Shown here: in pieces, positions 1-64,000 of the stretch | Layout of the letters: each line of letters opens with the position of its first letter | Position numbering within the stretch: position 1 is the first letter of the stretch | From: Lophium mytilinum | Taxonomy: Eukaryota | NCBI GenBank assembly: GCA_010093605.1 | Contig: MU004194.1 | Coordinates: 1,030,323-1,094,322 of the forward strand | Direction of reading: 5' to 3' | Length of the DNA stretch: 64,000 bases | The notes under the pieces: model-generated | Seen by the model: only the letters and a program-made list of their open reading frames with translations | Databases searched by the model: none | Told to the model about the DNA's origin: nothing | Translations under genes and position numbers: made by a program

Positions 1-2001
1 CCTTCACCTCGACGAACCCCGGTAGGGCACGCTCGACTAGATCCGCGTACCCGCGGACTTCATCGGCCATATTGAAGTTCTTGACGAGGGTAAGACGGAA
101 GACGGTACGCTGTTCGAGTCTCCGCCTCTTCAGGATGTCCAGACACGCGCAGAAGCGCTCCCAGAAGTCTCGATGGAGGGGTCTGTCGATCTTCCTTAGA
201 CTGTCTTTGTTCGATGCGTCGATGGAGACATACAGCTGTGTGACGGGGATTAGGGCCTCGAGTTGGGCGGGGTGCTGTGCGTTACAGACTAGGAAGGTCG
301 AAATGCGGTTCGCGTGCATAATGGCCACAAGCTCGTTGATGTGTGGGTAGAAAATAGGCTCGCCGACGAGGGAGAGGGCGCAGTGCCGGATGCGCATGGC
401 TTCTGCAAAGCGCTCGGCGCGGACGCCGGGGACGCCTTTCATCGCTTTGATCTTCTTGTAGTGGGCGGTCGTAATGCCATCGAATATTACTTCAGGGGCG
501 TCGGTGATCCAGCGCCAGGTTGTTCCTACAGGATTGGTGCCATGGCGCCAGCAGAAGACACATTTATTGCTGCAGGATAGGGAGGGCGTGGCTTCCATGC
601 AGAGATGGGATGCAATGCCGTAGAACGAGTATTTGTAGCATGATCCACGGCCTCTGAGTGCGGACTTGGTCCACCGGCAGATTTTTACACCAGAGTGAGA
701 ACCGATGATGCTGTAGCCTTGCTTGGTGAGAGAGGCATGGGTCGGAGAGGACGTCGGGACCATTTCTTTCAGTTGAACTACTGCAGGAGTCTTCCGCTTA
801 GACTTGTATGTCGTGAAGTCGATCGCCAAAGGCGCTGATTCGGCAGCTTCCTCTGTATTGATCATTCGCCCAAGGTCCTCGAGATCGTCCACTCTTGCGG
901 TTTTCTGAGGCTTCCGCGCTTTCGTGGATTCCTCGTCGCTGTTGTCCACGTCCTCCATATCCTCCTCGTCGCTCTCTACGGGATTTCCACTCCCTGCCAC
1001 TCCGTCACCTAGCCCCCTTCCCGCAGCGATCTCGATTACAACCTCTTGTACACCCATTCGCCACTCGTTCAGCCTCTCTTGCGCAGCACCCTTAACATCT
1101 CCCATGCCTAGTGGGAATGCTCGCTTCCTCCCCGTTAGCTTCGCTAACCACTTGTCCACTTGTTTCGCCTGTGAGCAGAACCCTTCTTCCTCTGTCGGCC
1201 ATCCTTCCTTGTCCCCAAAGCCGAAAACGCTATACCCAAGTAGCCCAGACAGCGGTGCGGTATCGATGCGGAAGTCGTTGTGGGTTTCTTGAAGATTCTC
1301 GAGGAAAATGTCGAGTACCGTGTCGATGTCATATGAGGGAAGTAGGACGAGATAGACGTATTTCGTGTTTGGGTCCGTCTTTGGAGGGCTGATAAAGTAG
1401 TCATCGTACTCGATGTAGGAAAGGTCAAGGAGCTCGGGCCTTAGTAGAGACTGAATGTCTGAAGTAGCTTCAATCCATGTCGCCAACTCCTCTGCAAATT
1501 TGGTCGCAAAGACTTCCGTAGTCGCTGCGAGTGAGGAGAAGAAAATCAATGGCTGAATCTTATCTGTTGTGTGGTCGAAGTCTTTGGCTTGTTTCTGCCC
1601 TGATTTGAGTTTCACTCCCTTCACCGTCTTCGGCCCTCGATTCCGCAGTTGCACCAATGGGGGTGATGAGTCCTCGGCGCGAATTTCTGGGAGCAAGGTT
1701 TGTTTCTCCGTGCGGCCCTCTAGCTGCCACGGAAGACTGATGTCTTCGTCTTTCTCAGCTGGAGAAGCCGGGGCTGGCGACAGAGAAAGCCTTTCGCGCT
1801 TCCTTCTGGCATTCTGAATCAGTCGTATGGCTGCAATCAGCGATATTGCGGAAAGGATGACGGGCAGTCTGTGGGCATGCCAGATCTCGAATATCTCTGT
1901 TCACTTTGTTAAAGCCGTTTCCGAATAGTCTGGAGGGATCAGAGCAGTTCTGAAAATGCCTTACCGGTAGGCAATTGCCCAAGTCGCGTTGAGAAATCCA
2001 T
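1..2001 (-). CDS. TYW1: tRNA wybutosine-synthesizing protein 1 (flavodoxin + radical SAM), 3' end outside window
   Basis: Manual translation: ATG at 2001 (MDFSTRLGQLPT), GT-AG intron ending at 1897, N-terminal hydrophobic segment, flavodoxin-like region. The radical-SAM part includes SCSNKCVFCWRH and QLYVSIDASNKDSLRKIDRPLHRDFWERF...RTVFRLTLVKNFN. The frame is still open at position 1, so it is absent from the ORF track. Confidence 0.92.
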
Positions 2002-2149
2002 TGCGGGGTTGTGTAGTTTCGCTGCAGGTTTCGCCCGTGGAGTTTTGAATGGCGGGGTGGTGCCAAGATTTCAATTTGTCGGATGCGAAATAGCACGGAA
2101 TCCTCGGCTAAATTATTTGAGCTCCGCATTACAATTTCAACATCCCCAC

Positions 2150-2470
2150 TACAAGATAGAAGCTATAGTCTTAAATTTTTTATAGTATACTCTTAGTCTA
2201 TAGTTTACTTAAGCCCTTTAATCTTAGCCTATAATATGTACTAAGAGAGGAGTTATTCTAGTACAAAGTTGGCCTCGAAAGCTGCCAAGATGTGCTAAAT
2301 TAGCGCGATTATAACTTATCGCGTCTAATTCTCCTCTACCCTAATTAAAACCGCCAATATTAAATATTAGAAGCTGAAACCTCTAGTAAGGGCTTCTTAT
2401 ATGTAGATAAGTATCCTAGGAGTGCTGCACCCGTTATTTAGGTCTGCGTTGTGGAGCTAGTTTTAGCACT
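2150..2470. repeat. AT/TpA-rich RIP-like relic (degraded repeat or TE fragment)
   Basis: Abrupt AT-rich patch dense in TA/TAG/CTA words (tatagtatactcttagtctatagtttacttaag) with no ORF, in otherwise GC-balanced DNA. Confidence 0.5.
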
Positions 2471-2901
2471 CACAGGATTTTTGTGGTGAGAAAGCTCGAA
2501 AAAGTCCGCCAAGGATTCCGTGCTATTTCGCATCCGACAAATGTCATCGATCGCGCTTCAATTACGAATGGGCAAACTTCTGCGAGTGAATGGAGGTGTA
2601 CTGAGTTCTTTTTATCAAGTAAGAGCTTTTCCTGTGCTCCTTCCATGCTCTCGTTTAGAGATGCCTTCATTTGATCAGAGACGAAGATAGTTAAGGCATC
2701 GCTTTGCTACAACGCCAATTCTGATATCGCTTCATATCCGTGCTTTCCAGGCTTTACCCAAGCCGAAACGCTGAATGTATGTTTACAAATGCCGCCAAGC
2801 CTCTACGTCTTTTCTCTCGATGATCCTTTGGAGGGTCTTGCTAAAACGAGCGCTAAGGATATGGAAAAAGAGAAAGTCGCAGCCCCGCCCGTAGACTTCG
2901 A

Positions 2902-5549
2902 TCAACCAAGCAGCTCGACATCCAATCCGATTGCCCGCATGAAAAGATTCACGTGTCCTAGCCTCACACTAGCTAGCTCAGCCGGAAGTGCCTTGCTTAC
3001 TGCCACAGTGTCCATCACCCGATCCTTGACGCCAAGGACCAGTCTCTGCTGCTGCTCGGGACTAGCACCGACACCCATGGCCGCGAGGAACTGCCATACA
3101 TACACATCCTCTGTGTCATTGACCGACCCTGGGAAGATCAACGGAAGGACGGGCTCAACGGCGTCGAAGAGTCGGTTGTAAAGCTGCATCCACTGTTCCC
3201 AGTCGCCCGGATTCATTTCTGGTGTTGATTGTTTCACTAGCTCAGCTCGCGAGATGAGCATTGTGAGAAGTGACATGCCGATCTTGGTGCGAGCGACAAG
3301 GTGTAGATTCGTGCGATCCAGAATAAGGCCCAAAAGCCCAATGACGATGTTCAAAGGAGATTCTGCGATATGGCCAAACAGCGGCGGCATCACTGCATGT
3401 GAGAAGAGTTCGACCTCTTCGCGGATCGCAGGAGATAGATTCGGCTCATCCGCAGACGGAATGGCCTTTGCCACCACTGACAGCATATCAAGGTGGACGA
3501 CGATCATAGTGAGCATGATGATGCGCTGTTGCTCGTCGATTTGGCGGAAGATTCGTGGAATAGCCTTCTTGCCCTTTGCATGCGATAGAATCGCGATGAA
3601 CGGATGAGGCGTAAGAGAGCTGAACAAATCGTTAGAGACTGTACTGAACTCAAAAGATTGCTTGAGCACTTACTTCGGATTGATAGGCTCCATGATTTTC
3701 AGGTCTTGCCACAGTGTCTCATGCAGCTTTTGGGTCTGGGTTTGCCATTCCATGTGTGCCTGGATAGTTTGCGGATCACTATTCTCAGCTAAAGGTGGAG
3801 GCATTCGCCGCTCGTGGTCCTCTAGTTTCATCAGACAGTCGTACACATTCTCGATGTTTCGCAGCGTCGTCTTGCGATCAATGATGGGTGAACCATGCGC
3901 ATTCACTCCGCTAGGTCTTCGGCCCGACCCTTGAGTGCCATCTCCATGGTCCGGGCGCTTGATGTTCAGGAGTGGCTTGGGTGTCTTCGAATTGCTAAAG
4001 GATATTTTTCCCAAACTTCCTTCAATCACAAGTTGCTTATTCTTAGGCTTGGCCTTTGCAGCCTCTACAGCTCGCTGTACCTGCTGCTCCATCCGCTGCA
4101 TATGGTTGTCTCCGCCTCGGTGGTGTCTGCGACCCATGCCATACCTACCACCGGTTTGGAATAGATATGTCTGAGCAAACTGGCTAGCGGGCTGATGCGG
4201 GTTTTGCCGCGGTGTTCCTCGGATCTGACAATACACCTGGTAGTAAAAGTCTTCTGTGAGCGCCGCTTCTGGCCCATGCTCTTCAAGACCACCCGTCGCA
4301 GCCATGAGCTGCTGCAATTGGATCCGAGTGATGAAATTCTTGTCCTGTGGAGTCATAAGTCCATTATCTTTGGACAACAGATGAATCTTGTGGTTTCTCT
4401 TAGCACGCTTGGCATCTTCGATCAGATACGCGGCTCGTTCTTCTTCGGTGAGGTGGAGGAGTTGCTCTGGGTGAGTCACGACACCAGGGAAAGAAGGGCC
4501 TCGGGCATGAGCAGGCCCCATTTGGGGTCCTCGCTGGAACTCGCCTTGTCTCTGTTGGCCTGGCTGAGTGATTGGCTGACCGTGGCCAGAGAGCCTGTTG
4601 GGGTTTTGCAAGATCTGTCTCGGCTGAGAAGGGGGACGTTGAGCATGCTGCACTGGCGTGTGCCGCGCAGACTGATCAGGTCCTGACTGCCTGCTACGTT
4701 GCAGAATCGTCGGCTGCTGTTGGACAGGAGGTGGAACAGCATGACCAGGCAATTCAGCGTGCGCTTGAGGTGGGGCTCGCGAGGTAGGTGGCTGCTGGGG
4801 ACGCTGCAATATTTGCGGCGGGCCAGAGAAGCCACCTTGCTGACCAGGAATCTGTCCATATTGTGCAGGATATTGCGCCTGTGATGGGAAGGCAGCCGCT
4901 TGAGGTGCAGGCTGAGGCGCTGGTTTCTTACTCTGAGAAAGCATCATTGCCTCTACCTCTTCCAGACTCATCATCTTCCTCGCCGGAGCAGCAGGTGGAG
5001 CTTGGCTTTCCTGTCGCGGGTGTGATTGTTGAGGCTGGGCTTGCCTCTTGGGGTTGATGCCCCAGATGCTCGCATTGGCCTCTAGATCGGGGATGTAGGT
5101 GGGCTGGGCATACGGCTCATAACCACTCTTCGCAGGTTTGGCCGGTTGGGTGTTGTGCCTCGTGGCATGGATGTTGGGAGGAGGCTGTTTTGCCTGCCAG
5201 AGCAGGCCCTCTCCCTCAATAGCATCGGCGACGCGTGAGGTCTGGCCAGCGAAGTCGAAGTCCTTGCCGACAGCCTGCGCAGTATCGTTTCCGAACGTAT
5301 CATCGTTGAAGGTGTCATCAGTCTCGTCGAGTTGGTCGCCTAGTCCGTCGTAGGTCTCTTCAAAATCGAGGCTGGGCAGATCAGTACCGTGGGGTTAAAG
5401 GCTTGCAGAAAGACTCACGCGTCATCATCGTCTGCCACACCTTTACCAGAGAGACCCGCAAAGGCATCTTGAGCCTGGCCAAAGCCCGGGGCCTTGGAAG
5501 AATGGCCGCGGTCTCTCGGAAGGGTGGCATCGAAGCCGAAGAAGGACAT
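2902..5549 (-). CDS. PAT1: mRNA decapping activator / topoisomerase II-associated protein Pat1
   Basis: Start MSFFGFDATLPRDR at 5549; motifs MMSLEEVEA, LMTPQDKNFITRIQLQQL, EDFYYQVY, GSLGKISFSNSKTPKPLL; C-terminus NLFMRAIGLDVELL. Introns near 5373-5418 and 3620-3673. Confidence 0.93.
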
Positions 5550-6332
5550 GGTGGGGAGCCCCAGTGGTCAGAGACGGTGGCTATGGCTCGGTACGTAGGC
5601 GTGGCTATGTCCAGGAGTAAGGACGGTACGGGCAGCAGTGCGATGGCAGCTACATGTAAGAAGCTGCAGAGCTTGGTGGGGTGGCCAGCATATGTCGCGC
5701 AGCGGGTGTCTCTAGATGTCGATTGAGACGAATGGGGAACAATATCCTAGATGAATGAAGTCTGTCAGCGAGTGGTCCGCGCAGCAATGCAGCAGCAGCA
5801 GACGGCCACAGTTAGGTGACGGCGACGTCGAGGTTCGTTGGCGACGGGTGGTGTGGGAGCGTGTTTTGATGGTGGTGGAGTTGATGACGGCTTTCGCCGT
5901 TTCACCCGCCAAGCAGTCACGTGGCAATCCGAACTATGCGTTGCTCCTTGCGCGGCCTCGTCCCTGAGAGGCGCATCAATCAGCCCAGCTTTATTCGACT
6001 CCCTCTCCCTTTTCTCCCCACTCTGCTCTTCTTCTCCTGGTTCTGTGTCGCCCCTCTGCTTCTCTCTCCCGCCAACCCGCCTCGCATTACCATTGCCCGG
6101 CGCATCCTTTGTCTCCTCTCTTCTTTCCTTGGTACCTTTGTCCGTCTGGGCACCCGTGGACCGCGCCCAGTGCCACTGAGGACAACGAATCCCCCCTTGG
6201 CCTCGTGTCCCTCCTAGACCTCGCTCCCACAAACCTCCCTCCTCACATCATCTTCCAGCAACCGTCAAGGTGGAGGGCAAAACGGGCAACTCCTCTGAAA
6301 AGGCCCAGCTGTTCGATCAGCCGCCTTCCAAG

Positions 6333-7692
6333 ATGGCGGGCACGCAGCGATATCTGCGCTACATCATATTTGCACTTGTGGTACGTCAATTCAATGCGTA
6401 TCGTTAGCCATTGCATGTGCTGACTCCCTCCAGTGCCTAATCCTTCTCTTCTTCATCTCCTCATCCTCCACCGTCCCCTCGACACCGTGGCAGAACGGCA
6501 AACCGGAGACAGTGGATGAGCCCGAGATTGGGAACCAGAGCACCTCGCCCAAGACTGCCCCTACGACCCCGAATACCCAGAACGAGCTTTCCCCGGCCAC
6601 CGCATCTGGGGACCGTATGAACGCGACCTTTGTCACTCTTGCCAGGAACTCGGATCTCTGGGAGATTTCTCGCTCCATTCGCCAGGTTGAGGACCGCTTC
6701 AATCGCAAGTTCAACTACGACTGGGTCTTCCTCAACGATGATGACTTCGACGACGAGTTCGTCAAGGTTACCACGTCCCTAGTCTCCGGCAAAACAAAGT
6801 ACGGCAAAATCCCCACCGAGCATTGGTCCTTCCCCGACTTCATCGACCAGGACAAGGCTGCTGCAGTCCGTGAGGAAATGAAGGAGAAGAAGATCATTTA
6901 CGGTGACTCTATCAGCTACAGACACATGTGTCGATATGAATCCGGGTTTTTCTTCCGTCACCCGTTGATGCTGGACTACGAGTGGTACTGGCGTGTGGAG
7001 CCCAGCATTGAGCTCTTCTGCGACATCAACTACGATACCTTTAAATTCATGGCCGACAACAAGAAGAAATACAGTTTCGTCCTCAGCTTGTACGAATACG
7101 TCGAGACCATTCCAACCCTTTGGGACGCCGTCAAGAACTTTACCGCATCACACCCCGAGCACATTGTCAAAGACAACTCTATGGGCTTCCTGAGTGATGA
7201 TAACGGCGAATCTTACAACCATTGCCATTTCGTAAGTACCACGAAGCACCCTTACTTCCGTAGATCTAATTTTGCTCTCGCAGTGGTCCAACTTCGAGAT
7301 CGGCAACCTAGACTGGCTGCGCTCGAAGGCATACGTCGATTACTTCGAATCTCTCGACCATTCCGGCGGCTTCTTCTATGAACGATGGGGCGACGCGCCT
7401 GTGCACTCGATCGCGGCTGGTTTGATGCTCCAGAAGGACGAGATTCACTTTTTCAACGACATTGCATACTACCACGTGCCCTTCACCCATTGCCCAACGG
7501 GCCAGCAGACACGACTGGATCTGAAGTGCCACTGCAACCCTAAGGACAACTTTGACTGGAATGGGTATTCATGTAAGTTGAACGCCACCATCATATAATC
7601 GAAACGTGTCTCTGACCCTTTGAACAGGCACTTCGCGCTTCTATGAGGTCAATGGAATGACAAAGCCAGAGGGGTACGAAAAGGAGCAATAA
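6333..7692 (+). CDS. Alpha-1,2-mannosyltransferase, glycosyltransferase family 15 (KRE2/KTR/MNT1-like)
   Basis: Type II anchor ([24 protein letters not shown]); motifs [48 protein letters not shown]. Three short introns. Confidence 0.93.
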
Positions 7693-8443
7693 ATACCGTT
7701 AAACCAACACCAGTAATTCCCACTCACCTCCAACTACTCTCCTCGGCAACCCCCTCATCCTCTCCGTATCACTCATCATACACCGCGCCCCCCAACTGAC
7801 TCCTTTGCTGTCGGATAGCGCTCCCGCATCTGCTAAGGAATGGAGTTTCTGGCTCCTCAAACGCATCTTCCTTGTAATCCTCATCATTGCGGCGTTAGGC
7901 ACTTGGCTAGGTTCGAAGACAAGGCGGCCCGGGTTCGGTTAAGGAGTGCGTATCACTGGAAACAAAGCCAGATCTGCATTATCTATTTGCTCTTGGTTGC
8001 ATCTTTCATTCGCGCTCCGTCGTGTACTTGATGGAATAGGGACTGCTTTGTGGTTTAAGACTACGCTGGTCGGCAGGTGGCGTTTATGGATGTGCATGGC
8101 ATTGCACGGCATGGCTTGAGCTGGACAGTTAAGGGAAATGTTTTGCAGTTACGTGTGTATCATCAGCTTCACGACAAAAACATCGAGTTCGTCGTGAGCC
8201 AAACCAGGTTTCTTCATCTTGCTAAACGGTCTTCAAGCTAGTCTTTGTGGCTAGCTCATATCTAGAGCTGTCAAATCCTCAGCCGTGCTAGTTCCTCCCC
8301 ATCCTCAGTCAACTTAATAATTTATATCGCCAACGAGGTCGCCATTTGACTCACTTATCTGGAAAGAAGAAGAAGTGTATTCATCGTAACACAGGATTCG
8401 TGAACCATGTCCTACTACAGGGCGTCTCAAATCCATCTCTCCT

Positions 8444-9355
8444 CTACTCTTCCTTCGAGAAGAACCCAACATCCCCACTCACCTTTCCCAACTCCACTAG
8501 CCTCTCCAGCATCCCCTCCGCTCTCACCTTAACCTCTTCCTCCAACGCCCCAAAATCACACCTACCCACCCACTCCCCAACTCCATGCTGCAGCACATTC
8601 CTCGCCCTCCCCTTCCCACCCCTCACACACCCCACACTCCCATGCAACGTCATCCTCTCCCTTCCCTTATCATACGCCCCACGATGCAAAATATTATTAT
8701 CATAAAATACCACATCGCCAGCACCCAACTTCACCTTTATCTCCCCCTCTAACCCCCTCTCATATGGCCCCGCCGCCCTCTCCTCTTCCGTCCTCGCCCG
8801 CCTCTGACTCCCCGGCACCACGATCAAACTCTCATCCTCGTACAGCGGCAGATTCCACTGCGCATGCCATGCCGGCCGCCCCAACCTCTCCATCTCCTCT
8901 TCCGGCCCCGCGTCCGCCGGCACGTCATCCCGGTGCCACCGCAGCTCGAAGTCTTCGTCAGGCCGGACTAAGAGATTGTAGAGTTCCATGACCAGCTCGT
9001 CCTCAGTGCAGCCCCCGCCGATCAGCTCAGCCACGACGGCGAGCAGCGGCGCGGAGAAGTAGCTTGAGGCGAAGAGGAGGTGGTCGGGGAGGTCTGGGTG
9101 CAAAAGGTGTTGCACGCCCCAGATCCCCGCCGAGGGGTCGGCGGGCCAAGGAGGAAACTGCTTGGGGAGCGTGCGGATGTAAGGCCAGGCGCCGGAGCGG
9201 GCGAGGGCGGTGGTGCGGGCGGCGGCGGCGCGGAGGGCTTCTAGAGTTTCTGGGGGGATGAAGGAGGGGAGGATGACGAAGCCGTCATGTTCGAGGGTGG
9301 CTCGGAGGTGGGATTTGGGGAGAGAGGCGGTTGTTCTGGGTATTTCGGTGGCCAT
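8444..9355 (-). CDS. Phytanoyl-CoA dioxygenase (PhyH) family 2OG-Fe(II) oxygenase
   Basis: LEHDGFVIL N-terminus, WHRD iron-binding motif, LIVVPGSQR, GDVVFYDNNILHRG, RMTLH. Confidence 0.85.
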   Translation of the reverse strand: MATEIPRTTASLPKSHLRATLEHDGFVILPSFIPPETLEALRAAAARTTALARSGAWPYIRTLPKQFPPWPADPSAGIWGVQHLLHPDLPDHLLFASSYFSAPLLAVVAELIGGGCTEDELVMELYNLLVRPDEDFELRWHRDDVPADAGPEEEMERLGRPAWHAQWNLPLYEDESLIVVPGSQRRARTEEERAAGPYERGLEGEIKVKLGAGDVVFYDNNILHRGAYDKGRERMTLHGSVGCVRGGKGRARNVLQHGVGEWVGRCDFGALEEEVKVRAEGMLERLVELGKVSGDVGFFSKEE

Positions 9356-9905
9356 TTTGGCAGAGGGAGGGAAGCTACATTGGAGGGGGTTTGGGGGGGT
9401 TATTAGTTGGGTCTACTTAGAGGTGGTATGGCTATGTTGTATCGTGATGTTGAGTTGGAGTTGAGATGGTTCGGGCGAATGAGGGCCGATTCGATAATGT
9501 CGATGCTACTCACGTGACATATCATCTCAGTACCCAGTTGAAGTATTAGGAGGAATATTACGTGCCAATGGATGAAGTGGTTAGGAGAACAGAAGAAACA
9601 ACTCTGTAGTGACACACTTAGGTAGTTCATAAATTGATATAGTTTGTGAATGTTTCGATACCAATATATTGTTCATTGGGTGACGCCTCTTGACGCACGA
9701 AAGGGTTTGATAGATACAAGTAATCGCGACGGATCTCGCTTCAGAAGAACGTAATGATCCCATCTCTATTCGATAATGGGGTTGTAACAGAATGAAAAGC
9801 GTCGAGAACTCCGTCCCAACGGCCGTTGATGTTTGCAATGATCAATTGCATATGGTATCCGTGCGAAGCCTCTTGGGCTAGACACACACTGAACATGATT
9901 CTCCT

Positions 9906-10501
9906 CTACATGTGAGCACCAGCGTTGCCCCATCTCCTCAAGTTCTCCGGGCCAGCGTGCTCGCCGTCGATCCATCGCTTCAGGGTATCCATCCACCACT
10001 CCTTAGGCTCGTCCTCTCGCTTTTCGGGAACAGTAGTGGGAACAGGTAGAGGCTTCAAGGCAGTGACAAAGGTGGAAGGAAAGGGAAAGCCAAAAGAGCC
10101 GGTTCCTGTGGGGCCAGCTGTACCGACAGTACCAGTACCAGTTGTAATGAGAGCTCCTCGGCGCTCACGCCTAGCGCGGCCGGGAGTTGGCTCAGGAACG
10201 GCGAAGGGTGCTGAAGTCGGTGCAAGGTCATATCGGACCTTGAGCTTTCTGACGCCAGTGGCTACGGGAATGGGTACGAAGCCACTGCTGGCAGTGCCGG
10301 TAGGAAAGCCGGTAGGGAAGCCTGTGCTAGCGGTAGCTATAACAGGGCCGTGCTGGTAGCCAAAAAGGTCGGCGAAGATATCTTTAGGGAGAAGGTCAGC
10401 ATCTAAGGTTCTTCGTAGGGGTGGCATGGCTATCACGTACCAGCTGATGCTACGCCAACGGATCCAAGGATCAAGAAAGATCGGAGAGTGTTGAAGAGCA
10501 T
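9906..10501 (-). CDS. Secreted Thr/Pro/Gly-rich protein with dibasic sites
   Basis: ATG at 10501 encodes the signal peptide MLFNTLRSFLILGSVGVASA. A GTACGT...AAG intron (10440-10382, GCTGAC branch site) joins it in frame to DIFADLFGYQHGP... of the 9906..10568 ORF. Confidence 0.65.
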
Positions 10502-12366
10502 GGTTGCGGAATTGCTCTATATAATCGGTACTCGGAAAGCGAATGATAAACGGTCTTTCGAATGGCACAGCCAGAAAGAGTGAAAAAGGAGCAGCGAAAG
10601 ACAGACTACCTAAGACAAGTCTTAGGATTGAAAGAAGGTGGTGGTAAAGTGAAAGAAAAGAAGCTCAAGAGCTTGAATAAGTAGAGAACGAGAGTGAGTC
10701 CGCGATACTCAAACGGTACAGAAGAAAGCGGATGTACTTGATGAAGCAGCTACATTGCTCCATTTATTGGCTTTCTAAGGCTATCCCGCCTAGTTGATTG
10801 CTTCTCCACAAAAGAAGCAGCAGTACCACGATCTCCTTCCATAACAACCGTTACAAAGCCCTGCAGTACTACCCTCAAGCCTCATTGGAAGCACACCAAC
10901 CCGGTACTTCTGCAGATCGTGAACAGAAACATGTCGGAGAGGCCGGGAGGATGTTTCTGTTTCCGGGTGGTCGCCCAATCAACGGAGCATCTACTATTCG
11001 TGCCGCCAGAAACGATGCATGAGCGACCTCGCCAAGCTCTCTAAGGCAGGAGGACGGTGGTACGCATGCTCCTTCCATTAAGGTATTCGGCCGTTGAGTT
11101 AGATGGCAGTGTACCAGGGAGAGAGGATCTTGCGGCTGTAGGGAAGGCGGCTAGGAAATAAGGAGATTAAGTCCACTTTTTCGCTTGCCGATCCGTTTCG
11201 AGCGCCCCTGTTCACGAAAATGATGGCGAATCACATCCCCATCACGTGTTTCATCCTCCTTCAGCCGATTACGAGTCGCATGAACGCTAGGGACCCATTA
11301 AAACACTCAACTACAATCGTCTTTCTTCGATTAAGTGCGCCACCGCAATAGGAATGTTCTTGATCAAAGCACTGTTGCAGACCAAACTCCGAAGTTAACA
11401 TCCTTGTTCCTGAGGTGCATTTGGCTATCGACTTCAACGACGGGATCACGCAACAAAAGGTCCTATCTCGAGAACACTGCCTTATCTTTCGGCGAGCTGT
11501 TGCGAAACTAGGCTCAGGGTGGCTGTAGGAATCTCGGAAAGATTACGAACGACAGCTGACCTCTTCACCACACCGCAAAGGCCGTCTTTGTCCACCAAGA
11601 TCATCCTATTCTTTCAGCATCCATATACGATAGCTGATACACAGCTAGCACTTACGCATATGATAGGGTACTGAACCGCCGCACTTTATGAGCGGAAGAC
11701 CTGCCGGAGATGCCTACGGTTCATTCATTCCCGGAGCTCAAATCCCGTCTGGATGTTTCACAGCGCAGCTCGGCCCATCTAGGCATGTCTGGTCTGAGAG
11801 TCAAACGAATCGCTCTTTCTGTTATACAAGCCGAAAAGGAAAGCCCGCTTTAATCCGAAAGACTAAAAATTGCTTGATATTCTGCGATCCTATCAACATT
11901 TCAGAAATTGAATTTCATTCCCTTCATCATTCCGCTTCATTCTCTTACTTGATGCCCATTACATGAGCACTGGATTCTCACTCCTCCCCCGGCTCTTTGG
12001 TTGCTCTACAAGCAATTTTAGTCATTAGTGATGCTTCTGCAGAATGACATCCATGGCCGAACACGATCACTCATCGTTCCAAGGGTTAAGCCTCTACAAT
12101 CTACATTGTGTGTACGCCGTCTAAGGGTTGTATATACACCACGTCTTTTGCTTTCAGCGGCCACACTCTGTGTTCTTACACCGATTCGCATTGGAGCTGC
12201 ATATTACAGGTGTGTTCTTAATTTTGCTGGTTTATAAAAAGATCCACACATCCAACCTTCACTCTAGCAACATCTTCTCCCGTTCTCTCGCGCAACAGAA
12301 CAAACGCCCCAACAACAAACTCAAGACCCTTCTCTTTGTAGACCTCTCACCAAGCCTTCCGGAATC

Positions 12367-13110
12367 ATGGATCGACCGCTCATCATCCTACCGGACTACC
12401 TTCAAGAGGAGGTCAGCCATCTCCCGAACATGAACGAACTCTTCGAGATGGAGGAGTCGGTTCGTCCCTGCACCTGGGGCAGCTTATACCATATCCTACG
12501 ATGCGGTCACAAGGTTCGCACCACCACTTCAGAGCGATGTGCAGAGAACTGCCGCATCTTTTGGAATGAGACAGATTTCGCTTACCCACGGTGCATCGAA
12601 AAGGAGCTACGCTCAATCATCGCAGCTGGTGGCGCCATGGACATTCCTGATGAAGACATCATTGAGGACATCAAGTTCGCTATTGAAGCTGAGATCGTCG
12701 CAAGTCGGAAGCGTGTTGCTACCACGGTGATGTATCGCGATCCTATAGAAGACTTCTACAGGGACAACTTCCCAGAACTGGTGGAGGCGGACACACTGAT
12801 GGAGACCACGCAGATGGAGGATGTCCAGCGCAAGTTCCTGCGTACTTCAGCGCGAGCACAGCCCTGGAACCCGGAGATCTGGCAGCGATACCACCGGAAC
12901 CATGTGGCTGATGCTCCAAATCCTACTCGTCGGTACACTCTGGCGCCAGTTCCTGCCGATAATCTTATGGATAGTCTGACTAAGGACTTTCAGTCATTTG
13001 ACACTGTAGTCCAGGACGACGAACACAACGCTCAGGTTGACGAGATCGGTGATCTGTTCGGACGTCTTGAAGCCAAGGACTCAGAACCAGACGTAAACAT
13101 GTCCACATAA
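12367..13110 (+). CDS. Orphan Cys/His zinc-motif protein, paralog 1 of tandem array
   Basis: Intronless 247-aa ORF with motif CTWGSLYHILRCGHKVRT..RCAENC..FAYPRC. Collinear and clearly homologous over its full length to 13733..14479. Confidence 0.75.
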   Translation: MDRPLIILPDYLQEEVSHLPNMNELFEMEESVRPCTWGSLYHILRCGHKVRTTTSERCAENCRIFWNETDFAYPRCIEKELRSIIAAGGAMDIPDEDIIEDIKFAIEAEIVASRKRVATTVMYRDPIEDFYRDNFPELVEADTLMETTQMEDVQRKFLRTSARAQPWNPEIWQRYHRNHVADAPNPTRRYTLAPVPADNLMDSLTKDFQSFDTVVQDDEHNAQVDEIGDLFGRLEAKDSEPDVNMST

Positions 13111-13732
13111 CGGTCGACGCTATTGATGACTAGTATAAATGAGGCTGCAATCATCAGCAGGACTTGCTGGACTTCACGTCGTGGTGATATCATGAGCAAA
13201 CTCTAATTTGGTCGATACTTCCGCTATCCCAAAGAATACTGTTGACTTGCAAGTGTCTGCTCCCTACTGAGACCTTGATTGGTGAGAAATTCTCCCAACC
13301 AAATAAATCATATCAAGAACTCGTATACCCTGCTATGTTTCTTTTACTTCACGTCGAGTACGTAAATAATGCCCGCTATACGTTTTGTGAGCCCTTTTCT
13401 TCCAAAACACTCCTCTTCTACCGTGTTTAGAACCAGTCATACCTCTACGAAACGACCTCAACGATCATCGGCTTCTCGCACCATGTCTCCTCTATGTACA
13501 TTGTTTATATATCATTCACATCGTTTACATACGCGACAGGTTTCACTTCCACAGCAGTGAAGTGAATGTCCATGATGCGCAACGGGACTACACAATGAAG
13601 GGGAAGATTCACTTTTGCTAGCGGATGAAAAGTCCTTCGCATGCGCTCCTCGAATCTTCACCAAATTCCAGAACTGACCCCCCCAACAGCAGTACCAAGT
13701 CATAGGTCACACGACGTCCCCGGTTGCCAAGG

Positions 13733-14479
13733 ATGGATATACCTCTGATCATCCTCCCTGCATACCTTCAAGAGCGTGTCCAGCGGCTGCCGTCATTGCA
13801 CATCAGCCCTTCCGAGATGGAGGAATCGGTCCGCCCATGCGCTCCAGCCAACGGAAGCCTGTACCATATCCTCCGATGTGGTCACAAGATCCGAACTACT
13901 GAGCCGCAGCCTTGTGGCCAGAATTGCAGGATCTTTTTTGGTAAGCCTGAGTTCTGCTGCCGTCGCTGCGTAGAGAAAGAAGTTCGTCAAACTCTTGCGA
14001 TTGGCGGTGAACTGGCAGTTCCTGAAGAAGAAGTACAGGAAGAGGTGAATTGGGCCATCCAGACTGACCTAGGCCTGTGTGGGAAGCGCGCCGCAGAGAC
14101 GGTCACCTACCGTGACCCGGTCGAGGACTACTATCGCGACCGCTTCTTCCCTGAGCTTGCTGCCGAAGACTACGAATCAACTGAGATGCAAGGCGTTGAG
14201 CGTAGGTATCGGCGAACTTCGGCTCGTGTTGAGCCTTGGAATCCTGAAATCTGGAATCGTTTTCATCAACGTGACCAGAACGGACAAACTCGCCGACGTC
14301 GGTATACGTTGGCGCCGGCTGTTTCTGATGTTCTCGTCGATGACTTGACCGAAGACCTCCGACAGCTCGAGGCTACAGTGCGCGATGAAGCACAGGATCA
14401 TGAAATCGATGTGATTGACAACTTGCTTGGCCATCTCCAGGCTGGAGAGTCGAGCCCAGACGCTGAGACGTCGCGATAG
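13733..14479 (+). CDS. Orphan Cys/His zinc-motif protein, paralog 2
   Basis: Start MDIPLIILPAYLQE; motif CAPANGSLYHILRCGHKIRT..PCGQNC..FCCRRC. Shares YRDP.ED.YRD, RTSAR..PWNPEIW and RRYTLAP with paralog 1. Confidence 0.78.
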   Translation: MDIPLIILPAYLQERVQRLPSLHISPSEMEESVRPCAPANGSLYHILRCGHKIRTTEPQPCGQNCRIFFGKPEFCCRRCVEKEVRQTLAIGGELAVPEEEVQEEVNWAIQTDLGLCGKRAAETVTYRDPVEDYYRDRFFPELAAEDYESTEMQGVERRYRRTSARVEPWNPEIWNRFHQRDQNGQTRRRRYTLAPAVSDVLVDDLTEDLRQLEATVRDEAQDHEIDVIDNLLGHLQAGESSPDAETSR

Positions 14480-15889
14480 GTAAGCCCAGACGTGACTTGC
14501 TAGTAGTCTCGTTTTCAGAGCTTAGCTTCTATGACGCGGAGTCTTGAGCATTTCTCGATGCAGCGGCTATTAACTACGGAGACACTGAAGCTGTTTTCTT
14601 GGGCGATGGACGTCTTGTGAACGGTATGTGGAGTAGGTATAAGGATATTTCTCCCCTAGAATAGCTAGATCTTGATCAGCGAGAAACTCTCCTGATCGAA
14701 CCAATGAAGGCCCCTCCCCCAAATATGAAATTTGCTATTGGTCATCGAGAGCCGTTCTGTCATGATGTGCAATCTAATCACAAAATTTAGGGAGACTTCC
14801 ACTGTTGCTGATAGAGAAGAGGAGCTGCAGATAGCGAAATGGCATGGAGGAATGAGGTAGACCGGCGGTAAACGTAAAGTCCGCCGAATTAGATAAGAAC
14901 GCGCTTTGTTTCCTAAACATCTACTCTTCAAACAAATGAAAGCCCGGGATCCCCTTCTGCCCGCAATATCAATTTCTTCTCAAGAGAAATCCTGGCCTAA
15001 GTGCCATTTGACCAACAGTGAAGATTAACGAGTAGATCAGCCCCCTTTCTGTGACGTATCTGTACAGATATCTGCACATTGTCACTCAGGGCATGAAAAG
15101 GTGGCACTCTCATCTTGGACACGCCATGATGGATGTATACACGTGCATGCCACTGTTTGGGTTGCCTCACCGCATTTCCGGAAACCTGAGCTACTTTACT
15201 ATGGACTTCATGAATACTAGCTGAAGTACTTCAAACAGTGGCAGACAAGTGTACATAGAACAGAGTAGTGAAGAGTGTGCCAGATACTTCTTAAACAAGA
15301 GTGACTGTCTCGCTACCGTCCATGGGTGCTTCAACACACTTCAAGATATTGGAAAAACCTAGAGCGTCACCGTTCCAAGTAGTTCGTGAAATCGTTAAGG
15401 CACTGCCACGGAAGGCAAGCAACTGTTGTTCAGCGCCGTTCGATTGGCGTCCTGAACTTCTTGACATCTTTTGCCAACGCTTGGAGATGGTCTCCATCAC
15501 CCAGCGCAGGAATGAGCATTGTAAAGAGATGATGAGAAGCACTGACCAGACGCTATAAACCATCTCTACTTCACCCTAGATCACTAACAAACGCGGTGAA
15601 TGCCTGACAGCGTCCTAACCCCACGTCACGTCACATGTCCACCGCCCGATATAAATTCATAACAACGCGGCCTTTTCAACCCGCCATTTCGCAACTACAA
15701 ATCTCCCACGGCGCAGACTCACAACCATCATTCACCAAGCTCCATTTCGCCGCAAATCGCACACTAAGCAATCGCACGCGACCCATTCACCCACCATCAG
15801 TTCGCCGCGAACCGCGCACTGAGCACTCTCAGGTAAGCAGCTATCCAAAACACTCCACAAACCGCACTACCAAAGCAGCCACCGCAACC

Positions 15890-16669
15890 ATGTCCCGCCG
15901 AGTCCCGTGGCGCTACCGCCTCTTCGACCCCCCCTCCGAACCAACCACCCCCGCTCCATCACCAGAACATCCCACCGCCCCCCTCTCCCTCGAGCAGTTG
16001 GCCGCCAATGTCGCGCCCTGCATCCCAGACTCTCCGTACCATCTCCTCGCCTGCGGCCACAAGATCCGCACCCCCACTTCTATGTCCTGCGGCAAGAACT
16101 GCCAGCAGCCCGGCGACTTGGAGGAGTTCTTCTGCGCGCGCTGCTTCACAGAACCTTTGTTGGAGGGTTATATGTCTGAGGAAATGGTGAAGGCGCGGCT
16201 CGCGCGGGCAGTGGCGGAGGATTGTGGGTTGTACAAGATGCGGGAGTGTGAGGCCGTGCAAGACAGGGAGGGGATAGATGACCTTATGGCTGAGATGTTT
16301 GGGGAGGAGTACGAGAAGGCGGAGGAGGAGGCTAAGAAGGAGGAAGGGAAGGTGAGGAAGCGGCCGGGTCGGGGGTCCACTGTGAGGACAGAGGAGAAGG
16401 AGGGGACGGAGAGGAAGCGGCCGGGTCGTGGGGCAAGGATGCCGCAGCGTCCGATGATGAAGATAGAAGAGGCCGAGGAGAATACAGGCGGTGAATTGGG
16501 CCGGACGGCGGGGACAGCTGCGTTATCTGATGAACTTGCGAGGCTTCCCGGGCGGGATCAGCTGGATGGAGGAAGAGATCGAGCCCGCTCTGCGTCGCCT
16601 GTTCATGAGGGTGTTCGACGCCGTCGCTCCCGATCCCCGCTTCCGAGGCGTAAAGAGACTGAAGACTAA
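15890..16669 (+). CDS. Orphan Cys/His zinc-motif protein, paralog 3 (basic/RS-rich tail)
   Basis: ATG at 15890 (MSRRVPWRY); motif CIPDSPYHLLACGHKIRT..SCGKNC..FFCARC; duplicated RKRPGRG; C-terminal RRRRSRSPLPRR. Confidence 0.72.
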   Translation: MSRRVPWRYRLFDPPSEPTTPAPSPEHPTAPLSLEQLAANVAPCIPDSPYHLLACGHKIRTPTSMSCGKNCQQPGDLEEFFCARCFTEPLLEGYMSEEMVKARLARAVAEDCGLYKMRECEAVQDREGIDDLMAEMFGEEYEKAEEEAKKEEGKVRKRPGRGSTVRTEEKEGTERKRPGRGARMPQRPMMKIEEAEENTGGELGRTAGTAALSDELARLPGRDQLDGGRDRARSASPVHEGVRRRRSRSPLPRRKETED

Positions 16670-17074
16670 TTCTGGTAATTTGGCATATGGGCGAATAAGG
16701 AGAAATTGTTGGTAAAGGGAGAAGATTGCCCGAAAGGGGCCTTTGACTCGTTGTATGATAGTGTTGGAAGAATGCAGCTCCATATCAGAAGCCTGAACAT
16801 ATGCCCTTTGAAAAACCTTTTGCCACCGTTTGAAGTGCCCTCATATGTTTCTATGACTTGAGTATGATGCAAAGATTGATGAAGTCGTTTTCCGGCTACC
16901 TTTTGATCGAAAGCTCATAAACTAGCTAGGAACCTCCTTATAGTCGTGTCGAGCGTTCAAAGATGGAGGTTGAGTAGTAAGATATCCGTGTGACGAAGGC
17001 ACCGTATGCATGTACGAAGTGCAATTCGACATGCAGATAGACTGGACTGCATTTTGGTCAACCTACTGCCTCAT

Positions 17075-17425
17075 ATTCGCCGCCGCTTGGGGTACCCCCA
17101 TAGGTTTTAAAGAATCTAAACATGATGTTAATGTCGACGCTGCATGACTCGGATTATAATTTTCAGAGAATAGCTACCCGCTGGCGGGGCCATCCTGACA
17201 GTGGTATCGCGGGAGCAAGAGTGGAGCTTGAGTAGTGGAATATGCGCTCGCCTACATTTCAAGCCTGTTCTCACGTTATAAAAGTTTAGAACAGTGTAAA
17301 TCGCACTACCTCTTGACTGGTTTACTACCTGAGAGCTGAGCTACTCCTAACACTGGCGTCGAATAAGCAAGGGCAGAGTCTCACTAGTATGAACTCGGTA
17401 TGCCCGAACTTATGAAGTAGTACTG
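17075..17425 (-). mobile_element. Degenerate copy or copies of the ~220-bp MITE family
   Basis: Contains gcttggggtacccc, ctacctcttgactgg, gctactcctaacactgg and ends gtatgcccgaacttatgaagtagtactg, matching the reverse complement of the 56023-56238 and 37058-37509 elements. Confidence 0.6.
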
Positions 17426-17657
17426 TGCCGTGAAACAGATAGGTTATAAAGAGAACGCGTAGAGGTCAAAGAATCTAATGACGCCTTGACCAATCCTTTC
17501 ACCATTGTGACGGCACTACATCGCTTACATTAGCCGCAAGACCTGTTCTGTTGAGATCGAACCTACTTTGTAGAGCTTCCGCGACCTTCGCTAAACCTTT
17601 CCTCACTCTTATACCAACAACAACCGACGTAACAAACGCCACAGCCTACCCTCAACA

Positions 17658-19556
17658 ATGACTTCCCCCAAGAGCGCACACAAATTCGATCCCAACTTCT
17701 CCAAACGCGACGCAGAAGATGGCCCTCCAGCCACACCGGCCTCCGAGCTCTTCCCCAGCGGCTGGGCCACCACTTTCGGGGACAACCTTCACGCATTCAA
17801 TCCGTCGCCGTTGGACCTAGGCGCCGCGGGCAGTGAACTCCACCACCGAACTAGCTCGGAACAGTACCATGTCACCCATGAAGAAAACACTTCTGATCCT
17901 GGAGACCCGATGGACATGACGGACGAGGAAGATTCAGGAATGCTAGCTAGTGGCGAGGACTCTTCTAGCTATGACGAGGAGACGACGTCTGCGCTACCGG
18001 CACCGGCGGGTGCACAGCACGGCAGTCCCGTTGATGACGGTCTTTGGGCGGCTGGGACGGAGGATCAGCCTATTGAACTCGATTCTGAAGACGAGTCTGA
18101 TGGCAACCTTGCCGGCGATGTTGATGAGAATCAGCCTATCGAGATCAATTCTGACGACGATTTTGAAGAGGGCCAGCCTATTGAACTCGATTCTGCCGAC
18201 GGGGCTGATGGAAATCCTGCCATCAACATTGATGAGGATCAGCTTATGGAGTTCTATTCTGACGACGACGATGCTGACTGGGATCAACCTGAGAAACTGT
18301 ATTCTGGCCCCGAGTCTGATGAGGAATCTGATGGCGAGTTGGAAGAGGCATCTGAGGGCGACTTGGTTGAGGAAAATAACGGCGAGTTGGATCAGGAGCC
18401 TGATTCATCAACCATGCTCGCCGACGGCACGGCTGCGGCTGTTATGGATTCAGTTGAGGTCCAAGACGCCGTCGTGCTGGAGACAGATACTCAAGAGGAT
18501 GTTACTTCCAGCGAAGAAGCTACCAGTGAGCCGGAATCTCTCGCCCTCACTGAGATCCCCGGACCAACCACCACCACCCACAAGCCTAAGCAATTCCGGC
18601 TCCGCTGCGATATGGGCCAGTGCATCCATATCTTGCGCTGCGGCCATGCAGTAGTCGCCATCGACCCTTCCGACGGATGGATATGTGGAAAAAATTGCAT
18701 CAGGAAACAAAACCGGTCCAGCGTCAAGGGAGAGTTTGGTTGCCGTCTATGCCTTCGACTGAACAATGGGCATGCGGTATCTTGGTATCTCCACCGACTA
18801 GACGACCTGCTACTGCCCCGCTACGTCCCGGCGGACGAGCCCAAGAAGATGGCGAAGTACCGGCTGACCGAGATCGTTTTTCTGGTGAGCGACAGCGATG
18901 TCTTCCCGCGAGCCATTCGCGCGCCGCCCAACACAGGCGTGATCCGAACACCGCTGAGTAAGGAGGAGCTTGCCTTCGACGTTGCTGGCGCTACAGTCAT
19001 CGCGGCGGATACGCTGAAGAATATCGGCGACATACGCTCAGCCGTCTCAGTAGCTGCGACGAGAGAGCACCAGCGATACGAGAAGGCTAAGAAGGCGGCC
19101 CGCACATTACAGCCGCGTGTCGACCTCAAAGCCAGAGAAGAACTGATCTCTCAGATCGAGCACTTCAGCAACCAGTTGGAGCTCGAAGTTGCTCCTGACA
19201 GGCCTGCGGGCTGGGGAGCCAAGATGACGGCGTGCTATATCTTTGAGCTTGTCGAGTATGGGACGAAGCTGTCGCTGTTTCCGGTAGATGTTGTGATGGC
19301 CGCTTGCATCGTCACGGGGTTCGAGAGGCTACAGTTTGAGGTCGCAGGCGTGTTCGCAGGCGCGTCGATCGTTAAAGTCTGCGAGTTGATGCAATGCAAG
19401 GTGGATGAGGTTGAGGCCGCAATGATAGCTCTCAAGGAAGCCTTGTATTGCAGAGCTGTCACCTGGGCTGGTTATATTCCACGCTCATTCAAGCGGACGA
19501 CGTCGCAGCAGGAGGTTTTGGTGTGGATTGCTAAGGAGATGTTCCCGAAGGTGTAG
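17658..19556 (+). CDS. Cys/His zinc-motif paralog 4: acidic SIM-like repeats, zinc motif, TFIIB/cyclin-like C-terminus
   Basis: 632-aa ORF with repeated QPIELDS/QPIEINS in an acidic region, motif CDMGQCIHILRCGH..ICGKNC..FGCRLC, and helical C-terminus IEHFSNQLEL...VVMAACI...VCELMQCKVDEV...GYIPRSF. Confidence 0.75.
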   Translation: MTSPKSAHKFDPNFSKRDAEDGPPATPASELFPSGWATTFGDNLHAFNPSPLDLGAAGSELHHRTSSEQYHVTHEENTSDPGDPMDMTDEEDSGMLASGEDSSSYDEETTSALPAPAGAQHGSPVDDGLWAAGTEDQPIELDSEDESDGNLAGDVDENQPIEINSDDDFEEGQPIELDSADGADGNPAINIDEDQLMEFYSDDDDADWDQPEKLYSGPESDEESDGELEEASEGDLVEENNGELDQEPDSSTMLADGTAAAVMDSVEVQDAVVLETDTQEDVTSSEEATSEPESLALTEIPGPTTTTHKPKQFRLRCDMGQCIHILRCGHAVVAIDPSDGWICGKNCIRKQNRSSVKGEFGCRLCLRLNNGHAVSWYLHRLDDLLLPRYVPADEPKKMAKYRLTEIVFLVSDSDVFPRAIRAPPNTGVIRTPLSKEELAFDVAGATVIAADTLKNIGDIRSAVSVAATREHQRYEKAKKAARTLQPRVDLKAREELISQIEHFSNQLELEVAPDRPAGWGAKMTACYIFELVEYGTKLSLFPVDVVMAACIVTGFERLQFEVAGVFAGASIVKVCELMQCKVDEVEAAMIALKEALYCRAVTWAGYIPRSFKRTTSQQEVLVWIAKEMFPKV

Positions 19557-20281
19557 GATAGTGATGTGAAGTACAGCCTTAAGAAGGAGCACTGATGGCT
19601 GAACGGAACGGTCCGAGAAATGTGTGAAATCCAGACGGTGATAGAATCCTTGAATAAGAAGACAATATATAAAATCCTCGTCAGTAAAGCAGTCAAGACC
19701 CGGGAATCATAGGCAGAGCTCGTTGGCTTGACCCCCCTATGTGAATTGAACTTACCTGAGGCAGCGGCTACAGGCACCGGTATCGCCTTGAGACATCCTC
19801 GGGTCCCGAAACGTGTTCTACGCGGCAACTTCAAGAATAGCGCTTCGTAAATTGTCCGTAAGGGATAGTGGTAGGCAGATTAGGAGAAAATGACTGCATG
19901 CCATGAGTTGGTAGGTCTTGATGAGACGGCTGCGCATAAGAATATCGTTCTTGAGACAACCCACGCCGTACCGATAATTGCAACTTGACACTTCCTAACG
20001 ACAGCGGGTTGCTAACGGGGAAGGAGAACATGGACCCCGGATGCTAAGGGTTCGTAGAGATATCATGAATCAACAGTGTCTACGAAGAAGATTGCGCGAG
20101 ATGATGCAGAGTCTCAATCACACTGGGAACTACTATACTAATGCACTCGAAAATGTCAGAAGTTCGTGTTCGTCAACTAGGAGATTAGGAAATGGAAAAC
20201 GTGATTATATCTTCTAACATCTAGAGCAAGTTGGAGATGAATTTTAGCACTTAACGCATCACCAATAGGTGTTTCGAAGTA

Positions 20282-20506
20282 CTGTAAGTGGCCACAAGCC
20301 TGTGCACCATTGTTTGCTATTACTTAGGTGGCCTCATGGAGCTTCAACACTGTAGGCGCTAAATCAAGTTTCAAGCAGTGCAACTTGAGTTGTGTTCAAT
20401 TGATTAGCTTCCTGGGAACGCGTCGCTCCTGACAATTACGTCTAGGTTCCAAGATGGCACTTCAGCAGTGGTATATAGGTGCGCCTAGACTTGAGGTGTA
20501 GCACTA
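20282..20506 (-). mobile_element. Degenerate MITE copy immediately downstream of the nitrilase stop
   Basis: Starts ta-ctgtaagtggccacaagcctgtgcac, contains ttcaagcagtgca, ends gtgcgcctagacttgaggtgtagcacta. Same length and termini as the family. Confidence 0.6.
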
Positions 20507-20511
20507 CAAGA

Positions 20512-21858
20512 TCAAGGTGGAGGATTCAGGTCTAGCCCTTCAACGTGGAGCTTAAAGGCATCATTCCTGGAGTAAGACCCCGCAACGTCAAGGTCCAGTC
20601 GGCCACGCTCACAGTCTTCGAAGTCTGCCTCGACAACCAAAAGCTTGCCATCGGTGACTTCCCAGAGTGGGCCAGCGAGTACCTCACCCAGTGGTGACAC
20701 GATACACGACCCACCTCTACAAAGGAACTCTTCATCGTCTGTACTAGCGCCGTAGCTTTTCGAAGAGATCGAACCCGTGGGACTGGCTTTAGGAAGAGGC
20801 CATGATATTTGATGATGTTCGGCAGTCTCCGTGATGATCGACTTTCTCCTACCTAGTGGCCCTCCATCACCCTCTTCATCAAATACCGATGGCGGATGGC
20901 TGGTTTGAACACCGTTCTCCTTTGGAGAGACCGAATCGTCTTGTTCTTCGGCATCCTTCTCGACGATTGGCCAACAAATTTCATGCTTATCCTCCGTGAA
21001 AGTGACTGTAGATCGTCTTCGACGGTGTGATGGGAGGACCTCGGTGCTTCGAGGTGGTTCGTTTTTGTGTGGAGTGGCAGTGGTCCCTTGGACCCACGGT
21101 GGTAGATGCTTCCTCTTAACACATTGATTAGCACTTAGCACGAATGCCCTGCTCTCGCATCCCACCGTCTGCATGAGTGGTAACCAGGTATCCCGCGCGT
21201 CGGCTGTTGGTGCCAGATACAGATTGACATTTTGTGAATAGAGACTATGTCGGAGGAGTGGCATGTAGTTCTCCCAACAGATTGCAGCAGCCAGCGTCAA
21301 CTTGACTCCCTGGATTGTTGTTGTGACGGCGCGTAGAGTACTCGGGCTTCCCTGTGCCCAGATCAACCTTTCAGATCCTGTTGGCATGACCTTCCTCCTC
21401 TTTCCGAGCACTCCGTAACGTGGACACACGTATACAACGCCGCAGTATAGGCTGCCTCCTGCTTTCTCGACGAGACCAGTGACGATGAAGACGCCGGTCT
21501 CTCGGGCTATCCTTTCCAGCTCTTCCCGGGTCCCATCTCCCCTATATTTTGTGTCCTTCGCTACGGGAAGCTTCTTGTCTACCCAATCGTCTCCAGCGCC
21601 GACTGGTGTGTCTCCGAGATCGACTGCAGCATGGAAGTATTGGAGGAATTGTTCGCGTCCGATGGGGTCTCTAGCTCCCACTGAAGCACCGAAGCTGCAG
21701 GTTCGCGGGTATCCGCCGAGGTAGGCTTCGGGAAATAGGACCAGATGGACGCCGGATTGTGATGCTGAGCGCGTTGTCTCTTCAAGAGCGTGGAGAGTGT
21801 CGACGGTAGAGGACAGAGTTCGGGCTTGGGCTACTGCGAGTTTCAATTTTTGAGGCAT
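20512..21858 (-). CDS. Nitrilase / carbon-nitrogen hydrolase
   Basis: Triad motifs LVLFPEAYL (E), [15 protein letters not shown] (K), AICWENYMP (C); C-terminal [14 protein letters not shown] at 21858. Confidence 0.92.
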
Positions 21859-22475
21859 TGTATCGTCAGAGTGATGCAAACTATCAGCTGAGTCTGGATA
21901 ATGGTAAGGTTGAGAAGTACGAGCTTCCGCTGATTGATGAAGAGACGGGTGAGTGAACGATTGAGTGCGGGGACAGCTTTGTCACTCTACCCTCACCAGT
22001 CGCAATCGGGGTGCCAATATATCCACTAACTCACCAACCGCCATACCCGCACACAAGACTGGAAAGGAAGCTCTGTGAGCTGAGGGTATGCACATAGCTC
22101 ACGAGGTTGAACTGCAATGCCTCGAAGGTTGATTCCGCCTTGCTAAAAGTAGGGAGGAGCTAGCCCAAAACTGTCTACTGTTTCCGAGGCTTCTTTGACG
22201 CTTCAAGCTTCATTCCCCATTCGTCCCGTAACCTTGGTCGTTTATTCATGGTCCGCACCCTGGTCTCGTATATGAGTGTCATATGATTCTGCAAAGAGTG
22301 TGTCTAGAGGATGGCGTGGATGGCTAGAGTGACGCTATAGTACTGCGCCTCCACATTCCTTGTCTGCAGCGGGAACACAAGACAGGTGCCAGTATAAGAG
22401 AAGCCAGAATCCGAGGCGATTTGCTTGCAGTAAGAGGCCTCTTGCGACCGAAGATTCTTGTCATCTAGAATTACA

Positions 22476-23165
22476 ATGGCTGGCAAGGGCGAGTATGTAG
22501 ATGTCACCAAGCAGACCGAGGACTATGTCGACGTCACAACGGCACCACCGGCATATAATGAGCCTAGTGAAGCGGAAGGGTCGACTTCTGAGAGCAGGGC
22601 CTATATTGACGCTTTGAAAGCAGATGCCAAAGGGAAGGAACATGGGTAGGTGGTCCGGCTGAGAAGGAACAGGCGTTCACAGTTATTTTACTGTTTCATC
22701 TCGCTAACCTCACTATTCCTCAGGCAAACTCTAAGAGAATCATCGAAAGAAAGCTCGTCGAAAGCTGAACTATCAATCGCCGAAGAAGTAGCATTAGACA
22801 TCCGCTCCCTAGACGTCGGCGACCCGAATGAGTCCATTTCAGTGCCCATGATTTTGTCCACCGAGAAGCGCTCTTTTAAGTCTTTCATCAAGGGAAGAAG
22901 CGGCGAAATTTCTCAGCAAGTCATTGTGCGAAAGATGACGCGAGAACATTACAAGAAGTTCTATGCCAAAGATAAGAACGGTAATTACATCGGCACCGAG
23001 AAGGCAGCTCCGGACGCTGGACTGGTATTCGTGCCGTCCAAAAGCACATCGGAGGATATCTTGGAGCAAGTGAAGAAGGTTGCGTTTGGGAAGGAGCATT
23101 ATATTGATGGCTTTGGGGGTGCTTACGGTTATGGAGGAGCCGGAGGTGCGTACGCGGCTATGTAG
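22476..23165 (+). CDS. Hypothetical protein (two exons)
   Basis: ATG at 22476 (MAGKGEYVDV) and an intron ending CTAAC...CAG at about 22723 join to the ORF VIVRKMTREHYKKFYAKDKNGNYIGTE. Confidence 0.65.
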
Positions 23166-24781
23166 ACTCCGGGCGAATAGTGAATATGTTTCTAAACGCC
23201 GTCTCAGATGCTTGAATTCGCTGGGCTACTATGATTCTCATCCCGAATGGAACGATAGTCTGTTAGCGGATATAAGAGCGTTCAAGACGCCTATTATCCA
23301 ACGGGACGCCTCGAGAAGACCCTGCTGGCGCAACATGCCCCAACTCCAGGGCCCATTCATCGAGCGTCCTATCCTATAGTTTCATCAGCTTCATTGGCGT
23401 CACCAGAAACATGACTGTCGTGTCCCCTTTCCACTCTCGTGCTTTCGGCGCCATACTTGTTTGTCCTTGGCCTCAACAGTATTGCGATACTGCCTCCTCT
23501 GATGATCAAGAAACGCCACAAATGTGTTTCATTGAGCCTTGAGTTTTCAATGTAGCTAAGTAGTCATAGCTCACTGCCCGCCAGGTTTATTGTGGATAAG
23601 GTGTCGCATGACAGAGACCATAGTCCGTTGTGAAATCGCCATCCCTTCAATAACCCCAAGCCCACTCAGTCTCCTCAGACTAGCGGGCCTTACTTCTTGG
23701 AGGAGACGTCTATTTTCATGCATGTAGACTAGAGAAGATATCTGTTACGCAGGACGGACAATGGTAGGTAGCAATCGGTAGCTTTCAGAAGCCCCATCCA
23801 TTTATTTTATATGAGGTTCTCACGTATAGGAAGCAGCTACAACCGCTTCTTTCTCTATTCTCTAGCTTTCTCATACATTTTTGGGCACACCATAAGTCTA
23901 AATTGTAGACGGGCTGAGCCCGCGGACGGCTGACGGCAGTGATGGCTCAATTTAAGACCTACCTCTGCGCTTTTCGCAGGCTCGCACGATATCAGCCACC
24001 GCCGTCTTGAGGATCCGAACGATCAATTGGTGGCGTCCATTTGATTTTGTTCAGAGAGACGATTCTTTTGTGTAACGATTGCCGAAAAGGAATCATGGAG
24101 ATAATCAGTTGCGAGTAGTGCCTCGTCGCAGTATATCTGAAACCCCTCTTGAGTTGACCGGTGAAGCATGGGTCTCGTATTCGGTCCACGTACTGTCCCA
24201 TTTACACCTACAGAGAGGCGACACTCTGCGGGACATCAAGATGGAGGTCCACGATAGATATTCTCCTGTTGCTCCTATTATTACGCCGAAGTGACCGGCA
24301 CAACTTGCACCCCCACGCGCCTAACAGAGCCCATGCAGCCGACATAGACCTTCACCGGCTTCTAGAAACAACGGATGGCGTTTTGCGTGGAGCGGCACGC
24401 AACGGACTCGAACCCCTGGTGAGGAAGAGTGCGGCAGATCAGCAGATGCCCCTGGCGTGGCACTGTGCATCGCGGGGCGCTCCGAAAAACGTGTCTCGGA
24501 TCCCCCCCCAAACCTCACCGTAGCCAGCCACCACCTCAACCACCTTCCCAAGTCATCTCCGTTCACACCACGCTTGAGCTCACCGCACCGAAGTTGAAGC
24601 GAGTTTTCAATAGATGAAGACGGCAGACGCGGCGCCATCTATCTCTCGCCTCCGGCACTTGTCTGATCTTCTACATATGGAACACTTCAGGCAGCTAACA
24701 TAGCCGCGCCGCTATCATATATCTGGATTCAACGCCGCCTGTAGCTCCTCTCTAGGGCTGCCACAATGCATAAGGCGAAGA

Positions 24782-25477
24782 GCCATGATGATTTAGATCA
24801 GCCACGAGCCGGAGCTGGTGGCCCAGTGCGTCGTGGACGCTTTCTCTAGCACGGCTCGCAGAATCACAGACCTCAACCCTCGAAAAGGGCCTCCTAAGCT
24901 GTGCCCCTAGCACGCCACCTTACCTTCTTCTTCAGCCATCTCAAGCTTCGGCGTGGGAGAGTGCTTCAAGAGAGGCGCGAATGTCTTCCGGCACCTGGAC
25001 ATTCGCGAGACCACCGGCGCCGAAGAGGCATGGCGGCCTCCACTCGAATAATACGTCAACGCATTGCGGAGCCAGTTCAAATATGATGTCGACCGCTTTC
25101 TTCCCCGACATTCCGTAACAGCCAAGACCGTTGAAGAGTCGATTCACAGAGCTCTCAGAGGGACTCGACCGGCCCTTATGTATTGGCAAGACGAAAGGCT
25201 TCTCCCCACCAATCCGACGACGCTCTCTCGGCCTCGGTATGTTCGCAGCTCGCCCGCGTGGCAAGAAGGGCGCTGCCTTCGAAACTGTCCTGTGTGCATG
25301 GCACGCGCCATGCCGCTGACAGGCGTGCGACAATGCTCGTGGCGAAGGGCCGTCGAACGGCTTCTGTGCTTCTTCGGGACGCAGAGAAGCGACTCTGCAG
25401 CCCGCCATGCCGTCTTGGCCCTTTCTCCCCGCATTCGCCCGGCCTATTCTTGTTACTACTGTCTGAGGCCACGCTGA
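24782..25477 (+). pseudogene. Degenerate gene with possible C-terminal MYND-like finger
   Basis: One frame reads as coherent protein but is interrupted by TAG 24794, TAG 24908 and TAA 25049. It ends CPVC...QCSWRRAV..LC...QRSD...RH, like a decayed MYND finger. Confidence 0.35.
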
Positions 25478-26056
25478 TCACTAGCATCGCTCAGACGTCC
25501 AGTGCTGCCCCTGCAGCCGGATTTCTACTCTCCAGTGCCATTGATTGGCGCTGTCCGCTAAAATCCACTCCGTGTTACGCCTTCTATCGCGTGAACCACG
25601 GCCTCACCTCGTTTGGGCCTGCTCGGGCGGGATGATCACGGAGACTTTTCCAGACTGGGTTGGTGCCGTGAAGGCGAACGGTAAGAGCAGAATCGATAGC
25701 ACCCTAAGCCCTAGATGCACTCAACCGTTGCTATAGTATGAGGGGTAGGGAGTTCATCGAAACCTTCTAGAGAAGACCGTGCCTCACCATTCCCCAAGTG
25801 CCTGGGACTATCTGCACATCGCGGTCACAGACCTCACCTTATCCACGCGGGTGGAGGCAGACGTGGCCTGGGGCCGGGCCTTTGAGACTGGTGGATATAT
25901 CTTGACCCCAGCCCCCCTAGACTCGGGTAGTAGGAAATACGAAGACCAGCTCTCTGCTGCAAAGCACATGCCATCTGCATTATCAATATACCCCCCCATC
26001 TTGTTATCCTAAAGCCATCCTTGAAGCTTTCGTTTCTTTCCTCTCCCTGACCCACC

Positions 26057-27564
26057 ATGCCTGGAGGCATCCACACTCCCCTCTCGGTCCTCCTGGCCTG
26101 GCCCAAACCCAACTTTGTGGATCCTGTGACAAGAAACTGGACGATTCCCGCCATTTTGATAGTCGCTTTGTCAATAACGACCCTTGTATTGGGTGCTCGC
26201 TTTTGGGCAAGATTCGTCATCCAGAAGAATGCAGGACTTGACGATTGGTTAATCATTGCTGCTCTGGTCAGTCCAAATGAGCTGCACTCTCTACTTGAAT
26301 ACACACTGACCTCTTAGCCTGGTGTATATGGACTCACTATTACTTCTTGTCTCGGTAAGGTGGACGCAGTGAACGCGACGTAGCCCATCGCTGACCAGAT
26401 CATGCAGGCGCAAGAATACTTGGGTTCCAGGTTCATTCATGGGATCACACACCAGAGCTTGCTGTGACAAGCCGTAAGGTAGGACGCAGATACGAAACTC
26501 GATATTCCCGTGCTTACAGCGCTGCAGGCAGTCGTGGCAATCGAACTGCTCTACATTTTTGCAGTTTTCCCGACGAAGATCTCCATTCTGTTCTTTTATC
26601 GACGAATGGCAGTTGGCAGCATATCCAAGAACTTCATTCTCTTGGTATGGGCCAGCATTGCCTTCGTCATTGCATATGCCGTTGTCTTTTTAATCGTCCT
26701 GCCCCTCACATGTACTCCCGTCAATGCCTTTTGGGATCAATTCGATTTCAGCCCCGGGGGATGGCCAGCGACGCACGAATTCCACTGCCATCCGGAGTAC
26801 AAATCGCTCTTTGCTGCATCTAGCATTAGCATGGTTCAAGACATCATAGCCGCCGTTATGCCCATCATGCTCCTCTGGAACCTCCAGCTTCCTCGTCGCC
26901 AGAAATTTGCGATCTACGGTATCTTTGCCCTCGGCTTGCTGTAAACTACACCCATATCACCCTCCATCCGTTCAATTATGCTAATAAAAGCACCAGAACC
27001 ACAATCTGCGGCGCAATGCGCATTTACTACGTACACTTCGTCTACTTCGAGACCTACGACATCTCCTGGGAATGTCTTCCAGGTTGGCTCTGGAGCTGCA
27101 TCGAAGTCGATCTCGCCGTCATCTGCGCATCGGCCCCGGCCCTCAAGGTCTTCTTCCGGCGCTACCTCAACATGTCCTCGCGCAGCGGCCGTAGCGGCCA
27201 CAGCATGGGGTATATCCAGAACCTCGACCGGCCGTCGGAAAACTCCCGTTCTCGCAACTGGAGTAACCAACTCCACTCCGCGTCATCACCGCTGCCGCCC
27301 GATGGTATCAAGGTGTCGACCGGCATGGATGTTACGATCGAGGATCGAGGGGATAGCACGTCGGATTTGGAGGCTGGCTCGACGAGGAGTAGCAAGGAGC
27401 TTACGAGTTTGCCGAATGTTGGCCATAGCAAGGCGCTGCCCAGTACGCCGAGGGACTCGAGACTGCAGACCGGGTCGAAGACGACGGTATTTGCGGCGTT
27501 TGGACCGAAAGATATGGGTGATGGGGAGTGGCAGGAGAGGGCTGGGAGGGGGTGGCGGCGGTAA
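26057..27564 (+). CDS. PTH11-like / fungal rhodopsin-domain integral membrane protein (no CFEM)
   Basis: MPGGIHTPLSVLLAWPKPNFVDP, RFWAR..GLDDWLI, TKISILFFYRR, CTPVNAFWD, QDIIAAVMP..LWNLQLPRRQK, IEVDLAVICASAPALK. Several short introns. Confidence 0.88.
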
Positions 27565-28429
27565 CGGACTTCCCTTTTTTACTGCGATTTAAAAAACATC
27601 GATGATATCTAATTAAGCTGCCAAATGAAACAATTATTGTATACCTTCTGGTCGAAGCTTGTGTCAACGCTCATGCTCGGCTAGCGGTATAGTTGGACCT
27701 GTTCAGAGACGCGGTCTTCTATATTATCCCGTATTCCACGACTGTATTCCATATATCATCATACGTGCTTGATCGCTACTAAGTACTGCATTTGGCGGGT
27801 TCCCCTCAATAGGAAGGAGCTGTCCACGAGTAGGTACTCCTAAAGCCCCCCCGCCCCCCACTCCCTCCCTAGATTACACGGTTACAAAGGGCACAATCTC
27901 TTCGGGCTTGTTTTGTACACTTGTGAAGCACTATCTAAAGTCCTCCAAAAGACCATTAAACACTTCGACCCCTATAATTTTGGCAAATCCGACAGTTCTC
28001 TCGACAACCCCAGACGATGTCGCACTGAGAAACGTCGAATAGCTCTGGCGTTTGAAGTCTAGTCCAGACTGCTTCCAAGAATTCCGAGATTCACACAATA
28101 CATTTGTCTGTCGACATTTGGTGATGAGCGTCCATTGAGCCCACAATCGACGAGAGAAATACCTAGCAATGGGGCCAATAATCTGCTATGGAGTGGGGTA
28201 ACACGGTGCCCTACCTAATTGGGTGGCCTACAAGCTAGACCTAACAGGGTCGCTACGTAGCTGTTTATAGTTTCGTCTTATCGATTAAACGGTAGCACAA
28301 CTCACATCAGCTCAGCTTCAGCTCCTGAGCTCTCCCGTAACACCAGCCTGCCCAACACTTGCAGCTTCATCAAACATTCACGGCAGAGTTTGTCCAATCA
28401 TCCTCCAATTGCAACCACGCCCATCCACC

Positions 28430-29326
28430 ATGTCGAAACGAGTCGCCCTCCTCCCGAAGCCCATCCCCTCGAACGAGGTCAACGTCGGCCAACTCCTCGT
28501 GCACCCCCTCCACCCCGAAATCGACGGCTTCTTTAGCGAGACGAAGGCCGCTGACGTCGACGAATTGAACGACTACTTCATCCAACTCCGCTACAAGGAC
28601 CTGTTCAGCGTGGACACCGAGGGCCGCTTCGCCCAGAATTTCGGCGCCAAGTTCGACCTTGGGCAAGTCTATCGGAAGCCCAACCTGCTGAGCGTGACGG
28701 TCGAACAGATGGTCCAGCGCGTCTCCAAGCATCCCTACGCCAGCTTCGCGACCGTGTGCGAGGACCCCGAGGCGCAGGCGTGGATCGCCGAGCTGGCGAA
28801 AGAAGAGAAGGCCTGCTACATCGTGCTCGGCATCACGGAGTTCAAGAACGCAGTGTTCAAGCGCGCGGTGCTTCAAGATGGTGGCGTGAGCAACCGGCTC
28901 AAGGAACAACCGATCGAAAAGGGGGCGAAAGTGCCACGGTCAGTGCGCCGAGACAGCACGCTGGGCTTGGGCACGGAGGCGCACCTCAGTGGCGTGTTCG
29001 GCATGGACGTGCGGCGTATCAAGGCCAGGGTCTCGAGGGTGCAGGAGCCGCATACTATCGAGGACCTGAAGTGGAATTGGATCTACTACGACTTGCCTGG
29101 CTCGCCGGGCTTGCAGCTCATGATTGGGCTTGGGGAGAGCTTGAAGGCGGAGGAGCTGCGATTGATGCTGGATCTGAGCGAGGAGGAATCGAAGACGAAC
29201 TTGGAGGTTATTTCGAGCTTGAGTATGGATGCGTTGCATGCTGCTGCGTCGCCGATGTTGAGGCCTAGCTCACCTGCACTGCGTGGTCGATCGCCGTCTC
29301 CAAATCCGGCCACTATGCGGCTATGA
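28430..29326 (+). CDS. Putative fungal gasdermin-like protein
   Basis: Intronless 298-aa ORF whose motif order (VNVGQLLVHP, beta-rich segment, FATVCEDPEAQAWI, CYIVLGITEFKNA, GVFGMDVRRI) parallels RCD-1/HET-Q1-type gasdermins. Product is inferred by eye. Confidence 0.6.
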   Translation: MSKRVALLPKPIPSNEVNVGQLLVHPLHPEIDGFFSETKAADVDELNDYFIQLRYKDLFSVDTEGRFAQNFGAKFDLGQVYRKPNLLSVTVEQMVQRVSKHPYASFATVCEDPEAQAWIAELAKEEKACYIVLGITEFKNAVFKRAVLQDGGVSNRLKEQPIEKGAKVPRSVRRDSTLGLGTEAHLSGVFGMDVRRIKARVSRVQEPHTIEDLKWNWIYYDLPGSPGLQLMIGLGESLKAEELRLMLDLSEEESKTNLEVISSLSMDALHAAASPMLRPSSPALRGRSPSPNPATMRL

Positions 29327-31048
29327 TTGGTTTCAGGGACTACGAAGAGATACAGGGAGCTCTAAGCAAGGGGCATAGGAAGGAGCAACGGGAGAGGTCT
29401 TCAAAGGGTTATGGGAGAACAATATGCACCGCGTTGAGCGTCTGCACTGGGGACTAATGAGCAATATTCTGGGTTTTACGGCGTTCTGGCACTTCCACTC
29501 TGGCGAGCATCAAGTCTGTATAGGGCGACCCGTTCTATACCCAATGACATCCTCCAATCTTTGGACTCTCATTTACCGCTGCATGGAGTGCCTCATACTA
29601 TTCTCCGCATTCCGAATGTGAGCGGAATTCGGCAATTGGGACAATTAGGAAACTTGCGAGGCTACCCCAGTCTGCCAGACAGCTCCAGCAGGGTATAGCC
29701 AGACTGGAAATGTACACACAGCTCTCATGCCCGTTCTTTTTACAGTGCCTTGAGTTCTGGGTACCCTTGGTCATCGCCGTTGGGGTGCGCCGTGGCCTCC
29801 CAAAAACAGAACTGGCAACATGTAAAGCCTTCGCAAGCTTCAATTAGAGGGATTCCACTCGCTGAAAGTCGACAGACTTGCCGCTGTTTAAAGTGCCCCA
29901 GCACCTCATCCTAAACCGAGACTAGATGAAAAATAGCCTGTGTCCTGGTACGCTTTCCACCACCACCAGGAATAGTAAGGCTACCAGAGGGCTAGCCAGT
30001 CAAAACGCGGCTCACATTCCGCTTTCTAAAACTTGACTTCGCTCCTATATTAGAGGAATCCCGTAGAGAGTGTGCACAGCAAGCTTCAACATATTCCTCT
30101 CGCCAAACGTCATGGTATTGTGGGCCATCGGCCATCCCAGCCCCCTGTCGCTAAATTAACACGTCAACCCTCATACGATGGATTTGCAACCTTCGCACCG
30201 TAGCCTTCCGAAGATATTAAAACCGTGATTTCGCAGTCCTAGACAGCAACTGCGCCAGGTATTATGCCACGCTTGACCATCTTTTAACGTCCTTGAAAGA
30301 AGTTTTTTTGGGCTATTATATCCTACCACCTAGAATCTCTTAGCCCTGACTTCATACCAAAGGCTACTATATTACTAGCGAAAGTTCGCCTCGTTCTATG
30401 GCTTGTCCCAATCCTGGTGTTCTTTGTCGGCCATGGGAACTCTTCGAGCTTGTTCGCGATCTGGTGCTTGAGCCCTTCCACCGCAGGAAGCCATCTGGGA
30501 GGCCGTGTGCTACAAAGAGTGCTGTATTGGAAGGACAATAAAAGGAATGCATTGCATGGTGCTATCTGTGAGTTGGTATATCGCCATAGATCTGAGTGTG
30601 GGCTAACGAGCAAAGCCTATACCGTCGGATTAAAATCGTTTTCGAGACAGCCGCGAAGGAGTTCTGGTTTAGGATTTGTAGGCAGCTACTCCTGATATTT
30701 ATCTTCTTTGACAGTCGTGAGGCGTCTCCGTATGTTTACCGTATACGCAGCAGTAGCACAAGAGCAGTAAAATTCAAAATGTGTGGTCTATTTTCATTGA
30801 AGCTGTGTTGTGTATCTGAAGAGAAGGAAACGATGGCCCTTGCGGAGCACCCAGTGTCCCGCCAGGTGAATAGACTGAATGGTCCACGGCCGCTCGCAAT
30901 AGAAGGCCGATAGTAGCCACCAGAAGCGCCAGTTCACCTATATCTACACCCTCCAAATCCAGTTCCACAGCCTGCATCACACCTACAACCTCTCGAATCT
31001 CTACAACACGAACTCTCTTTTCACACTTCCTCGCAGCATACAGACATC

Positions 31049-32018
31049 ATGTCGGGCAACCAAGAGCCAACAATGGAGGAAAAGATGCAAGCCCGCGAGG
31101 CCGAGGTGCGGGCTTTGCTAGCCAGCTCGCCGGAAGCCCAGCAGGAACTGCAGAGACTGGCCGCCGAGAGGATCGCCAGCGTCCTCGGCCAGGCCACGAC
31201 GACGGGTGGCTCTTCGCGTGCTGCTGCTACGATTGGTGATTCTTCGCGTGTTGTTGCCACGGAGGGAGGCGCCGACGAGCAGCAGGCCGGTGTGCAAGCC
31301 GAGCAGCAGACGACAGGTACAAGTCCATCCCTTCTAAGTAACAATCATAGATCTAACTCCAACTCTTCCAGTGCATGAAGCCCTAGGTGCAGCAGCCCAG
31401 GCCATAGAGCAGCAGCAGACGTCAGGTACAGTGAAATCCATCTCTTCTAAAATTTTAACCATAGATCTAACTCTAGTTCTTATAGGACAAGAGGTCCTGG
31501 ATGCGGCAGCCCAAGCCGTGAGGCCCATGGGTAATCCATATGATCTGTATCACCACGTGAAGCTTAGCACTCATCTAGTTGACTTCTTGAAGTCGACGGT
31601 GATGATCCTCAAGGTTTCCGAGTGGGACCAGCTCATTATGGCGCCGATCCCTGGCCACGTTATCGTGCTCGCGATGACTAGTAACGACACTTGTGTTCCC
31701 ATCTGTGTGGCGGACTCGTCGCTGCTTCATGCCAAGGAAGTTTCTGGCTACGCGCAGGGCCCTGCCGACGGTCCTAGCCACCAGCACCAGCACGCGGAGT
31801 CCAGTGGAAAGGGAAAAGAACCCGCTGGTGTTCAGTCCGAGGGCGCAGTTGAGGGTCCAGCGGTCGGAGGCCCCGCTGTCCTTCAAGCGGAGGGTGCTGG
31901 CGAGGGTGCTGGTCAACATGCCAACGAGGGTGACGCCGCGGGTGCCACGACCTCCATGCAGCCTGAGGACGACGGAGACCAGGAGGGACTCTCCTCCCAG
32001 GAAGCGAACAACGAGTAG
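31049..32018 (+). CDS. Orphan Ala/Glu/Gln-rich protein (three exons)
   Basis: ATG at 31049; phase-1 introns 31317-31371 and 31426-31485 with CTAAC branch sites give one continuous frame to TAG at 32018. Confidence 0.6.
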
Positions 32019-32820
32019 AGCAATCTACACTCTACGAGTCAACCAAGTAAGCGATATCAATAACCGCATGCTTTCAAATCAACACCTTACTTACTCTGGT
32101 ATAGGAACTGTCTAACACCGTCTGAAAGCCCCCAGCACATGTTTATTTCCCCCCCGAAACGCAACGACTACTAGACGCTAGATCGACCTGTGGGATAGAG
32201 AACTGGAAAAACGGACTTGATATCTTGGTTACAAAAAGAACGGAGCTGAATTGGACTGTCTGCTGAGGAGACTTTGGAATGACAATGGAAGTCTATACCT
32301 CACCAAAAGTCTGTTTTCACTTGCCTGCCACTGTCTGGCATGGCTCAACACATCACAGAAAAAACTCACCTTGAACCAGTGCAGACGTCGTGAATGAAAC
32401 ACAGTGCAAAAGAAGTCGTGAAGTCGCTAAGTGCGGGGAACCGCTCCCCGCAACCTGCCTTTCTTGCCTCATCTGGAAGGTCAGGCCTCCAGGGTAAGCT
32501 TCCACGGACCATCGGAGTACCGAGTCTGATTGGAGAGCAACTGAGCTCGAATAAGAGCCATATCTAGTATAGGACTTCCTAACCCCACCTTTGGACCCGA
32601 TATCACGTCACTTAGCGGCCGATGAGCAACGCGGCAGGCACGGGTAGGTTTATTAAGGCGTTGCTTCCCAAATATCGAGGTGAGGATTTTACATACTTGC
32701 TTATACAGATCATTGAAACCGTTCGAGTTACTACAGTAGTTGTTCATAGCCTGTCGTTCTGCCTTTAGAACATCGTCAACACCAAGTCGAGGTTTGCCAC
32801 CAGCCGCCACCACACTCAAA

Positions 32821-34004
32821 ATGGATCCACCACCAAGGAAGATAGATCTAAGCGGGACACCACGTGAGGTGAATGCTCTACTCTCAACTTCCTCGTTGTA
32901 ATGCTGAAACCATGGCCCCAGATCGGCCTCAAACACGGCGAACTTCTCACCACCGAAATCCGCCGCCAAATCGAGACCTACGACGCCATGTTTCAGCAAA
33001 CCTCCAAGCTCGATTGGCCCGCCGTGCGCGAAGTCGCAAAAGAGTACCGCTCAACCATCGAACGTCTGACTCCAGATATCTACACCGAAATGGTTGGGAT
33101 AGCCGACGGCGCTGACCTCGACATCCTCGATATCGTCGCGCTGAACTGCCGGAGCGAGATCGCATTAGGGTTGTTCTCGGACGGGTGCTCGAGTCTGGGG
33201 TGGAAGGTGGCAGGCGATGGGACGGTGCTGGCGCAGAATTGGGACTGGACGAAAAGGGTCAAGCCAAATTTGGTAATGATGTCGATTAAGCAGGTGGACA
33301 AGCCGACGATTTATATGGTTACGGAGGTAAGTTGAGTATTTGTTTTAATTGGTGGTGTTCGAGGTTGATTTGTATAGGCTGGTATCGTTGGAAAGATTGG
33401 CTTCAACTCGCTGTCAGTAGGCACATTGTTGAACGCTGTGCGAGCTCGTCCGACCATTCCTTCGAAAGTCCCGATTCATGTAGCACTCCGAGTCTGTCTC
33501 AACTCGGTTTCGGCTGCAGCGGCTATCGCAGAGTTAGAGACGCTGGGAGGTGTAGCAAGCTCGCAGCACATCCTCATCGCAGACAATGACGGCCCGATTG
33601 GTCTGGAGGTATCGCCACATGGCAGTGTTCACCTCAAGCCGGACAGCAATGGCATTGTGGTTCACACGAACCATTTCATCGAGAACCGCTTAGTCGACGA
33701 GCGGCCGTGGCTTGCGGGATCGCCCATTCGCCTCGAGAGAATGAAGAAGCTTACGAGCGAGCTGGTTTCAAGTGGGGAGGCTCCTAAAGGAGACGTGTTA
33801 CGACAGAAAGTGTTCTCTGACACCTTCAACGCGCCACAAGCCATCTGCTGTAAGGAAGATCCGTCGAGGCCTTTGCCAACCCGGAGTAGCACGTTGTTTT
33901 GTATTGTCATGAACTTCGCGAAGGGCATAAAGCCAAGCGCTGAGCTGGTATGGGGTATGCCGGGAAGTGGAGATGAGGGCGGGGTGTTGAGTATGCCATG
34001 GTAG
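32821..34004 (+). CDS. Peptidase C45 / acyl-CoA:6-APA acyltransferase-like Ntn hydrolase (IAL-like)
   Basis: MDPPPRKIDLSGTPRE|IGLKHG, EMVGIADGA..LDIVALNCRSEI, autocleavage site DG|CS, AQNWDW, TEAGIVGKIGFNS, HTNHF. Introns 32869-32921 and about 33327-33377. Confidence 0.9.
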
Positions 34005-34217
34005 ATGGTTGGAAGATGCGAATTTTGGCGCGTAGAGGTGGGAGATGAGATGGCACGGACGCTGATCAGCCTCTCCCTCACTGACCAGCGCCCAACATGA
34101 ACTCAAAGAGGAATTCTAGACCAGCAATAGTCATCTTGAAAGTTTGATATTTTGGCGAGTAACTTCCCAATTAACGAAGAACTGTGGCCGACTTCCAAGA
34201 AGGCTACTACCCATTCT

Positions 34218-35333
34218 TCAGGGACGCGGAATAATTGCATCCCAAGCCACGCTGCCTCCTTCGACAGCTCCTGAGAACCAGTTTCCAAGCTTGAGTTCTT
34301 CGAGATCAGCGTCAAAGCTAAACTGCTTCCCTCGAGGTACGCTAGGGTCTATAATTCTGGGTTCTACCGCAACGCCCTCAACATTCTTGCTCTTCCACCA
34401 CTTAGCAATCTCCGCATTGATGTCGACCTCTAGAACAAACGGACTGTTCGCCTGCAGTACTACTGCGACCTGAAAATCCAATGGTAATCCCGCTTTGCTG
34501 TCTTCGTTCTCGGCCATTGTCCATATGCATTTCGACCGTGGAGTTCCTCTGGCGGAGCCTTCAATTCGCATATAGTGATCCACGATCCGATCATGGGTCT
34601 TCTCAGCCGACGGCGTGATGGAGAAGTAGCCACCCGGGGCCTGGAGCGGTGCTGATAGTCCAAGAGTCCAATGCGATTCGCCTTTGCTATAACCTCCATA
34701 AGCAGTCCGAGGTGCATGGAAAGCGACAACCGGAGTACCGTCCTTCTTGGCCTTGGATGCCTTAGCAGAAGTGAAGCTGCAAGACAGCCGTGCGTTCTTG
34801 AAGCGATGGCTAAGAGCAGGATGAAATGTGAACTGGAGTATGACAAGGCAAGCCGGACTCCTGCTGCCGTATTTGTGTGCTGGTTGGATAGTTGTGATCT
34901 CGCAGGATATGTAACAAGACGACACTTCGATTTCAAAGAGAGGGTCGTTCCAGTCTCTGTCCACAGCCGGGCGTGTGACAGGGGAGGCGACACGTCGGCT
35001 CATAGGAATTGGAAGAGAGTATGAAATCGACTGTGGGACTCCCTCTTCGGTTTCCAGAGAACTCGGGTCTATGATGATGTCGTCTGAATATGGAATTGTG
35101 AATTCTCCGTCGTTACTCTCGATAACATCGACATCCGTCTCAACTTCCAAAATCTCGTCTTCGGTCGAAGCCGGTTCGCCATCATCCTTGAAGTGGATTT
35201 CGAACGGTTCCAATTTGGGACCTGGATTTCCTTCATGATGTTTACTGGGATAAAAGAGCCACATATAAACGACAAACGCTATGAGGAGTGAAACAAGAAC
35301 AGCGGAAATAGTGGGCGCAGCAGGATGCCGCAT
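34218..35333 (-). CDS. Hypothetical membrane-anchored protein with beta-rich domain
   Basis: 371-aa intronless ORF: N-terminal TM (AVLVSLLIAFVVYMWLFY), acidic linker, domain ACLVILQFTF..RFKNARLSCSF..WTMAENEDSKAGLP..VAVVL. Confidence 0.7.
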   Translation of the reverse strand: MRHPAAPTISAVLVSLLIAFVVYMWLFYPSKHHEGNPGPKLEPFEIHFKDDGEPASTEDEILEVETDVDVIESNDGEFTIPYSDDIIIDPSSLETEEGVPQSISYSLPIPMSRRVASPVTRPAVDRDWNDPLFEIEVSSCYISCEITTIQPAHKYGSRSPACLVILQFTFHPALSHRFKNARLSCSFTSAKASKAKKDGTPVVAFHAPRTAYGGYSKGESHWTLGLSAPLQAPGGYFSITPSAEKTHDRIVDHYMRIEGSARGTPRSKCIWTMAENEDSKAGLPLDFQVAVVLQANSPFVLEVDINAEIAKWWKSKNVEGVAVEPRIIDPSVPRGKQFSFDADLEELKLGNWFSGAVEGGSVAWDAIIPRP

Positions 35334-36293
35334 CTTGGGATTAGGAAAGCCGATAGAACAAGGTTCGTGGTCGACATAAAAAGAACGCCAGCGCTATCAA
35401 AAGAGGACTCTGTCACCCTGGACGAGTTTTGGTGTTTTGCGAACTAGATTGCAAGGGTTGGGAGGGACCGGGGCTCAAGATATCGAGAGGTCTTCGCAGT
35501 GTTACGTCATCTACACCGCCGACCGCTTCCCCACACAAATTGTACACTTTGCTTTTGTTCATCCATCTCAACATATCATCAATCTCTAGCAAAGTTCTCT
35601 AGCATAATTCTCTGGCACACCTACACTCTCGCGAACACCTTCATTTCAAAGTTATCAATTCATTCAATACAAGCCCAGATCCACTTAGGCTAACTAACGT
35701 AGGTCACGTGCCGCGCGAAGAAGCCGTGCAAGTTCAACAACAGTCTTTTGAGGCAAATATTTAGTGCGTAATTTCTGATTCCAGTGTCTGATTTCCCTAG
35801 TACGGTCGTTTACATTGGCGTAAAGAGGTGTTCGAAAAAAGAGCACCTCAGCCCTGAAGGATAAAGATGAAATTAATTTCGTGAATCATCGTCTCCGTAA
35901 GCAGTCGTCTGGACCTTGGACTACACAACCTCATATCCGTGTATTCTGTCGGTGTTAAGCAAGTTCAGCTGTGGGAATGGTAGTTCTAAAGAGGGAACAA
36001 GTGGTATTTCCTGGTATCTGCTCAGAGTCAACCATGGAAGACACCTCTCGGCCCTATGGCTCTATATCTATCTAATCATTCTCATTGCTTCGCTTCCAAG
36101 AAAAACTATCTGCGGCCACGTCTTCTAACTCTCCTCTTGTACATTATACCTATATAAGGAGCACCCACCCGCCTACAAAATTCTTGTCATCTCATCTCAA
36201 ATATTACCAACTCATCCACCATCACCAACTTATCCAACATCACCACCTCATCAAAATTCTCCAACTCCCCCAACATCCTCCAACCCCACCAAA

Positions 36294-36704
36294 ATGGTCA
36301 AACTCTCATATCTCGGCCTCATCGCCGCCGCCATTCTCAACATCACCACCGGCCACCTCCTCCCAATCTCAACCCCAACGCCCACCCTAATGGTCACCAC
36401 CACGACCACCCCCTCCACCCCCCTCATGGCCCCTACCACCCCCCTCGAAGCACGCCAGCTCGTCCCAACGCGCACCACCTTTGTCACCATTACCGTCCAT
36501 GACAAAGGTTGCAAGACAACCCCACACCCGCTGGGTCCAACTTTCACTTGGGAGGCGCCCTATACTTTTCACAAACACACCAAGTCCGCGGGCTGGGTTT
36601 TCAAGAAACCTGGGCGGCGGCCGGAAATGGTGACGTTTACGTGGCCCTTTCAGCCTAAGTTCACGAAGGATACGAGTCCGGAAAACGGGTATATTGGGCC
36701 CTAG
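36294..36704 (+). CDS. Small secreted Thr/Pro-rich protein
   Basis: TATA (tatataa at about 36151), C/A-rich leader, signal peptide MVKLSYLGLIAAAILNITTG, LEAR-Q propeptide-like site. Confidence 0.7.
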   Translation: MVKLSYLGLIAAAILNITTGHLLPISTPTPTLMVTTTTTPSTPLMAPTTPLEARQLVPTRTTFVTITVHDKGCKTTPHPLGPTFTWEAPYTFHKHTKSAGWVFKKPGRRPEMVTFTWPFQPKFTKDTSPENGYIGP

Positions 36705-36807
36705 GCGGGGGGTCTGCTTGCACGCGCCGTGTAAGCGGCCTACAGCCCCAGTGAGGGCCCTCCGCGTCCCAAAAAGGCTTGTATAGACCGCTACGTTTTG
36801 AGCGTTC

Positions 36808-36896
36808 CGGTTGCTTTGGGGAGTTGTTTAGGGGAGTTCTGGTTGCTTAGGGGAATTGTTTGGGGAAGTTCTGGTTGCTTCGGGGAGTTGTTTAGT
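36808..36896. repeat. Minisatellite, about 31-bp unit, nearly 3 copies
   Basis: ggttgctttggggagttgtttaggggagttct / ggttgcttaggggaattgtttggggaagttct / ggttgcttcggggagttgttta. Confidence 0.75.
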
Positions 36897-37057
36897 TCGG
36901 ATGGGAGGGGGCGTGGATAGATTCGAGAATTTCTTGTTTTTCTCGGTTTTTGAACTGTGTCTGATGAAGGCGTAATGTGAACATTACGTTGCAAAGTGAA
37001 ATTAGCGATGTCGGCCTAGCGGACTGCGCATGTGGCTGTGGTGTTGAAGCGCTCCTA

Positions 37058-37509
37058 CAGTACTAGGCCATAAGTTTGGGCACATATATGCTACTGCTAG
37101 AGCGCCCATGGTAGAAGCCGGATGCCACTGTCAGGGGCGGCTTCATAGTCACAAAGCCGTTTAGTCAAAAGGTAGCTAAGAGTACGCTGCGCAGGATTTT
37201 ACATCGTACCTAGAGTACGGAAACTTCATAGGGGTACCCCTAGCAGTGGCAACTGGTGTACACAGACTTCTAGCCAGTCACTCAGTACTAAGTCATAAGT
37301 CTAGACACACAGATTCATTACGGCGCGGCTTCAGCTTGCTTACTTGACACCGCTGTTGGGGGTAGCCTGGCTGCTGAGCAGCCAGGCAGTCAAGAGGCAG
37401 TCTAATTTGCTCTGCTTGACACTTAATGTAGGCATTGTGTCTTCTAGAGCCTGTTGGGGCACCTCAAGCAGTGGCGAACCAGTGTGCCCAGACTTATGGC
37501 CTGTCACTG
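37058..37509 (+). mobile_element. Two head-to-tail MITE copies (Tc1/mariner-type TIRs, TA flanks)
   Basis: TA|CAGTACTAGGCCATAAGTTTGGGCACA begins at 37058; the second unit begins CAGTACTAAGTCATAAGTCTAGACACAC at 37283 and ends GTGTGCCCAGACTTATGGCCTGTCACTG|TA at 37509. No coding capacity. Confidence 0.8.
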
Positions 37510-37620
37510 TAGGTATCTTTCTGTAGAGTAAGTCCGCAATATGCCCCGATAACCAACCCCGAATACACCCTCCCAGACCGACCAAGCGCCAGCAATGCAC
37601 CTTGAATCCACGCATCCCTC

Positions 37621-40600
37621 CTAGTTCAACCTCCTAGCTTTCCTCTTCGGACTCTCCATCTCCCGCCCCGCCTTCTTTACCCCGTTCTTTCCGCCATTCT
37701 TTCCCCCGCTTTTCCCTCCGTTCTTCCCCCCCTTCGCAACCACCTCCTCACTCCCCTCCCCCTCCGCCTCCACAGACGCCAACAGCTTCGCCAACGCCGG
37801 GGTAAACCTCTCCATAACCGCAATATCCCCAATCTTCACCCTCATATAATCAAACGCAATCGCGACCTTCATATCGCCCTTGACCTCAATCACCTGCTCC
37901 TGCCCCGAAGCCCCCTGCTCCGCACGCTCATACTGCGTCTTCATCTCCAGCGCGGGCACTTCAACACCACCCACACCGTTCTCATCTCCATCTTCTCCAT
38001 CAGACCGCTTCAGCACATCATCCTCCTCCTCCACCCCCTCCTCCGCTTCCGCCTTGCGAAGGACAGGGATCTTCTGATACCGCTGGCTAAAATGCGTGAG
38101 CACGACCCCCTGCGCGCCCATCCACTCCGCCACTTTCAGCGCCTCACTAGTGGTCGAGTGTTTCTTCGCCACCGCATCGGCCCCGAGCGCGTCGTCGAAC
38201 GTCGCTTCGTGGATCAAGACGGAAGTGCCGGCGCCGATGCTCGCGAAGCGGCCGGAGGGGCGGCAGTCGCCGCTATACGAGACCTTAAGGGGCGGGAGGT
38301 GCGGCGCGGAGGGGTCCGGGGGAAAGGTGAGGGAGACGGCCATGGCGCCGTGGCAGTGGTTTACGAAGACGGCTTGGATGTCGCTTAAGCCGAAGAGGGC
38401 CTCGTAGGCGGATGCTGGGACTTTCGTAGATGAGCCTTCTTGCGGTTCTTCGCCAGGTGCGATGTAGAGGGTTAGGTCGGAGGATTTGGTGTTGGATATC
38501 CTGCGGGAGTGGTCGGTGTCGGGGATGGGGATGGGGCTGGATGTCATGCGGAAGCAGTCGTTTTCGGAGATGCAGAGGGGGAGTATGCAGGAGTAACCGA
38601 AGTCTTCGATTGAGGCATATTCGTGAAGCCAGTGGGGCATGCCCATGTGCGAGACTACTGCTAGGCGGCGTTGTGGAGGGCTATCTGCGGTTGGATGGAT
38701 ATTGGGGGGCTCGGTTATGGGGGTAGAGTCATGGGCGACGGAGTACCATGCTTTGATGAGCGAGGCAATGCCGAGATGGTGGTCGGCGTGGAGATGGCTG
38801 ATCCAGATCATTCTTAGGTCTTTCAGCACTTCTTTCAGTTCAGCGGGTTTAAAGACACGTCTGAGCTGACCTAGGGTATTCTCGCCGCAGTCTAGTAGAT
38901 AGTTACCCACGCCCGGCACGCGGACGAGAGTAGCGGAGACGTTGCGATACTTCGATGGCAAGGCAGATCCAGTACCCAAAGTAATAATCTCTGTGTCTGG
39001 ACGTGGCATTTTCCGTTTCCATGCATCGAAGGTTCCCCGCGAAGCCTGGACATCTTCTCGAGCGGTTCTGGCAAGATCTAGGACTGAAGCATGGGTCTCA
39101 TCGAGAACTTTTCGGGTGTTCAGGGGGGTCCGAACCAGCGTGTTGTCCACTTTAAACTCCGGCTCAATTTTGAATACCATTCCTACTTTTGCAGCTATCG
39201 CGTTTGGCGGAAGCTTAGGTGGAGGCGAGGATGTCAAAGGCTGATTTAAAATGTCTTGCGGGAGCGATACGTTGTCGTGATGAGGTACTCCGTATCTTTT
39301 ATTGTCAACCTGAGCCAATCTCAGTGTAGAGGCTGCCGCATCTATCATCGAGAGTGTATTTGGACAGGCGTCCACAGACGACACAACATGCTTGCAATGA
39401 TCCATCTCTTCCATGAACTGACGTAGCCTCGGACTGGCTGCAACACCAGGCCCGAGTATCCAGACAAATGCCACGATGCCTGATTTGACCTTTTCTGATG
39501 TCCATTCTTCTCTTGCTAACAGAGAGTCGACATATTCAATGGATGGCAAATCAATTACAGCCACTCCACCACTAGGTCTTGGAGGGCCCATCACCATATC
39601 GGGAGTAATAGTTTCCCCTGCATCGTTCGTGGTGTTTTCGCCTTTCGTGAGAAGACTGAATTTCTTCTTATCTGTGATGTTGAGTTCCAGTGCCTTGCTC
39701 ATATCAAATTTTCCTCGTTTTGGATGAGGGCGGAAGATATACGATATTGCTACGGGAGATGGTTCTGTCGGTGGGAGCAGTTCAAGGAGAGCAGCCGGCC
39801 ACGGTGTTCGTACCATCACTTTGATATCAGGCAGAGGCGCCTCTCCTCCAGGCATAGGTCCCGTGTACTTCTGGATTTTATGTGTTTCCTGGTCTCGCAC
39901 GAAAATCGCCGCGGGCATCTGCACCTCGCTGATGTGTTTTTCCACGAGGGCATCGAAGCTCCAGTCAGAGTCGAACATGTGACGCACAATCGATCTCCGC
40001 ATTCGATCGTATCGCAGTTCGCGATCCTCTGGCATCTCCCCTTCTAAAGCCATATACTCCACGTTCTTGCTGTTCAACTGGTCGAATGTCTGTCTTCTCA
40101 GCTCTTGCTTTGCGGAAGATTCGCTCTTAGGCAGCTCTGTTGGTTTGATAGGCATAGCCCACACCGAAATGTGGTCATCCGACCATGTTGGCTCGACGTT
40201 CCCTTCAGAATCCCTCTTTACAGTATCGTCCTTAAATTCCACCGCGCGAAGCGGCATGCCTTTCCGGAACACAAATCTCCTGCACGTTCCCAGCAGATGA
40301 TTTAAATTGGGCGGCCCATATATATTCAAGATCGGTAGGTCTGGCATCTTATCTAGCTTCCCAGACGCTACCATCTGTTCATATTTTGGCATGGCGCTTT
40401 CCACTGAGGAGGCATTCGAGTCAGCCAGTGTGAGAATCATGCCAACCAGGCCACCGATATTGCTCCATTCCGTCCGTCCAGTAAGGAGAATATCGTTGAT
40501 CTTCATGAGCTTTGTTCCCGTCTGGGTCGCCGCCCGTTGTGTGCCTTCGGCTATGTTCCCAATGAGGTACCGTCTGTTGTCGAAGAACAGGTACAGCGCC

Positions 40601-40653
40601 GTGCCGGGCGTGTCCGCCGTCGGCACGGTGATAAACTGGATTAAAGACTTCAT
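37621..40653 (-). CDS. TRZ1: tRNase Z long form (RNase Z/ELAC2); stop-free in-frame extension continues to 41328
   Basis: TADTPGT..RYLIGNIAEGTQR, PKRGKFD, LGTGSALPSKYRNVS, LDCGENTLGQL, SHLHADHHLG, YSGDCRP, LIHEATF, KKHST, LTHFSQRYQK. First in-frame ATG at 40653. Confidence 0.95.
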   Translation of the reverse strand: MKSLIQFITVPTADTPGTALYLFFDNRRYLIGNIAEGTQRAATQTGTKLMKINDILLTGRTEWSNIGGLVGMILTLADSNASSVESAMPKYEQMVASGKLDKMPDLPILNIYGPPNLNHLLGTCRRFVFRKGMPLRAVEFKDDTVKRDSEGNVEPTWSDDHISVWAMPIKPTELPKSESSAKQELRRQTFDQLNSKNVEYMALEGEMPEDRELRYDRMRRSIVRHMFDSDWSFDALVEKHISEVQMPAAIFVRDQETHKIQKYTGPMPGGEAPLPDIKVMVRTPWPAALLELLPPTEPSPVAISYIFRPHPKRGKFDMSKALELNITDKKKFSLLTKGENTTNDAGETITPDMVMGPPRPSGGVAVIDLPSIEYVDSLLAREEWTSEKVKSGIVAFVWILGPGVAASPRLRQFMEEMDHCKHVVSSVDACPNTLSMIDAAASTLRLAQVDNKRYGVPHHDNVSLPQDILNQPLTSSPPPKLPPNAIAAKVGMVFKIEPEFKVDNTLVRTPLNTRKVLDETHASVLDLARTAREDVQASRGTFDAWKRKMPRPDTEIITLGTGSALPSKYRNVSATLVRVPGVGNYLLDCGENTLGQLRRVFKPAELKEVLKDLRMIWISHLHADHHLGIASLIKAWYSVAHDSTPITEPPNIHPTADSPPQRRLAVVSHMGMPHWLHEYASIEDFGYSCILPLCISENDCFRMTSSPIPIPDTDHSRRISNTKSSDLTLYIAPGEEPQEGSSTKVPASAYEALFGLSDIQAVFVNHCHGAMAVSLTFPPDPSAPHLPPLKVSYSGDCRPSGRFASIGAGTSVLIHEATFDDALGADAVAKKHSTTSEALKVAEWMGAQGVVLTHFSQRYQKIPVLRKAEAEEGVEEEDDVLKRSDGEDGDENGVGGVEVPALEMKTQYERAEQGASGQEQVIEVKGDMKVAIAFDYMRVKIGDIAVMERFTPALAKLLASVEAEGEGSEEVVAKGGKNGGKSGGKNGGKNGVKKAGREMESPKRKARRLN

Positions 40654-41783
40654 TGTGGGGCGCGTATATCCCGCTTCTACCGATCGCAGTTTGAAATAGT
40701 CACCATCCCCGGGGAACGGCTCAAGTATGATGTTGGAGGGAGTAGGAGGAGTAATGGGAGGCGGCCGTGAGCTTGTACGTCTGCCGAACTCTCGAGGTAA
40801 TTGGATAGGTACGGTCGAAGGCTGGACGAAGGAGACAGCCGGCGCAATTCCAGAGCGGGGCCCTTGATCGACTTTGACTATTCGAGGTTTGCGCTGGTGA
40901 GTCGAGGGGGGTCGCGCGGTTATCTTCCTGGGAGAGTGAGAAGTGAGAAGGTCTTTCAAGGTAGCGACATTCAGAGAAGGAGTGTCGGGAGCTTTCGACC
41001 TTGGGGTGTGTCGACGAGGGCTAGTATTATAAGATCGGACGGGGAAAGGTAGGCGTAGCAGTTCGTGCAGTAAATTGGTGAAAGTCGTGAGACGCACCCC
41101 ACCACTCTTGGGAGACGCCAATTTGATTATAAGGCAAAGAGTGTTATGTACATGTGTAAAAGTAAGCCCTTTAATGAGTGACTCGAAGAAGGGCGCTGTG
41201 CTGTGGCTTTGGGATGACTCTGAACTTTTCTCAAAGGTCCATCCCAAGATTTTGATTTTAGGTAGCGGGGCGGACTGCCGCGTCTGCACGGGACCGAAAG
41301 GGCGGCCCAGTTTGTGCTCAACATTCAATCAGAGGCGCATTTCACCGGATAATAATCACTGAGTCACTGATCTTAATAACGCAGGGTGTTCTTTCGATAG
41401 AGGTATATAATGTGTCTCAGGCTACATAGCGCGCTCAGAGTTCCCACCCACGCGAGACGCCCATAGATGCTAGCCCATACGCCCGCCTGCGAAGCTAACA
41501 TATACAAGAAAACAAACAGTCGATAAAAGCTGGCAATACATGTCCAGAGCTCTTCTTGTCCCATTCCATAACCCATGGCGCCTCCACTTTGCGTGGCCCT
41601 TCTAGCCATCCGAAACATAAGAAAATCGTTCAAGTCATACTGACAAGCAAGATAGAACCGCCGGATTGACAGTGGAGAGAGGCAAAAACGCCTGAGTGTG
41701 GCAGTAATTCGAAATCGCAAAGACGAAAGAAAATTAAACAGTGTAGAGAAAAGGAGGGGTATTTTGAAGCAATTCCAACCACT

Positions 41784-43618
41784 TTATAAGTCGAGGAACG
41801 CGGTCATGGCTTGTATCCTTTGGAAGCAAGGCTCGGCCTGTGCGCACATCTTCTCGAAACGTTCCATCAGCTTTTCCGACTCGGCGTCATCGGAGATGAA
41901 CAACTCAAAGTGCGCGAAGACCTTCTCGGGATCGGCATCGCCAAAGATCGGTTCGCCTTTTTCAGTGGGAGTAACAACGGCGGCAGGCTTGCGGGCAGGC
42001 GAAGAGCTATAGAGATCGAACTCGTCGTCATCGCCTTCCTCCACGACCTCGGTCACCTCAGTCACCTCAGTGGCCTCCTCACGCTCGATGGGACGCTCAA
42101 TGACCGGGTACTCAGCCTTGATATTATCGACAGGAGACAGCATAGGCATACATGACTCGCCACCCTTGCCAGACAGAATGTCAATATCGATAGGAGCGGC
42201 AGGACCCTCTGGTAATTCGGTGACTGCGAAGGTCTGTATTTGCTGGTAGTTGAAACTTGGGTTGGTCATCATCCAGTTGTTACCCAGGTTGAGCATCGAC
42301 ATGTCGAGAGGAGTGTCAGGCACGAGTGCCATTCCAATCTGAGGGTGGTCGTTCTGGCTCATATCCTGAAATTGTTGCGAATGCGACGAATAGGGGTTGA
42401 GGTCTTTACGGGAAGGCTCTGGAGTCGGGGCGTGCGAAGCTGCAGGATCAGGCTTTATGTTGTTCATCACGTTCTGTTCGCGCGAAATCGAGTCGATGTA
42501 AGGAGTAAATGCCTTGTGGCGTAGGAGGCTCTGGGTGAGCTCCCTGAGGCCAGCATTCTCCTCCTGGAGATTCCTGTTCTGGAAGCGAAGTTCATCGGTC
42601 TCCTTCTGCTTGTTGGCGAGCTGTTCTTCAAGCTGGACGATGTATTCTGTGAACTGTTAGCGGAAATCTTGAGCCGATTTAGTGTCGATAACTTACCCTT
42701 CCTTCGCGAGCGGAAGGCACGGGCGGACACTTTGTTACGGAGCTGACGGCGCTCCTTGCTGCTGAGCTTCTTTCCTTCCTCGCTCGCAAGGAGCCTCTCG
42801 TCCTCGTCCATGTCCTCTTCATCCTTCTTGGATCGGTGGACGTGGGGGAAAGAGCCTGAAGGCGACATGCCGTCTTGTGACGACAGAGTGCTCTCGTGCC
42901 TAATCTTGCCCATTATGCGGCCAATGACCTCCTCCGTGTGAGGGTCAGAGCCCTGCTGGGAGCCATTCCGTCGTGCGGGCTGGAGCATGTGCTGTTGCTG
43001 TTGCTTCTGCTGTAGTTGTTGCTGAGCAATTTGTTGCTGCCTTTGTTGTTGGGCCTGTGCCTGTGCCTTGGCCATGGCAGCCTGCTTTTGATGCATTCCA
43101 GGATAATACCGGACACTCTCCTCTTGAGTGGCAATGGCGCTAGGGTCGATGTAGCCACTGTGGGACTCGCCACCGGAAAGGAAAGAAGGCGGGAGTCCAT
43201 TGGTGTTTATGGAGAGGTCGAGTTCCATCCCGAGACCCGAATTCCATCCGGCATCGAGCATTGAGTAGCTTGACGAGCCCATAAGGGCCATCTCATCCAG
43301 CCCGGTATTGCTGTTGGAGAAGGCATAGCTGGGACTGAATTGTTGGGCGAGGCCGGGAACGGAGTTGGAGGGCAGGCCGGTCTGCTGCTTGAAGCGCTCG
43401 TACTCGTGGCTGGGCTTCGCGGGAGTCTGGAGGTCCTCGGACTGATCGAGGGGAACGATGGTGTTGGTCGGACTGGCGATGTTTGAGGCGGGCGAAGAGT
43501 GCATCCGGGGAGTGGGAGAGGGCTGTTGGCCGAAGTCGAGGAGGGATTCGTAGTCAGGCTCGCCGCATTGGTTGTTGTACGACGGCGTCATGGCGAAACC
43601 AGAGAGCGTTGCGGCCAT
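41784..43618 (-). CDS. bZIP transcription factor with poly-Gln tract
   Basis: EEGKKLSSKERRQLRNKVSARAFRSRRK|EYIVQLEEQL basic/zipper region; intron 42696-42647 joins the two track ORFs. Confidence 0.9.
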
Positions 43619-45847
43619 CGAAGGGACGGTGATGGTGTGTGCCTGAAAGAGCGGTAATATGAAGCGGGTCGACGATCAGGCGTCGAGATGGGTGTATCTT
43701 GAGAAGGATGGGACACGGGTGGTGATGAGGCAGGTGTCTTGATAGGCGCTAAAGAGGACGCGCAAGCTCGGCCGGGGGGATCCGTATATGGCTTAATTTG
43801 GGTTAGCGTGCAGGGGCGTTCCCACGGCGATGGAGGAGTTGATAGCGATGATGGAAGGCGGTTTGTGGATGAGTTGGAGGTTGTAGAAGTTGATCTAGAA
43901 GTTGAATCAGCGAGAGAATCGTGGATTGGGGATGGGAAAGGGCGAGGGAGGGTTTTGGGGCAGTCGGAGAAAGGAGACGGACGAGCATGTTTCATCGTGG
44001 CTGAGCATGGCAGGATGGCCTCACCAAAAATACATGGGCCACTAGCAGCACAGCGTTCTCCCGTCTGAACTTCGGCGGCCGGCCTTTGACGCGGAGACGC
44101 CGTGCCACCCGTTGCTCCATCGGGGATGCTTCCATGGTAATAAATCCCGTATTATATCTGAAGCCGCTTCTCTTCCTCATCCCTCAGAGCCAGTTTCATC
44201 AACACCACACCCTCCGTGTCTGTCCACCCCCTCTATCGTCGACTGATCCCTCGCCTTCTTGCTCCTCTCTCATGCCTCAGCCTGCCCCAAACTGGCCGCC
44301 GCACTGCCGTCCCCGTCAGCCTGCCAAGCTGGGCAGCAGTGAGGATTACGCACGCAAACTCTGGACTGGGACAAGTTGCCTGCAGCCAGTCTGCTCGGAG
44401 CAAGGCCAGCGCCGACACCGATCTCGACTCTTGTAGCGCCGAAGCAAGACGAAGCGGCCGAGTGGGCTGTGCAAGCCTCAAGTCTTGCCCTTTAAGGAAC
44501 TCCTTGCGGCGACCGCTCTCTGATTCGTCCACTCGCTTGACATTTTGGCAGTGCCCTGATTTTCAGCTGCCGCGTTGGGTGACGATCATGCCAAGCTGGC
44601 GACGTTCGCTGTTAAATTGATTCCCAACTGTGCCATGAGGCTGTAGGCCTATCACGTGATCGGATTCGAAATCTGCGCAGTGCAGGTGGAATCAGCATCA
44701 CTTCTCCGCCACAAACCACACCGCACCTTCTAATCTCCTGGTGCTTGATCGGATCCGTACATCTCCATACTAGCAACTCCAGCCGCTGCTCTCGGCCGTT
44801 ACTTCGCACCTGGAGCAAGTATCGCATCTCCGACTTTCAAGGCTCCCTTTTAGGCGCTGAAAGCAATGCCTCTCAACCACCACTTCGGCATATCCCACGC
44901 CCCCATCAACAACCGGCAGTCTGTCACAGGTAGACCCAACCTCCCACCGCGGTTGGCTCTTCCAGAAGCCCACCTGAAACAATCTCTGCCGCCGAAATGT
45001 GGAGAAGCGCGTCGCAGCCCTACCACATTGGCCTCGACCGCGTTGTCCCTCCCGGCGTCGTCTCCCTCTCTAACCCCCTTCACACCTCTTCCGCCCCGGC
45101 ACTTGCATGTCCCAGCCGGCAGTTCTCCCGTCTTGTTTCAATCTTTGCATGCTCGTGAATCATCCGCTGTTCTCCCGGTACCTGGAGCTGGGTGGGCCCG
45201 GCAGTGCTCTTCAGCCCTACCCTTGCGTGGCTTCACATCCGCAGTCCCGTCAGCGATGCACGGTGAGGATTTGTAGAGGGTAAGGAGGAGCCGCGCCACA
45301 ACCGCGTTGACATTGCCTTTTCGGGCTAGGGAACGCGCATCACAGTGGAGTTTTCAGCTGAGATCCCTTGTTTGTCGTCTCGAATAGCCTCGGGTGAGGG
45401 TTAAGCTTCGGAGGGAGTGGCTTGGGTTGTCTTTTATTGATTGGATAAATGTTGGGTATTTGACTTAGTGCCGAACTAAGATCCTGCCCTCTAGGGCAAT
45501 AGTATTTGTGTTAGGTACTGGGGAAACATCAGCTGTAGATCACGGGAAGGAGGGCCGTAGGGTAAGCAGATGTCTGTTCCGACGCGGTAATCACCCATAT
45601 CAGTAGTTGTCCTAGGTCCTCCTCACGTCTACGCATCTTTCAGGTCGTAGTCAGGGTAGGTTTTCACTCCATATGTCAGTAGACCCATGATTATCTAAAC
45701 ACCTGAAGCTACCCTATATGTACAACCATAGCTCCGATACCAGTAAGTTGTTTCGGGTCATTTCAAGAGTTGCATATGATTGCGATATCGATGTTCCTTT
45801 CGAAAAGAAAATCCACGTGCGTGAAGTAGCGAAGCTCAATAGAAACA

Positions 45848-47623
45848 TCAGTCGAAGTAATTGCCGTAGGCTCCTGATTCCAGCGCCTCCAAATCCTCCG
45901 CCGATGTCCCGGGCGCACAAAAGACTCTTATGACCATACCACGTCCTGGGTCCCCTGTCAAGTTATTAGCATTGGCATCTTGAGATGTCAAAAAAGGAGA
46001 ACTCACAGCCGTTAGGTTGAGAATGCGTTTTGTAAGAACCTTTCGAGAAGCAAGTTGATATAGCGTAGTCGGCATAAGAGATGGAAATCGAGAACGCTAT
46101 CAGGCCTAGCAAAATAGGTAATTCTCCTACAAGACCTCCATATTGGTTATGAGTATCTGCTGTCCAACAATTGGATGGGGCATGGTAGATGTTTGGCAAG
46201 AGGTTGCGAGGCCAATCCTGGCCTGGGCGTTGAGTTCTCAGCGTGGAGCAATCTCCTGCGTGCGCCAAATGCGATGCATACGTCGCTTTATCCCATTCAA
46301 AAGAAACGCGACGCCAAGGTTTCGCCTCGATGTCGGGCCTGGAGGCATCGCTAGCACTAATCCAGAATCCAGCGTCATAGTACATTGAATAAGTCTTGAA
46401 ATGCACGCTTCCCTGGGGCGGACCCGCTATCTCACGGTTGCAGTACCCGTCGTTGAGCCAATATCGGCCACTTATCCCACCTTCCCGCAATATGTGACTG
46501 CCTGGTTCTGTGCTGGGCGCCCAAAGATAAGAGTCGCTGCTCGGTGCGAATTTTGTTGGGATCTCCTTCAGGTCGTCGATGCGGAATACGTAAGATCGAC
46601 CTTCAAGGCCCTCCAACGCGAAAGGGAGGTCGACGTACTCAGGAACGGGAGGTGAAGATTTGGTATCTGTTGCGGGTGTTGACCCCGTTGGTGGAGCGGC
46701 GTCGGATGTAGCTGAAGCCGTAACAGCGCGAAGTTGTGTGCTGACATTCGTAGTGGTATCTGTCAACTCAATAGCATCGCTGTGGCGGACCGATGATGCG
46801 ACTAGGTCATTGTCGCGATGGAGCCTTGGGATGATGGCTAGGTCAGCGAGCGAAAGACTGTCTGATAGGTCTTCCACGGAAGCTGTTGTGGAATCTCTCA
46901 AAGTCGACTCGATACTTTCCGCGGTTGTTGTTGGAGCAGGTTTTATGTTCGGAATTCTGTTCTCAGACTGACGTTGCAGAGCGGAGAAGTAGAACAGACT
47001 GCGAATATGCTCGCAAATGTTTTCCAACGCTAGCTGGGACGGCGTGCTTTCCATTTCTAGGTAGGTATCCCCGTCAGTACTCGAAGAATCGTCCGAAGAT
47101 ACACTAATCGTGTCAATCGGTTCTGAGTCGCGGGTTTCCTCATTGTTTTCGTGAACGCAGCTTTTTTCTACGTTCTCTGAATTGATCTCCAGGGTATCGT
47201 AGTCCTCGGGCGGCCTCAGAGCAATTTGTACAGCTACGGAAGTCAGATTATCCTCATTGTATCTCGAAACCACACTGTGAAAGGCGGCCCACCTATCTCC
47301 AGGCTGTCATGCAACATGTGGAGTATTCCGAGTATGGTGGATTTTAGCTCGTCCTCTGCCCGAAGAACATAATCTAGAGAGGTTTTAGACTCAGGACAGT
47401 CAGCCGCTCTTGACTGAAGGCCCCAGACTCCAAGTTTAGAAGCGCCGTCTGCTACTTCCGACTTGCAGGCCTGGTCGACTTCTGTGGGTAGAGAAGGATA
47501 CTTTGCCAAAAATGGCAGAAACTCGTTATATTTGTTTCGACATTTGATAAAAGTTGATGCTATCGATGCGAGGTCAGACGTCGACGGCGTTGTTCTATGG
47601 CTAGTCGAGACTTCGGGATTCAT
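45848..47623 (-). CDS. Hypothetical protein with NLR-associated-type N-terminal helical domain and unknown C-terminal domain
   Basis: Exon 1 KLGVWG...SLDYVLR..LKSTILGILHMLHDSL. Introns 47292-47234 and 46006-45955 give a continuous frame ending LEALESGAYGNYFD*. Confidence 0.65.
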
Positions 47624-48028
47624 CCTGCGGGAATGGTAGAGCGACTCAATAAACGAATAGCTTGACGCGGAAAGACGACCTCGCTGAGGAGATAGCCAGC
47701 TTTACGCTTTGCTGAAGAAGACGTACGCCCGGAAACAGGGTTCAAAGGCACCGCGGCCCAACGGAGCCCTCAGCCTCCAAGGTTGACCCAAGGCTGAATC
47801 GATTGCTCAATATACTATGGCATCATTGGTAGCCTCGTTGTTTCTCTTTCGTCGGCTCACAGCCGACCTGCAGGTTCAATTTCAGTGACGCGGCTGAGCT
47901 CACAAGGCCGACTGCGAGAGTCTCTCTAGGGACGATAAGCTGATTTCATTAAGCCAAGTTTCCCCGCTTCTTTGAGTAGGAAACATCAAAAGTCGTCGTT
48001 CTGATTGTTGCGGTGAAGACATACAATT

Positions 48029-49973
48029 ATGTCGGGCGCTGAAGTGGGTGGTCTGGTCCTTGGTGGCATCAGCCTCGCAATCGCAGCTGTCGAGCATTAC
48101 AACAACCTCTCTCAGACTGCCCACGGCCTCAAAAACTATCATTGCACACTTCAGCAACTAAAACTCAACCTCATCATTCAGCAGGATCAACTTAAGCAAT
48201 CTCTAAAGCAGCTAGGGTTCGATGACTTTTCAATCCCTTCCACACGTCATGCGCTACAAGACCGTATCTACTGCGGCCGTCCAGACCTCGAGCACCCCGA
48301 AATGGTAGCTGTGATTATCTAGTCCATCAAAGAAATGATAGAAGGACTAAGGGAGAAACTCAAGAAATGCGACGATACGCAGCGTAAAGTGAGTGCATCC
48401 CATGAATGTTTGCACAACTGACATTGACTGACCAGCATCAGAGTAAACCGGCGAAGGCGTGGAACCGGTTCAAGCATACATTCACCGCGAAATTCCGCAA
48501 AGGACTAATGGAAGATCTACAACACTCTAATTCCATGTTGGCCCACTACGTCAAGAGATCAAAAATAGCACGACACACTTTTGACATCGTCCCAGTCATC
48601 CAGGAAGCCCGGTCTCAACACTCGTCTTCAAAATGTGATGCAATGCGGGTCCATGCTTTGGCGGTATTCGACTCTTTCAAGTCCTGCTGGAAATGCTCTT
48701 GCGTCGATCCTCACCAAACCGGGATACGATTCGATAGTTCACCTTCGACTTCTCATGCTCCAGTCTTGGAGGTGGCATTCAGGACTTTCGACACTCCGCA
48801 CGGGCAAGATCCGCTTCCTCAGCATGACGACGAGACTCCGTGCTGGATCGAGACAGTCGCAAAATTCGAGACCGTAGCAAGGCCAGATCTTAGACCCGAT
48901 CTCGACACATCCAGTGCTTCGTCGGCCTCAGCATCACAGCAGTTTTCCCAACGCAAACTAGGCAAGATGCCGGAAAAGCAATATGCTCAGTTTACGTCGC
49001 AAATGTTGCAACAAAAGAAGAAATCTGTGTCTGGCCAAACCTCAGCTCAGCTAAATGTCCTTACTTCGAAACCTGGCGCTATGGCCTCAATCAGTAAGCA
49101 ATGAGCTTCTAAGCTAGAACCTTCGTTCAATATCAACAGCTAACGAAAGACCTATCAGCAAAGCCAACTGCACCTGAAGTCGAGTGCTTGTGTGCAGCCC
49201 TTCGTCGACAGGATTTCCAGGAAGGTGGCTTATCTCGAGTTAAGGCCAGCTCCAAACGGCGAATCATGATTACAGTCACCAATACGGAATCCAAACCGCA
49301 CCTAACTCGATACCAGACACTCGATTCTTTTATCGGTCTCTCCGGACGTTTTGACCTGATATCTCGTGTCCAGCGCCTCGATATAGCATATGCTATGGCT
49401 ACCATGCTTCTCCACCTCGGTGAAACACCCTGGCTCAATCCGAAATGGGGTAAAGAGCATATTGGTCTAGCACTCGGGAAACAAGACGCGACACCGAACA
49501 TAATTCCTCAAGACGTCCGCGTCCTCCACGAGTTCCAGTCCCAAGCCAGCCCTGTATCTCCTTCGCGAAACCTTATGGAAAATTCTGGGAGAATTAACTC
49601 GCTGGGAAACCCTAATCCAGCTATGCTTTCTCTGGGTATCCTACTCATTGAGCTTTGCTTAAATGAAGATCAGTCTGCGCTTCTCAGCGCAGCTTTCAGC
49701 GGCTCCTTTTCGCCTGATACCCGAGAACGCAAGATCTGCGAAATCATTGAGCGGGTCTACCTTGAAGGTGGTAATTTTTATGGCGCTGCTACAGAACGAT
49801 GTCTCCGATGCCAGTTCACCGGTCCTGCTGCAACGAAGACCTTTTTAGACAGAAGTTTCCAGGAAAACTTCTTCAAGGACGTGATAGCGCTGCTACAGGT
49901 GACCTACGAAGTATCGCGCGATACCACTAGGCTTTCGGGAACTCGCAGTCCGAGTCTACAAAATTCGACGTAG
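48029..49973 (+). pseudogene. HeLo-like N-terminus plus kinase-like C-terminal helical domain, single premature TAG
   Basis: MSGAEVGGLVLGGISLAIAAVEHY N-terminus; in-frame TAG at 48320-48322. Introns 48389-48435 and 49094-49158 otherwise give an intact frame through QRLDIAYAMA..TPWL..LSLGILLIELCL..YGAATERCLRCQF. Confidence 0.6.
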
Positions 49974-50194
49974 ACTATGTCATGATCTAACTTCCTGCAA
50001 TGTATGCACACAGTACATTTTATTGCCGCTACTCACGACTTTCTATCATTTCATGAAACTTCGAGTCAGTTCAAGTCACCATATATCACGAGCAACGACT
50101 CCACGCAGCCATCAATACAAAAAACACTAATTAAATTGATGCGAAGAAGAACCGAAAGCTTTTCATCCACGTTTCATCCATTCGTCCCGATTAC

Positions 50195-51894
50195 CTAGAC
50201 CTTGATAGCAAACTGCTTCAAGTACTCATAATCCGGAATGTTCGCCTCAACCGTCTCCTTGATGACCTTCGCGCCCTCCTCGCCAAACTTGTCCGTCCAC
50301 TCGGCATAGAGCTGCTCGTCGCTCTTAGGCGATTTCTTCTACAACTCCATTAGCGCAGTACCCAGAAACCACCTCTCCACGGGCAACTCACATGCAGCCT
50401 AGGCTTCAACTCAGTCGAATCAATCGCATCCTCATGAAACCCCTTCCACTTCTCAAACGCCTCCTTCGCAATGCGATGGTCCTCCTCAGACTCCCACTTC
50501 AGCATATCCGGCGTATACTCCAGCCCCACACTGCGGCAATACTCCTTGATCATGCCCGACGGGTTATCCAGCAGATCATCAGCATCAACGACACAAATCT
50601 CGACACCGCTGCCTTCTTTGCCCTCTTGGCCCGGCTGTCCCGCAACCTTCGGCCCCACCTCCCCGATCTCCCTCAAGTAGTCGAACACGCGGCGGACTTC
50701 ATCGTAGCCGGCCTCGCTCGGCATGAAGTTGTAGAAGCCGGTGACTTCGTCCAGCGGCGGGACCGTGCAGCGGAAGTAGCTCGGGATGCTGGCGCGCGGG
50801 TGGCGGATCAGGAAGGTGAAGTGGAAGCTCTTCAGCAGCTCAGTCGGGACAACGGTGGGGTTCCCCGGCTCGGGTTTGGTGTTATAGGGGTATGGCGGCC
50901 CGCTGTCAGAGGAGGGGGAGGAGATGGGCGGGGTGGGGAGGGAGGTCGTGTCGGTGCCGACGCCGCGTTTGTAGGATGCAAGGCTGGGGGCGATGGAGGC
51001 AGGCGCGCCGGAGGGTGGGACGAGGTAGTGGGTGATGTCTTTGATGAAGAGGCGTTTGCCCTGAGGAGTGTCAGGTTACGTAGGGACTTTTGAAGCCAGC
51101 CTTGGCAGGAAAATCGAACGGTATTGGCATGGTTGGGATGGCAATGAAAGACAGGGAATAGATGGGCTTGGTTGAGATGGTAGAAAGAGGTGATGTAATA
51201 GTGCTGTCGAACCGTGTGACGATTTGAATGGTGGTAAGGGAAAGGGGACGAAAAGGAAGGTGATCTCAAACACGGCACGAGAAGTGTCGTGTGACTCTTG
51301 GCCAGCGAGCTGAATCGCGGAGTGCTTGCGTGCGTGGGGGTGCAGGGTGTGCGATGGCCCGCAGCTGCAGTATGCAGGGCATGCGTTGGATGGGGTCTGG
51401 GGTAAGACAGATATGGAATCTGGAGGCAAGGAGAGGAAACACGTGACCATGCACAGAATCTCAAATGGGAGAAGGAATAACGTAACAATTATCATATTTC
51501 TTGACTCGAGAAGTAGAAAAGCAATATAGAGTATGCGGTATTTTTTGAGGAGGAATAAGAAATAATGGGAGAAGAAGGGATCGAACCTCGGTGTTCTCCC
51601 TCTCGATTCTATCAAAGATGGTCTTGAAAGTGCTCTCTGAGAAGCCACTGGCGACTCTCTCCTTCTCATCCTTCTCGTAGCGCTCGCTCAGTCGCTCCGG
51701 GCCGAAATAGAAGGCATCGCCAAAAGGCTCGTGGACGCATTGCAGTGTGTCTCGTCGGGTCATAAACACCTATATTGTAGTCATGAGCTCAGGTGCCAAG
51801 ACATTGAAAGAAGATAAATCTCTCGTCTTACCCTCTCAAACGCAGTTGAGCAGGCCCGCGGATGGGTCGCTACGAAAATGGGTTTGGTCGACAT
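50195..51894 (-). CDS. Sulfotransferase-like P-loop fold protein
   Basis: MSTKPIFVATHPRACSTAFER|VFMTRR..CVHEPFGDAFYFGPE, GKRLFIKDI, FTFLIRHPRASIPSYF, VVDADDLLDNP. Introns 51831-51770, 51586-51061, 50391-50339. Confidence 0.85.
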
Positions 51895-53683
51895 AGCTAG
51901 ATCTGTATTTCAAGATCGTGATGTCGTTGAAGGAAGAAGGTTGTAACCGCGATGACGGGGGCTCAAGTATATAGTACTCTCCCGAAAGTGCCGCCGACGT
52001 ACTTGCTACGGCACTAGAAAACTGCGACCTTGCAAAGCCGGGAAGGGGCCGAGGAGATGGGGATCTGGCGGAGCACAGAATTGTGGGGTGGGCCAGTAGT
52101 GATGGAGCTTGAAAGGCGCGGAGGAGGGCTCCTAGTTATGTGTTTGGGCAGCGATTCCAGACGCGCCGTGAGCGCGTGAGGCGGCCATGAAGCCTCGATA
52201 ACGCAGTGTGACTTGTGCTGGCCGTGGGGTGGTGCAAACATACTTCGTTTGGGGGGGTTGTTAGAACAGCACGCAATAGCATTCGCAGCGTCAATTGGCA
52301 GTTGTCGGAGCACTCAGCCTGGGGGCGTGCAAAAGCCGTACGCCCCACTAACGCCACCGGGTCTGGGCCGGACAGGGAGCTGTGAATGGTGCGTGATGGT
52401 GGGTGGCCAACAACGTCACGACGTGGAGGTCGCCTATGCCCATTCGGCTAGCGGCCCGACGGACTTGGTGTTGAGTTCCGACCTGCCGACCTCCGTCTCC
52501 CATGCCATTGTCAACGCCTCTACACCTCCATCATCCATCGACATCCATCAATTGTAGCGCGATGAGCATGCTATGGACACTACAGGCGTCTATGCTATCA
52601 AAGACTTCTTAGCATCTGGAGATGGGACCGCCCTCAAGAACCGCAAACCCTCCAAGTTTGTCTAACAGTGCTAGGTTGGAGATATAAGTAGACATCATAT
52701 CTTGAGTTTCGGACCCCTTTAGACACTGCGGATAGTGTCAAGGTGATGTGTTTGGGCGCAGCTTAGATGGATATCGGCCTAGATCACGAGGGAGTACATC
52801 GTACACCCTGTCCTACGTGCTAACACTAAGAGCGTTCTTTTCCAATTGAGACTGTCCCTTTCATCACGTATAACAGCAACACTTCCAGTTCATCACGACA
52901 TCCATACAGCTCGGAGCATAGAATTTTGGGTCGTGCTTGGCCATGGGTTAGCAAACGGTTGCCCAGCTGAGATGCCTCATCACCTTTTTATACCTCCAAG
53001 TCGATCGCAGATTGTTGGGGGCTACTTATCAGACGTAGGCTGCGACCAGCAGTACTATCCAGGTAGGGATTGGGATTCAGCAATGACAGACCCAATTCAA
53101 GAGCCTCATTCGTTTACATTCATTACTCCTCTCGGGTTACTTCCAACTGTATCAGTCCAATTCGAAATGCATTTTTAAGTACACTATCTGATTTATTTCT
53201 ATTTTTACCGTTATGTTTGTTCGCAGTCCCACTGCAACTGCTGGAATTGTTGAGACGGGCGCGCCCATTTTGGAGCAGCTTCTCAAAGAGTGCACTCGCT
53301 CAACGATCCGCATTGCTATACATCCGCGCCGAACTATACGAAAGGCTATTGAGCCCACTTCGACAATATCTTGCATTAAGCGAGTACGTTCCAGAGGGTA
53401 GAAGAAGAGGCTAGATCTTCACTCGCTTCAGTTCTCGCACTTACCCGCTGCGTTAACGCCAAGCCTCACCACTTCAGGGTGAAGTTTGTATCGCAATCAC
53501 GTGTTTCACGCTCCCTCCTGCTACCACCTTCACTTTTCTGCTTCTCAAGTCATTTTAACCGCTCCGGAGCCTGCTTGCCGACTTACCTTCTGGTCTTCTC
53601 CCTCCTCTCTTCCTCGAACCACCTCCAATCTCCAACTTCCCTCCACCCTCCTCTCTCCTCCCAACTTCCAACCCTCCACCAAA

Positions 53684-55177
53684 ATGCTGCCTACCACTAG
53701 GCTCATCCAGACGGCAACTCGCCAGGATCTGACCCCCATGGACAGGTTCCTCAACGAAGGAGAGACTGACTTCCGGGCCCGTGAGCCCGAAGAGATCCCC
53801 CAGGATGACGGCAGCCTACACACTGAAGGCCTCTCAGAAGAAGATCTTCCTGCTAGAGCCCGGCCCACTGCAATGAGGGGTCCGGAGATCGTCCGCTATG
53901 TGCCCTACAAGAAGGAGATCGTTTCCTTCAAGACCCCCAATGTCATCAAGACCCACTCTGCGATCCGCGAGAACCTACGTCAGCAATGCGAATTGAACCG
54001 CATCAACTGCCACACCCTCCTTACTGTCGTTCGCGAAGATGCCGCCAGGACGGAACTCCCTGGCTGTGGCGACGTCTTCTACCTCGAGTCTGTTCTTAGA
54101 ACGGGCGCCTGCATGATCATATTCATGGCACCCGAGGACTCCACCATGGTCTGGATCACTTGGTCTGAGCACCCCTTTCCTGGCGGCGAAAATGGACCAG
54201 TCTTTCAATACTTCCAGAAGCTCGTCGACACTGGCGAGCTCCACGTCAGTACGTCCTATCTCCCTGGGGCAAGCGACCACAAAGCTGTCTACGAGCTTGC
54301 CAACATGGCGACGATGTATGCGAAGAACCCAAACCCAATAGCCCGCCTCAACGGGTACCAAGACTACGACGTCATTGAGTACGCCCAACAGAGTGCTCTG
54401 GTGGATGTCATTACGCGCAACACCTTCACCCAGCCGATAACCGTACCCAAATCACATGGTTTCGATGCTTACGTCGAGAACTTTCACGAGGAGGAATATC
54501 CCAGCGACCGTCTCGAGAGGATCTTAGCCTCGTATGGGATAGCTACGTCGGTGCTAGAGGGAGAAGACGAGGATGATGAGCCATACTGGAACCAGCCCCC
54601 GCCTCAGGTCCGCCCGACTATTCACGAAGGCTTGCTCGTCCCGAACTGGCTCCTTCGTGATCCCGAGACAGGCGCGTTCAGGCAGGACCGGGGGCACACC
54701 TACGCCCGTTGGGTTGGCGACGGATGGGTCACTCTCCCTACTCCTGCTGAAGTGGACGAAGCAACCCAGGCTGACGAAGCAACCCAGACTGACGTACCAG
54801 GGTACGAAATGGTTCAAGCCGCTGTTCAAGTCGGCGAAGCAACCCAAGCTGGCATACAGGGGGACGAAATGGTTCAGGCTGGTATGCAAGTCGGCGAAGC
54901 AACCCAGGCTCGCGTATATGGGGACTACGTAGTTCAGGCCGGTGTGCAAATCCGCGAAGCAACCCAAGCTGGTGCACAAGGGGACGACGTAGTTCAGGCT
55001 GGTGCGCAAGGTGACGAAGCAACTCAGGCTGGTGCGCAAGTGGAGGAAGACGAATCTCCGGATTCGGTCGAGGTTCGTGTCGCTATCCCCGCTTACATCA
55101 CCGACCCCCCGATCAACACGTTGTACCACTATATTGCCCCACGTTTTGACGATCTTGGCGGGGACTACTTATACTAA
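53684..55177 (+). CDS. Orphan protein with C-terminal 10/20-aa tandem repeats
   Basis: Long intronless ORF with first ATG at 53684 after a pyrimidine-rich leader; repeat array EATQAG.QGD..VQAG.QVG. Confidence 0.7.
   Translation: MLPTTRLIQTATRQDLTPMDRFLNEGETDFRAREPEEIPQDDGSLHTEGLSEEDLPARARPTAMRGPEIVRYVPYKKEIVSFKTPNVIKTHSAIRENLRQQCELNRINCHTLLTVVREDAARTELPGCGDVFYLESVLRTGACMIIFMAPEDSTMVWITWSEHPFPGGENGPVFQYFQKLVDTGELHVSTSYLPGASDHKAVYELANMATMYAKNPNPIARLNGYQDYDVIEYAQQSALVDVITRNTFTQPITVPKSHGFDAYVENFHEEEYPSDRLERILASYGIATSVLEGEDEDDEPYWNQPPPQVRPTIHEGLLVPNWLLRDPETGAFRQDRGHTYARWVGDGWVTLPTPAEVDEATQADEATQTDVPGYEMVQAAVQVGEATQAGIQGDEMVQAGMQVGEATQARVYGDYVVQAGVQIREATQAGAQGDDVVQAGAQGDEATQAGAQVEEDESPDSVEVRVAIPAYITDPPINTLYHYIAPRFDDLGGDYLY
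54752..55046 (+). repeat. Coding tandem repeat, 30-bp unit with 60-bp higher-order period
   Basis: cgaagcaacccaagctgg / ggggacgaaatggttcaggctgg recurring in register at 60-bp spacing. Confidence 0.9.
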
Positions 55178-55889
55178 CAATTGCGACCTGGTGGGCAGCT
55201 CGAGTATCGGGACGTCTGAACAATCACTTTGCTGGTTGGGTTGCGGCTGTGAGGTGGCTTCGTGGTGTTCTTACGATGTTCAAGGTGGCTTCATATAGGT
55301 TCTGATTTGGACTGTCTCTCCTCTACTCTTTGTCATGTACCCTAAAACGAACTTGATTTTGGGTGAGTTTTGGCGGGAAGGATCAAGGTGTAGGGGTGGC
55401 TCCGAGGGATTTGCGACATGGCCAAAATGGCACCATGCAGGCCCGGGATTTGGCCTTTGCGGAATCGGGTTTAAGATTTAGCTTCCAATATATTATCCAA
55501 TCAACATCGTCCTTGCTAGCTGTGACACTGCACCAAGGTCCCTCAATGGCTTATCAAAGAGAGCAAAACACTAGCATCACTCTACCAACATCCACAGCTC
55601 TATAACAAACACGTGGAAAAAGCCCCCAATGCGCACTACTCGGGAATCAGAAGCGTTTTCATCTCCTTTTGACAGCCATGTCAACTCTCGTAACGCCCCC
55701 GGCCTTTGCGAGCTTATTGTGTCTTCGTACAGCTTGCCTGAAAGGATACAGCACTGAGGTGGCCTTAATAGCCTATCAATGATAGCAAAGCGATTACAGC
55801 ACTCAGCTCAATACCCTTCTCTCGATCGGCACTACGTGTATATATCTCGAAATAGCTACGCATCGGATTTCAAAAGGAATTCGTTATCG

Positions 55890-56585
55890 TTTTGACAACC
55901 CGGCCAACCAATCCTGGCACCCCGGGGCCAACTACGTAGAGACCGTGTTTGTACTACTTGCAAACTACGATAATGCATCAAAGTGGCTTTAATACCCTAT
56001 CAAAGGTAGCAAAACAAGACCGCAGTCCTAGGCCACAAGTCTAGGCACACGGACTCGGCTCCAATTTGCCCACTCAACACCACTGTTAGGGGTAGCCTGA
56101 CTGCTGAGCAGGCAACTAGTCAAGAGGCAGTCTAATCTGCACTGCTTGAAGTTTGACATCGCCGTTGAGTATTTGAAACCCTGTGGGGTACCCCAAGCAG
56201 TGGTGTACCAGTGTGCCCAGACTTGTGGCCTGTCACTGTAAAAAGCTTCCTTTATCCATCGTTCTATCCTGACTACGTGAATCTACCCTGGATCGCAACC
56301 CCTCAAGAATTAGAAGCCCCAACCCTTGTGTTTGACAACTCGGTCAATCCGCCCTACCCCCCCGGGACCTACTACGCAGACACCGTGTTTATACTCCTTG
56401 CTTAGTACGACAATGCCTTAAAGTAGCTTGAGTACCTTCACGGAGGTAGCAAAATAAGACTAAGAGGCTTTAATTATCCATCGTTCTATCCTGACTACGT
56501 GAATCTACCCCTAGGTTGCCACCCCTCAAGAATTAGAAGCTCTAATCCTTCATATTGACAACCACATCAACCGACCCTTCCACCC
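55890..56585 (+). repeat. Degenerate ~222-bp tandem repeat (about 2.2 units, pseudo-coding) interrupted by a MITE
   Basis: tatccatcgttctatcctgactacgtgaatctaccc at 56253 and 56475; ttgacaac...accgtgttt...ggtagcaaaa.aagac present in two units. Confidence 0.85.
56023..56238 (+). mobile_element. MITE copy with 28-bp imperfect TIRs
   Basis: CAGTCCTAGGCCACAAGTCTAGGCACAC ... GTGTGCCCAGACTTGTGGCCTGTCACTG|TA; internally similar to 37283-37509 (ggtagcctg.ctgctgagcag, agtcaagaggcagtctaat). Confidence 0.85.
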
Positions 56586-56591
56586 CTAACC

Positions 56592-58274
56592 CTACGCATC
56601 CGAAACCTTCCTCGCCACCCAGAAAGAAGGCCGATATGTATTCACGAGCATACTCCTCGGATTCTGCATATACCCACTCTCCACCATCCCCGTCTCATGC
56701 CGCTCAACCTTGAACCCAAAATGCTCCACCAGCTTCACAACCTCCTCATCCGTCAGCTCCACAGCCCCTGGCTCCGCAACCCCGCGATCCATATCCCTTT
56801 CCTTCCCCCCCTCCTGATTCTCCGAAGTCCCCTTAGCAACATGATGCCACAGCAACGGCCCCAGATTAACCCACACGCCCCCTTCCTTAAGACAATGCCG
56901 CACGGCCTCAATATACCGAATCACATTCGGCGCCGTGTCGATAAAGAACACCGTCGCCACCGCATCAAACCGCCCCTTCTCCCCCTCCGCTCCGCCCCGC
57001 CCGTCCTCACCAGGCCCGTACAGCACGCAGAAGTCCCCGCTGCACATGCTCATCCGCTCGCTCGCGTGGACCCGGCTTCCGCTACCCCCATCCGCCAGCA
57101 CCGCGCGCGGGAGCACATCCGGCACCGGAAACGTCTGCATCTGGTCCTCACGACTACGGTGATTCGACCCCCCAAGCGCAAAAGGCGCAATCGTGAACTC
57201 GCCGGCACGGGTCGTGTGATTCAGGACTAGCGAGGAGGCCATGAGCTCGTGATACGAGATCTCGTTGCCCTCAACCGCGAAGCCGGCGCGCACGAGGTCG
57301 AAGACTAGGCGGGCGAGGCCGGCGCCGGGGACGAGCACTTGCACGGCGTTGAGATCCGGGTTGGCGGGGGTAGAGAACTCGGCGACCAGGGTGGAGATGA
57401 CGGGGCCGAAGCAGGCGGCGCGCTCGACGGAGCCGGCGGCGCTCCAGTCGCGGTAGAATTGGTTGATGCAGCTGCGGGCTTTGTCGCAGTCGGTTGGCGT
57501 GGCTTTGGCGCCTAGTTCGTCGAGCAGGGCGGAGCAGATGCCTAGGTCGTCGGAGGCGTCGAGGCGTTTGGACGAGATGATGGAGGCGATGAGGGAGGGG
57601 GGGAGGTGGGGGCTGACGAAGGCGCGGAAGCCTGTGATGAAGATAGCGTCGGCGAGGTCGGCATTGGCATCGACGAGAGTGTCGAGACGGTCTAGGGAGG
57701 AGAGGATGTTGAATGGAGGTGCCGCGAGGAGGGTCCAGTGCGCGGAAGGGAGGGCGTAGAAGGCTTGGCGGCGGGTGTGGGTGCCGTGATGGTGGGCAAG
57801 GCGGCGGTAGGAGCTAGGAGGGTTTAGCAATGATGTTTGTGACTCGGGGGCGGTGTAAGGGGTTGAGAGTTCGGGTTATTGGAGTGCTTCTAGATAGTGT
57901 TGGAGAGACTGATGCTTAGAGATCGACGTGGAGAACGGCTAGCACAAAATAACGAGCAAGCGGGGTGTTTTCGCGTTTCAAGTACACCGATGGTTCTTTG
58001 CTGCGGTAAGATGGTATTAAGAAACTGGTTCGGAGTTCCTTAAGGCGTGTGGGTGCATGATAGGGAAGTCTGGAGCAGATTTTTCTTGAGATGCTTGAAA
58101 GAAGGAAAAGTGGACTGAATCAGATTCTGTGATGACAATCATTCTTGTGAAACAACGGAAACACGAAACCACATGAGCCTACCGGAATGAGTCTAAGATA
58201 GAGAGTATGTGCCGCTGTTCTTCAGGGTCTTCAAGCGGGTCATATTCTCCGCGCCACTCCCCGGCCGCCGCCAT
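56592..58274 (-). CDS. N2227-domain SAM methyltransferase (carnosine N-methyltransferase/CARNMT1-like)
   Basis: Exon 1 MAAAGEWRGEYDPLEDPEEQRHILSILDSFR; intron 58182-57814; QFYRDWS..ER, VLVPGAGLARL, EGNEISYH, TVFFIDTAPN, WVNLGPLLWH. Confidence 0.9.
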
Positions 58275-58884
58275 AGTGAGATCTGAGTCTCAGATCTACT
58301 TTGAAACACAGGTTTTTAGACGGTGAGCCCTTCGAAGCCGAACTATCATTCTTTTTGATGTGTTTGGTGTATATTTTTGCTTGTCAGAAGTTAGCTGCAG
58401 ACATAGTGAAAATGGGAGATGAAGATGTCGCTCGGTAGTTCTAACCTCTTCTGCGGAGCACGTGATGACGATCCGTCATGCATAGACTTCTGTGAACATT
58501 CACCTGATTTTGTTACTCACTAATTAGGTTGTTTGGAGCATTCAATGATAAATATAAGAGAGCCGGATTCTGAAAACACATCTTCACGTCCAAAACTAAT
58601 CGGATGCTTGCGTGTGCTAGAAGAGAAATATATTGCGCTACAAGGCATCCTGGTATCTCGACCTATGAAAAAAACCGCTTCCAGTCCTTTAGCTACAAGA
58701 GCTGCCGCTATCTCATGAATAGAATGCTTGCCCAAGCTTTTGAACTCCATCATAAATATATGTACAAAGCGTCGTTGCCGCAATGAATCTCCGACGACGC
58801 TCTTCTTCACTTCTTGGTTCTTCACTCGAAGTCCCTTTGAGCCCCCTCTTCCGAGCTCCTTTGAGACCCCTCCTCTGAGCTTCT

Positions 58885-60811
58885 TTAAGATGAGGCACCA
58901 CTTGACAGAGATTGAGAGACTTCTTTCTCGTCTCCGAAAGGATTCACAGGGGACGAGGGCCTGCTCCTCTCCTCTGCTTCTTGCATTATTTTCGCTTCTT
59001 GAGTTACCATCAACTCCTGCGTGCTCGTCGCTCCTCCGACTGTCCTCACTTCTTGGACTATCGTTGCTTGACACGAGATTTTACTGCAAGTCTTTCTTCC
59101 CTCTTCTTCCTTCTCCAGCTTCTTCTTCAATCCACCATCCTTGATGAAGATGCATAGACAGAGACAGAAAGCAATGAGGGCAGACCAGAAGATGAACACG
59201 CTTCTGCAAGCTTCCAAGTATGCACCCAACACCTCGTCCTGATGACCAGCAAGCAATCCATCCAGAGGCGGAGCTGCAAATATGGAGTCGAGAATGGCAC
59301 GAGTCATTGAGTCGGACAGCGTTCTAGGTATATTTCTCCGCAGCGCATTCGAGAAGATGCCGGTACCGATAGCCATCCCAGCTGAAGCACCCAGGGCGCG
59401 GATGTAGTTTCGGGTTGTCACACATACCGCGCGATCCTCTGATGGCGACTGATTTTGGGCGAGAACGAGCGCTGTAAAATGTTAGCGTGGTTTGCTGAGT
59501 AGTATTCAGAATTTCTCTTACTAGGCTGAAAGATGCAGCCAACGCCAAATCCGGTCAGAATAAGGACGATTACGATCGTCACTACAGAGGTAGTCCGGTC
59601 AAACAGATAGTGTAGCCCCGCGCCAGTGGTCCAGCAAACGAAGCCAAACCAAATGACTTCGACATTTCTTCCTGTCCACGCACTATATTGTCCTGACAAT
59701 GCTGAGCCGGTGGATTGTGAGATCACCAGCGGGATGATTAGTGCGGCTGCCTTTGCATCCGTCCATCGACGGACTGACTGGAAGTATACCGGAAGAAAGA
59801 ACAGCTCGCTGAAGTACACAGCGCCGATGAGAAAGTTTTGTGTGAACATTGCGCCGAGTGGTAGGGTTCCGAACAGTCGTCCTAGTATATACATCAGTAT
59901 GTTGCTTGGAAGAAACAGTTCTAGGCCACTTACCTGGTATCATTGGTAGAGGAGCAAACTTCCGTTCATTGATGATGAAGAGGACCATGCAAATGCCACC
60001 AAGAGTAAGCATCGAAATGACCAAGGGACTGGTAGCCTTGAATTCCGAGCCCAGTCCAGCGACCGGAATCAAAATCAGTATAGTCCCTGCAGTGCTCAAA
60101 ACTATCCCAGCATAGTCAATCTTCCGAAGGGTGTCGCAAAGGGCCTGTTTCGGCATGTTTTTTGCAGGAAGTGTGTATATCAACAAGCAGCCGACGGTAA
60201 CTGCGAGTGGGCATAGTAGGAAGAAGGTGTGTCGCCAGGAGCTGTGTTCAGCAAAATGAGCCGCAATCAAAGGTCCGAGGGAGTTTCCTAGTCCGACGCA
60301 GGCTCCAAGAATTCCTTGATACCTGTAGCATTTAGGTCAGGTAGGTAATTTAGCGTAGGACTGCTCCAACTTACTTTCCTCTTTTTTCTATCGTCACAAC
60401 GTCAGACACGATTATCATGCAGAGCGCGGTGATGCCGCCGTTCCCAATACCCGCGATGCCGCGAAAGGCGTAAAACTGGGGACCTGTCTTCGCAAGACCG
60501 CAGAGAAGGTCGCCGAGGGCTAGAATTGCCAGAGATGCGACAATCACGACCTTACGACCAAAGATGTCTGAAAATCGACCGACAAGCGGCTGAACTACTG
60601 TATTGGCAATCCATGCCGATGTTCCGGCCCAAAGAACAGTTGAGGCGCAGTGGAGGTCCTTTCCGATTCTAGGCAAAGCTACTCCTATCGAGTTCGAGTC
60701 GAAGTAACTGGTGAAGAAGGCCGTGGCGAGGGCGCCAAACACGATGAGTAGCTGGCGCGTGGGGAGGATGTTTGTTTGGTCATGAATGGTGACACTCTTT
60801 GCGAAAGCCAT
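58885..60811 (-). CDS. MFS transporter, DHA2 (14-TM drug:H+ antiporter) type
   Basis: HDQTNILP, GRFSDIFGRK (motif A), FRGIAGIGNGG, IIVSDVVTIEKRGK|YQGILG, RNYIRALGASAGMAIG. Three short introns. Confidence 0.9.
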
Positions 60812-62329
60812 ATCGAGGAGTTTTATCGACGATTATCGACTGTGCTTGTAGTGTGGCTATAAAAGAAAGCCGAGCTTCTTGCTGGAATTGTGCTTCGTTC
60901 ACGTAGGGTGGTGCAAGAAAGTTGGAGAAGAAGACAGGTCCGACATTTCAAGAAAACGCATATGTGCGGACAGGTCCTGAAGGTCGGAATTCCTAGGTTT
61001 GAGATCAGAGCGCGAGAACAGAGCACAGGGTTTGCCGAATATATGGGCTGCCGGCTGTGATTCTTCTACCTTGGTACGCATCCATACATTTCCGGGTCGA
61101 CTTCTTGGCCGACCCAAAAAGTCATTGTGTTGAGCTGCACTATGTTGTTTCGACTGACACAAGGGCTAGTACTTTGACTTGATTACTATAAATCCATGAA
61201 ACAACGACAGTGCTATGCTTGGAAAGTGATTGCAGAAGTGGCCAGTAATGCGCCTGCCCTAGTGAACATGAAGAGGCGGCGCGCCGTTGATGATACACGT
61301 CAGAATCCGCATTTTGGTGGAGCTTCTGGTTCAGGTTAGGAGTATAGACTGTGACTCAAAATTTTGGAAGTGGTCCAGCGATGATAGAATCATTATCTTG
61401 AATTATGGTGGGACGTTGAAAGGAGAGCCGTGGGAAGCTTGTGGAGAAGTGCCTTGCGCTAGGCAGAAAAGCGCTGGACTGTTTTGTCACCCTTGCTTAA
61501 CATCTAGCCATGATACCCAGGCTTGCTCAACCCTTCATTAACACCACGGGGCTTTCACTCACTGATCAGACATTACAAGCTGGTACATTTAGCACAGCCG
61601 GGTTGGTATGTTGCGTTCCAGAGCTCTTTCGGCTAGGTTCTTCCTCCTCGTCCTATCATGACCCCCTTTCCGGCCGGCAGATCACGATAAAAAGAATCCA
61701 CAAACCCGGCAATGCCTCACAACGTGGGAAAATGCTCTCCTCCAAGCTCCGGGCAGTTTAGTGCTCAAGTTCGTCTGTCTGCGCCCCGACTTCCCGGATC
61801 TCTTGAGACATACCACGGAAGCGGATTTACCAGAATAGCAATCGTAAAGACCGTTGATTTTGTTCATGGGAACATCGATACCTGGACTTCCTTACTGAGC
61901 ACTATGGCCAGCTCTGTAGTCGCCGACCACTGCGGTGTTAGTAGCTATTGTTCATTTTGAGGCATCTTATATGACTGAGAAACCGGAGTTACCGGCTGTC
62001 CAACACCAAAAGCGGTCAAAAGATGGTCATCCTATATGATACGGCAAATACTCTCGGTTCATAGTTATGCGAAGGTATTTCGAGGCCTATTACTGGTGTG
62101 AAAAGGGAGATACTGATATGCAAAGGATCTGAAAGATGAGATACAAGAGATCACGTGACGTCTCAACCTCGATATACTTACCCACCACTACTCTGGAACC
62201 CCAGCCGGAAGATACGGCGACTAACTCCTCAGCACGTGAGCCTACTTCCCCAAGATATAAAGACCTTATCCCCTCCGAATGGCTCGCAGCGAAACTTCCA
62301 GCATCCACCCCAAACTTCCGGCCGGCAAA

Positions 62330-63543
62330 ATGTCCACACCAGCACCCACAATCTATCAACCCCTTCATTCCTCCCTTCTCCCTAAATTAGACCACGAATA
62401 TGTTGCCTTCCACAACGAACATCTCGCACAAATCATTCCCTCTGAGTCGGTGCCATGGGACCCTGCGTCCCGCTTCGTGGCATCCCCTTTGCGATTCGGT
62501 GCGCAGGAGAAAGTGCCGGTAGGGAGTACGCGGGATATCGAGAAGGGGGATTGGCAGGCGAGGGTGTTTACGCCTGAAGAAAAAGCAAAAGAAGGGAAGT
62601 GGCCGTGTCTTCTCTGGTTTCACGGTGGTGGGTGGGTGCTCGGAGGCTTGGATAGCGAGAATGCGTACTTGACGAGGGTATGCCGAGGTGAGTTCCATAG
62701 CTTTCCATCTACCAGAGAGCACTTGGCAGGTTCATTTAGAAGACCGAGACCACATCCAGAACGAAAGTTGACTTGATGATCTCTAGATGTTAGCTGTGTC
62801 GTCGTTTCTATCAACTACCGCCACGCGCCCGAACACCCCTATCCCGCCGCCGCCGACGACTCATTAGCAGGACTGCAGTGGATCGTCTCCGAAGAAGGTT
62901 CAAAAGAGCTAGATATTGACGTTGCACGAATCGCCGTCGGTGGCCTATCTGCGTACGTTCATCGCATCCAACTTTCCCTTGAAGCCTGCTAACGTCCCAC
63001 AGCGGCGGCGGCCTCGCTGCAACCGTCACCATGCGCGCCGCCTTCGCCTCTCCTCAAATTCCCCTGCTCTTCCAGCTCCTCATCTGCCCCGTACTCGACA
63101 ACACCGCTACCGCTGACTCTCCCGACTCTCGCTGGTACTCTAACCGGCACGCGCCCTTTCTAACCCCAAGCCGCATGCTCAACTACCGAAACCACTACTT
63201 CAAGAATTCTGCCGACTGGGCGAACTTTGACGCCAGTCCCATCCTTGCAAGCCCGGAGCAGCTGGCAGGGAGCCCGAAGACGTGGATTAGCGTAGCGGAG
63301 TGTGACTTGCTGGCTAAAGAGGCGGAAGATTTTGGGGGGTTGTTGAAAGGACAGGGCGTGGAGACGGAGGTAGTGGTTTATGAAGGGTGTACGCATAGTT
63401 TGTTGATGCTTGCAGGGTGAGTGGATTCTTTCGTTTGATAACGTGGGATATTAGTGATGCTAATTGTGAAAAGGGTTATGGAGAAGGGCAGACGACTGGT
63501 CAGCGAGTCTTGTGAGGCGTTGAAGGAGGCGTTGCATTCGTGA
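62330..63543 (+). CDS. HSL-family lipase/esterase (alpha/beta hydrolase-3)
   Basis: WFHGGGWVLG, NYRHAPEHPYPAA, nucleophile G-L-S-A|G-G split by an intron, AECDLL, YEGCTH. Confidence 0.9.
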
Positions 63544-63788
63544 TTAATTTTCATTAGAAGCAACTTAATCATAACCCTCCTAGTCCAACCGCGCCTAAGA
63601 ATACAGAGGAATAATTCAAAGCGCCCTAGTCCAGCCGCCTTTAATATTACAGATGAAGGGTTCAAAGCGCTAACGAAGGACCAAATTCTCGCACCCATTG
63701 TCCTTAACGCCATGGGAGACCGGCCCCAACATCCCACATCTTCACTTTCCACTTTCACCCGCCAGGCTCAAAACCTTGAGGGCCATGC

Positions 63789-64000
63789 TCATTCAAGGGG
63801 AAAATCATACCAATCAGCCGCCCTATTCCTCAGCATCTCCACCTGTTCCCTAAACCTCTCCGTCTTAAAGACAACCACAATCTCATCCGCCTCAATCTCC
63901 GCCAAAACCCCCCTATACCGTCTTCTGAGCAAATCATACTCCTTGGCCATCACCACCAGATCCCCGTTCCACTTCCCCTTGCACAGCCTCCGCAGCTTCG
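63789..64000 (-). CDS. C-terminal end of a hypothetical protein (5' part outside window)
   Basis: Open frame KLRRLCKGKWNGDLVVMAKEYDLLRRRYRG...DWYDFPLE* with the purine-rich 3' composition seen in other genes here. Confidence 0.45.
   Translation of the reverse strand, partial: KLRRLCKGKWNGDLVVMAKEYDLLRRRYRGVLAEIEADEIVVVFKTERFREQVEMLRNRAADWYDFPLE

What the first reader, a model, noticed from the sequence alone, without database searches (positions are those of the whole stretch)
12367..19556. Tandem array of four co-oriented orphan genes sharing an atypical C-H-C-H-C-C-C-C zinc motif
Seen: four intronless + strand ORFs share C-x(5-8)-H-[IL]L-x-CGH-x(9-12)-C-x2-NC-x(8-12)-F-x-C-x2-C, at about 12469, 13838, 16019 and 18606. 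Paralogs 1 and 2 align end to end; 3 and 4 share little beyond this core and have different appended modules. Established: LxCGH is the hallmark of RING/U-box-like folds, but this ligand spacing does not match canonical RING-HC/H2. Inference: a locally expanded, fast-diverging family of RING-like zinc proteins that I cannot assign to a named family, and the best candidate for an undescribed system in this window.
Basis: partly seen in the sequence, partly recalled or inferred. Interest (0 to 1): 0.8.

Follow-up and report, generated by a model that had tools for sequence, protein, structure and literature searches.

The report
Tandem fungal genes, undescribed two-zinc module
Four neighbouring genes of a Dothideomycete fungus share a small, conserved cysteine/histidine module that probably holds two zinc ions, fits no described protein family, is not a RING finger, and is joined to parts that point to a role in transcription or chromatin.

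Summary
Four + strand ORFs (12367-13110, 13733-14479, 15635-16669, 17658-19556) carry the C-H-C-H-C-C-C-C core at exactly the stated places. One correction: ORF1 has Tyr (TAC) at the seventh ligand.

The genes are not orphans. Thirteen outside cluster representatives match ORF2, and every named one is from Pleosporomycetidae. Mytilinidion resinicola has orthologues of ORF4, ORF3 and ORF1 with consecutive accession numbers on one contig, so the array is old and syntenic. Between ORF1 and ORF2, pS is 0.81 (saturated) and pN 0.29, which shows constraint.

My best reading is a lineage-restricted two-zinc docking module in nuclear transcription or chromatin proteins. RNA contigs cover ORF1, ORF3 and ORF4, but the strand is unresolved, and three minus-strand introns flank ORF4.

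The parts
12367..13110 (+). ORF1, 247 aa, ORF1/2 subfamily. Its closest relative is Mytilinidion resinicola P0002 (58% identity).
   Evidence: A 179-nt RNA-run contig lies at 12575-12753 (strand unknown). A TATAAAA sits at 12233-12239.
12469..12594 (+). Core module of ORF1, with Tyr (TAC) in place of the seventh ligand Cys.
13733..14479 (+). ORF2, 248 aa, paralogue of ORF1 (50% identity over the full length).
13838..13969 (+). Core module of ORF2, with all eight Cys/His. This is the core that was modelled (pLDDT 89.1).
15635..16669 (+). ORF3, 344 aa as an ORF. Similarity to the Mytilinidion orthologue P0004 (55% over 192 aa) begins at Met86 (nt 15890), which may be the true start.
   Evidence: RNA-run contigs lie at 15608-15926 and from 15985 onward.
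16019..16144 (+). Core module of ORF3.
16335..16432 (+). Two copies of a basic RKRPGRG motif in ORF3, also present in P0004 and several Pleosporales relatives.
   Evidence: (repeat D3)
17658..19556 (+). ORF4, 632 aa: acidic repeat-rich N-terminal half, core module, linker, helical C-terminal domain. Orthologues are P0021 (67% identity) and P0022 (43%).
   Evidence: An RNA-run contig is collinear over 17567-19668.
18066..18268 (+). Tandem repeat of 108 nt (1.9 copies) coding for Asp/Glu-rich sequence in ORF4.
18606..18752 (+). Core module of ORF4. The first ligand is the Cys that is invariant in the ORF4 subfamily (C-x6-H).
19116..19541 (+). ORF4 residues 487-628 (about 140 residues): predicted cyclin-box fold, closest to the first cyclin repeat of TFIIB.
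12299..12307 (+). AACAAACGC, 68 nt upstream of the ORF1 ATG.
15586..15594 (+). AACAAACGC, 49 nt upstream of the ORF3 ATG.
17631..17639 (+). AACAAACGC, 27 nt upstream of the ORF4 ATG.

Best explanation
The four genes are old tandem paralogues of a protein family that, as far as these searches reach, is confined to the Dothideomycete subclass Pleosporomycetidae.

The only part all members share is a module of about 45-50 residues with eight conserved Cys/His: C-x6-8-H-x3-C-x-H-x9-12-C-x3-C-x10-14-C-x2-C in the four window ORFs, with slightly wider spacing in relatives. It most likely chelates two zinc ions. The model shows a beta-hairpin with C-G-H in its turn, and the last C-x2-C sits at the start of a long helix. 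I infer that this module is a structural docking unit for a protein or a nucleic acid, not an enzyme and not a RING E3.

The parts joined to the module point to the nucleus and to transcription or chromatin:
- a C-terminal PHD finger in a Pleosporales subclade;
- basic RKRPGRG motifs and an Arg/Ser-rich tail in ORF3;
- a long acidic tract and a TFIIB-like cyclin-box fold in ORF4.

Shown: the genes, the motif, their conservation, the constraint, the synteny, the lack of a Pfam family, and the confident model without a structural neighbour.
Inferred: zinc binding, the pairing of ligands, nuclear location, and a role in transcription or chromatin.

My confidence is about 0.85 for the family and zinc-module part and about 0.45-0.5 for the nuclear regulatory role. 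The overall figure given is 0.5.
For: Genes and motif:
- establish the four ORFs and the core positions.
- Seven of the eight Cys/His columns are invariant and the eighth is at least 90% conserved in 21 sequences (likewise with 17 sequences).

Constraint and age:
- Between ORF1 and ORF2, pS is 0.81 and pN 0.29 over 244 codons. In the core alone pN is 0.23.

Relatives and synteny:
- phmmer of ORF2 against 1.84 billion representatives gave 15 hits at E 0.001 or better. Two are the window's own ORF1 and ORF3, leaving 13 from elsewhere.
- Named sources are Mytilinidion resinicola and the Pleosporales Corynespora, Lophiotrema, Massarina, Lojkania and Delitschia. I checked the lineage for three of them.
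- The Mytilinidion orthologues of ORF4, ORF3 and ORF1 are KAF2816602, KAF2816603 and KAF2816604, all on one contig of 3,067,355 nt.
- In the tree, ORF4+P0022 has 100/100 support, ORF3+P0004 99/99, a clade of the named Pleosporales members and unnamed sequences 86/93, and its PHD subclade 96/95.

No known family or fold:
- No Pfam family reached its cut-off for 4 of 4 ORFs or 17 of 17 members.
- The AlphaFold2 model of ORF2 residues 20-110 with a 21-row alignment has pLDDT 89.1 and pTM 0.70.

Appended parts:
- PHD (PF00628) scores above its cut-off in P0018, P0020, P0036, P0043 and P0037.
- The ESM Atlas feature hits also name TFIIB and Zn_Ribbon_TF (scores 0.75-0.80).
Against: - Zinc binding and ligand pairing were not tested, because no model coordinates could be read.
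- ORF1 (and relative P0019) have Tyr at ligand 7, so at least one site tolerates loss of a ligand or these copies are decaying.
- ORF1 and ORF2 carry no PHD, KRPGRG or cyclin part, so the nuclear reading for them rests on kinship alone.
- No Pfam TFIIB or cyclin family matched ORF4 or its two orthologues even at E up to 10.
- The Atlas scores of 0.75-0.80 are in the range that shuffled proteins often reach.
- KRPGRG lacks the G-R-P core that I recall for AT-hooks, and no AT-hook hit was listed.
- The phyletic limit rests on one single-sequence search and one word-indexed profile search, so wider relatives may exist.
- The strand of the RNA over the genes is unresolved.
Confidence: 0.5

Rival explanations
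1. RING-like E3 ubiquitin ligases. The core would be a cross-braced two-zinc finger that recruits an E2 enzyme.
For: The core has eight Cys/His ligands and an L-x-C-G-H stretch, which I recall as common in RING-HC fingers (not tested here). The modelled layout has a C-G-H knuckle in a hairpin and C-x2-C at a helix start. That allows an interleaved pairing of ligands 1,2,5,6 and 3,4,7,8.
Against: - The spacing does not fit the RING consensus as I recall it. The first pair is C-x6-8-H rather than C-x2-C. Ligands 2 and 3 are 3 residues apart rather than 9-39. Ligands 4 and 5 are 9-12 apart rather than 2-3. The third pair is C-x3-C.
- No RING-type Pfam family was listed at E 1 or better for 4 of 4 ORFs or 17 of 17 members.
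- The model has no helix between ligands 6 and 7.
Confidence: 0.08
2. ORF4, and by descent the whole family, is a lineage-specific offshoot of the TFIIB-type initiation factors. The two-zinc module would stand where the zinc ribbon stands and contact an RNA polymerase. The cyclin fold would contact TBP or DNA.
For: ORF4 has the order zinc module, linker, cyclin-box fold. TFIIB chains are the top structural matches in two searches, with Brf1 and Brf2 next. The Atlas feature hits name TFIIB and Zn_Ribbon_TF.
Against: - Only one cyclin repeat was aligned, whereas I recall two in TFIIB.
- Cyclins score within about 2 Z units of TFIIB.
- The model confidence is low.
- There was no Pfam TFIIB, Zn_Ribbon_TF or Rrn7 hit.
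- The core has eight ligands, not the four of a ribbon.
- ORF1-3 and the Pleosporales members share only the core with ORF4.
Confidence: 0.12
3. The module has a non-nuclear role, for example cytoplasmic metal handling or another protein scaffold. The PHD and cyclin parts would then be late additions that say nothing about ORF1 and ORF2.
For: ORF1 and ORF2 lack every appended part. No localisation was tested. The family has no characterised member (every name given is 'hypothetical' or 'uncharacterized').
Against: Three separate subfamilies each carry parts typical of nuclear proteins. By eye, the four N-termini show nothing that looks like a signal peptide; no predictor was run.
Confidence: 0.2
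4. Some copies are decaying or silent duplicates. ORF1 has lost a ligand, and ORF2 had no RNA contig.
For: ORF1 has Tyr at ligand 7 where its Mytilinidion orthologue keeps Cys.
Against: Both frames are intact over 247 and 248 codons. pN/pS is about 0.36 with saturated pS. ORF1 has a 58% identical orthologue and a 179-nt contig in the RNA run.
Confidence: 0.1

Closest known systems
RING / U-box fingers
   Same: Both have eight Cys/His ligands, enough for two zinc ions. Both have a C-x-H pair preceded by Leu. An interleaved ligand pairing is possible here too.
   Different: The spacing of pairs 1 to 3 does not fit the RING consensus as I recall it. There is no Pfam match. The helix sits at ligands 7/8 rather than after 5/6. 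No convincing RING match appeared in the fold searches.
Treble-clef zinc fingers (structural class; recalled from Krishna, Majumdar and Grishin 2003, not read here)
   Same: A zinc knuckle in a beta-hairpin turn (C-G-H) is combined with two ligands at the N-terminus of a helix (C-x2-C at model residues 57-60; the helix is 58-71).
   Different: There is a second set of four ligands (C17, H26, C42, C46) with no described counterpart that I could find. Membership could not be tested, because no coordinates were available and the core was not searched alone.
TFIIB / Brf / Rrn7 family (for ORF4 only)
   Different: Only one cyclin repeat was aligned. The zinc part has eight ligands and is not a ribbon. 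There is no sequence-level match. The model has low confidence.
PHD-finger chromatin readers (for the Pleosporales relatives)
   Same: P0018, P0020, P0036, P0043 and P0037 carry a PF00628 PHD finger above the Pfam cut-off, C-terminal to the core where the core is present; P0037 is a 182-aa cluster member whose core I did not check.
   Different: The shared core is a separate domain. None of the four window genes has a PHD finger.

Membership tests
RING finger (Pfam RING-type families) | Ligand pattern C-x2-C-x9-39-C-x1-3-H-x2-3-[CH]-x2-C-x4-48-C-x2-C (consensus recalled, not fetched) | tested here: not met
   The core reads C-x6-8-H-x3-C-x-H-x9-12-C-x3-C-x10-14-C-x2-C in the four ORFs, and similarly in the other 17 rows of the 21-row alignment.
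RING finger (Pfam RING-type families) | Match to a RING-type profile HMM | tested here: not met
   No RING-type family was listed at E 1 or better for 4 of 4 ORFs or 17 of 17 members.
RING finger (Pfam RING-type families) | Cross-braced two-zinc fold resembling solved RING domains | tested here: inconclusive
RING finger (Pfam RING-type families) | E2 binding and E3 activity | not testable with these tools
   Needs a biochemical assay.
Any Pfam-A family (for the shared core) | Score at or above a curated gathering cut-off | tested here: not met
   The best weak hits over or near the core, in any member, are HscB_4_cys (E 0.16, 12.3 bits against a cut-off of 26.2), Zf-Nsp1alpha (0.046) and Zn_ribbon_FGT1_1 (0.083).
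TFIIB family (ORF4) | N-terminal four-Cys zinc ribbon (PF08271) | tested here: not met
   There was no Pfam hit for ORF4 residues 305-632, P0021 or P0022 at E up to 10. The zinc part has eight ligands.
TFIIB family (ORF4) | Cyclin-box repeats (PF00382; two repeats in TFIIB by recall) | tested here: inconclusive
Cyclin-box fold superfamily (ORF4 C-terminus) | Structural similarity to solved cyclin-box domains that stands above other folds | tested here: met
AT-hook (for the KRPGRG motif of ORF3) | G-R-P core flanked by basic residues (recalled), or a PF02178 match | tested here: not met
   The motif is R-K-R-P-G-R-G. No AT_hook family was listed at E 1 or better.
PHD finger | PF00628 match above its cut-off | tested here: not met
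   None of the four window ORFs has it. It is met only in relatives P0018, P0020, P0036, P0043 and P0037 (25.2-29.1 bits against a cut-off of 24).

The most novel reading that the evidence does not exclude
The array encodes a Pleosporomycetidae-specific set of TFIIB-like transcription initiation cofactors. In this reading, a previously undescribed two-zinc fold has taken the place of the zinc ribbon. ORF4 still carries the cyclin-box that would contact TBP or DNA. The shorter paralogues (ORF1-3) would act as truncated competitors or adaptors at the same polymerase surface. That would make it a lineage-specific layer of promoter selection built on a new zinc fold.
Probability: 0.1. Interest if true: 0.7.

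Novelty: new variant of a known kind. Interest (0 to 1): 0.45.

Why it matters
If the module binds two zinc ions in the predicted fold, it is a new small zinc-domain family. It has a confident model (pLDDT 89), no match found among solved structures, and no Pfam entry, so it would be worth curating and solving.

It is joined to a PHD finger in one subclade and to a TFIIB-like cyclin box in another. That gives a concrete, testable lead to lineage-specific transcription or chromatin factors in Dothideomycetes, a class that holds many plant-associated fungi.

The conserved three-to-four-gene array of paralogues that share only this module is also an unusual example of how new domain architectures are kept side by side.

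It does not change any general principle. Lineage-restricted zinc-finger families are common.

Tried and rejected
Whole genome: none is held for this window, so genome-wide copy number was not obtained.

Sequence searches against solved structures:
- Profile A1 gave only weak histone H2A/H2B rows (E 0.38-2.5) over the non-core tail. I judged these compositional.
- Profile A3 gave 'structural protein ORF273' (4art_A, 4ats_A; E 5.4e-04 and 6.1e-04) over an acidic or helical stretch after the core, profile positions 68-120. I judged this compositional and did not follow it.
- Profile A4 gave Arp5 at E 0.79-0.85, which I rejected.

ESM Atlas for ORF2: the feature hits were unnamed Ascomycota clusters at 0.84-0.86, which are leads only. 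The structure hits had TM 0.36 or less.

The single-protein queries P0022 and P0023 found no confirmed relative. Synteny therefore rests on accession order only.

RNA:
- One run (X1) was listed, with its kind guessed. No run is on record as RNA.
- The three splice-type joints in its contigs show that it holds RNA-derived sequence.
- No contig of that run was laid on ORF2 or on 13004-15341. This is a blank, not evidence.
- The strand of the cover over ORF1, ORF3 and ORF4 cannot be told from contigs.

Papers, by search listing only: 'LxCGH' gave 0 papers. Six accession or locus-tag strings gave 0 papers. A five-term Dothideomycetes/zinc search listed 12 papers, none relevant by title or abstract start. 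A search on the four strings 'CHCHCCCC', 'CHCHC4', 'C2H2C4' and 'CHCH-C4' listed 29 papers; those shown for C2H2C4 were mostly on the MDM2/MDMX RING and the DM domain, and none of the 15 shown concerned this family. No paper was read. Supplements were not opened.

Earlier scan notes: nothing by place, sequence or words.

Complex prediction was not used, because this report claims no binding pair.

The DNA repeat search found similarity between paralogues only inside coding sequence (36-42 nt at 81-86%), so there is no recent duplication.


Full report
**1. The observation**

One search lists four + strand ATG ORFs at 12367-13110 (247 aa), 13733-14479 (248 aa), 15635-16669 (344 aa) and 17658-19556 (632 aa). 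The gaps between them are 622, 1155 and 988 nt.

A ligands-only pattern and a half-motif pattern each gave 0 matches in 100 shuffles of the window.

One detail is wrong. The strict motif ending F-x-C-x2-C fits 3 of 4 ORFs. ORF1 reads D-F-A-Y-P-R-C, with a TAC codon at the seventh ligand.

ORF1 and ORF2 align over their whole length at 50% identity. ORF3 and ORF4 are 24% and 23% identical to ORF1, and the invariant columns are those of the core. A profile-profile comparison of the ORF4 subfamily with the rest aligns 46 core columns only (probability 92.4%, E 5.3e-07).

**2. Real, old and constrained genes**

A Nei-Gojobori count over 244 aligned codons of ORF1 and ORF2 gives pS 0.81 (saturated) and pN 0.29, with pN 0.23 in the core. 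The ratio of proportions is about 0.36.

DNA similarity between paralogues is limited to short coding stretches.

**3. Relatives and synteny**

The genes are not orphans:
- ORF1 has a 58% identical relative in Mytilinidion resinicola (P0002).
- ORF3 has a 55% identical one (P0004).
- ORF4 has a 67% identical one (P0021) and a 43% identical one in an unnamed record (P0022).

phmmer of ORF2 against 1.84 billion cluster representatives gave 15 hits at E 0.001 or better. Two are the window's own ORF1 and ORF3.

All named sources are Pleosporomycetidae: M. resinicola (Mytilinidiales) and the Pleosporales Corynespora cassiicola, Lophiotrema nucula, Massarina eburnea, Lojkania enalia and Delitschia confertaspora. 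I checked the lineage for three of them. Every name given by a source is 'hypothetical' or 'uncharacterized'.

The three Mytilinidion proteins are KAF2816602 (ORF4-like), KAF2816603 (ORF3-like) and KAF2816604 (ORF1-like). All lie on one contig of 3,067,355 nt. Consecutive numbers in both GenBank and RefSeq imply adjacent genes in the same linear order as in the window. This is an inference, because I could not read that scaffold.

A tree of 23 core segments groups ORF4 with P0022 (100/100) and ORF3 with P0004 (99/99). It leaves ORF1, ORF2 and P0002 together but unresolved. The named Pleosporales members, together with unnamed sequences, fall in one clade (86/93) that holds a PHD-bearing subclade (96/95). 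P0021 was left out of the tree because my extraction pattern required Phe or Tyr where it has Leu.

**4. The core module**

In 21 aligned sequences, seven of the eight Cys/His columns are invariant. The eighth (ligand 7) is conserved in at least 90%, and L, G, G, N and F around them are also nearly invariant (one search agrees for 17 sequences).

No Pfam-A family reaches its cut-off for any of the four ORFs or any of 17 members.

AlphaFold2 on ORF2 residues 20-110 with the 21-row alignment gives pLDDT 89.1 and pTM 0.70. The model shows:
- a hairpin (25-28 and 33-35) with C30-G-H32 in its turn;
- short bridges around C42 and C46;
- C57-x2-C60 at the start of helix 58-71, followed by helix 79-90.

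I read this as a knuckle-plus-helix arrangement of the treble-clef kind with an extra four-ligand site, and I favour an interleaved pairing. No coordinates were available, so this is inference.

**5. The RING reading**

No RING-type Pfam family appears at E 1 or better. The modelled helix starts at ligands 7/8, not after 5/6. The fold test is inconclusive. I put the RING reading at 0.08.

**6. The appended parts**

- *PHD finger.* A Pleosporales subclade carries a PF00628 PHD finger above the cut-off: P0018, P0020, P0036, P0043 and P0037 score 25.2-29.1 bits against a cut-off of 24. In the full-length members it lies C-terminal to the core.
- *Basic motifs.* ORF3, P0004 and several Pleosporales members carry R-K-R-P-G-R-G motifs. 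ORF3 and P0004 end in an Arg/Ser-rich tail.
- *Acidic tract.* ORF4 has a 300-residue acidic N-terminal half with a 108-nt tandem repeat.
- *Cyclin-box fold.* ORF4 has a helical C-terminal domain. Its model is poor overall (mean pLDDT 52.1), yet the searches agree on a cyclin-box fold:
  - In Foldseek, 8 of the top 10 chains are TFIIB or Brf2 (probability 0.63-0.99, but E 0.1-0.75).
  - The ESM Atlas feature search had separately named TFIIB and Zn_Ribbon_TF clusters, at scores (0.75-0.80) that are leads only.

**7. Transcription**

One coded run (X1) holds 53% of the sampled words of the region. Its contigs, laid on 11000-21000, include:
- 179 nt inside ORF1;
- 319 nt over the 5' end of ORF3;
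- a 7,370-nt contig that covers 15985-21000 with three splice-type joints.

The skipped stretches are 17116-17255 and 17516-17566, both CT..AC on the + strand (GT..AG on the minus strand), and 19669-19755, which is GTAAGT...AT on the minus strand. So the run holds RNA-derived sequence, and at least part of the RNA around ORF4 comes from the minus strand.

The minus-strand exons hold no ORF longer than 86 codons. Contigs cannot assign a strand or a level to the cover over ORF1, ORF3 and ORF4.

**8. Verdict**

This is a real, conserved, syntenic array of three subfamilies (ORF1/2, ORF3, ORF4) of a lineage-restricted family defined by an undescribed, probably two-zinc module.

I commit to a docking module in nuclear transcription or chromatin proteins. 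My confidence is about 0.85 for the family and zinc-module part and about 0.45-0.5 for the nuclear role.

The boldest reading not excluded is a TFIIB-like cofactor family built on a new zinc fold (probability 0.1).

Novelty: new variant of a known kind. Interest: 0.45.

Noticed in passing
window 15985-21000 (joints at 17116-17255, 17516-17566, 19669-19755): An RNA-run contig of 7,370 nt carries three introns with minus-strand splice signals on either side of ORF4. It also runs over the 3' part of ORF3 and into the carbon-nitrogen hydrolase gene. The minus-strand exons have no ORF over 86 codons. Two readings are possible: a long spliced antisense or non-coding RNA over ORF4, or an assembly that merges overlapping transcripts. 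The third intron ends in AT rather than AG.
   Followed up: partly
window 12299-12307, 15586-15594, 17631-17639: The 9-mer AACAAACGC occurs exactly three times in the 64 kb. All three are on the + strand, 68, 49 and 27 nt upstream of the ATGs of ORF1, ORF3 and ORF4 (mean 0.41 in shuffles, and 0 of 100 shuffles had 3 or more). One 9-mer was shared by at least 3 of the 4 upstream regions, against 0.04 expected. ORF2 lacks it. It may be a shared promoter or 5'UTR element.
   Followed up: partly
window 15635-15889: The first 85 codons of ORF3 have no counterpart in the Mytilinidion orthologue, whose Met1 aligns with ORF3 Met86. The real start may be at 15890, although an RNA-run contig begins at 15608.
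   Followed up: partly
window 12584-12586 and protein P0019: The seventh ligand Cys is replaced by Tyr in ORF1 and, independently, in the unnamed relative P0019. Their closest relatives P0002 and P0012 keep Cys.
   Followed up: no
window 2-10664 and 20512-29326: The neighbours look like ordinary housekeeping or metabolic genes: a radical-SAM/flavodoxin protein, PAT1, a Glyco_transf_15 mannosyltransferase, a PhyH-type dioxygenase, a carbon-nitrogen hydrolase and a fungal rhodopsin-domain protein. There is no sign of a biosynthetic cluster around the array. Five ORFs had no Pfam match (9906-10664 -, 22650-23165 +, 24941-25477 -, 28289-29326 +, and 11688-11966 +, which was not scanned).
   Followed up: partly
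protein P0002 (Mytilinidion resinicola): P0002 departs from ORF1 and ORF2 over roughly residues 140-175 and then rejoins them. That looks like a mis-called intron or a frame problem in that gene model.
   Followed up: no

Follow-up and report, generated by a model that had tools for sequence, protein, structure and literature searches.

The locus considered here raises the question of what an intronless fungal open reading frame encodes that appears to join SUMO-interacting motifs (SIMs), a cluster of cysteines and histidines, and a relative of a general transcription factor. It lies in a 64,000-nucleotide stretch of Lophium mytilinum DNA, herein called the window, to which all coordinates refer. 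A preliminary description of the gene had proposed a fourth local paralog with five SIM-like repeats, a RING-like motif, and a TFIIB/cyclin-box-like tail—meaning either a STUbL-like ligase or a transcription-linked protein with an unusual domain combination. The parts of the protein are described in the following from the N terminus, the C terminus, and the middle, together with the alternatives on which each part bears.

The gene, its relatives, and the acidic N-terminal half

17658..19556, plus strand: open reading frame P0001, intronless, 632 aa, found once in the genome, without a Pfam family

The open reading frame (17658-19556, plus strand, 632 aa) and all peptides quoted in the preliminary description are present in the sequence, and the frame is unbroken across 632 codons. 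Its C-terminal half occurs in one copy genome-wide (43.4 Mb on 49 contigs searched). The flanking genes encode PAT1, a glycosyltransferase 15, a PhyH protein, and a nitrilase. Sequence searches of P0001 and of its tail against Pfam, PHROGs, and PDB gave no significant match, and Rfam has no family across 10000-24000 of the window. One unnamed PHROG was matched at E 0.004 by a single one of the three family members.

Two homologues were found, P0002 from Mytilinidion resinicola with 67% identity and P0003 from a JGI record with 43% identity. They are the only ones among 6,979 candidates of 347-1106 aa, and a second, independent search returned the same two from 1.84 billion representatives. The family is narrow and lineage-restricted, with three members. 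Pattern scans confirmed as relatives none of 89 metagenome and none of 123 viral candidate stretches, and an Atlas search with aa 308-425 gave no usable match. Conservation is uneven along the chain: aa 131-250 share only 21-28% identity among the homologues, and aa 310-632 reach, by segment, 59-73% with P0002 and 30-58% with P0003, with invariant Cys and His residues. The accessions of P0002 and of P0006, a homologue of the open reading frames upstream of P0001, are two apart and belong to same-sized contigs; this spacing suggests a conserved cluster.

The N-terminal half contains the following features:

17658..18572, plus strand: acidic N-terminal half, aa 1-305, 28% D+E and 2% K+R, predicted to be disordered
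18063..18200, plus strand: SIM-like units 1-3 (DQPIELDSEDE, NQPIEINSDDD, GQPIELDSAD) with the cores PIEL, PIEI, and PIEL
18237..18308, plus strand: degenerate units 4-5 (DQLMEFYSDDD, DQPEKLYSG), no SIM pattern match

In the full-length model, this half has a pLDDT of about 22-35 and almost no secondary structure. The five units first described as SIM-like are all found at 18063-18308, but only units 1-3 have a SIM-like core, no longer present in units 4 and 5. Units 1-2 and units 3-4 go back to a 101-nt direct repeat with 81% identity and, being the product of a single duplication, are not independent of each other. The SIMa, SIMb, and SIMr patterns were taken from PMC3395311, and significance was estimated from 5000 shuffles of the N-terminal composition, with 250 of them as the chance level. 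Strict SIMa matches P0001 once, in unit 1 (PIELDSE, P=0.08), P0002 not at all, and P0003 twice (P=0.016); SIMb and SIMr gave no match. Relaxed SIMa has four, three, and two matches in P0001, P0002, and P0003 (P=0.0002, 0.004, and 0.33). The word PI[DE][LI], picked post hoc with the sequences already seen, occurs three, two, and three times in the same order, counts that 0 of 5000 shuffles reach in each case. Extended by a serine or acidic residue, it is found a single time in a redundant sample of other open frames totalling 53,109 residues.

These numbers bear on the reading that the acidic repeats are tandem duplications drifting in a disordered region, leaving all function to the zinc module and cyclin fold. 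The 101-nt duplication, the decay of units 4-5, the uneven strict SIMa counts, and the looseness of SIMs as motifs (PMC12751080) speak for it. Against it, the extended word is kept in all three homologues amid diverged surroundings and is rare in other frames. Drift is judged unlikely, the recurrence of PI[DE][LI] in diverged homologues suggesting selection, and the credible SIM-like motifs, as read from the sequence, appear to number three rather than five. The SUMO gene of the same genome is interrupted by an intron before its last strand.

The predicted C-terminal cyclin fold and its relation to TFIIB

18768..18932, plus strand: conserved segment, aa 371-425, 71% and 58% identical in the homologues
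19125..19457, plus strand: predicted cyclin fold of five helices (aa 490-600), present once, net acidic, with TFIIB repeat 1 as nearest match
19470..19541, plus strand: basic linker with GYIPRSF and predicted final sixth helix, aa 605-628, conserved

The AlphaFold2 model of the tail (aa 470-632), built from an alignment of the three family members that contained no TFIIB, has a pLDDT of 77.5 and a pTM of 0.77. Five predicted helices (490-511, 521-538, 543-561, 571-578, and 582-600) are followed by a sixth at 615-628. In the full-length model, all of aa 1-453 lies below a pLDDT of 50; this includes the conserved segment aa 371-425, which is therein modeled with low confidence and shows no match to the N-terminal region of TFIIB. 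Foldseek with the tail returned nothing at E<=0.001; Brf2 and yeast TFIIB lead with E 0.045-0.049 and a probability of 1.00. Exhaustive structural alignment against 48,161 chains places yeast TFIIB 121-231 on top (Z 12.5, rmsd 2.8, 109 aligned residues, 17% identity), followed by human TFIIB (Z 12.0) and archaeal TFB (Z 10.8). According to the tool, helical bundles matched with a Z below about 13 may share no more than a common arrangement. The ranking largely answers this caution: ranks 1-37 all go, by title, to the cyclin-fold superfamily, and the highest-ranked unrelated entry has a Z of 5.9. Judged by its model, the tail is a member of the cyclin-fold superfamily, a predicted five-helix bundle nearest to TFIIB repeat 1, and the cyclin/TFIIB-like tail of the preliminary description is borne out by model and fold search. 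Cyclin_N (PF00134) has no Pfam match in P0001, and the locus is absent from the seven matches to this family genome-wide.

In sequence, the relation is weak. A fungal TFIIB profile was built from 32 distinct sequences, comprising the genome's own TFIIB and uninterrupted cores from 35 of 80 loci, duplicates removed. By hhalign, the tail matches the profile of repeat 1 with 61% probability (pairwise E 8e-5, 51 columns) and that of repeat 2 with 2.8%, and helices 1-3 of the tail align in register with the former. When the query is reversed, the score falls from 31.9 to 11.8. None of 100 column shuffles attains the hhalign score; among block shuffles, none of 200 with four-column blocks and 2 of 200 with seven-column blocks do. 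With hmmsearch, the signal for the three tails is 2.3-5.2 bits, scores reached by 7, 0, and 5 of 300 shuffles. A TFIIB repeat in the tail is below any Pfam threshold. Sequence comparison by itself thus suggests the resemblance to TFIIB repeat 1 weakly; a TFIIB origin of the tail is likely, if not proven.

P0001 is probably not a working TFIIB. Canonical, intact TFIIB and BRF1 genes are found elsewhere in the same genome, and of the tandem cyclin fold of TFIIB (PMC4910066) one repeat is present here, as the reading frame stops 32 aa past the first bundle. The net charge of the repeat is -8, -5, and -5 in the three homologues versus +6 to +9 in the 32 TFIIBs. Yeast TFIIB residues K190, K201, and K205, which affect transcription (PMC2396426), correspond in P0001 to V572, D583, and A587 in a global alignment of 2% probability; these positions are basic in 31, 31, and 32 of the 32 fungal TFIIBs. 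Compared with a fungal TFIIB N-terminal profile covering ribbon, B-reader, and B-linker, aa 310-490 score 0.1%, meaning no similarity.

GYIPRSF had been taken for the YIPRF start of a second repeat. The peptide is present at 19470-19490, but this reading is unsupported because the second repeat is absent and the match is out of register. In the sequence alignment, the final helix occupies the YIPRF position and GYIPRSF lies about 12 residues earlier, in the linker; the structural alignment with yeast TFIIB stops at residue 231. Yeast YIPRF (238-242) itself aligns with LIGRA in the genome's own TFIIB. In the model, GYIPRSF is in coil, and the homologues read GHNYRSL and GHIPRSF; the Tyr is not conserved.

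The same evidence weighs on the idea of a TFIIB decoy or specialized initiation factor, in which the tail would dock on TBP or Pol II and the SIMs would steer it to SUMOylated pre-initiation complexes, competing with or replacing TFIIB at a developmental stage. In its favor, TFIIB repeat 1 is nearest in both fold and profile, a conserved basic linker follows the cyclin fold, SUMOylation of general transcription factors at promoters is reported for yeast (PMC8505008), and lineage-specific TFIIB-like factors work in plant reproduction (PMC7865254). It is weakened by the loss of the three lysine equivalents, by the lack of a second repeat, and by a middle region unlike zinc ribbon, B-reader, and B-linker, and is considered unlikely, on a par with drift of the acidic repeats. 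Predicted together with the C-terminal half of TBP from the same genome, the tail scored 0.00 and 0.00; these values, obtained with the alignment unused and with no controls, are evidence neither way. By simple pattern, two of the three homologues have no clear basic nuclear localization signal.

Alternatively, the tail may have a cyclin-box ancestry other than TFIIB, either as a CDK partner or as an interaction fold like those of Rb and ORC6. In the structural ranking, cyclin C (Z 10.5) trails TFIIB by just 2 Z units and cyclin D3 has a Z of 10.1, and identity to any TFIIB or cyclin match is <=18%. On the other side, TFIIB and TFB hold the top five ranks, and among the genome's own cyclin-fold open reading frames, TFIIB scores 27.0 against the tail and the other nine, seven cyclins among them, <=17.6. 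A control profile made of the genome's own cyclins is insensitive, as TFIIB itself scores 0.5% against it. Atlas feature matches are mostly TFIIB-family at 0.84-0.88, which is below 0.9 and hence provides leads only, with a TM of 0.52 to a TFIIB cluster. Such another origin is improbable; descent from TFIIB is the preferred account of the tail.

The His/Cys module and antisense RNA at the locus

The motif described as RING-like is present in P0001, but its ligand spacing fits no RING pattern. It recurs in three open reading frames upstream:

12367..13110, plus strand: upstream ORF 1, 247 aa, contains the module with the seventh ligand changed from Cys to Tyr
13733..14479, plus strand: upstream ORF 2, 248 aa, contains the module, 49% identity to ORF 1
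15635..16669, plus strand: upstream ORF 3, contains the module, start codon uncertain (15635 or 15890)
18606..18752, plus strand: His/Cys module of P0001, C317-H324-C328-H330-C343-C347-C362-C365, non-RING spacing

In P0001, the module reads C317-x6-H324-x3-C328-x-H330-x12-C343-x3-C347-x14-C362-x2-C365, and over all copies C-x5/6-H-x3-C-x-H-x9/12-C-x3-C-x10/26-C-x2-C. Genome searches found at least 11 copies in at least nine open reading frames: four in the window, one on C7, a tandem pair on C4, one with three copies on C14, and one on C1. The tandem pair also has PHD-like Cys/His clusters, recognized by eye and with no significant Pfam match. All 11 copies agree at H, C, H, C, N, C, F, and the final C; Cys stands as the seventh ligand in 10 of them, and nine have an upstream Cys. 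Of the designation of P0001 as a fourth paralog, the part that stands is this module of about 50 aa, the only one common to P0001 and the three upstream frames (tblastn E 9e-5 to 0.03). The module has no significant Pfam or PDB match, and in the full-length model its region has a pLDDT <50, the fold search being dominated by the tail. Going by its sequence, it is an unannotated, mobile, probably two-zinc module.

RING function depends on a cross-braced two-zinc fold (PMC8586995). None of nine proteins compared matches the RING-HC, RING-H2, RINGv/PHD, or PS00518 patterns, with ligands spaced as C3HC4, C3H2C3, or C4HC3. Pfam RING matches are at chance level only: zf-RING_13 with E 0.24-0.32 and 12 bits versus a cut-off of 25, and zf-RING_5 with E 0.24 in one of the 11 copies. 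The 11-copy profile, compared with solved structures up to E 10, found no RING; three solved sequences appear at E 0.6-1.9, none of them a RING. Two further identities were tried and rejected. A permissive, ad hoc SP-RING pattern hit P0001 and P0002 via the non-conserved C322 and missed P0003 and six others; as a degenerate TFIIB ribbon (CxxC-x15/17-CxxC), the module reaches 0.7% probability against the ribbon profile.

A STUbL, in which multiple SIMs and a divergent RING would ubiquitylate SUMOylated substrates, is therefore unsupported, as the Cys/His spacings are unlike RING and the RING matches do not rise above chance. The order of a multi-SIM N terminus followed by a Cys/His cluster is that of RNF4 (PMC3901395), and the motif has LxCGH and a final CxxC beside the chance-level matches. 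Set against this are the patterns and profile just described and the occurrence of the module in eight other open reading frames, of which the four scanned contain no SIM patterns. The STUbL-like reading of the preliminary description has become very improbable. A ZNF451-like SUMO E3/E4 ligase or elongase, whose paired SIMs would place Ubc9~SUMO and whose folded parts would pick the substrate, fares slightly worse and is highly improbable. Two correctly spaced SIMs suffice for ZNF451 catalysis, in which the spacer is critical (PMC12751080), and SIM cores 2 and 3 of P0001 start 14 residues apart; but core spacing is not conserved in the family (22 and 14 in P0001, 44 in P0002, 19 and 38 in P0003).

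RNA evidence comes from one run, X1 (presumed RNA), compared over 5000-23000. A 7,370-nt contig of X1 spans 15985-22644 and beyond, skipping three stretches. The features concerned are as follows:

17116..17255, minus strand: intron, GT..AG, upstream of the open reading frame
17516..17566, minus strand: intron, GT..AG, GCTAAT branch site, about 90 nt upstream of the ATG
19669..19755, minus strand: intron, GTAAGT donor, TACTGAC branch site, non-canonical AT end, downstream of the stop
20512..21879, minus strand: convergent nitrilase-family gene (PF00795), candidate read-through source of the antisense RNA

All splice joints adjoining P0001 are minus-strand. As such introns lie on both sides of the gene, spliced antisense RNA is present on either side and probably spans the open reading frame itself, the strand being read from splice signals in one assembly. 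Besides the nitrilase gene on the minus strand, the contig takes in an intron of the following gene, which is on the plus strand, and therefore merges at least two units. After splicing, the antisense strand over the gene has no noteworthy coding frame, the longest being 111 aa. X1 contigs cover upstream ORFs 1 and 2 barely or not at all, which does not indicate that they are silent. In Schizosaccharomyces pombe, sexual-development genes are known to be overlapped by read-through antisense RNA (PMC3738847). That the gene is silent or decaying and the locus relevant only as antisense read-through is the least probable reading of all, for although the adjoining splice joints are all minus-strand, the 632 codons are intact, aa 310-632 are conserved by segment, and Cys/His are invariant.

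A proposed SUMO-recruited adaptor and its known counterparts

The explanation put forward, tentatively and with somewhat less than an even chance of being right, is that P0001 is a lineage-restricted, TFIIB-derived, SUMO-recruited nuclear scaffold or adaptor. Herein, the acidic disordered arm with about three SIM-like motifs would bind SUMO chains or SUMOylated clusters by avidity, as described for the SIMs of RNF4 (PMC3901395). The mobile His/Cys module, with two putative zinc ions, and the conserved segment would form a folded middle part. The cyclin fold most likely descends from repeat 1 of a duplicated TFIIB and, not having the basic surface that faces DNA and TBP, may now serve as a protein-binding domain. 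SUMOylated chromatin or transcription complexes would recruit the scaffold, which would modulate them in the role of an adaptor, being neither an initiation factor nor a RING ligase. Spliced antisense RNA may keep the gene off in the sampled condition, and its expression may be stage-specific. The claim of a transcription-linked protein with an unusual domain combination holds up, because the cyclin fold is nearest to TFIIB repeat 1 and SIM-like motifs recur in all three homologues.

A bolder version would have a duplicated TFIIB give rise to a charge-inverted single repeat joined to the two-zinc module and the SIM array. The product would act as a stage-specific decoy or alternative partner at SUMOylated pre-initiation complexes and would otherwise be silenced by antisense read-through from the nitrilase gene. 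It is considered rather unlikely.

P0001 is a real gene whose domain combination is unusual and apparently undescribed. In the literature, no fungal or SIM-bearing single-repeat TFIIB derivative was found in a search that mostly left out subscription journals; the supplements of the plant review and of its source survey could list fungal TFIIB-like proteins. If the adaptor reading is true, the gene is a compact case in which a core transcription factor was taken apart and newly connected to the SUMO system. The locus also draws attention to an unannotated, probably zinc-binding module with at least 11 copies in one genome. The weight of this is limited by the narrow distribution of three sequences and by functions predicted from sequence and model.

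Compared with known systems, P0001 shares with repeat 1 of TFIIB (Sua7; PF00382) the predicted five-helix fold, with helices 1-3 in register. It differs by its single repeat, the lack of similarity to ribbon, B-reader, and B-linker, the acidic surface, a match below Pfam thresholds, and the normal TFIIB retained beside it. The SIM-like motifs in an acidic disordered N terminus, followed by a Cys/His cluster, are reminiscent of RNF4 and Slx5-Slx8; here, however, there is no RING, a cyclin fold is added, and the internal module also occurs in SIM-less open reading frames. Scaffolds of the ZNF451 and SLX4 type likewise combine repeated SIMs with zinc-binding modules in largely disordered chains (PMC12751080). 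No homology to them is expected, SIM spacing is unconserved in P0001, and a cyclin fold is not described in the passages of that source on these scaffolds. At the level of the locus, spk1 of S. pombe offers a parallel with its antisense overlap, possibly by read-through from a convergent neighbor (PMC3738847), the strand being read here from splice signals in one assembly. A truncated TFIIB derivative as such is already a known kind, since AtBRP3 and AtBRF5 of Arabidopsis are lineage-specific truncated derivatives with one cyclin fold that exist beside a normal TFIIB (PMC7865254). Both keep the linker and AtBRP3 also the zinc ribbon, and the passages of PMC7865254 that deal with them describe no SIM array or foreign zinc module. 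Set against them by description, P0001 is a fungal and far more diverged counterpart.

Distribution of the His/Cys module and state of upstream ORF 1

The His/Cys module, which is unannotated, follows the pattern H-x-L-x-C-G-H...C-x2-N-C...F-x-C-x2-C and occurs in 11 copies distributed over nine open frames, counting frames in which the module is uninterrupted. Besides the gene itself (17658-19556), its carriers in the Lophium mytilinum genome are the following:
window 12367-16669 (+), upstream ORFs 1 to 3
L009, contig C7
L104/L108, contig C4, with PHD-like fingers in addition to the module
L105, contig C14, with three modules
L109, contig C1

Upstream ORF 1 (12367-13110) is 49% identical to upstream ORF 2, representing a tandem duplication. 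Its seventh ligand is Tyr instead of Cys; the Cys is retained in the Mytilinidion homologue P0006. Upstream ORF 1 may have been in decay since the duplication.

Antisense RNA and the intron 3' of the gene

The RNA contig that spans the gene extends into the 3' portion of upstream ORF 3 (15985-16669) as well; hence, the antisense RNA may stretch across two of the clustered genes. One intron lies 3' of the gene:
19669-19755 (-), intron with GT..AT ends

Herein, a perfect donor (GTAAGT) and a branch site (TACTGAC) are combined with a non-canonical 3' end, AT. The splice joint is supported by a single RNA contig and cannot be shifted. An AG is present directly past the branch site, probably too near to it for use.

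Further reading frames

Elsewhere in the genome, L118 (G000:C7:1082200-1083500) is a spliced gene that encodes several divergent ubiquitin-like domains and, C-terminal to them, an unrelated tail. In the window, the Pfam search assigned no family to the long ORFs 28409-29326 (+), 34218-35333 (-), and 45966-47273 (-), and gave only a chance-level match for the first of these two features:
53486-55177 (+), 563-aa ORF in which ~12-aa repeats (VQAGxQxxEATQ) are arrayed at the C-terminus
48406-49973 (+), two neighbouring frames, the second carrying DUF7580 (E 3e-12)

The two neighbouring frames probably form a single spliced gene.

What the first reader, a model, noticed from the sequence alone, without database searches (positions are those of the whole stretch)
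28430..29326. Probable divergent gasdermin with no subtilisin or CHAT partner nearby
Seen: the order LLPKPIP..VNVGQLLVHP, alternating beta segment (KDLFSVDTEGRFAQNFGAKFDLGQVYRKPNLLSVTVEQM), helix FATVCEDPEAQAWIAE, strand CYIVLGITEFKNAVF, second hairpin, SGVFGMDVRRI, then a ~95-aa C-terminal extension. Established: Neurospora RCD-1 and Podospora HET-Q1 are gasdermin-fold cell-death proteins with this pattern, and HET-Q1 is activated when the subtilisin HET-Q2 removes a C-terminal inhibitory piece. Inference: a gasdermin whose tail may be inhibitory. No S8, CHAT or caspase gene is visible in the window, so any activator is unlinked or unconventional.
Basis: partly seen in the sequence, partly recalled or inferred. 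Interest (0 to 1): 0.75.

Follow-up and report, generated by a model that had tools for sequence, protein, structure and literature searches.

The report
Conserved fungal gasdermin with invariant tail
This intronless fungal gene encodes a divergent gasdermin-type (pore-forming cell-death) protein that, unlike known fungal gasdermins, is a slowly evolving single-copy gene with no neighbouring protease and an almost invariant serine/proline-rich tail that may control it.

Summary
The 298-aa ORF at 28430-29326 (+) is real, unspliced and under strong purifying selection. It is present in spliced-RNA contigs.

Two AlphaFold models were searched with two independent structural aligners. The better model has pLDDT 87. 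Both aligners rank only gasdermins on top: RCD-1-2 at Z 8.9, and 12 of 12 chains with Z>=5.

By sequence, phmmer links the protein to two proteins listed as het-Q1 homologues in the published fungal gasdermin survey (E 1.2e-7 and 1.2e-4). Its own orthogroup is absent from that list (0 of 9 accessions).

The "~95-aa extension" is not: the core runs to about residue 247, and the true add-on is about 50 aa.

The orthogroup is atypical in four ways:
- It appears as one copy per named species among Pleosporales-type Dothideomycetes, at 57-92% identity.
- It forms one short-branched clade inside a fast-evolving family.
- No S8, CHAT or caspase gene lies in the window (0 of 176 ORFs) or beside 12 orthologous loci (0 of 132 ORFs).
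- Tail residues 273-293 (ASPMLRPSSPALRGRSPSP.P) are the most conserved part of the protein, and the constraint acts at the protein level.

Best reading: a latent pore former regulated through this tail, either by phosphorylation or by an unlinked protease. Neither pore formation nor regulation has been tested.

The parts
28430..29326 (+). Complete intronless CDS including stop, 298 aa (P0001)
   Evidence: ORF list and translation. Orthologues of 296-305 aa share the same start and end. A spliced-RNA contig is colinear from 28470 to 30567 with no joint inside the ORF. 20 of 21 listed differences to a close relative are synonymous.
28430..29170 (+). Gasdermin-like core, residues 1-247: twisted beta-sheet with long strands 47-61, 86-99, 129-150 and 186-203, and helices 102-124
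   Evidence: AlphaFold2 model m18b09361c313: mean pLDDT 87, pTM 0.79, core blocks 82-98 apart from one loop block (171-180) at 70. VIA-align: 12 of 12 chains with Z>=5 are gasdermins, led by RCD-1-2 at Z 8.9, rmsd 4.6 A, 156 residues aligned. Foldseek ranks 1-9 are all gasdermins. Distant ~240-275-aa relatives align to query residues ~5-255.
29114..29137 (+). Q229-L-M-I-G-L-G-E236, in the last beta-strand of the core. This is the family-wide motif QL.(I/V)GLG and lies at about the position where HET-Q1 is cleaved (after F238, region G234-G241)
   Evidence: Conserved across the wide family alignments. Strand 228-237 in the model. HET-Q1 cleavage mapping read in passages of PMC8851545. The positional equivalence is an inference: no HET-Q1 sequence was available to align.
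29147..29245 (+). Predicted long C-terminal helix, residues 240-272 (ELRLMLDL, an acidic run, NL.AIS.LS.DAL). Residues 248-272 carry net charge -5
   Evidence: Helix 240-272 in model 2, with block pLDDT falling from 85 to 58-69. Majority-residue conservation 0.85 over residues 248-272. Charge.
29246..29308 (+). Near-invariant Ser/Pro-rich basic tail, residues 273-293 (ASPMLRPSSPALRGRSPSPNP). It holds four Ser-Pro sites (S274, S281, S288, S290) and R285-x-R287-x-x-S290. Predicted disordered.
   Evidence: Invariant columns S274 P275 L277 S280 P282 L284 R285 G286 R287 S288 S290 P291 P293 in 30 orthologues. Majority fraction 0.94, against 0.78 for the core. Nucleotide conservation at codon positions 1/2/3 is 0.86/0.95/0.60 in 14 sequences, so the constraint is on the protein. 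Block pLDDT 51-57. The reading as kinase motifs is recalled, not tested.

Best explanation
The gene encodes a divergent member of the fungal HET-Q1/RCD-1-type gasdermin superfamily. Residues 1-247 form the pore-forming-type core. A lineage-specific tail of about 50 aa follows.

It belongs to a slowly evolving orthogroup, seen once per named species, in Pleosporales, Mytilinidiales and Gloniaceae-type Dothideomycetes. This orthogroup arose once inside an otherwise fast-evolving ascomycete family.

Proposed mechanism (inferred). The protein is made as a latent cytosolic form. The C-terminal helix (240-272) and the near-invariant Ser/Pro-rich basic segment (273-293) act as the control module. Release would come either through phosphorylation or dephosphorylation of the four invariant Ser-Pro sites and the RxRxxS site, or through cleavage near the QLMIGLGE strand by a protease encoded elsewhere. 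Release would let the core oligomerise and insert into membranes.

Conservation, single copy and ordinary neighbours point to an endogenous role in development or stress-induced cell death, not to allorecognition.

Shown: the gene is real and constrained; the fold; the sequence link to het-Q1 homologues; the absence of a linked protease; the conservation pattern of the tail.

Inferred: pore formation, autoinhibition, the mode of activation and the biological role.
For: Gene reality:
- ORF of 298 aa.
- 136 homologues, with the 120 listed at 57-92% identity and 86-100% coverage.
- 20 of 21 listed differences to a close relative are synonymous.
- Contigs that skip GT..AG introns in neighbouring genes cover the ORF colinearly in two runs.

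Fold:
- Model 1 has pLDDT 73. Model 2 has pLDDT 87 and pTM 0.79, with all five models at 84-87.
- VIA-align against 48,161 chains: 12 of 12 chains with Z>=5 are gasdermins for both models. RCD-1-2 scores Z 8.9, the RCD-1 pore 8.6, RCD-1-1 7.9-8.0, and bacterial gasdermins 7.6 and 6.6-6.7. The best non-gasdermin scores 4.8 and rank 50 scores 2.8.
- Foldseek: 6 of 6 hits at E<=1e-3 (model 1) and 2 of 2 (model 2) are gasdermins, with probability up to 1.00.
- The ESM Atlas independently returns PF26164 Bact_GSDM and a Gasdermin D cluster.

Sequence link:
- phmmer of P0001 against 1.84 billion representatives hits P0183 (E 1.2e-7) and P0196 (E 1.2e-4).
- These are CUS09401.1 and RMZ88442.1. Both are listed as het-Q1 homologues in Dataset S1 of PMC8851545, the second paired with a CHAT protease.

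Atypical biology:
- All 30 tail-bearing sequences form one clade (SH-aLRT 100). Their terminal branches are 0.02-0.23, against 0.24-2.8 for the other 45 rows.
- No protease domain in 176 window ORFs, nor in 132 flanking ORFs of 12 orthologous loci.
- The tail is the most conserved segment, 0.94 against 0.78 for the core, and the constraint is at the protein level.

Precedents:
- RCD-1 and TrichoGSDM are described as cleavage-independent in review passages of PMC12881547.
- A developmental role for het-q1 in Coccidioides is reported in passages of preprint 10.64898/2026.10.27.762035.
Against: - Structural scores are moderate. Foldseek TM-scores are only 0.23-0.42, rmsd is 4.3-7.2 A, and identity is 9-15%.
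- The aligner's own note says a best Z of 7-8 is common for models without true relatives.
- Direct sequence searches find no gasdermin: Pfam (0 families at E<=10), PDB by phmmer or family profile, and PADLOC (0 of 75 members).
- The tail is modelled with low confidence (block pLDDT 51-69), so docking on the core is not predicted.
- A beta-amphipathicity scan gave 6% of windows above the 95th percentile, which is chance.
- 20% of published het-Q1 homologues also lack a neighbouring protease. Absence of linkage alone is therefore not unusual.
- The kinase-motif reading is recalled consensus knowledge, not a test.
- There is no functional data for any member of the orthogroup. No paper in the searched library mentions the four orthologue identifiers tried.
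Confidence: 0.6

Rival explanations
1. An ordinary protease-activated fungal gasdermin whose cognate S8 or CHAT protease is simply encoded elsewhere in the genome. On this reading the conserved tail is only the inhibitory peptide plus the protease recognition site.
For: The published survey found 373 of 1,884 het-Q1 homologues (20%) without a nearby protease, mostly in genomes that contain other gasdermin/protease pairs. The same survey lists S8- and CHAT-paired gasdermins in Mytilinidion, Lepidopterella and Glonium, so such proteases exist in these genomes. The family-wide QL.(I/V)GLG strand lies where HET-Q1 is cut.
Against: Protease-paired fungal gasdermins belong to fast-evolving branches. 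This clade evolves slowly and is one per species. A disposable inhibitory peptide would not be expected to be the most conserved 21 residues of the protein, nor to consist of four Ser-Pro sites plus an RGR motif. No protease was found next to any of 12 orthologous loci.
Confidence: 0.25
2. A gasdermin-fold protein that no longer forms pores and serves a non-lytic conserved cellular function, with the tail acting as a docking motif for a partner.
For: The high conservation, single copy and housekeeping-type neighbours resemble a core cellular gene. The beta-amphipathicity scan found no signal above chance. The paper on gasdermin family evolution, PMC8742441, speaks in its title of loss of pore-forming functionality; only its search listing was seen.
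Against: The four long strands typical of gasdermin cores are confidently predicted and conserved. The closest structural matches include pore-state RCD-1 (Z 8.6). There is no positive evidence for another function.
Confidence: 0.12
3. An RCD-1- or HET-Q1-type allorecognition (heterokaryon incompatibility) determinant with antagonistic alleles.
For: The closest solved structures are RCD-1-1 and RCD-1-2. RCD-1 also needs no protease (review passages).
Against: Orthologues are 57-92% identical across orders. The related strain or species in run X3 differs almost only synonymously, 20 of 21 listed differences. Each named species appears once in the list, for example one 90% cluster seen on 29 contigs for Plenodomus lingam. 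Terminal branches are short.
Confidence: 0.02
4. Not a gasdermin relative at all: a beta-rich protein whose model resembles gasdermins by chance.
For: TM-scores are low and Z is below 9. No Pfam, PDB-sequence or PADLOC match was found.
Against: Two aligners and two models give only gasdermins at the top, 12 of 12 at Z>=5, covering residues 1 to about 249. An independent sequence link exists to two published het-Q1 homologues. Atlas hits point to gasdermin Pfam families. Published het-Q1 homologues likewise miss RCD-1 by phmmer, so the sequence misses are uninformative.
Confidence: 0.04

Closest known systems
HET-Q1 of Podospora anserina and the 'het-Q1 homologue' family of Clave et al. 2022 (PMC8851545)
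   Same: The core has similar size (about 240-250 aa) and is followed by a short C-terminal segment. Sequence similarity to two listed family members is significant (E 1.2e-7 and 1.2e-4). A conserved hydrophobic-Gly strand lies at about the position of the HET-Q1 cleavage site. The fold is gasdermin-like.
   Different: - The orthogroup is not in the published list: 0 of 9 accessions, although Mytilinidion, Lepidopterella and Glonium (three of the nine source species) were seen in it.
- There is no adjacent S8 or CHAT gene in the window or in 12 orthologous loci.
- It evolves slowly and appears once per species.
- The tail is longer, basic at its end and Ser/Pro-rich, whereas the paralogues aligned here have acidic tails.
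- There is no evidence of an allorecognition role.
RCD-1-1 / RCD-1-2 of Neurospora crassa (PDB 8jyx, 8jyy, 8jyz)
   Same: These are the best structural matches: Z 8.9, 8.6 and 8.0, with 152-177 residues aligned over model residues 1 to about 249. RCD-1 is also not protease-controlled (review passages).
   Different: Only 9-15% identity, and no sequence-level hit. RCD-1 works through two antagonistic alleles. This gene shows no sign of allelic divergence. RCD-1 proteins of 244-257 aa lack the conserved Ser/Pro tail.
Bacterial gasdermins (PDB 7n50, 7n52, 8sl0)
   Same: Same fold class (Z 5.9-7.6). A small core with a short C-terminal inhibitory peptide rather than a large C-terminal domain (review passages). 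Atlas clusters near the query carry PF26164 Bact_GSDM.
   Different: Bacterial genes sit next to proteases in defence islands. There is no PADLOC match (0 of 75). The gene is eukaryotic and belongs to a conserved orthologous lineage.
Coccidioides posadasii het-q1 / het-q2-like (preprint 10.64898/2026.10.27.762035)
   Same: A precedent for a fungal gasdermin with an endogenous developmental role, in disjunctor-cell death during spore-chain maturation (passages).
   Different: That gene has an adjacent CHAT protease that phenocopies it. No such neighbour exists here. Relatedness to the Coccidioides protein was not tested.

Membership tests
Fungal gasdermin-like (HET-Q1 homologue) superfamily | Significant sequence similarity to accepted members | tested here: met
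   phmmer of P0001 gives E 1.2e-7 to P0183 (CUS09401.1, Tuber aestivum) and E 1.2e-4 to P0196 (RMZ88442.1, Chaetothyriales sp.) against 1.84 billion proteins. Both are in Dataset S1 of PMC8851545. HET-Q1 itself could not be compared, because no sequence was available.
Fungal gasdermin-like (HET-Q1 homologue) superfamily | Gasdermin N-domain-like fold | tested here: met
   12 of 12 PDB chains with Z>=5 are gasdermins for both models, led by RCD-1-2 at Z 8.9. Foldseek top ranks are all gasdermins, with probability up to 1.00. TM-scores are low (0.23-0.42), so the member is divergent.
Fungal gasdermin-like (HET-Q1 homologue) superfamily | Neighbouring S8 or CHAT protease gene within 10 kb (true of 80% of listed members) | tested here: not met
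   0 of 176 window ORFs and 0 of 132 flanking ORFs in 12 orthologous loci hit Peptidase_S8, CHAT or caspase domains. This is not strictly defining: 20% of listed members lack such a neighbour.
Fungal gasdermin-like (HET-Q1 homologue) superfamily | Cytotoxic pore formation after removal of a short C-terminal inhibitory segment | not testable with these tools
   This needs expression of full-length and truncated forms, liposome leakage assays and detection of processing.
Fungal gasdermin-like (HET-Q1 homologue) superfamily | Already catalogued in the published survey | tested here: not met
   0 of 9 orthologue accessions are present in Dataset S1. Also absent are the paralogues KAF2728613 and KAF2442803 and the fusion protein EPS40245.
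RCD-1-type allorecognition gasdermin | Deeply divergent antagonistic allele classes within a species | tested here: not met
   There is one 90%-identity cluster per named species. 20 of 21 listed differences to a 95-99% relative are synonymous. Terminal branches are short. Sampling within species is limited.
Pfam Gasdermin (PF04598) / Bact_GSDM (PF26164) | Match to the family HMM above threshold | tested here: inconclusive
   hmmscan gave 0 families at E<=10 for P0001 and no gasdermin family for 31 distant relatives. The local Pfam copy may not hold PF26164. The Atlas reports PF26164 on 13% of one neighbouring cluster and on a structure-aligned part.

The most novel reading that the evidence does not exclude
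A cleavage-independent gasdermin gated by phosphorylation. In this reading the near-invariant tail (four Ser-Pro sites plus RGRSPS) is a latch controlled by a kinase or phosphatase. It ties a conserved pore-forming executioner to cell-cycle, MAPK or nutrient signalling. This would give Pleosporales-type fungi an endogenous gasdermin death or secretion pathway, developmental or stress-induced, that needs no dedicated protease or NLR sensor.
Probability: 0.25. Interest if true: 0.8.

Novelty: new variant of a known kind. Interest (0 to 1): 0.6.

Why it matters
Fungal gasdermins are currently understood in two ways. Most are seen as fast-evolving, immune-type genes switched on by a neighbouring protease. 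RCD-1 is the exception, switched on by antagonistic alleles.

This orthogroup is different. It is an uncatalogued branch that behaves like a conserved core gene. It has no linked activator. Its most constrained part is a disordered Ser/Pro-rich tail.

If the tail controls pore formation, it would show a new way to regulate a gasdermin. It would also point to an endogenous role in development or stress in a fungal lineage that, by recall, includes many plant-associated species. The idea is directly testable with truncations and phosphosite mutants in yeast.

Tried and rejected
- **Pfam on the protein:** 0 families at E<=10. On 31 distant relatives: no gasdermin family.
- **PDB by sequence:** phmmer found nothing and the A2 profile found nothing at E<=10. 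The published het-Q1 homologues P0183 and P0196 also find no gasdermin in the PDB, so these misses say nothing about membership.
- **PADLOC:** 0 of 75 family members match a gasdermin model.
- **Profile search with A2:** saturated by the orthogroup, no new distant members.
- **Search for longer fused forms:** none scored among 4,151 candidates of 523-2000 aa, which the tool rates as weak evidence. The only fusion seen is P0151.
- **Whole-genome search:** Unlinked proteases and paralogues in this organism therefore could not be looked for.
- **Synteny:** no window ORF from 14-46 kb other than the gene itself matches the 19 loci.
- **Beta-amphipathicity scan for transmembrane hairpins:** 6% of windows above the shuffled 95th percentile, which is chance and uninformative.
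- **Run search:** no RNA holder is listed on record. My RNA reading rests only on the intron-skipping joints. Depth was 2.1 over the intergenic stretch 27604-28070 in run X1, and I draw no conclusion from it.
- **Model coordinates:** not exposed, so tail-core contacts could not be measured.
- **Complex prediction:** not run. The monomer model gives the tail low confidence, and a 'no support' result would not be evidence.
- **Earlier-findings look-ups:** nothing on this gene.
- **Literature:** a search for four orthologue identifiers found 0 papers. A search combining gasdermin with Dothideomycete names returned, among the 15 rows listed, no paper holding 'gasdermin'.
- **Supplements:** those of the bioRxiv preprint were not seen.
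Full report
**1. The observation**

The window holds an ATG-to-stop ORF at 28430-29326 on the + strand, encoding 298 aa. GC content is about 50-55% throughout. Neighbouring genes carry short GT..AG introns, and the best protein hits are Dothideomycete fungi, so this is a fungal chromosome. No whole genome is held for the window.

**2. It is a real, constrained, transcribed gene**

A word-indexed search found 136 homologues at E<=1e-3. The 120 listed are 263-332 aa long, 57-92% identical and cover 86-100% of the query. Where a name is given, it is 'hypothetical' or 'uncharacterized' or carries no function. The best hit is Mytilinidion resinicola at 92%.

In an alignment of 30 orthologues, mean column identity is 73%.

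Contigs of run X1 are identical to the window. They skip eight short introns with GT..AG ends (CT..AC for one on the other strand) in neighbouring genes. They therefore derive from spliced RNA of the same strain. One such contig runs colinearly from 28470 to 30567, so the ORF has no intron.

Run X3 is a 95-99% relative and also shows spliced joints. It has 21 listed differences inside the ORF. Of these, 18 are at third codon positions and 20 are synonymous; the single replacement is I31L. The run search lists no holder on record as RNA, so transcription is my inference from the joints. Contigs give no information on expression level or strand.

**3. Fold**

Direct sequence methods are blind:
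- Pfam gave 0 families at E<=10.
- The PDB gave nothing by phmmer or with a family profile.
- PADLOC gave 0 of 75 members matching a gasdermin model.

AlphaFold2 with 30 orthologues gave a best model of pLDDT 73, while the other four models scored 57-61. With a 75-sequence alignment that includes distant relatives (A3), all five models reached 84-87. The best has pLDDT 87 and pTM 0.79, with most core blocks at 90-98.

Both models were searched with two independent aligners.

Foldseek against the PDB:
- Model 1: 6 of 6 hits at E<=1e-3 are gasdermins (RCD-1 pore 3.7e-5, RCD-1-2, bacterial gasdermin 7n50).
- Model 2: 2 of 2 hits at E<=1e-3 are gasdermins, and ranks 1-9 are all gasdermins.

VIA-align against 48,161 representative chains, for each model:
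- Exactly 12 chains reach Z>=5, and all 12 are gasdermins.
- RCD-1-2 scores Z 8.9 (rmsd 4.6 A, 156 residues aligned).
- The RCD-1 pore scores 8.6, and RCD-1-1 scores 7.9-8.0.
- Bacterial gasdermins score 7.6 and 6.6-6.7. TrichoGSDM, GSDMA3, GSDME and GSDMD follow.
- The best non-gasdermin is a CDC-like pore former at 4.8, and rank 50 is at 2.8.

The alignments span model residues 1 to about 241-249. The ESM Atlas independently returns ascomycete clusters, PF26164 Bact_GSDM and a Gasdermin D cluster.

There are caveats. TM-scores are low (0.23-0.42) and identity is 9-15%. The aligner's own note warns that Z 7-8 is common without true kinship. The fold call therefore rests on the exclusivity and coverage of the hits together with the sequence link below.

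**4. Family**

An exhaustive phmmer search over 1.84 billion representatives gave 87 hits at E<=1e-3. Beyond the orthogroup, these are proteins of about 240-275 aa at 20-38% identity. They align to query residues ~5-255 and lack the tail.

Named examples come from:
- Pleosporales (paralogues in Polyplosphaeria, Neocucurbitaria and Karstenula)
- Thozetella, a Sordariomycete
- Tuber
- Chaetothyriales
- Dactylellina

I then checked the published survey of 1,884 het-Q1 homologues (PMC8851545, Dataset S1; I read passages and the supplement tables). None of 9 orthologue accessions is listed. The survey did cover Mytilinidion (5 entries), Lepidopterella (3) and Glonium (7), three of the nine species those accessions come from; whether it covered the other six was not checked. 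Polyplosphaeria (2 entries) was surveyed too, and its shorter paralogue KAF2728613 is likewise absent; its orthologue accession was not looked up.

Two of the divergent phmmer hits are listed. P0183 is CUS09401.1 (E 1.2e-7; no protease found near it). P0196 is RMZ88442.1 (E 1.2e-4; paired with the CHAT protease RMZ88443.1).

The protein is therefore an uncatalogued, divergent branch of the HET-Q1-type fungal gasdermin superfamily. Those two published members also fail to hit RCD-1 in the PDB by phmmer. This shows that sequence misses mean little in this superfamily.

**5. What is unusual**

(a) Evolutionary rate and copy number. In a quick maximum-likelihood tree of 75 family members, the 30 tail-bearing proteins form one clade (SH-aLRT 100). 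Their terminal branches are 0.02-0.23. The other 45 rows have branches of 0.24-2.8. The sister of the clade is a tail-less 260-aa protein, P0124, with support 99. The careful tree search did not finish, so this is the quick tree. Each named species appears once in the orthogroup list. Two species, Polyplosphaeria fusca and Neocucurbitaria sp., also have a shorter paralogue.

(b) No linked protease. 0 of 176 window ORFs of >=90 aa hit Peptidase_S8, CHAT or caspase domains. 24 nested alternative-frame ORFs were skipped.

I fetched 19 orthologous metagenome loci. Twelve of them have usable flanks. 0 of the 132 flanking ORFs of >=145 aa hit such a domain.

Gene order is not shared with the window. 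Seven loci share an upstream short-chain dehydrogenase, and four of these also share an acyl-CoA dehydrogenase. The window's own neighbours are ordinary: a carbon-nitrogen hydrolase, a fungal-rhodopsin-domain membrane protein directly upstream, an AAT-family acyltransferase and tRNase Z.

(c) The tail. After the last core strand (228-237, QLMIGLGE) the model has a long helix (240-272), with block pLDDT falling from 85 to 58-69. A disordered segment follows (block pLDDT 51-57).

Conservation runs the opposite way. The majority-residue fraction is 0.78 for residues 6-247, 0.85 for 248-272 and 0.94 for 273-293. Invariant residues include S274 P275 L277 S280 P282 L284 R285 G286 R287 S288 S290 P291 P293.

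In 14 coding sequences, third codon positions in the tail vary as much as in the core (0.60 against 0.64), while positions 1 and 2 are conserved (0.86 and 0.95). The constraint is therefore on the peptide, not on the DNA. Residues 248-272 carry net charge -5, and 273-298 carry +4.

The tail contains four Ser-Pro dipeptides, two copies of SP.LR, and R-x-R-x-x-S. By recalled consensus knowledge these resemble sites for proline-directed and basophilic kinases. This was not tested.

**6. Mechanism**

The following is shown:
- a gasdermin-type core;
- membership of the HET-Q1-type superfamily;
- a conserved C-terminal add-on of about 50 aa;
- no linked protease.

The rest is inferred. Microbial gasdermins are held inactive by a short C-terminal segment. 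HET-Q1 becomes toxic when cut after F238, in the region G234-G241 (passages of PMC8851545; review passages). By analogy, I propose that the 240-298 segment is the control module of a latent pore former.

The distal 21 residues are the most conserved and consist of phosphorylatable Ser-Pro sites. I therefore favour control by conserved cellular enzymes: a phospho-switch acting directly, or one that gates access for an unlinked protease. I consider a dedicated co-evolving protease less likely.

Cleavage-independent gasdermins are known (RCD-1 and TrichoGSDM; review passages). A developmental role for a fungal gasdermin has been reported in Coccidioides, although there with an adjacent CHAT protease (preprint passages).

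My odds are as follows:
- Gasdermin-fold member of the HET-Q1-type superfamily: about 0.9.
- Latent pore former controlled through the tail by any route: about 0.6.
- Specifically phospho-gated and cleavage-independent: about 0.25.
- Classic activation by an unlinked protease: about 0.25.
- Non-lytic function: about 0.12.
- Allorecognition gene: about 0.02.

**7. Novelty**

The kind of protein is known (fungal gasdermin-like proteins). This orthogroup is absent from the published catalogue. It is not mentioned under the four identifiers searched. It differs in evolutionary mode, linkage and tail. I rate it a new variant of a known kind.

Limits of this work:
- no functional data;
- no access to the organism's whole genome;
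- no coordinates for measuring tail-core contacts;
- no HET-Q1 sequence for a residue-level alignment;
- the preprint's supplements were not seen.

Noticed in passing
P0151 (Dactylellina haptotyla EPS40245.1, 561 aa); not in the window: A family member in which an N-terminal PNP_UDP_1 phosphorylase-superfamily domain (residues 8-260, E 4.5e-7) precedes the gasdermin-like domain (residues 309-518). PNP_UDP is, by recall, a common N-terminal domain of fungal NLRs. The protein is not in the published het-Q1 list. It could be a true fusion or a merged gene model.
   Followed up: partly
Alignment A2, C-termini of P0131, P0134, P0136, P0137, P0144, P0145, P0156, P0158, P0160, P0171: Ten shorter paralogues end in an acidic run followed by a shared terminal motif, roughly D-(E/D)-G-(L/I/M/V)-(G/A/S)-G-F; in nine it lies at the very C-terminus. 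This second conserved tail type in the family may be a protease or partner recognition site.
   Followed up: no
window 26483-27561 (+); L003 5775-6755 (+); L012 11062-11967 (-): A gene with a Fung_rhodopsin (PF20684) domain lies directly upstream of the gasdermin-like gene in the window, with an intron at 26940-26997 according to RNA contigs. Similar genes lie within a few kb of the orthologue in two of the 12 loci. The window copy did not match those loci at E<1e-8, so this may be coincidence within a large family.
   Followed up: partly
L002, L003, L004, L009, L011, L012, L017 upstream of the orthologue: There is recurrent micro-synteny in the Pleosporales-like loci. A short-chain dehydrogenase (adh_short_C2) lies upstream in 7 of 12 loci. 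An acyl-CoA dehydrogenase lies beyond it in 4 of them (L002, L011, L012, L017). Neither is present beside the gene in the window.
   Followed up: partly
L002 9360-11130 (-): A HET-domain (PF06985) gene lies about 4 kb downstream of the orthologue in one locus. Such genes are, by recall, abundant in these fungi, so this is probably coincidence.
   Followed up: no
window 28373-28939 (-), 28555-29265 (+), 28943-29269 (-), 29089-29361 (-): Long alternative-frame and antisense ORFs overlap the gene and give tblastn matches in the orthologous loci. None has a Pfam match. The matches are explained by conservation of the sense frame.
   Followed up: yes
window 49113-49970 (+): An ORF matches DUF7580 (PF24476, E 1.4e-13). 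It is an uncharacterised fungal domain about 20 kb from the gasdermin-like gene. No link is known.
   Followed up: no
window 22000-36000: The X1 RNA-derived contigs define introns in neighbouring genes at 22644-22723, 23143-23206, 26265-26317, 26353-26407, 26476-26526, 26940-26997, 30567-30616 and 32024-32095 (the last on the minus strand). These are useful for annotating the flanking genes.
   Followed up: no
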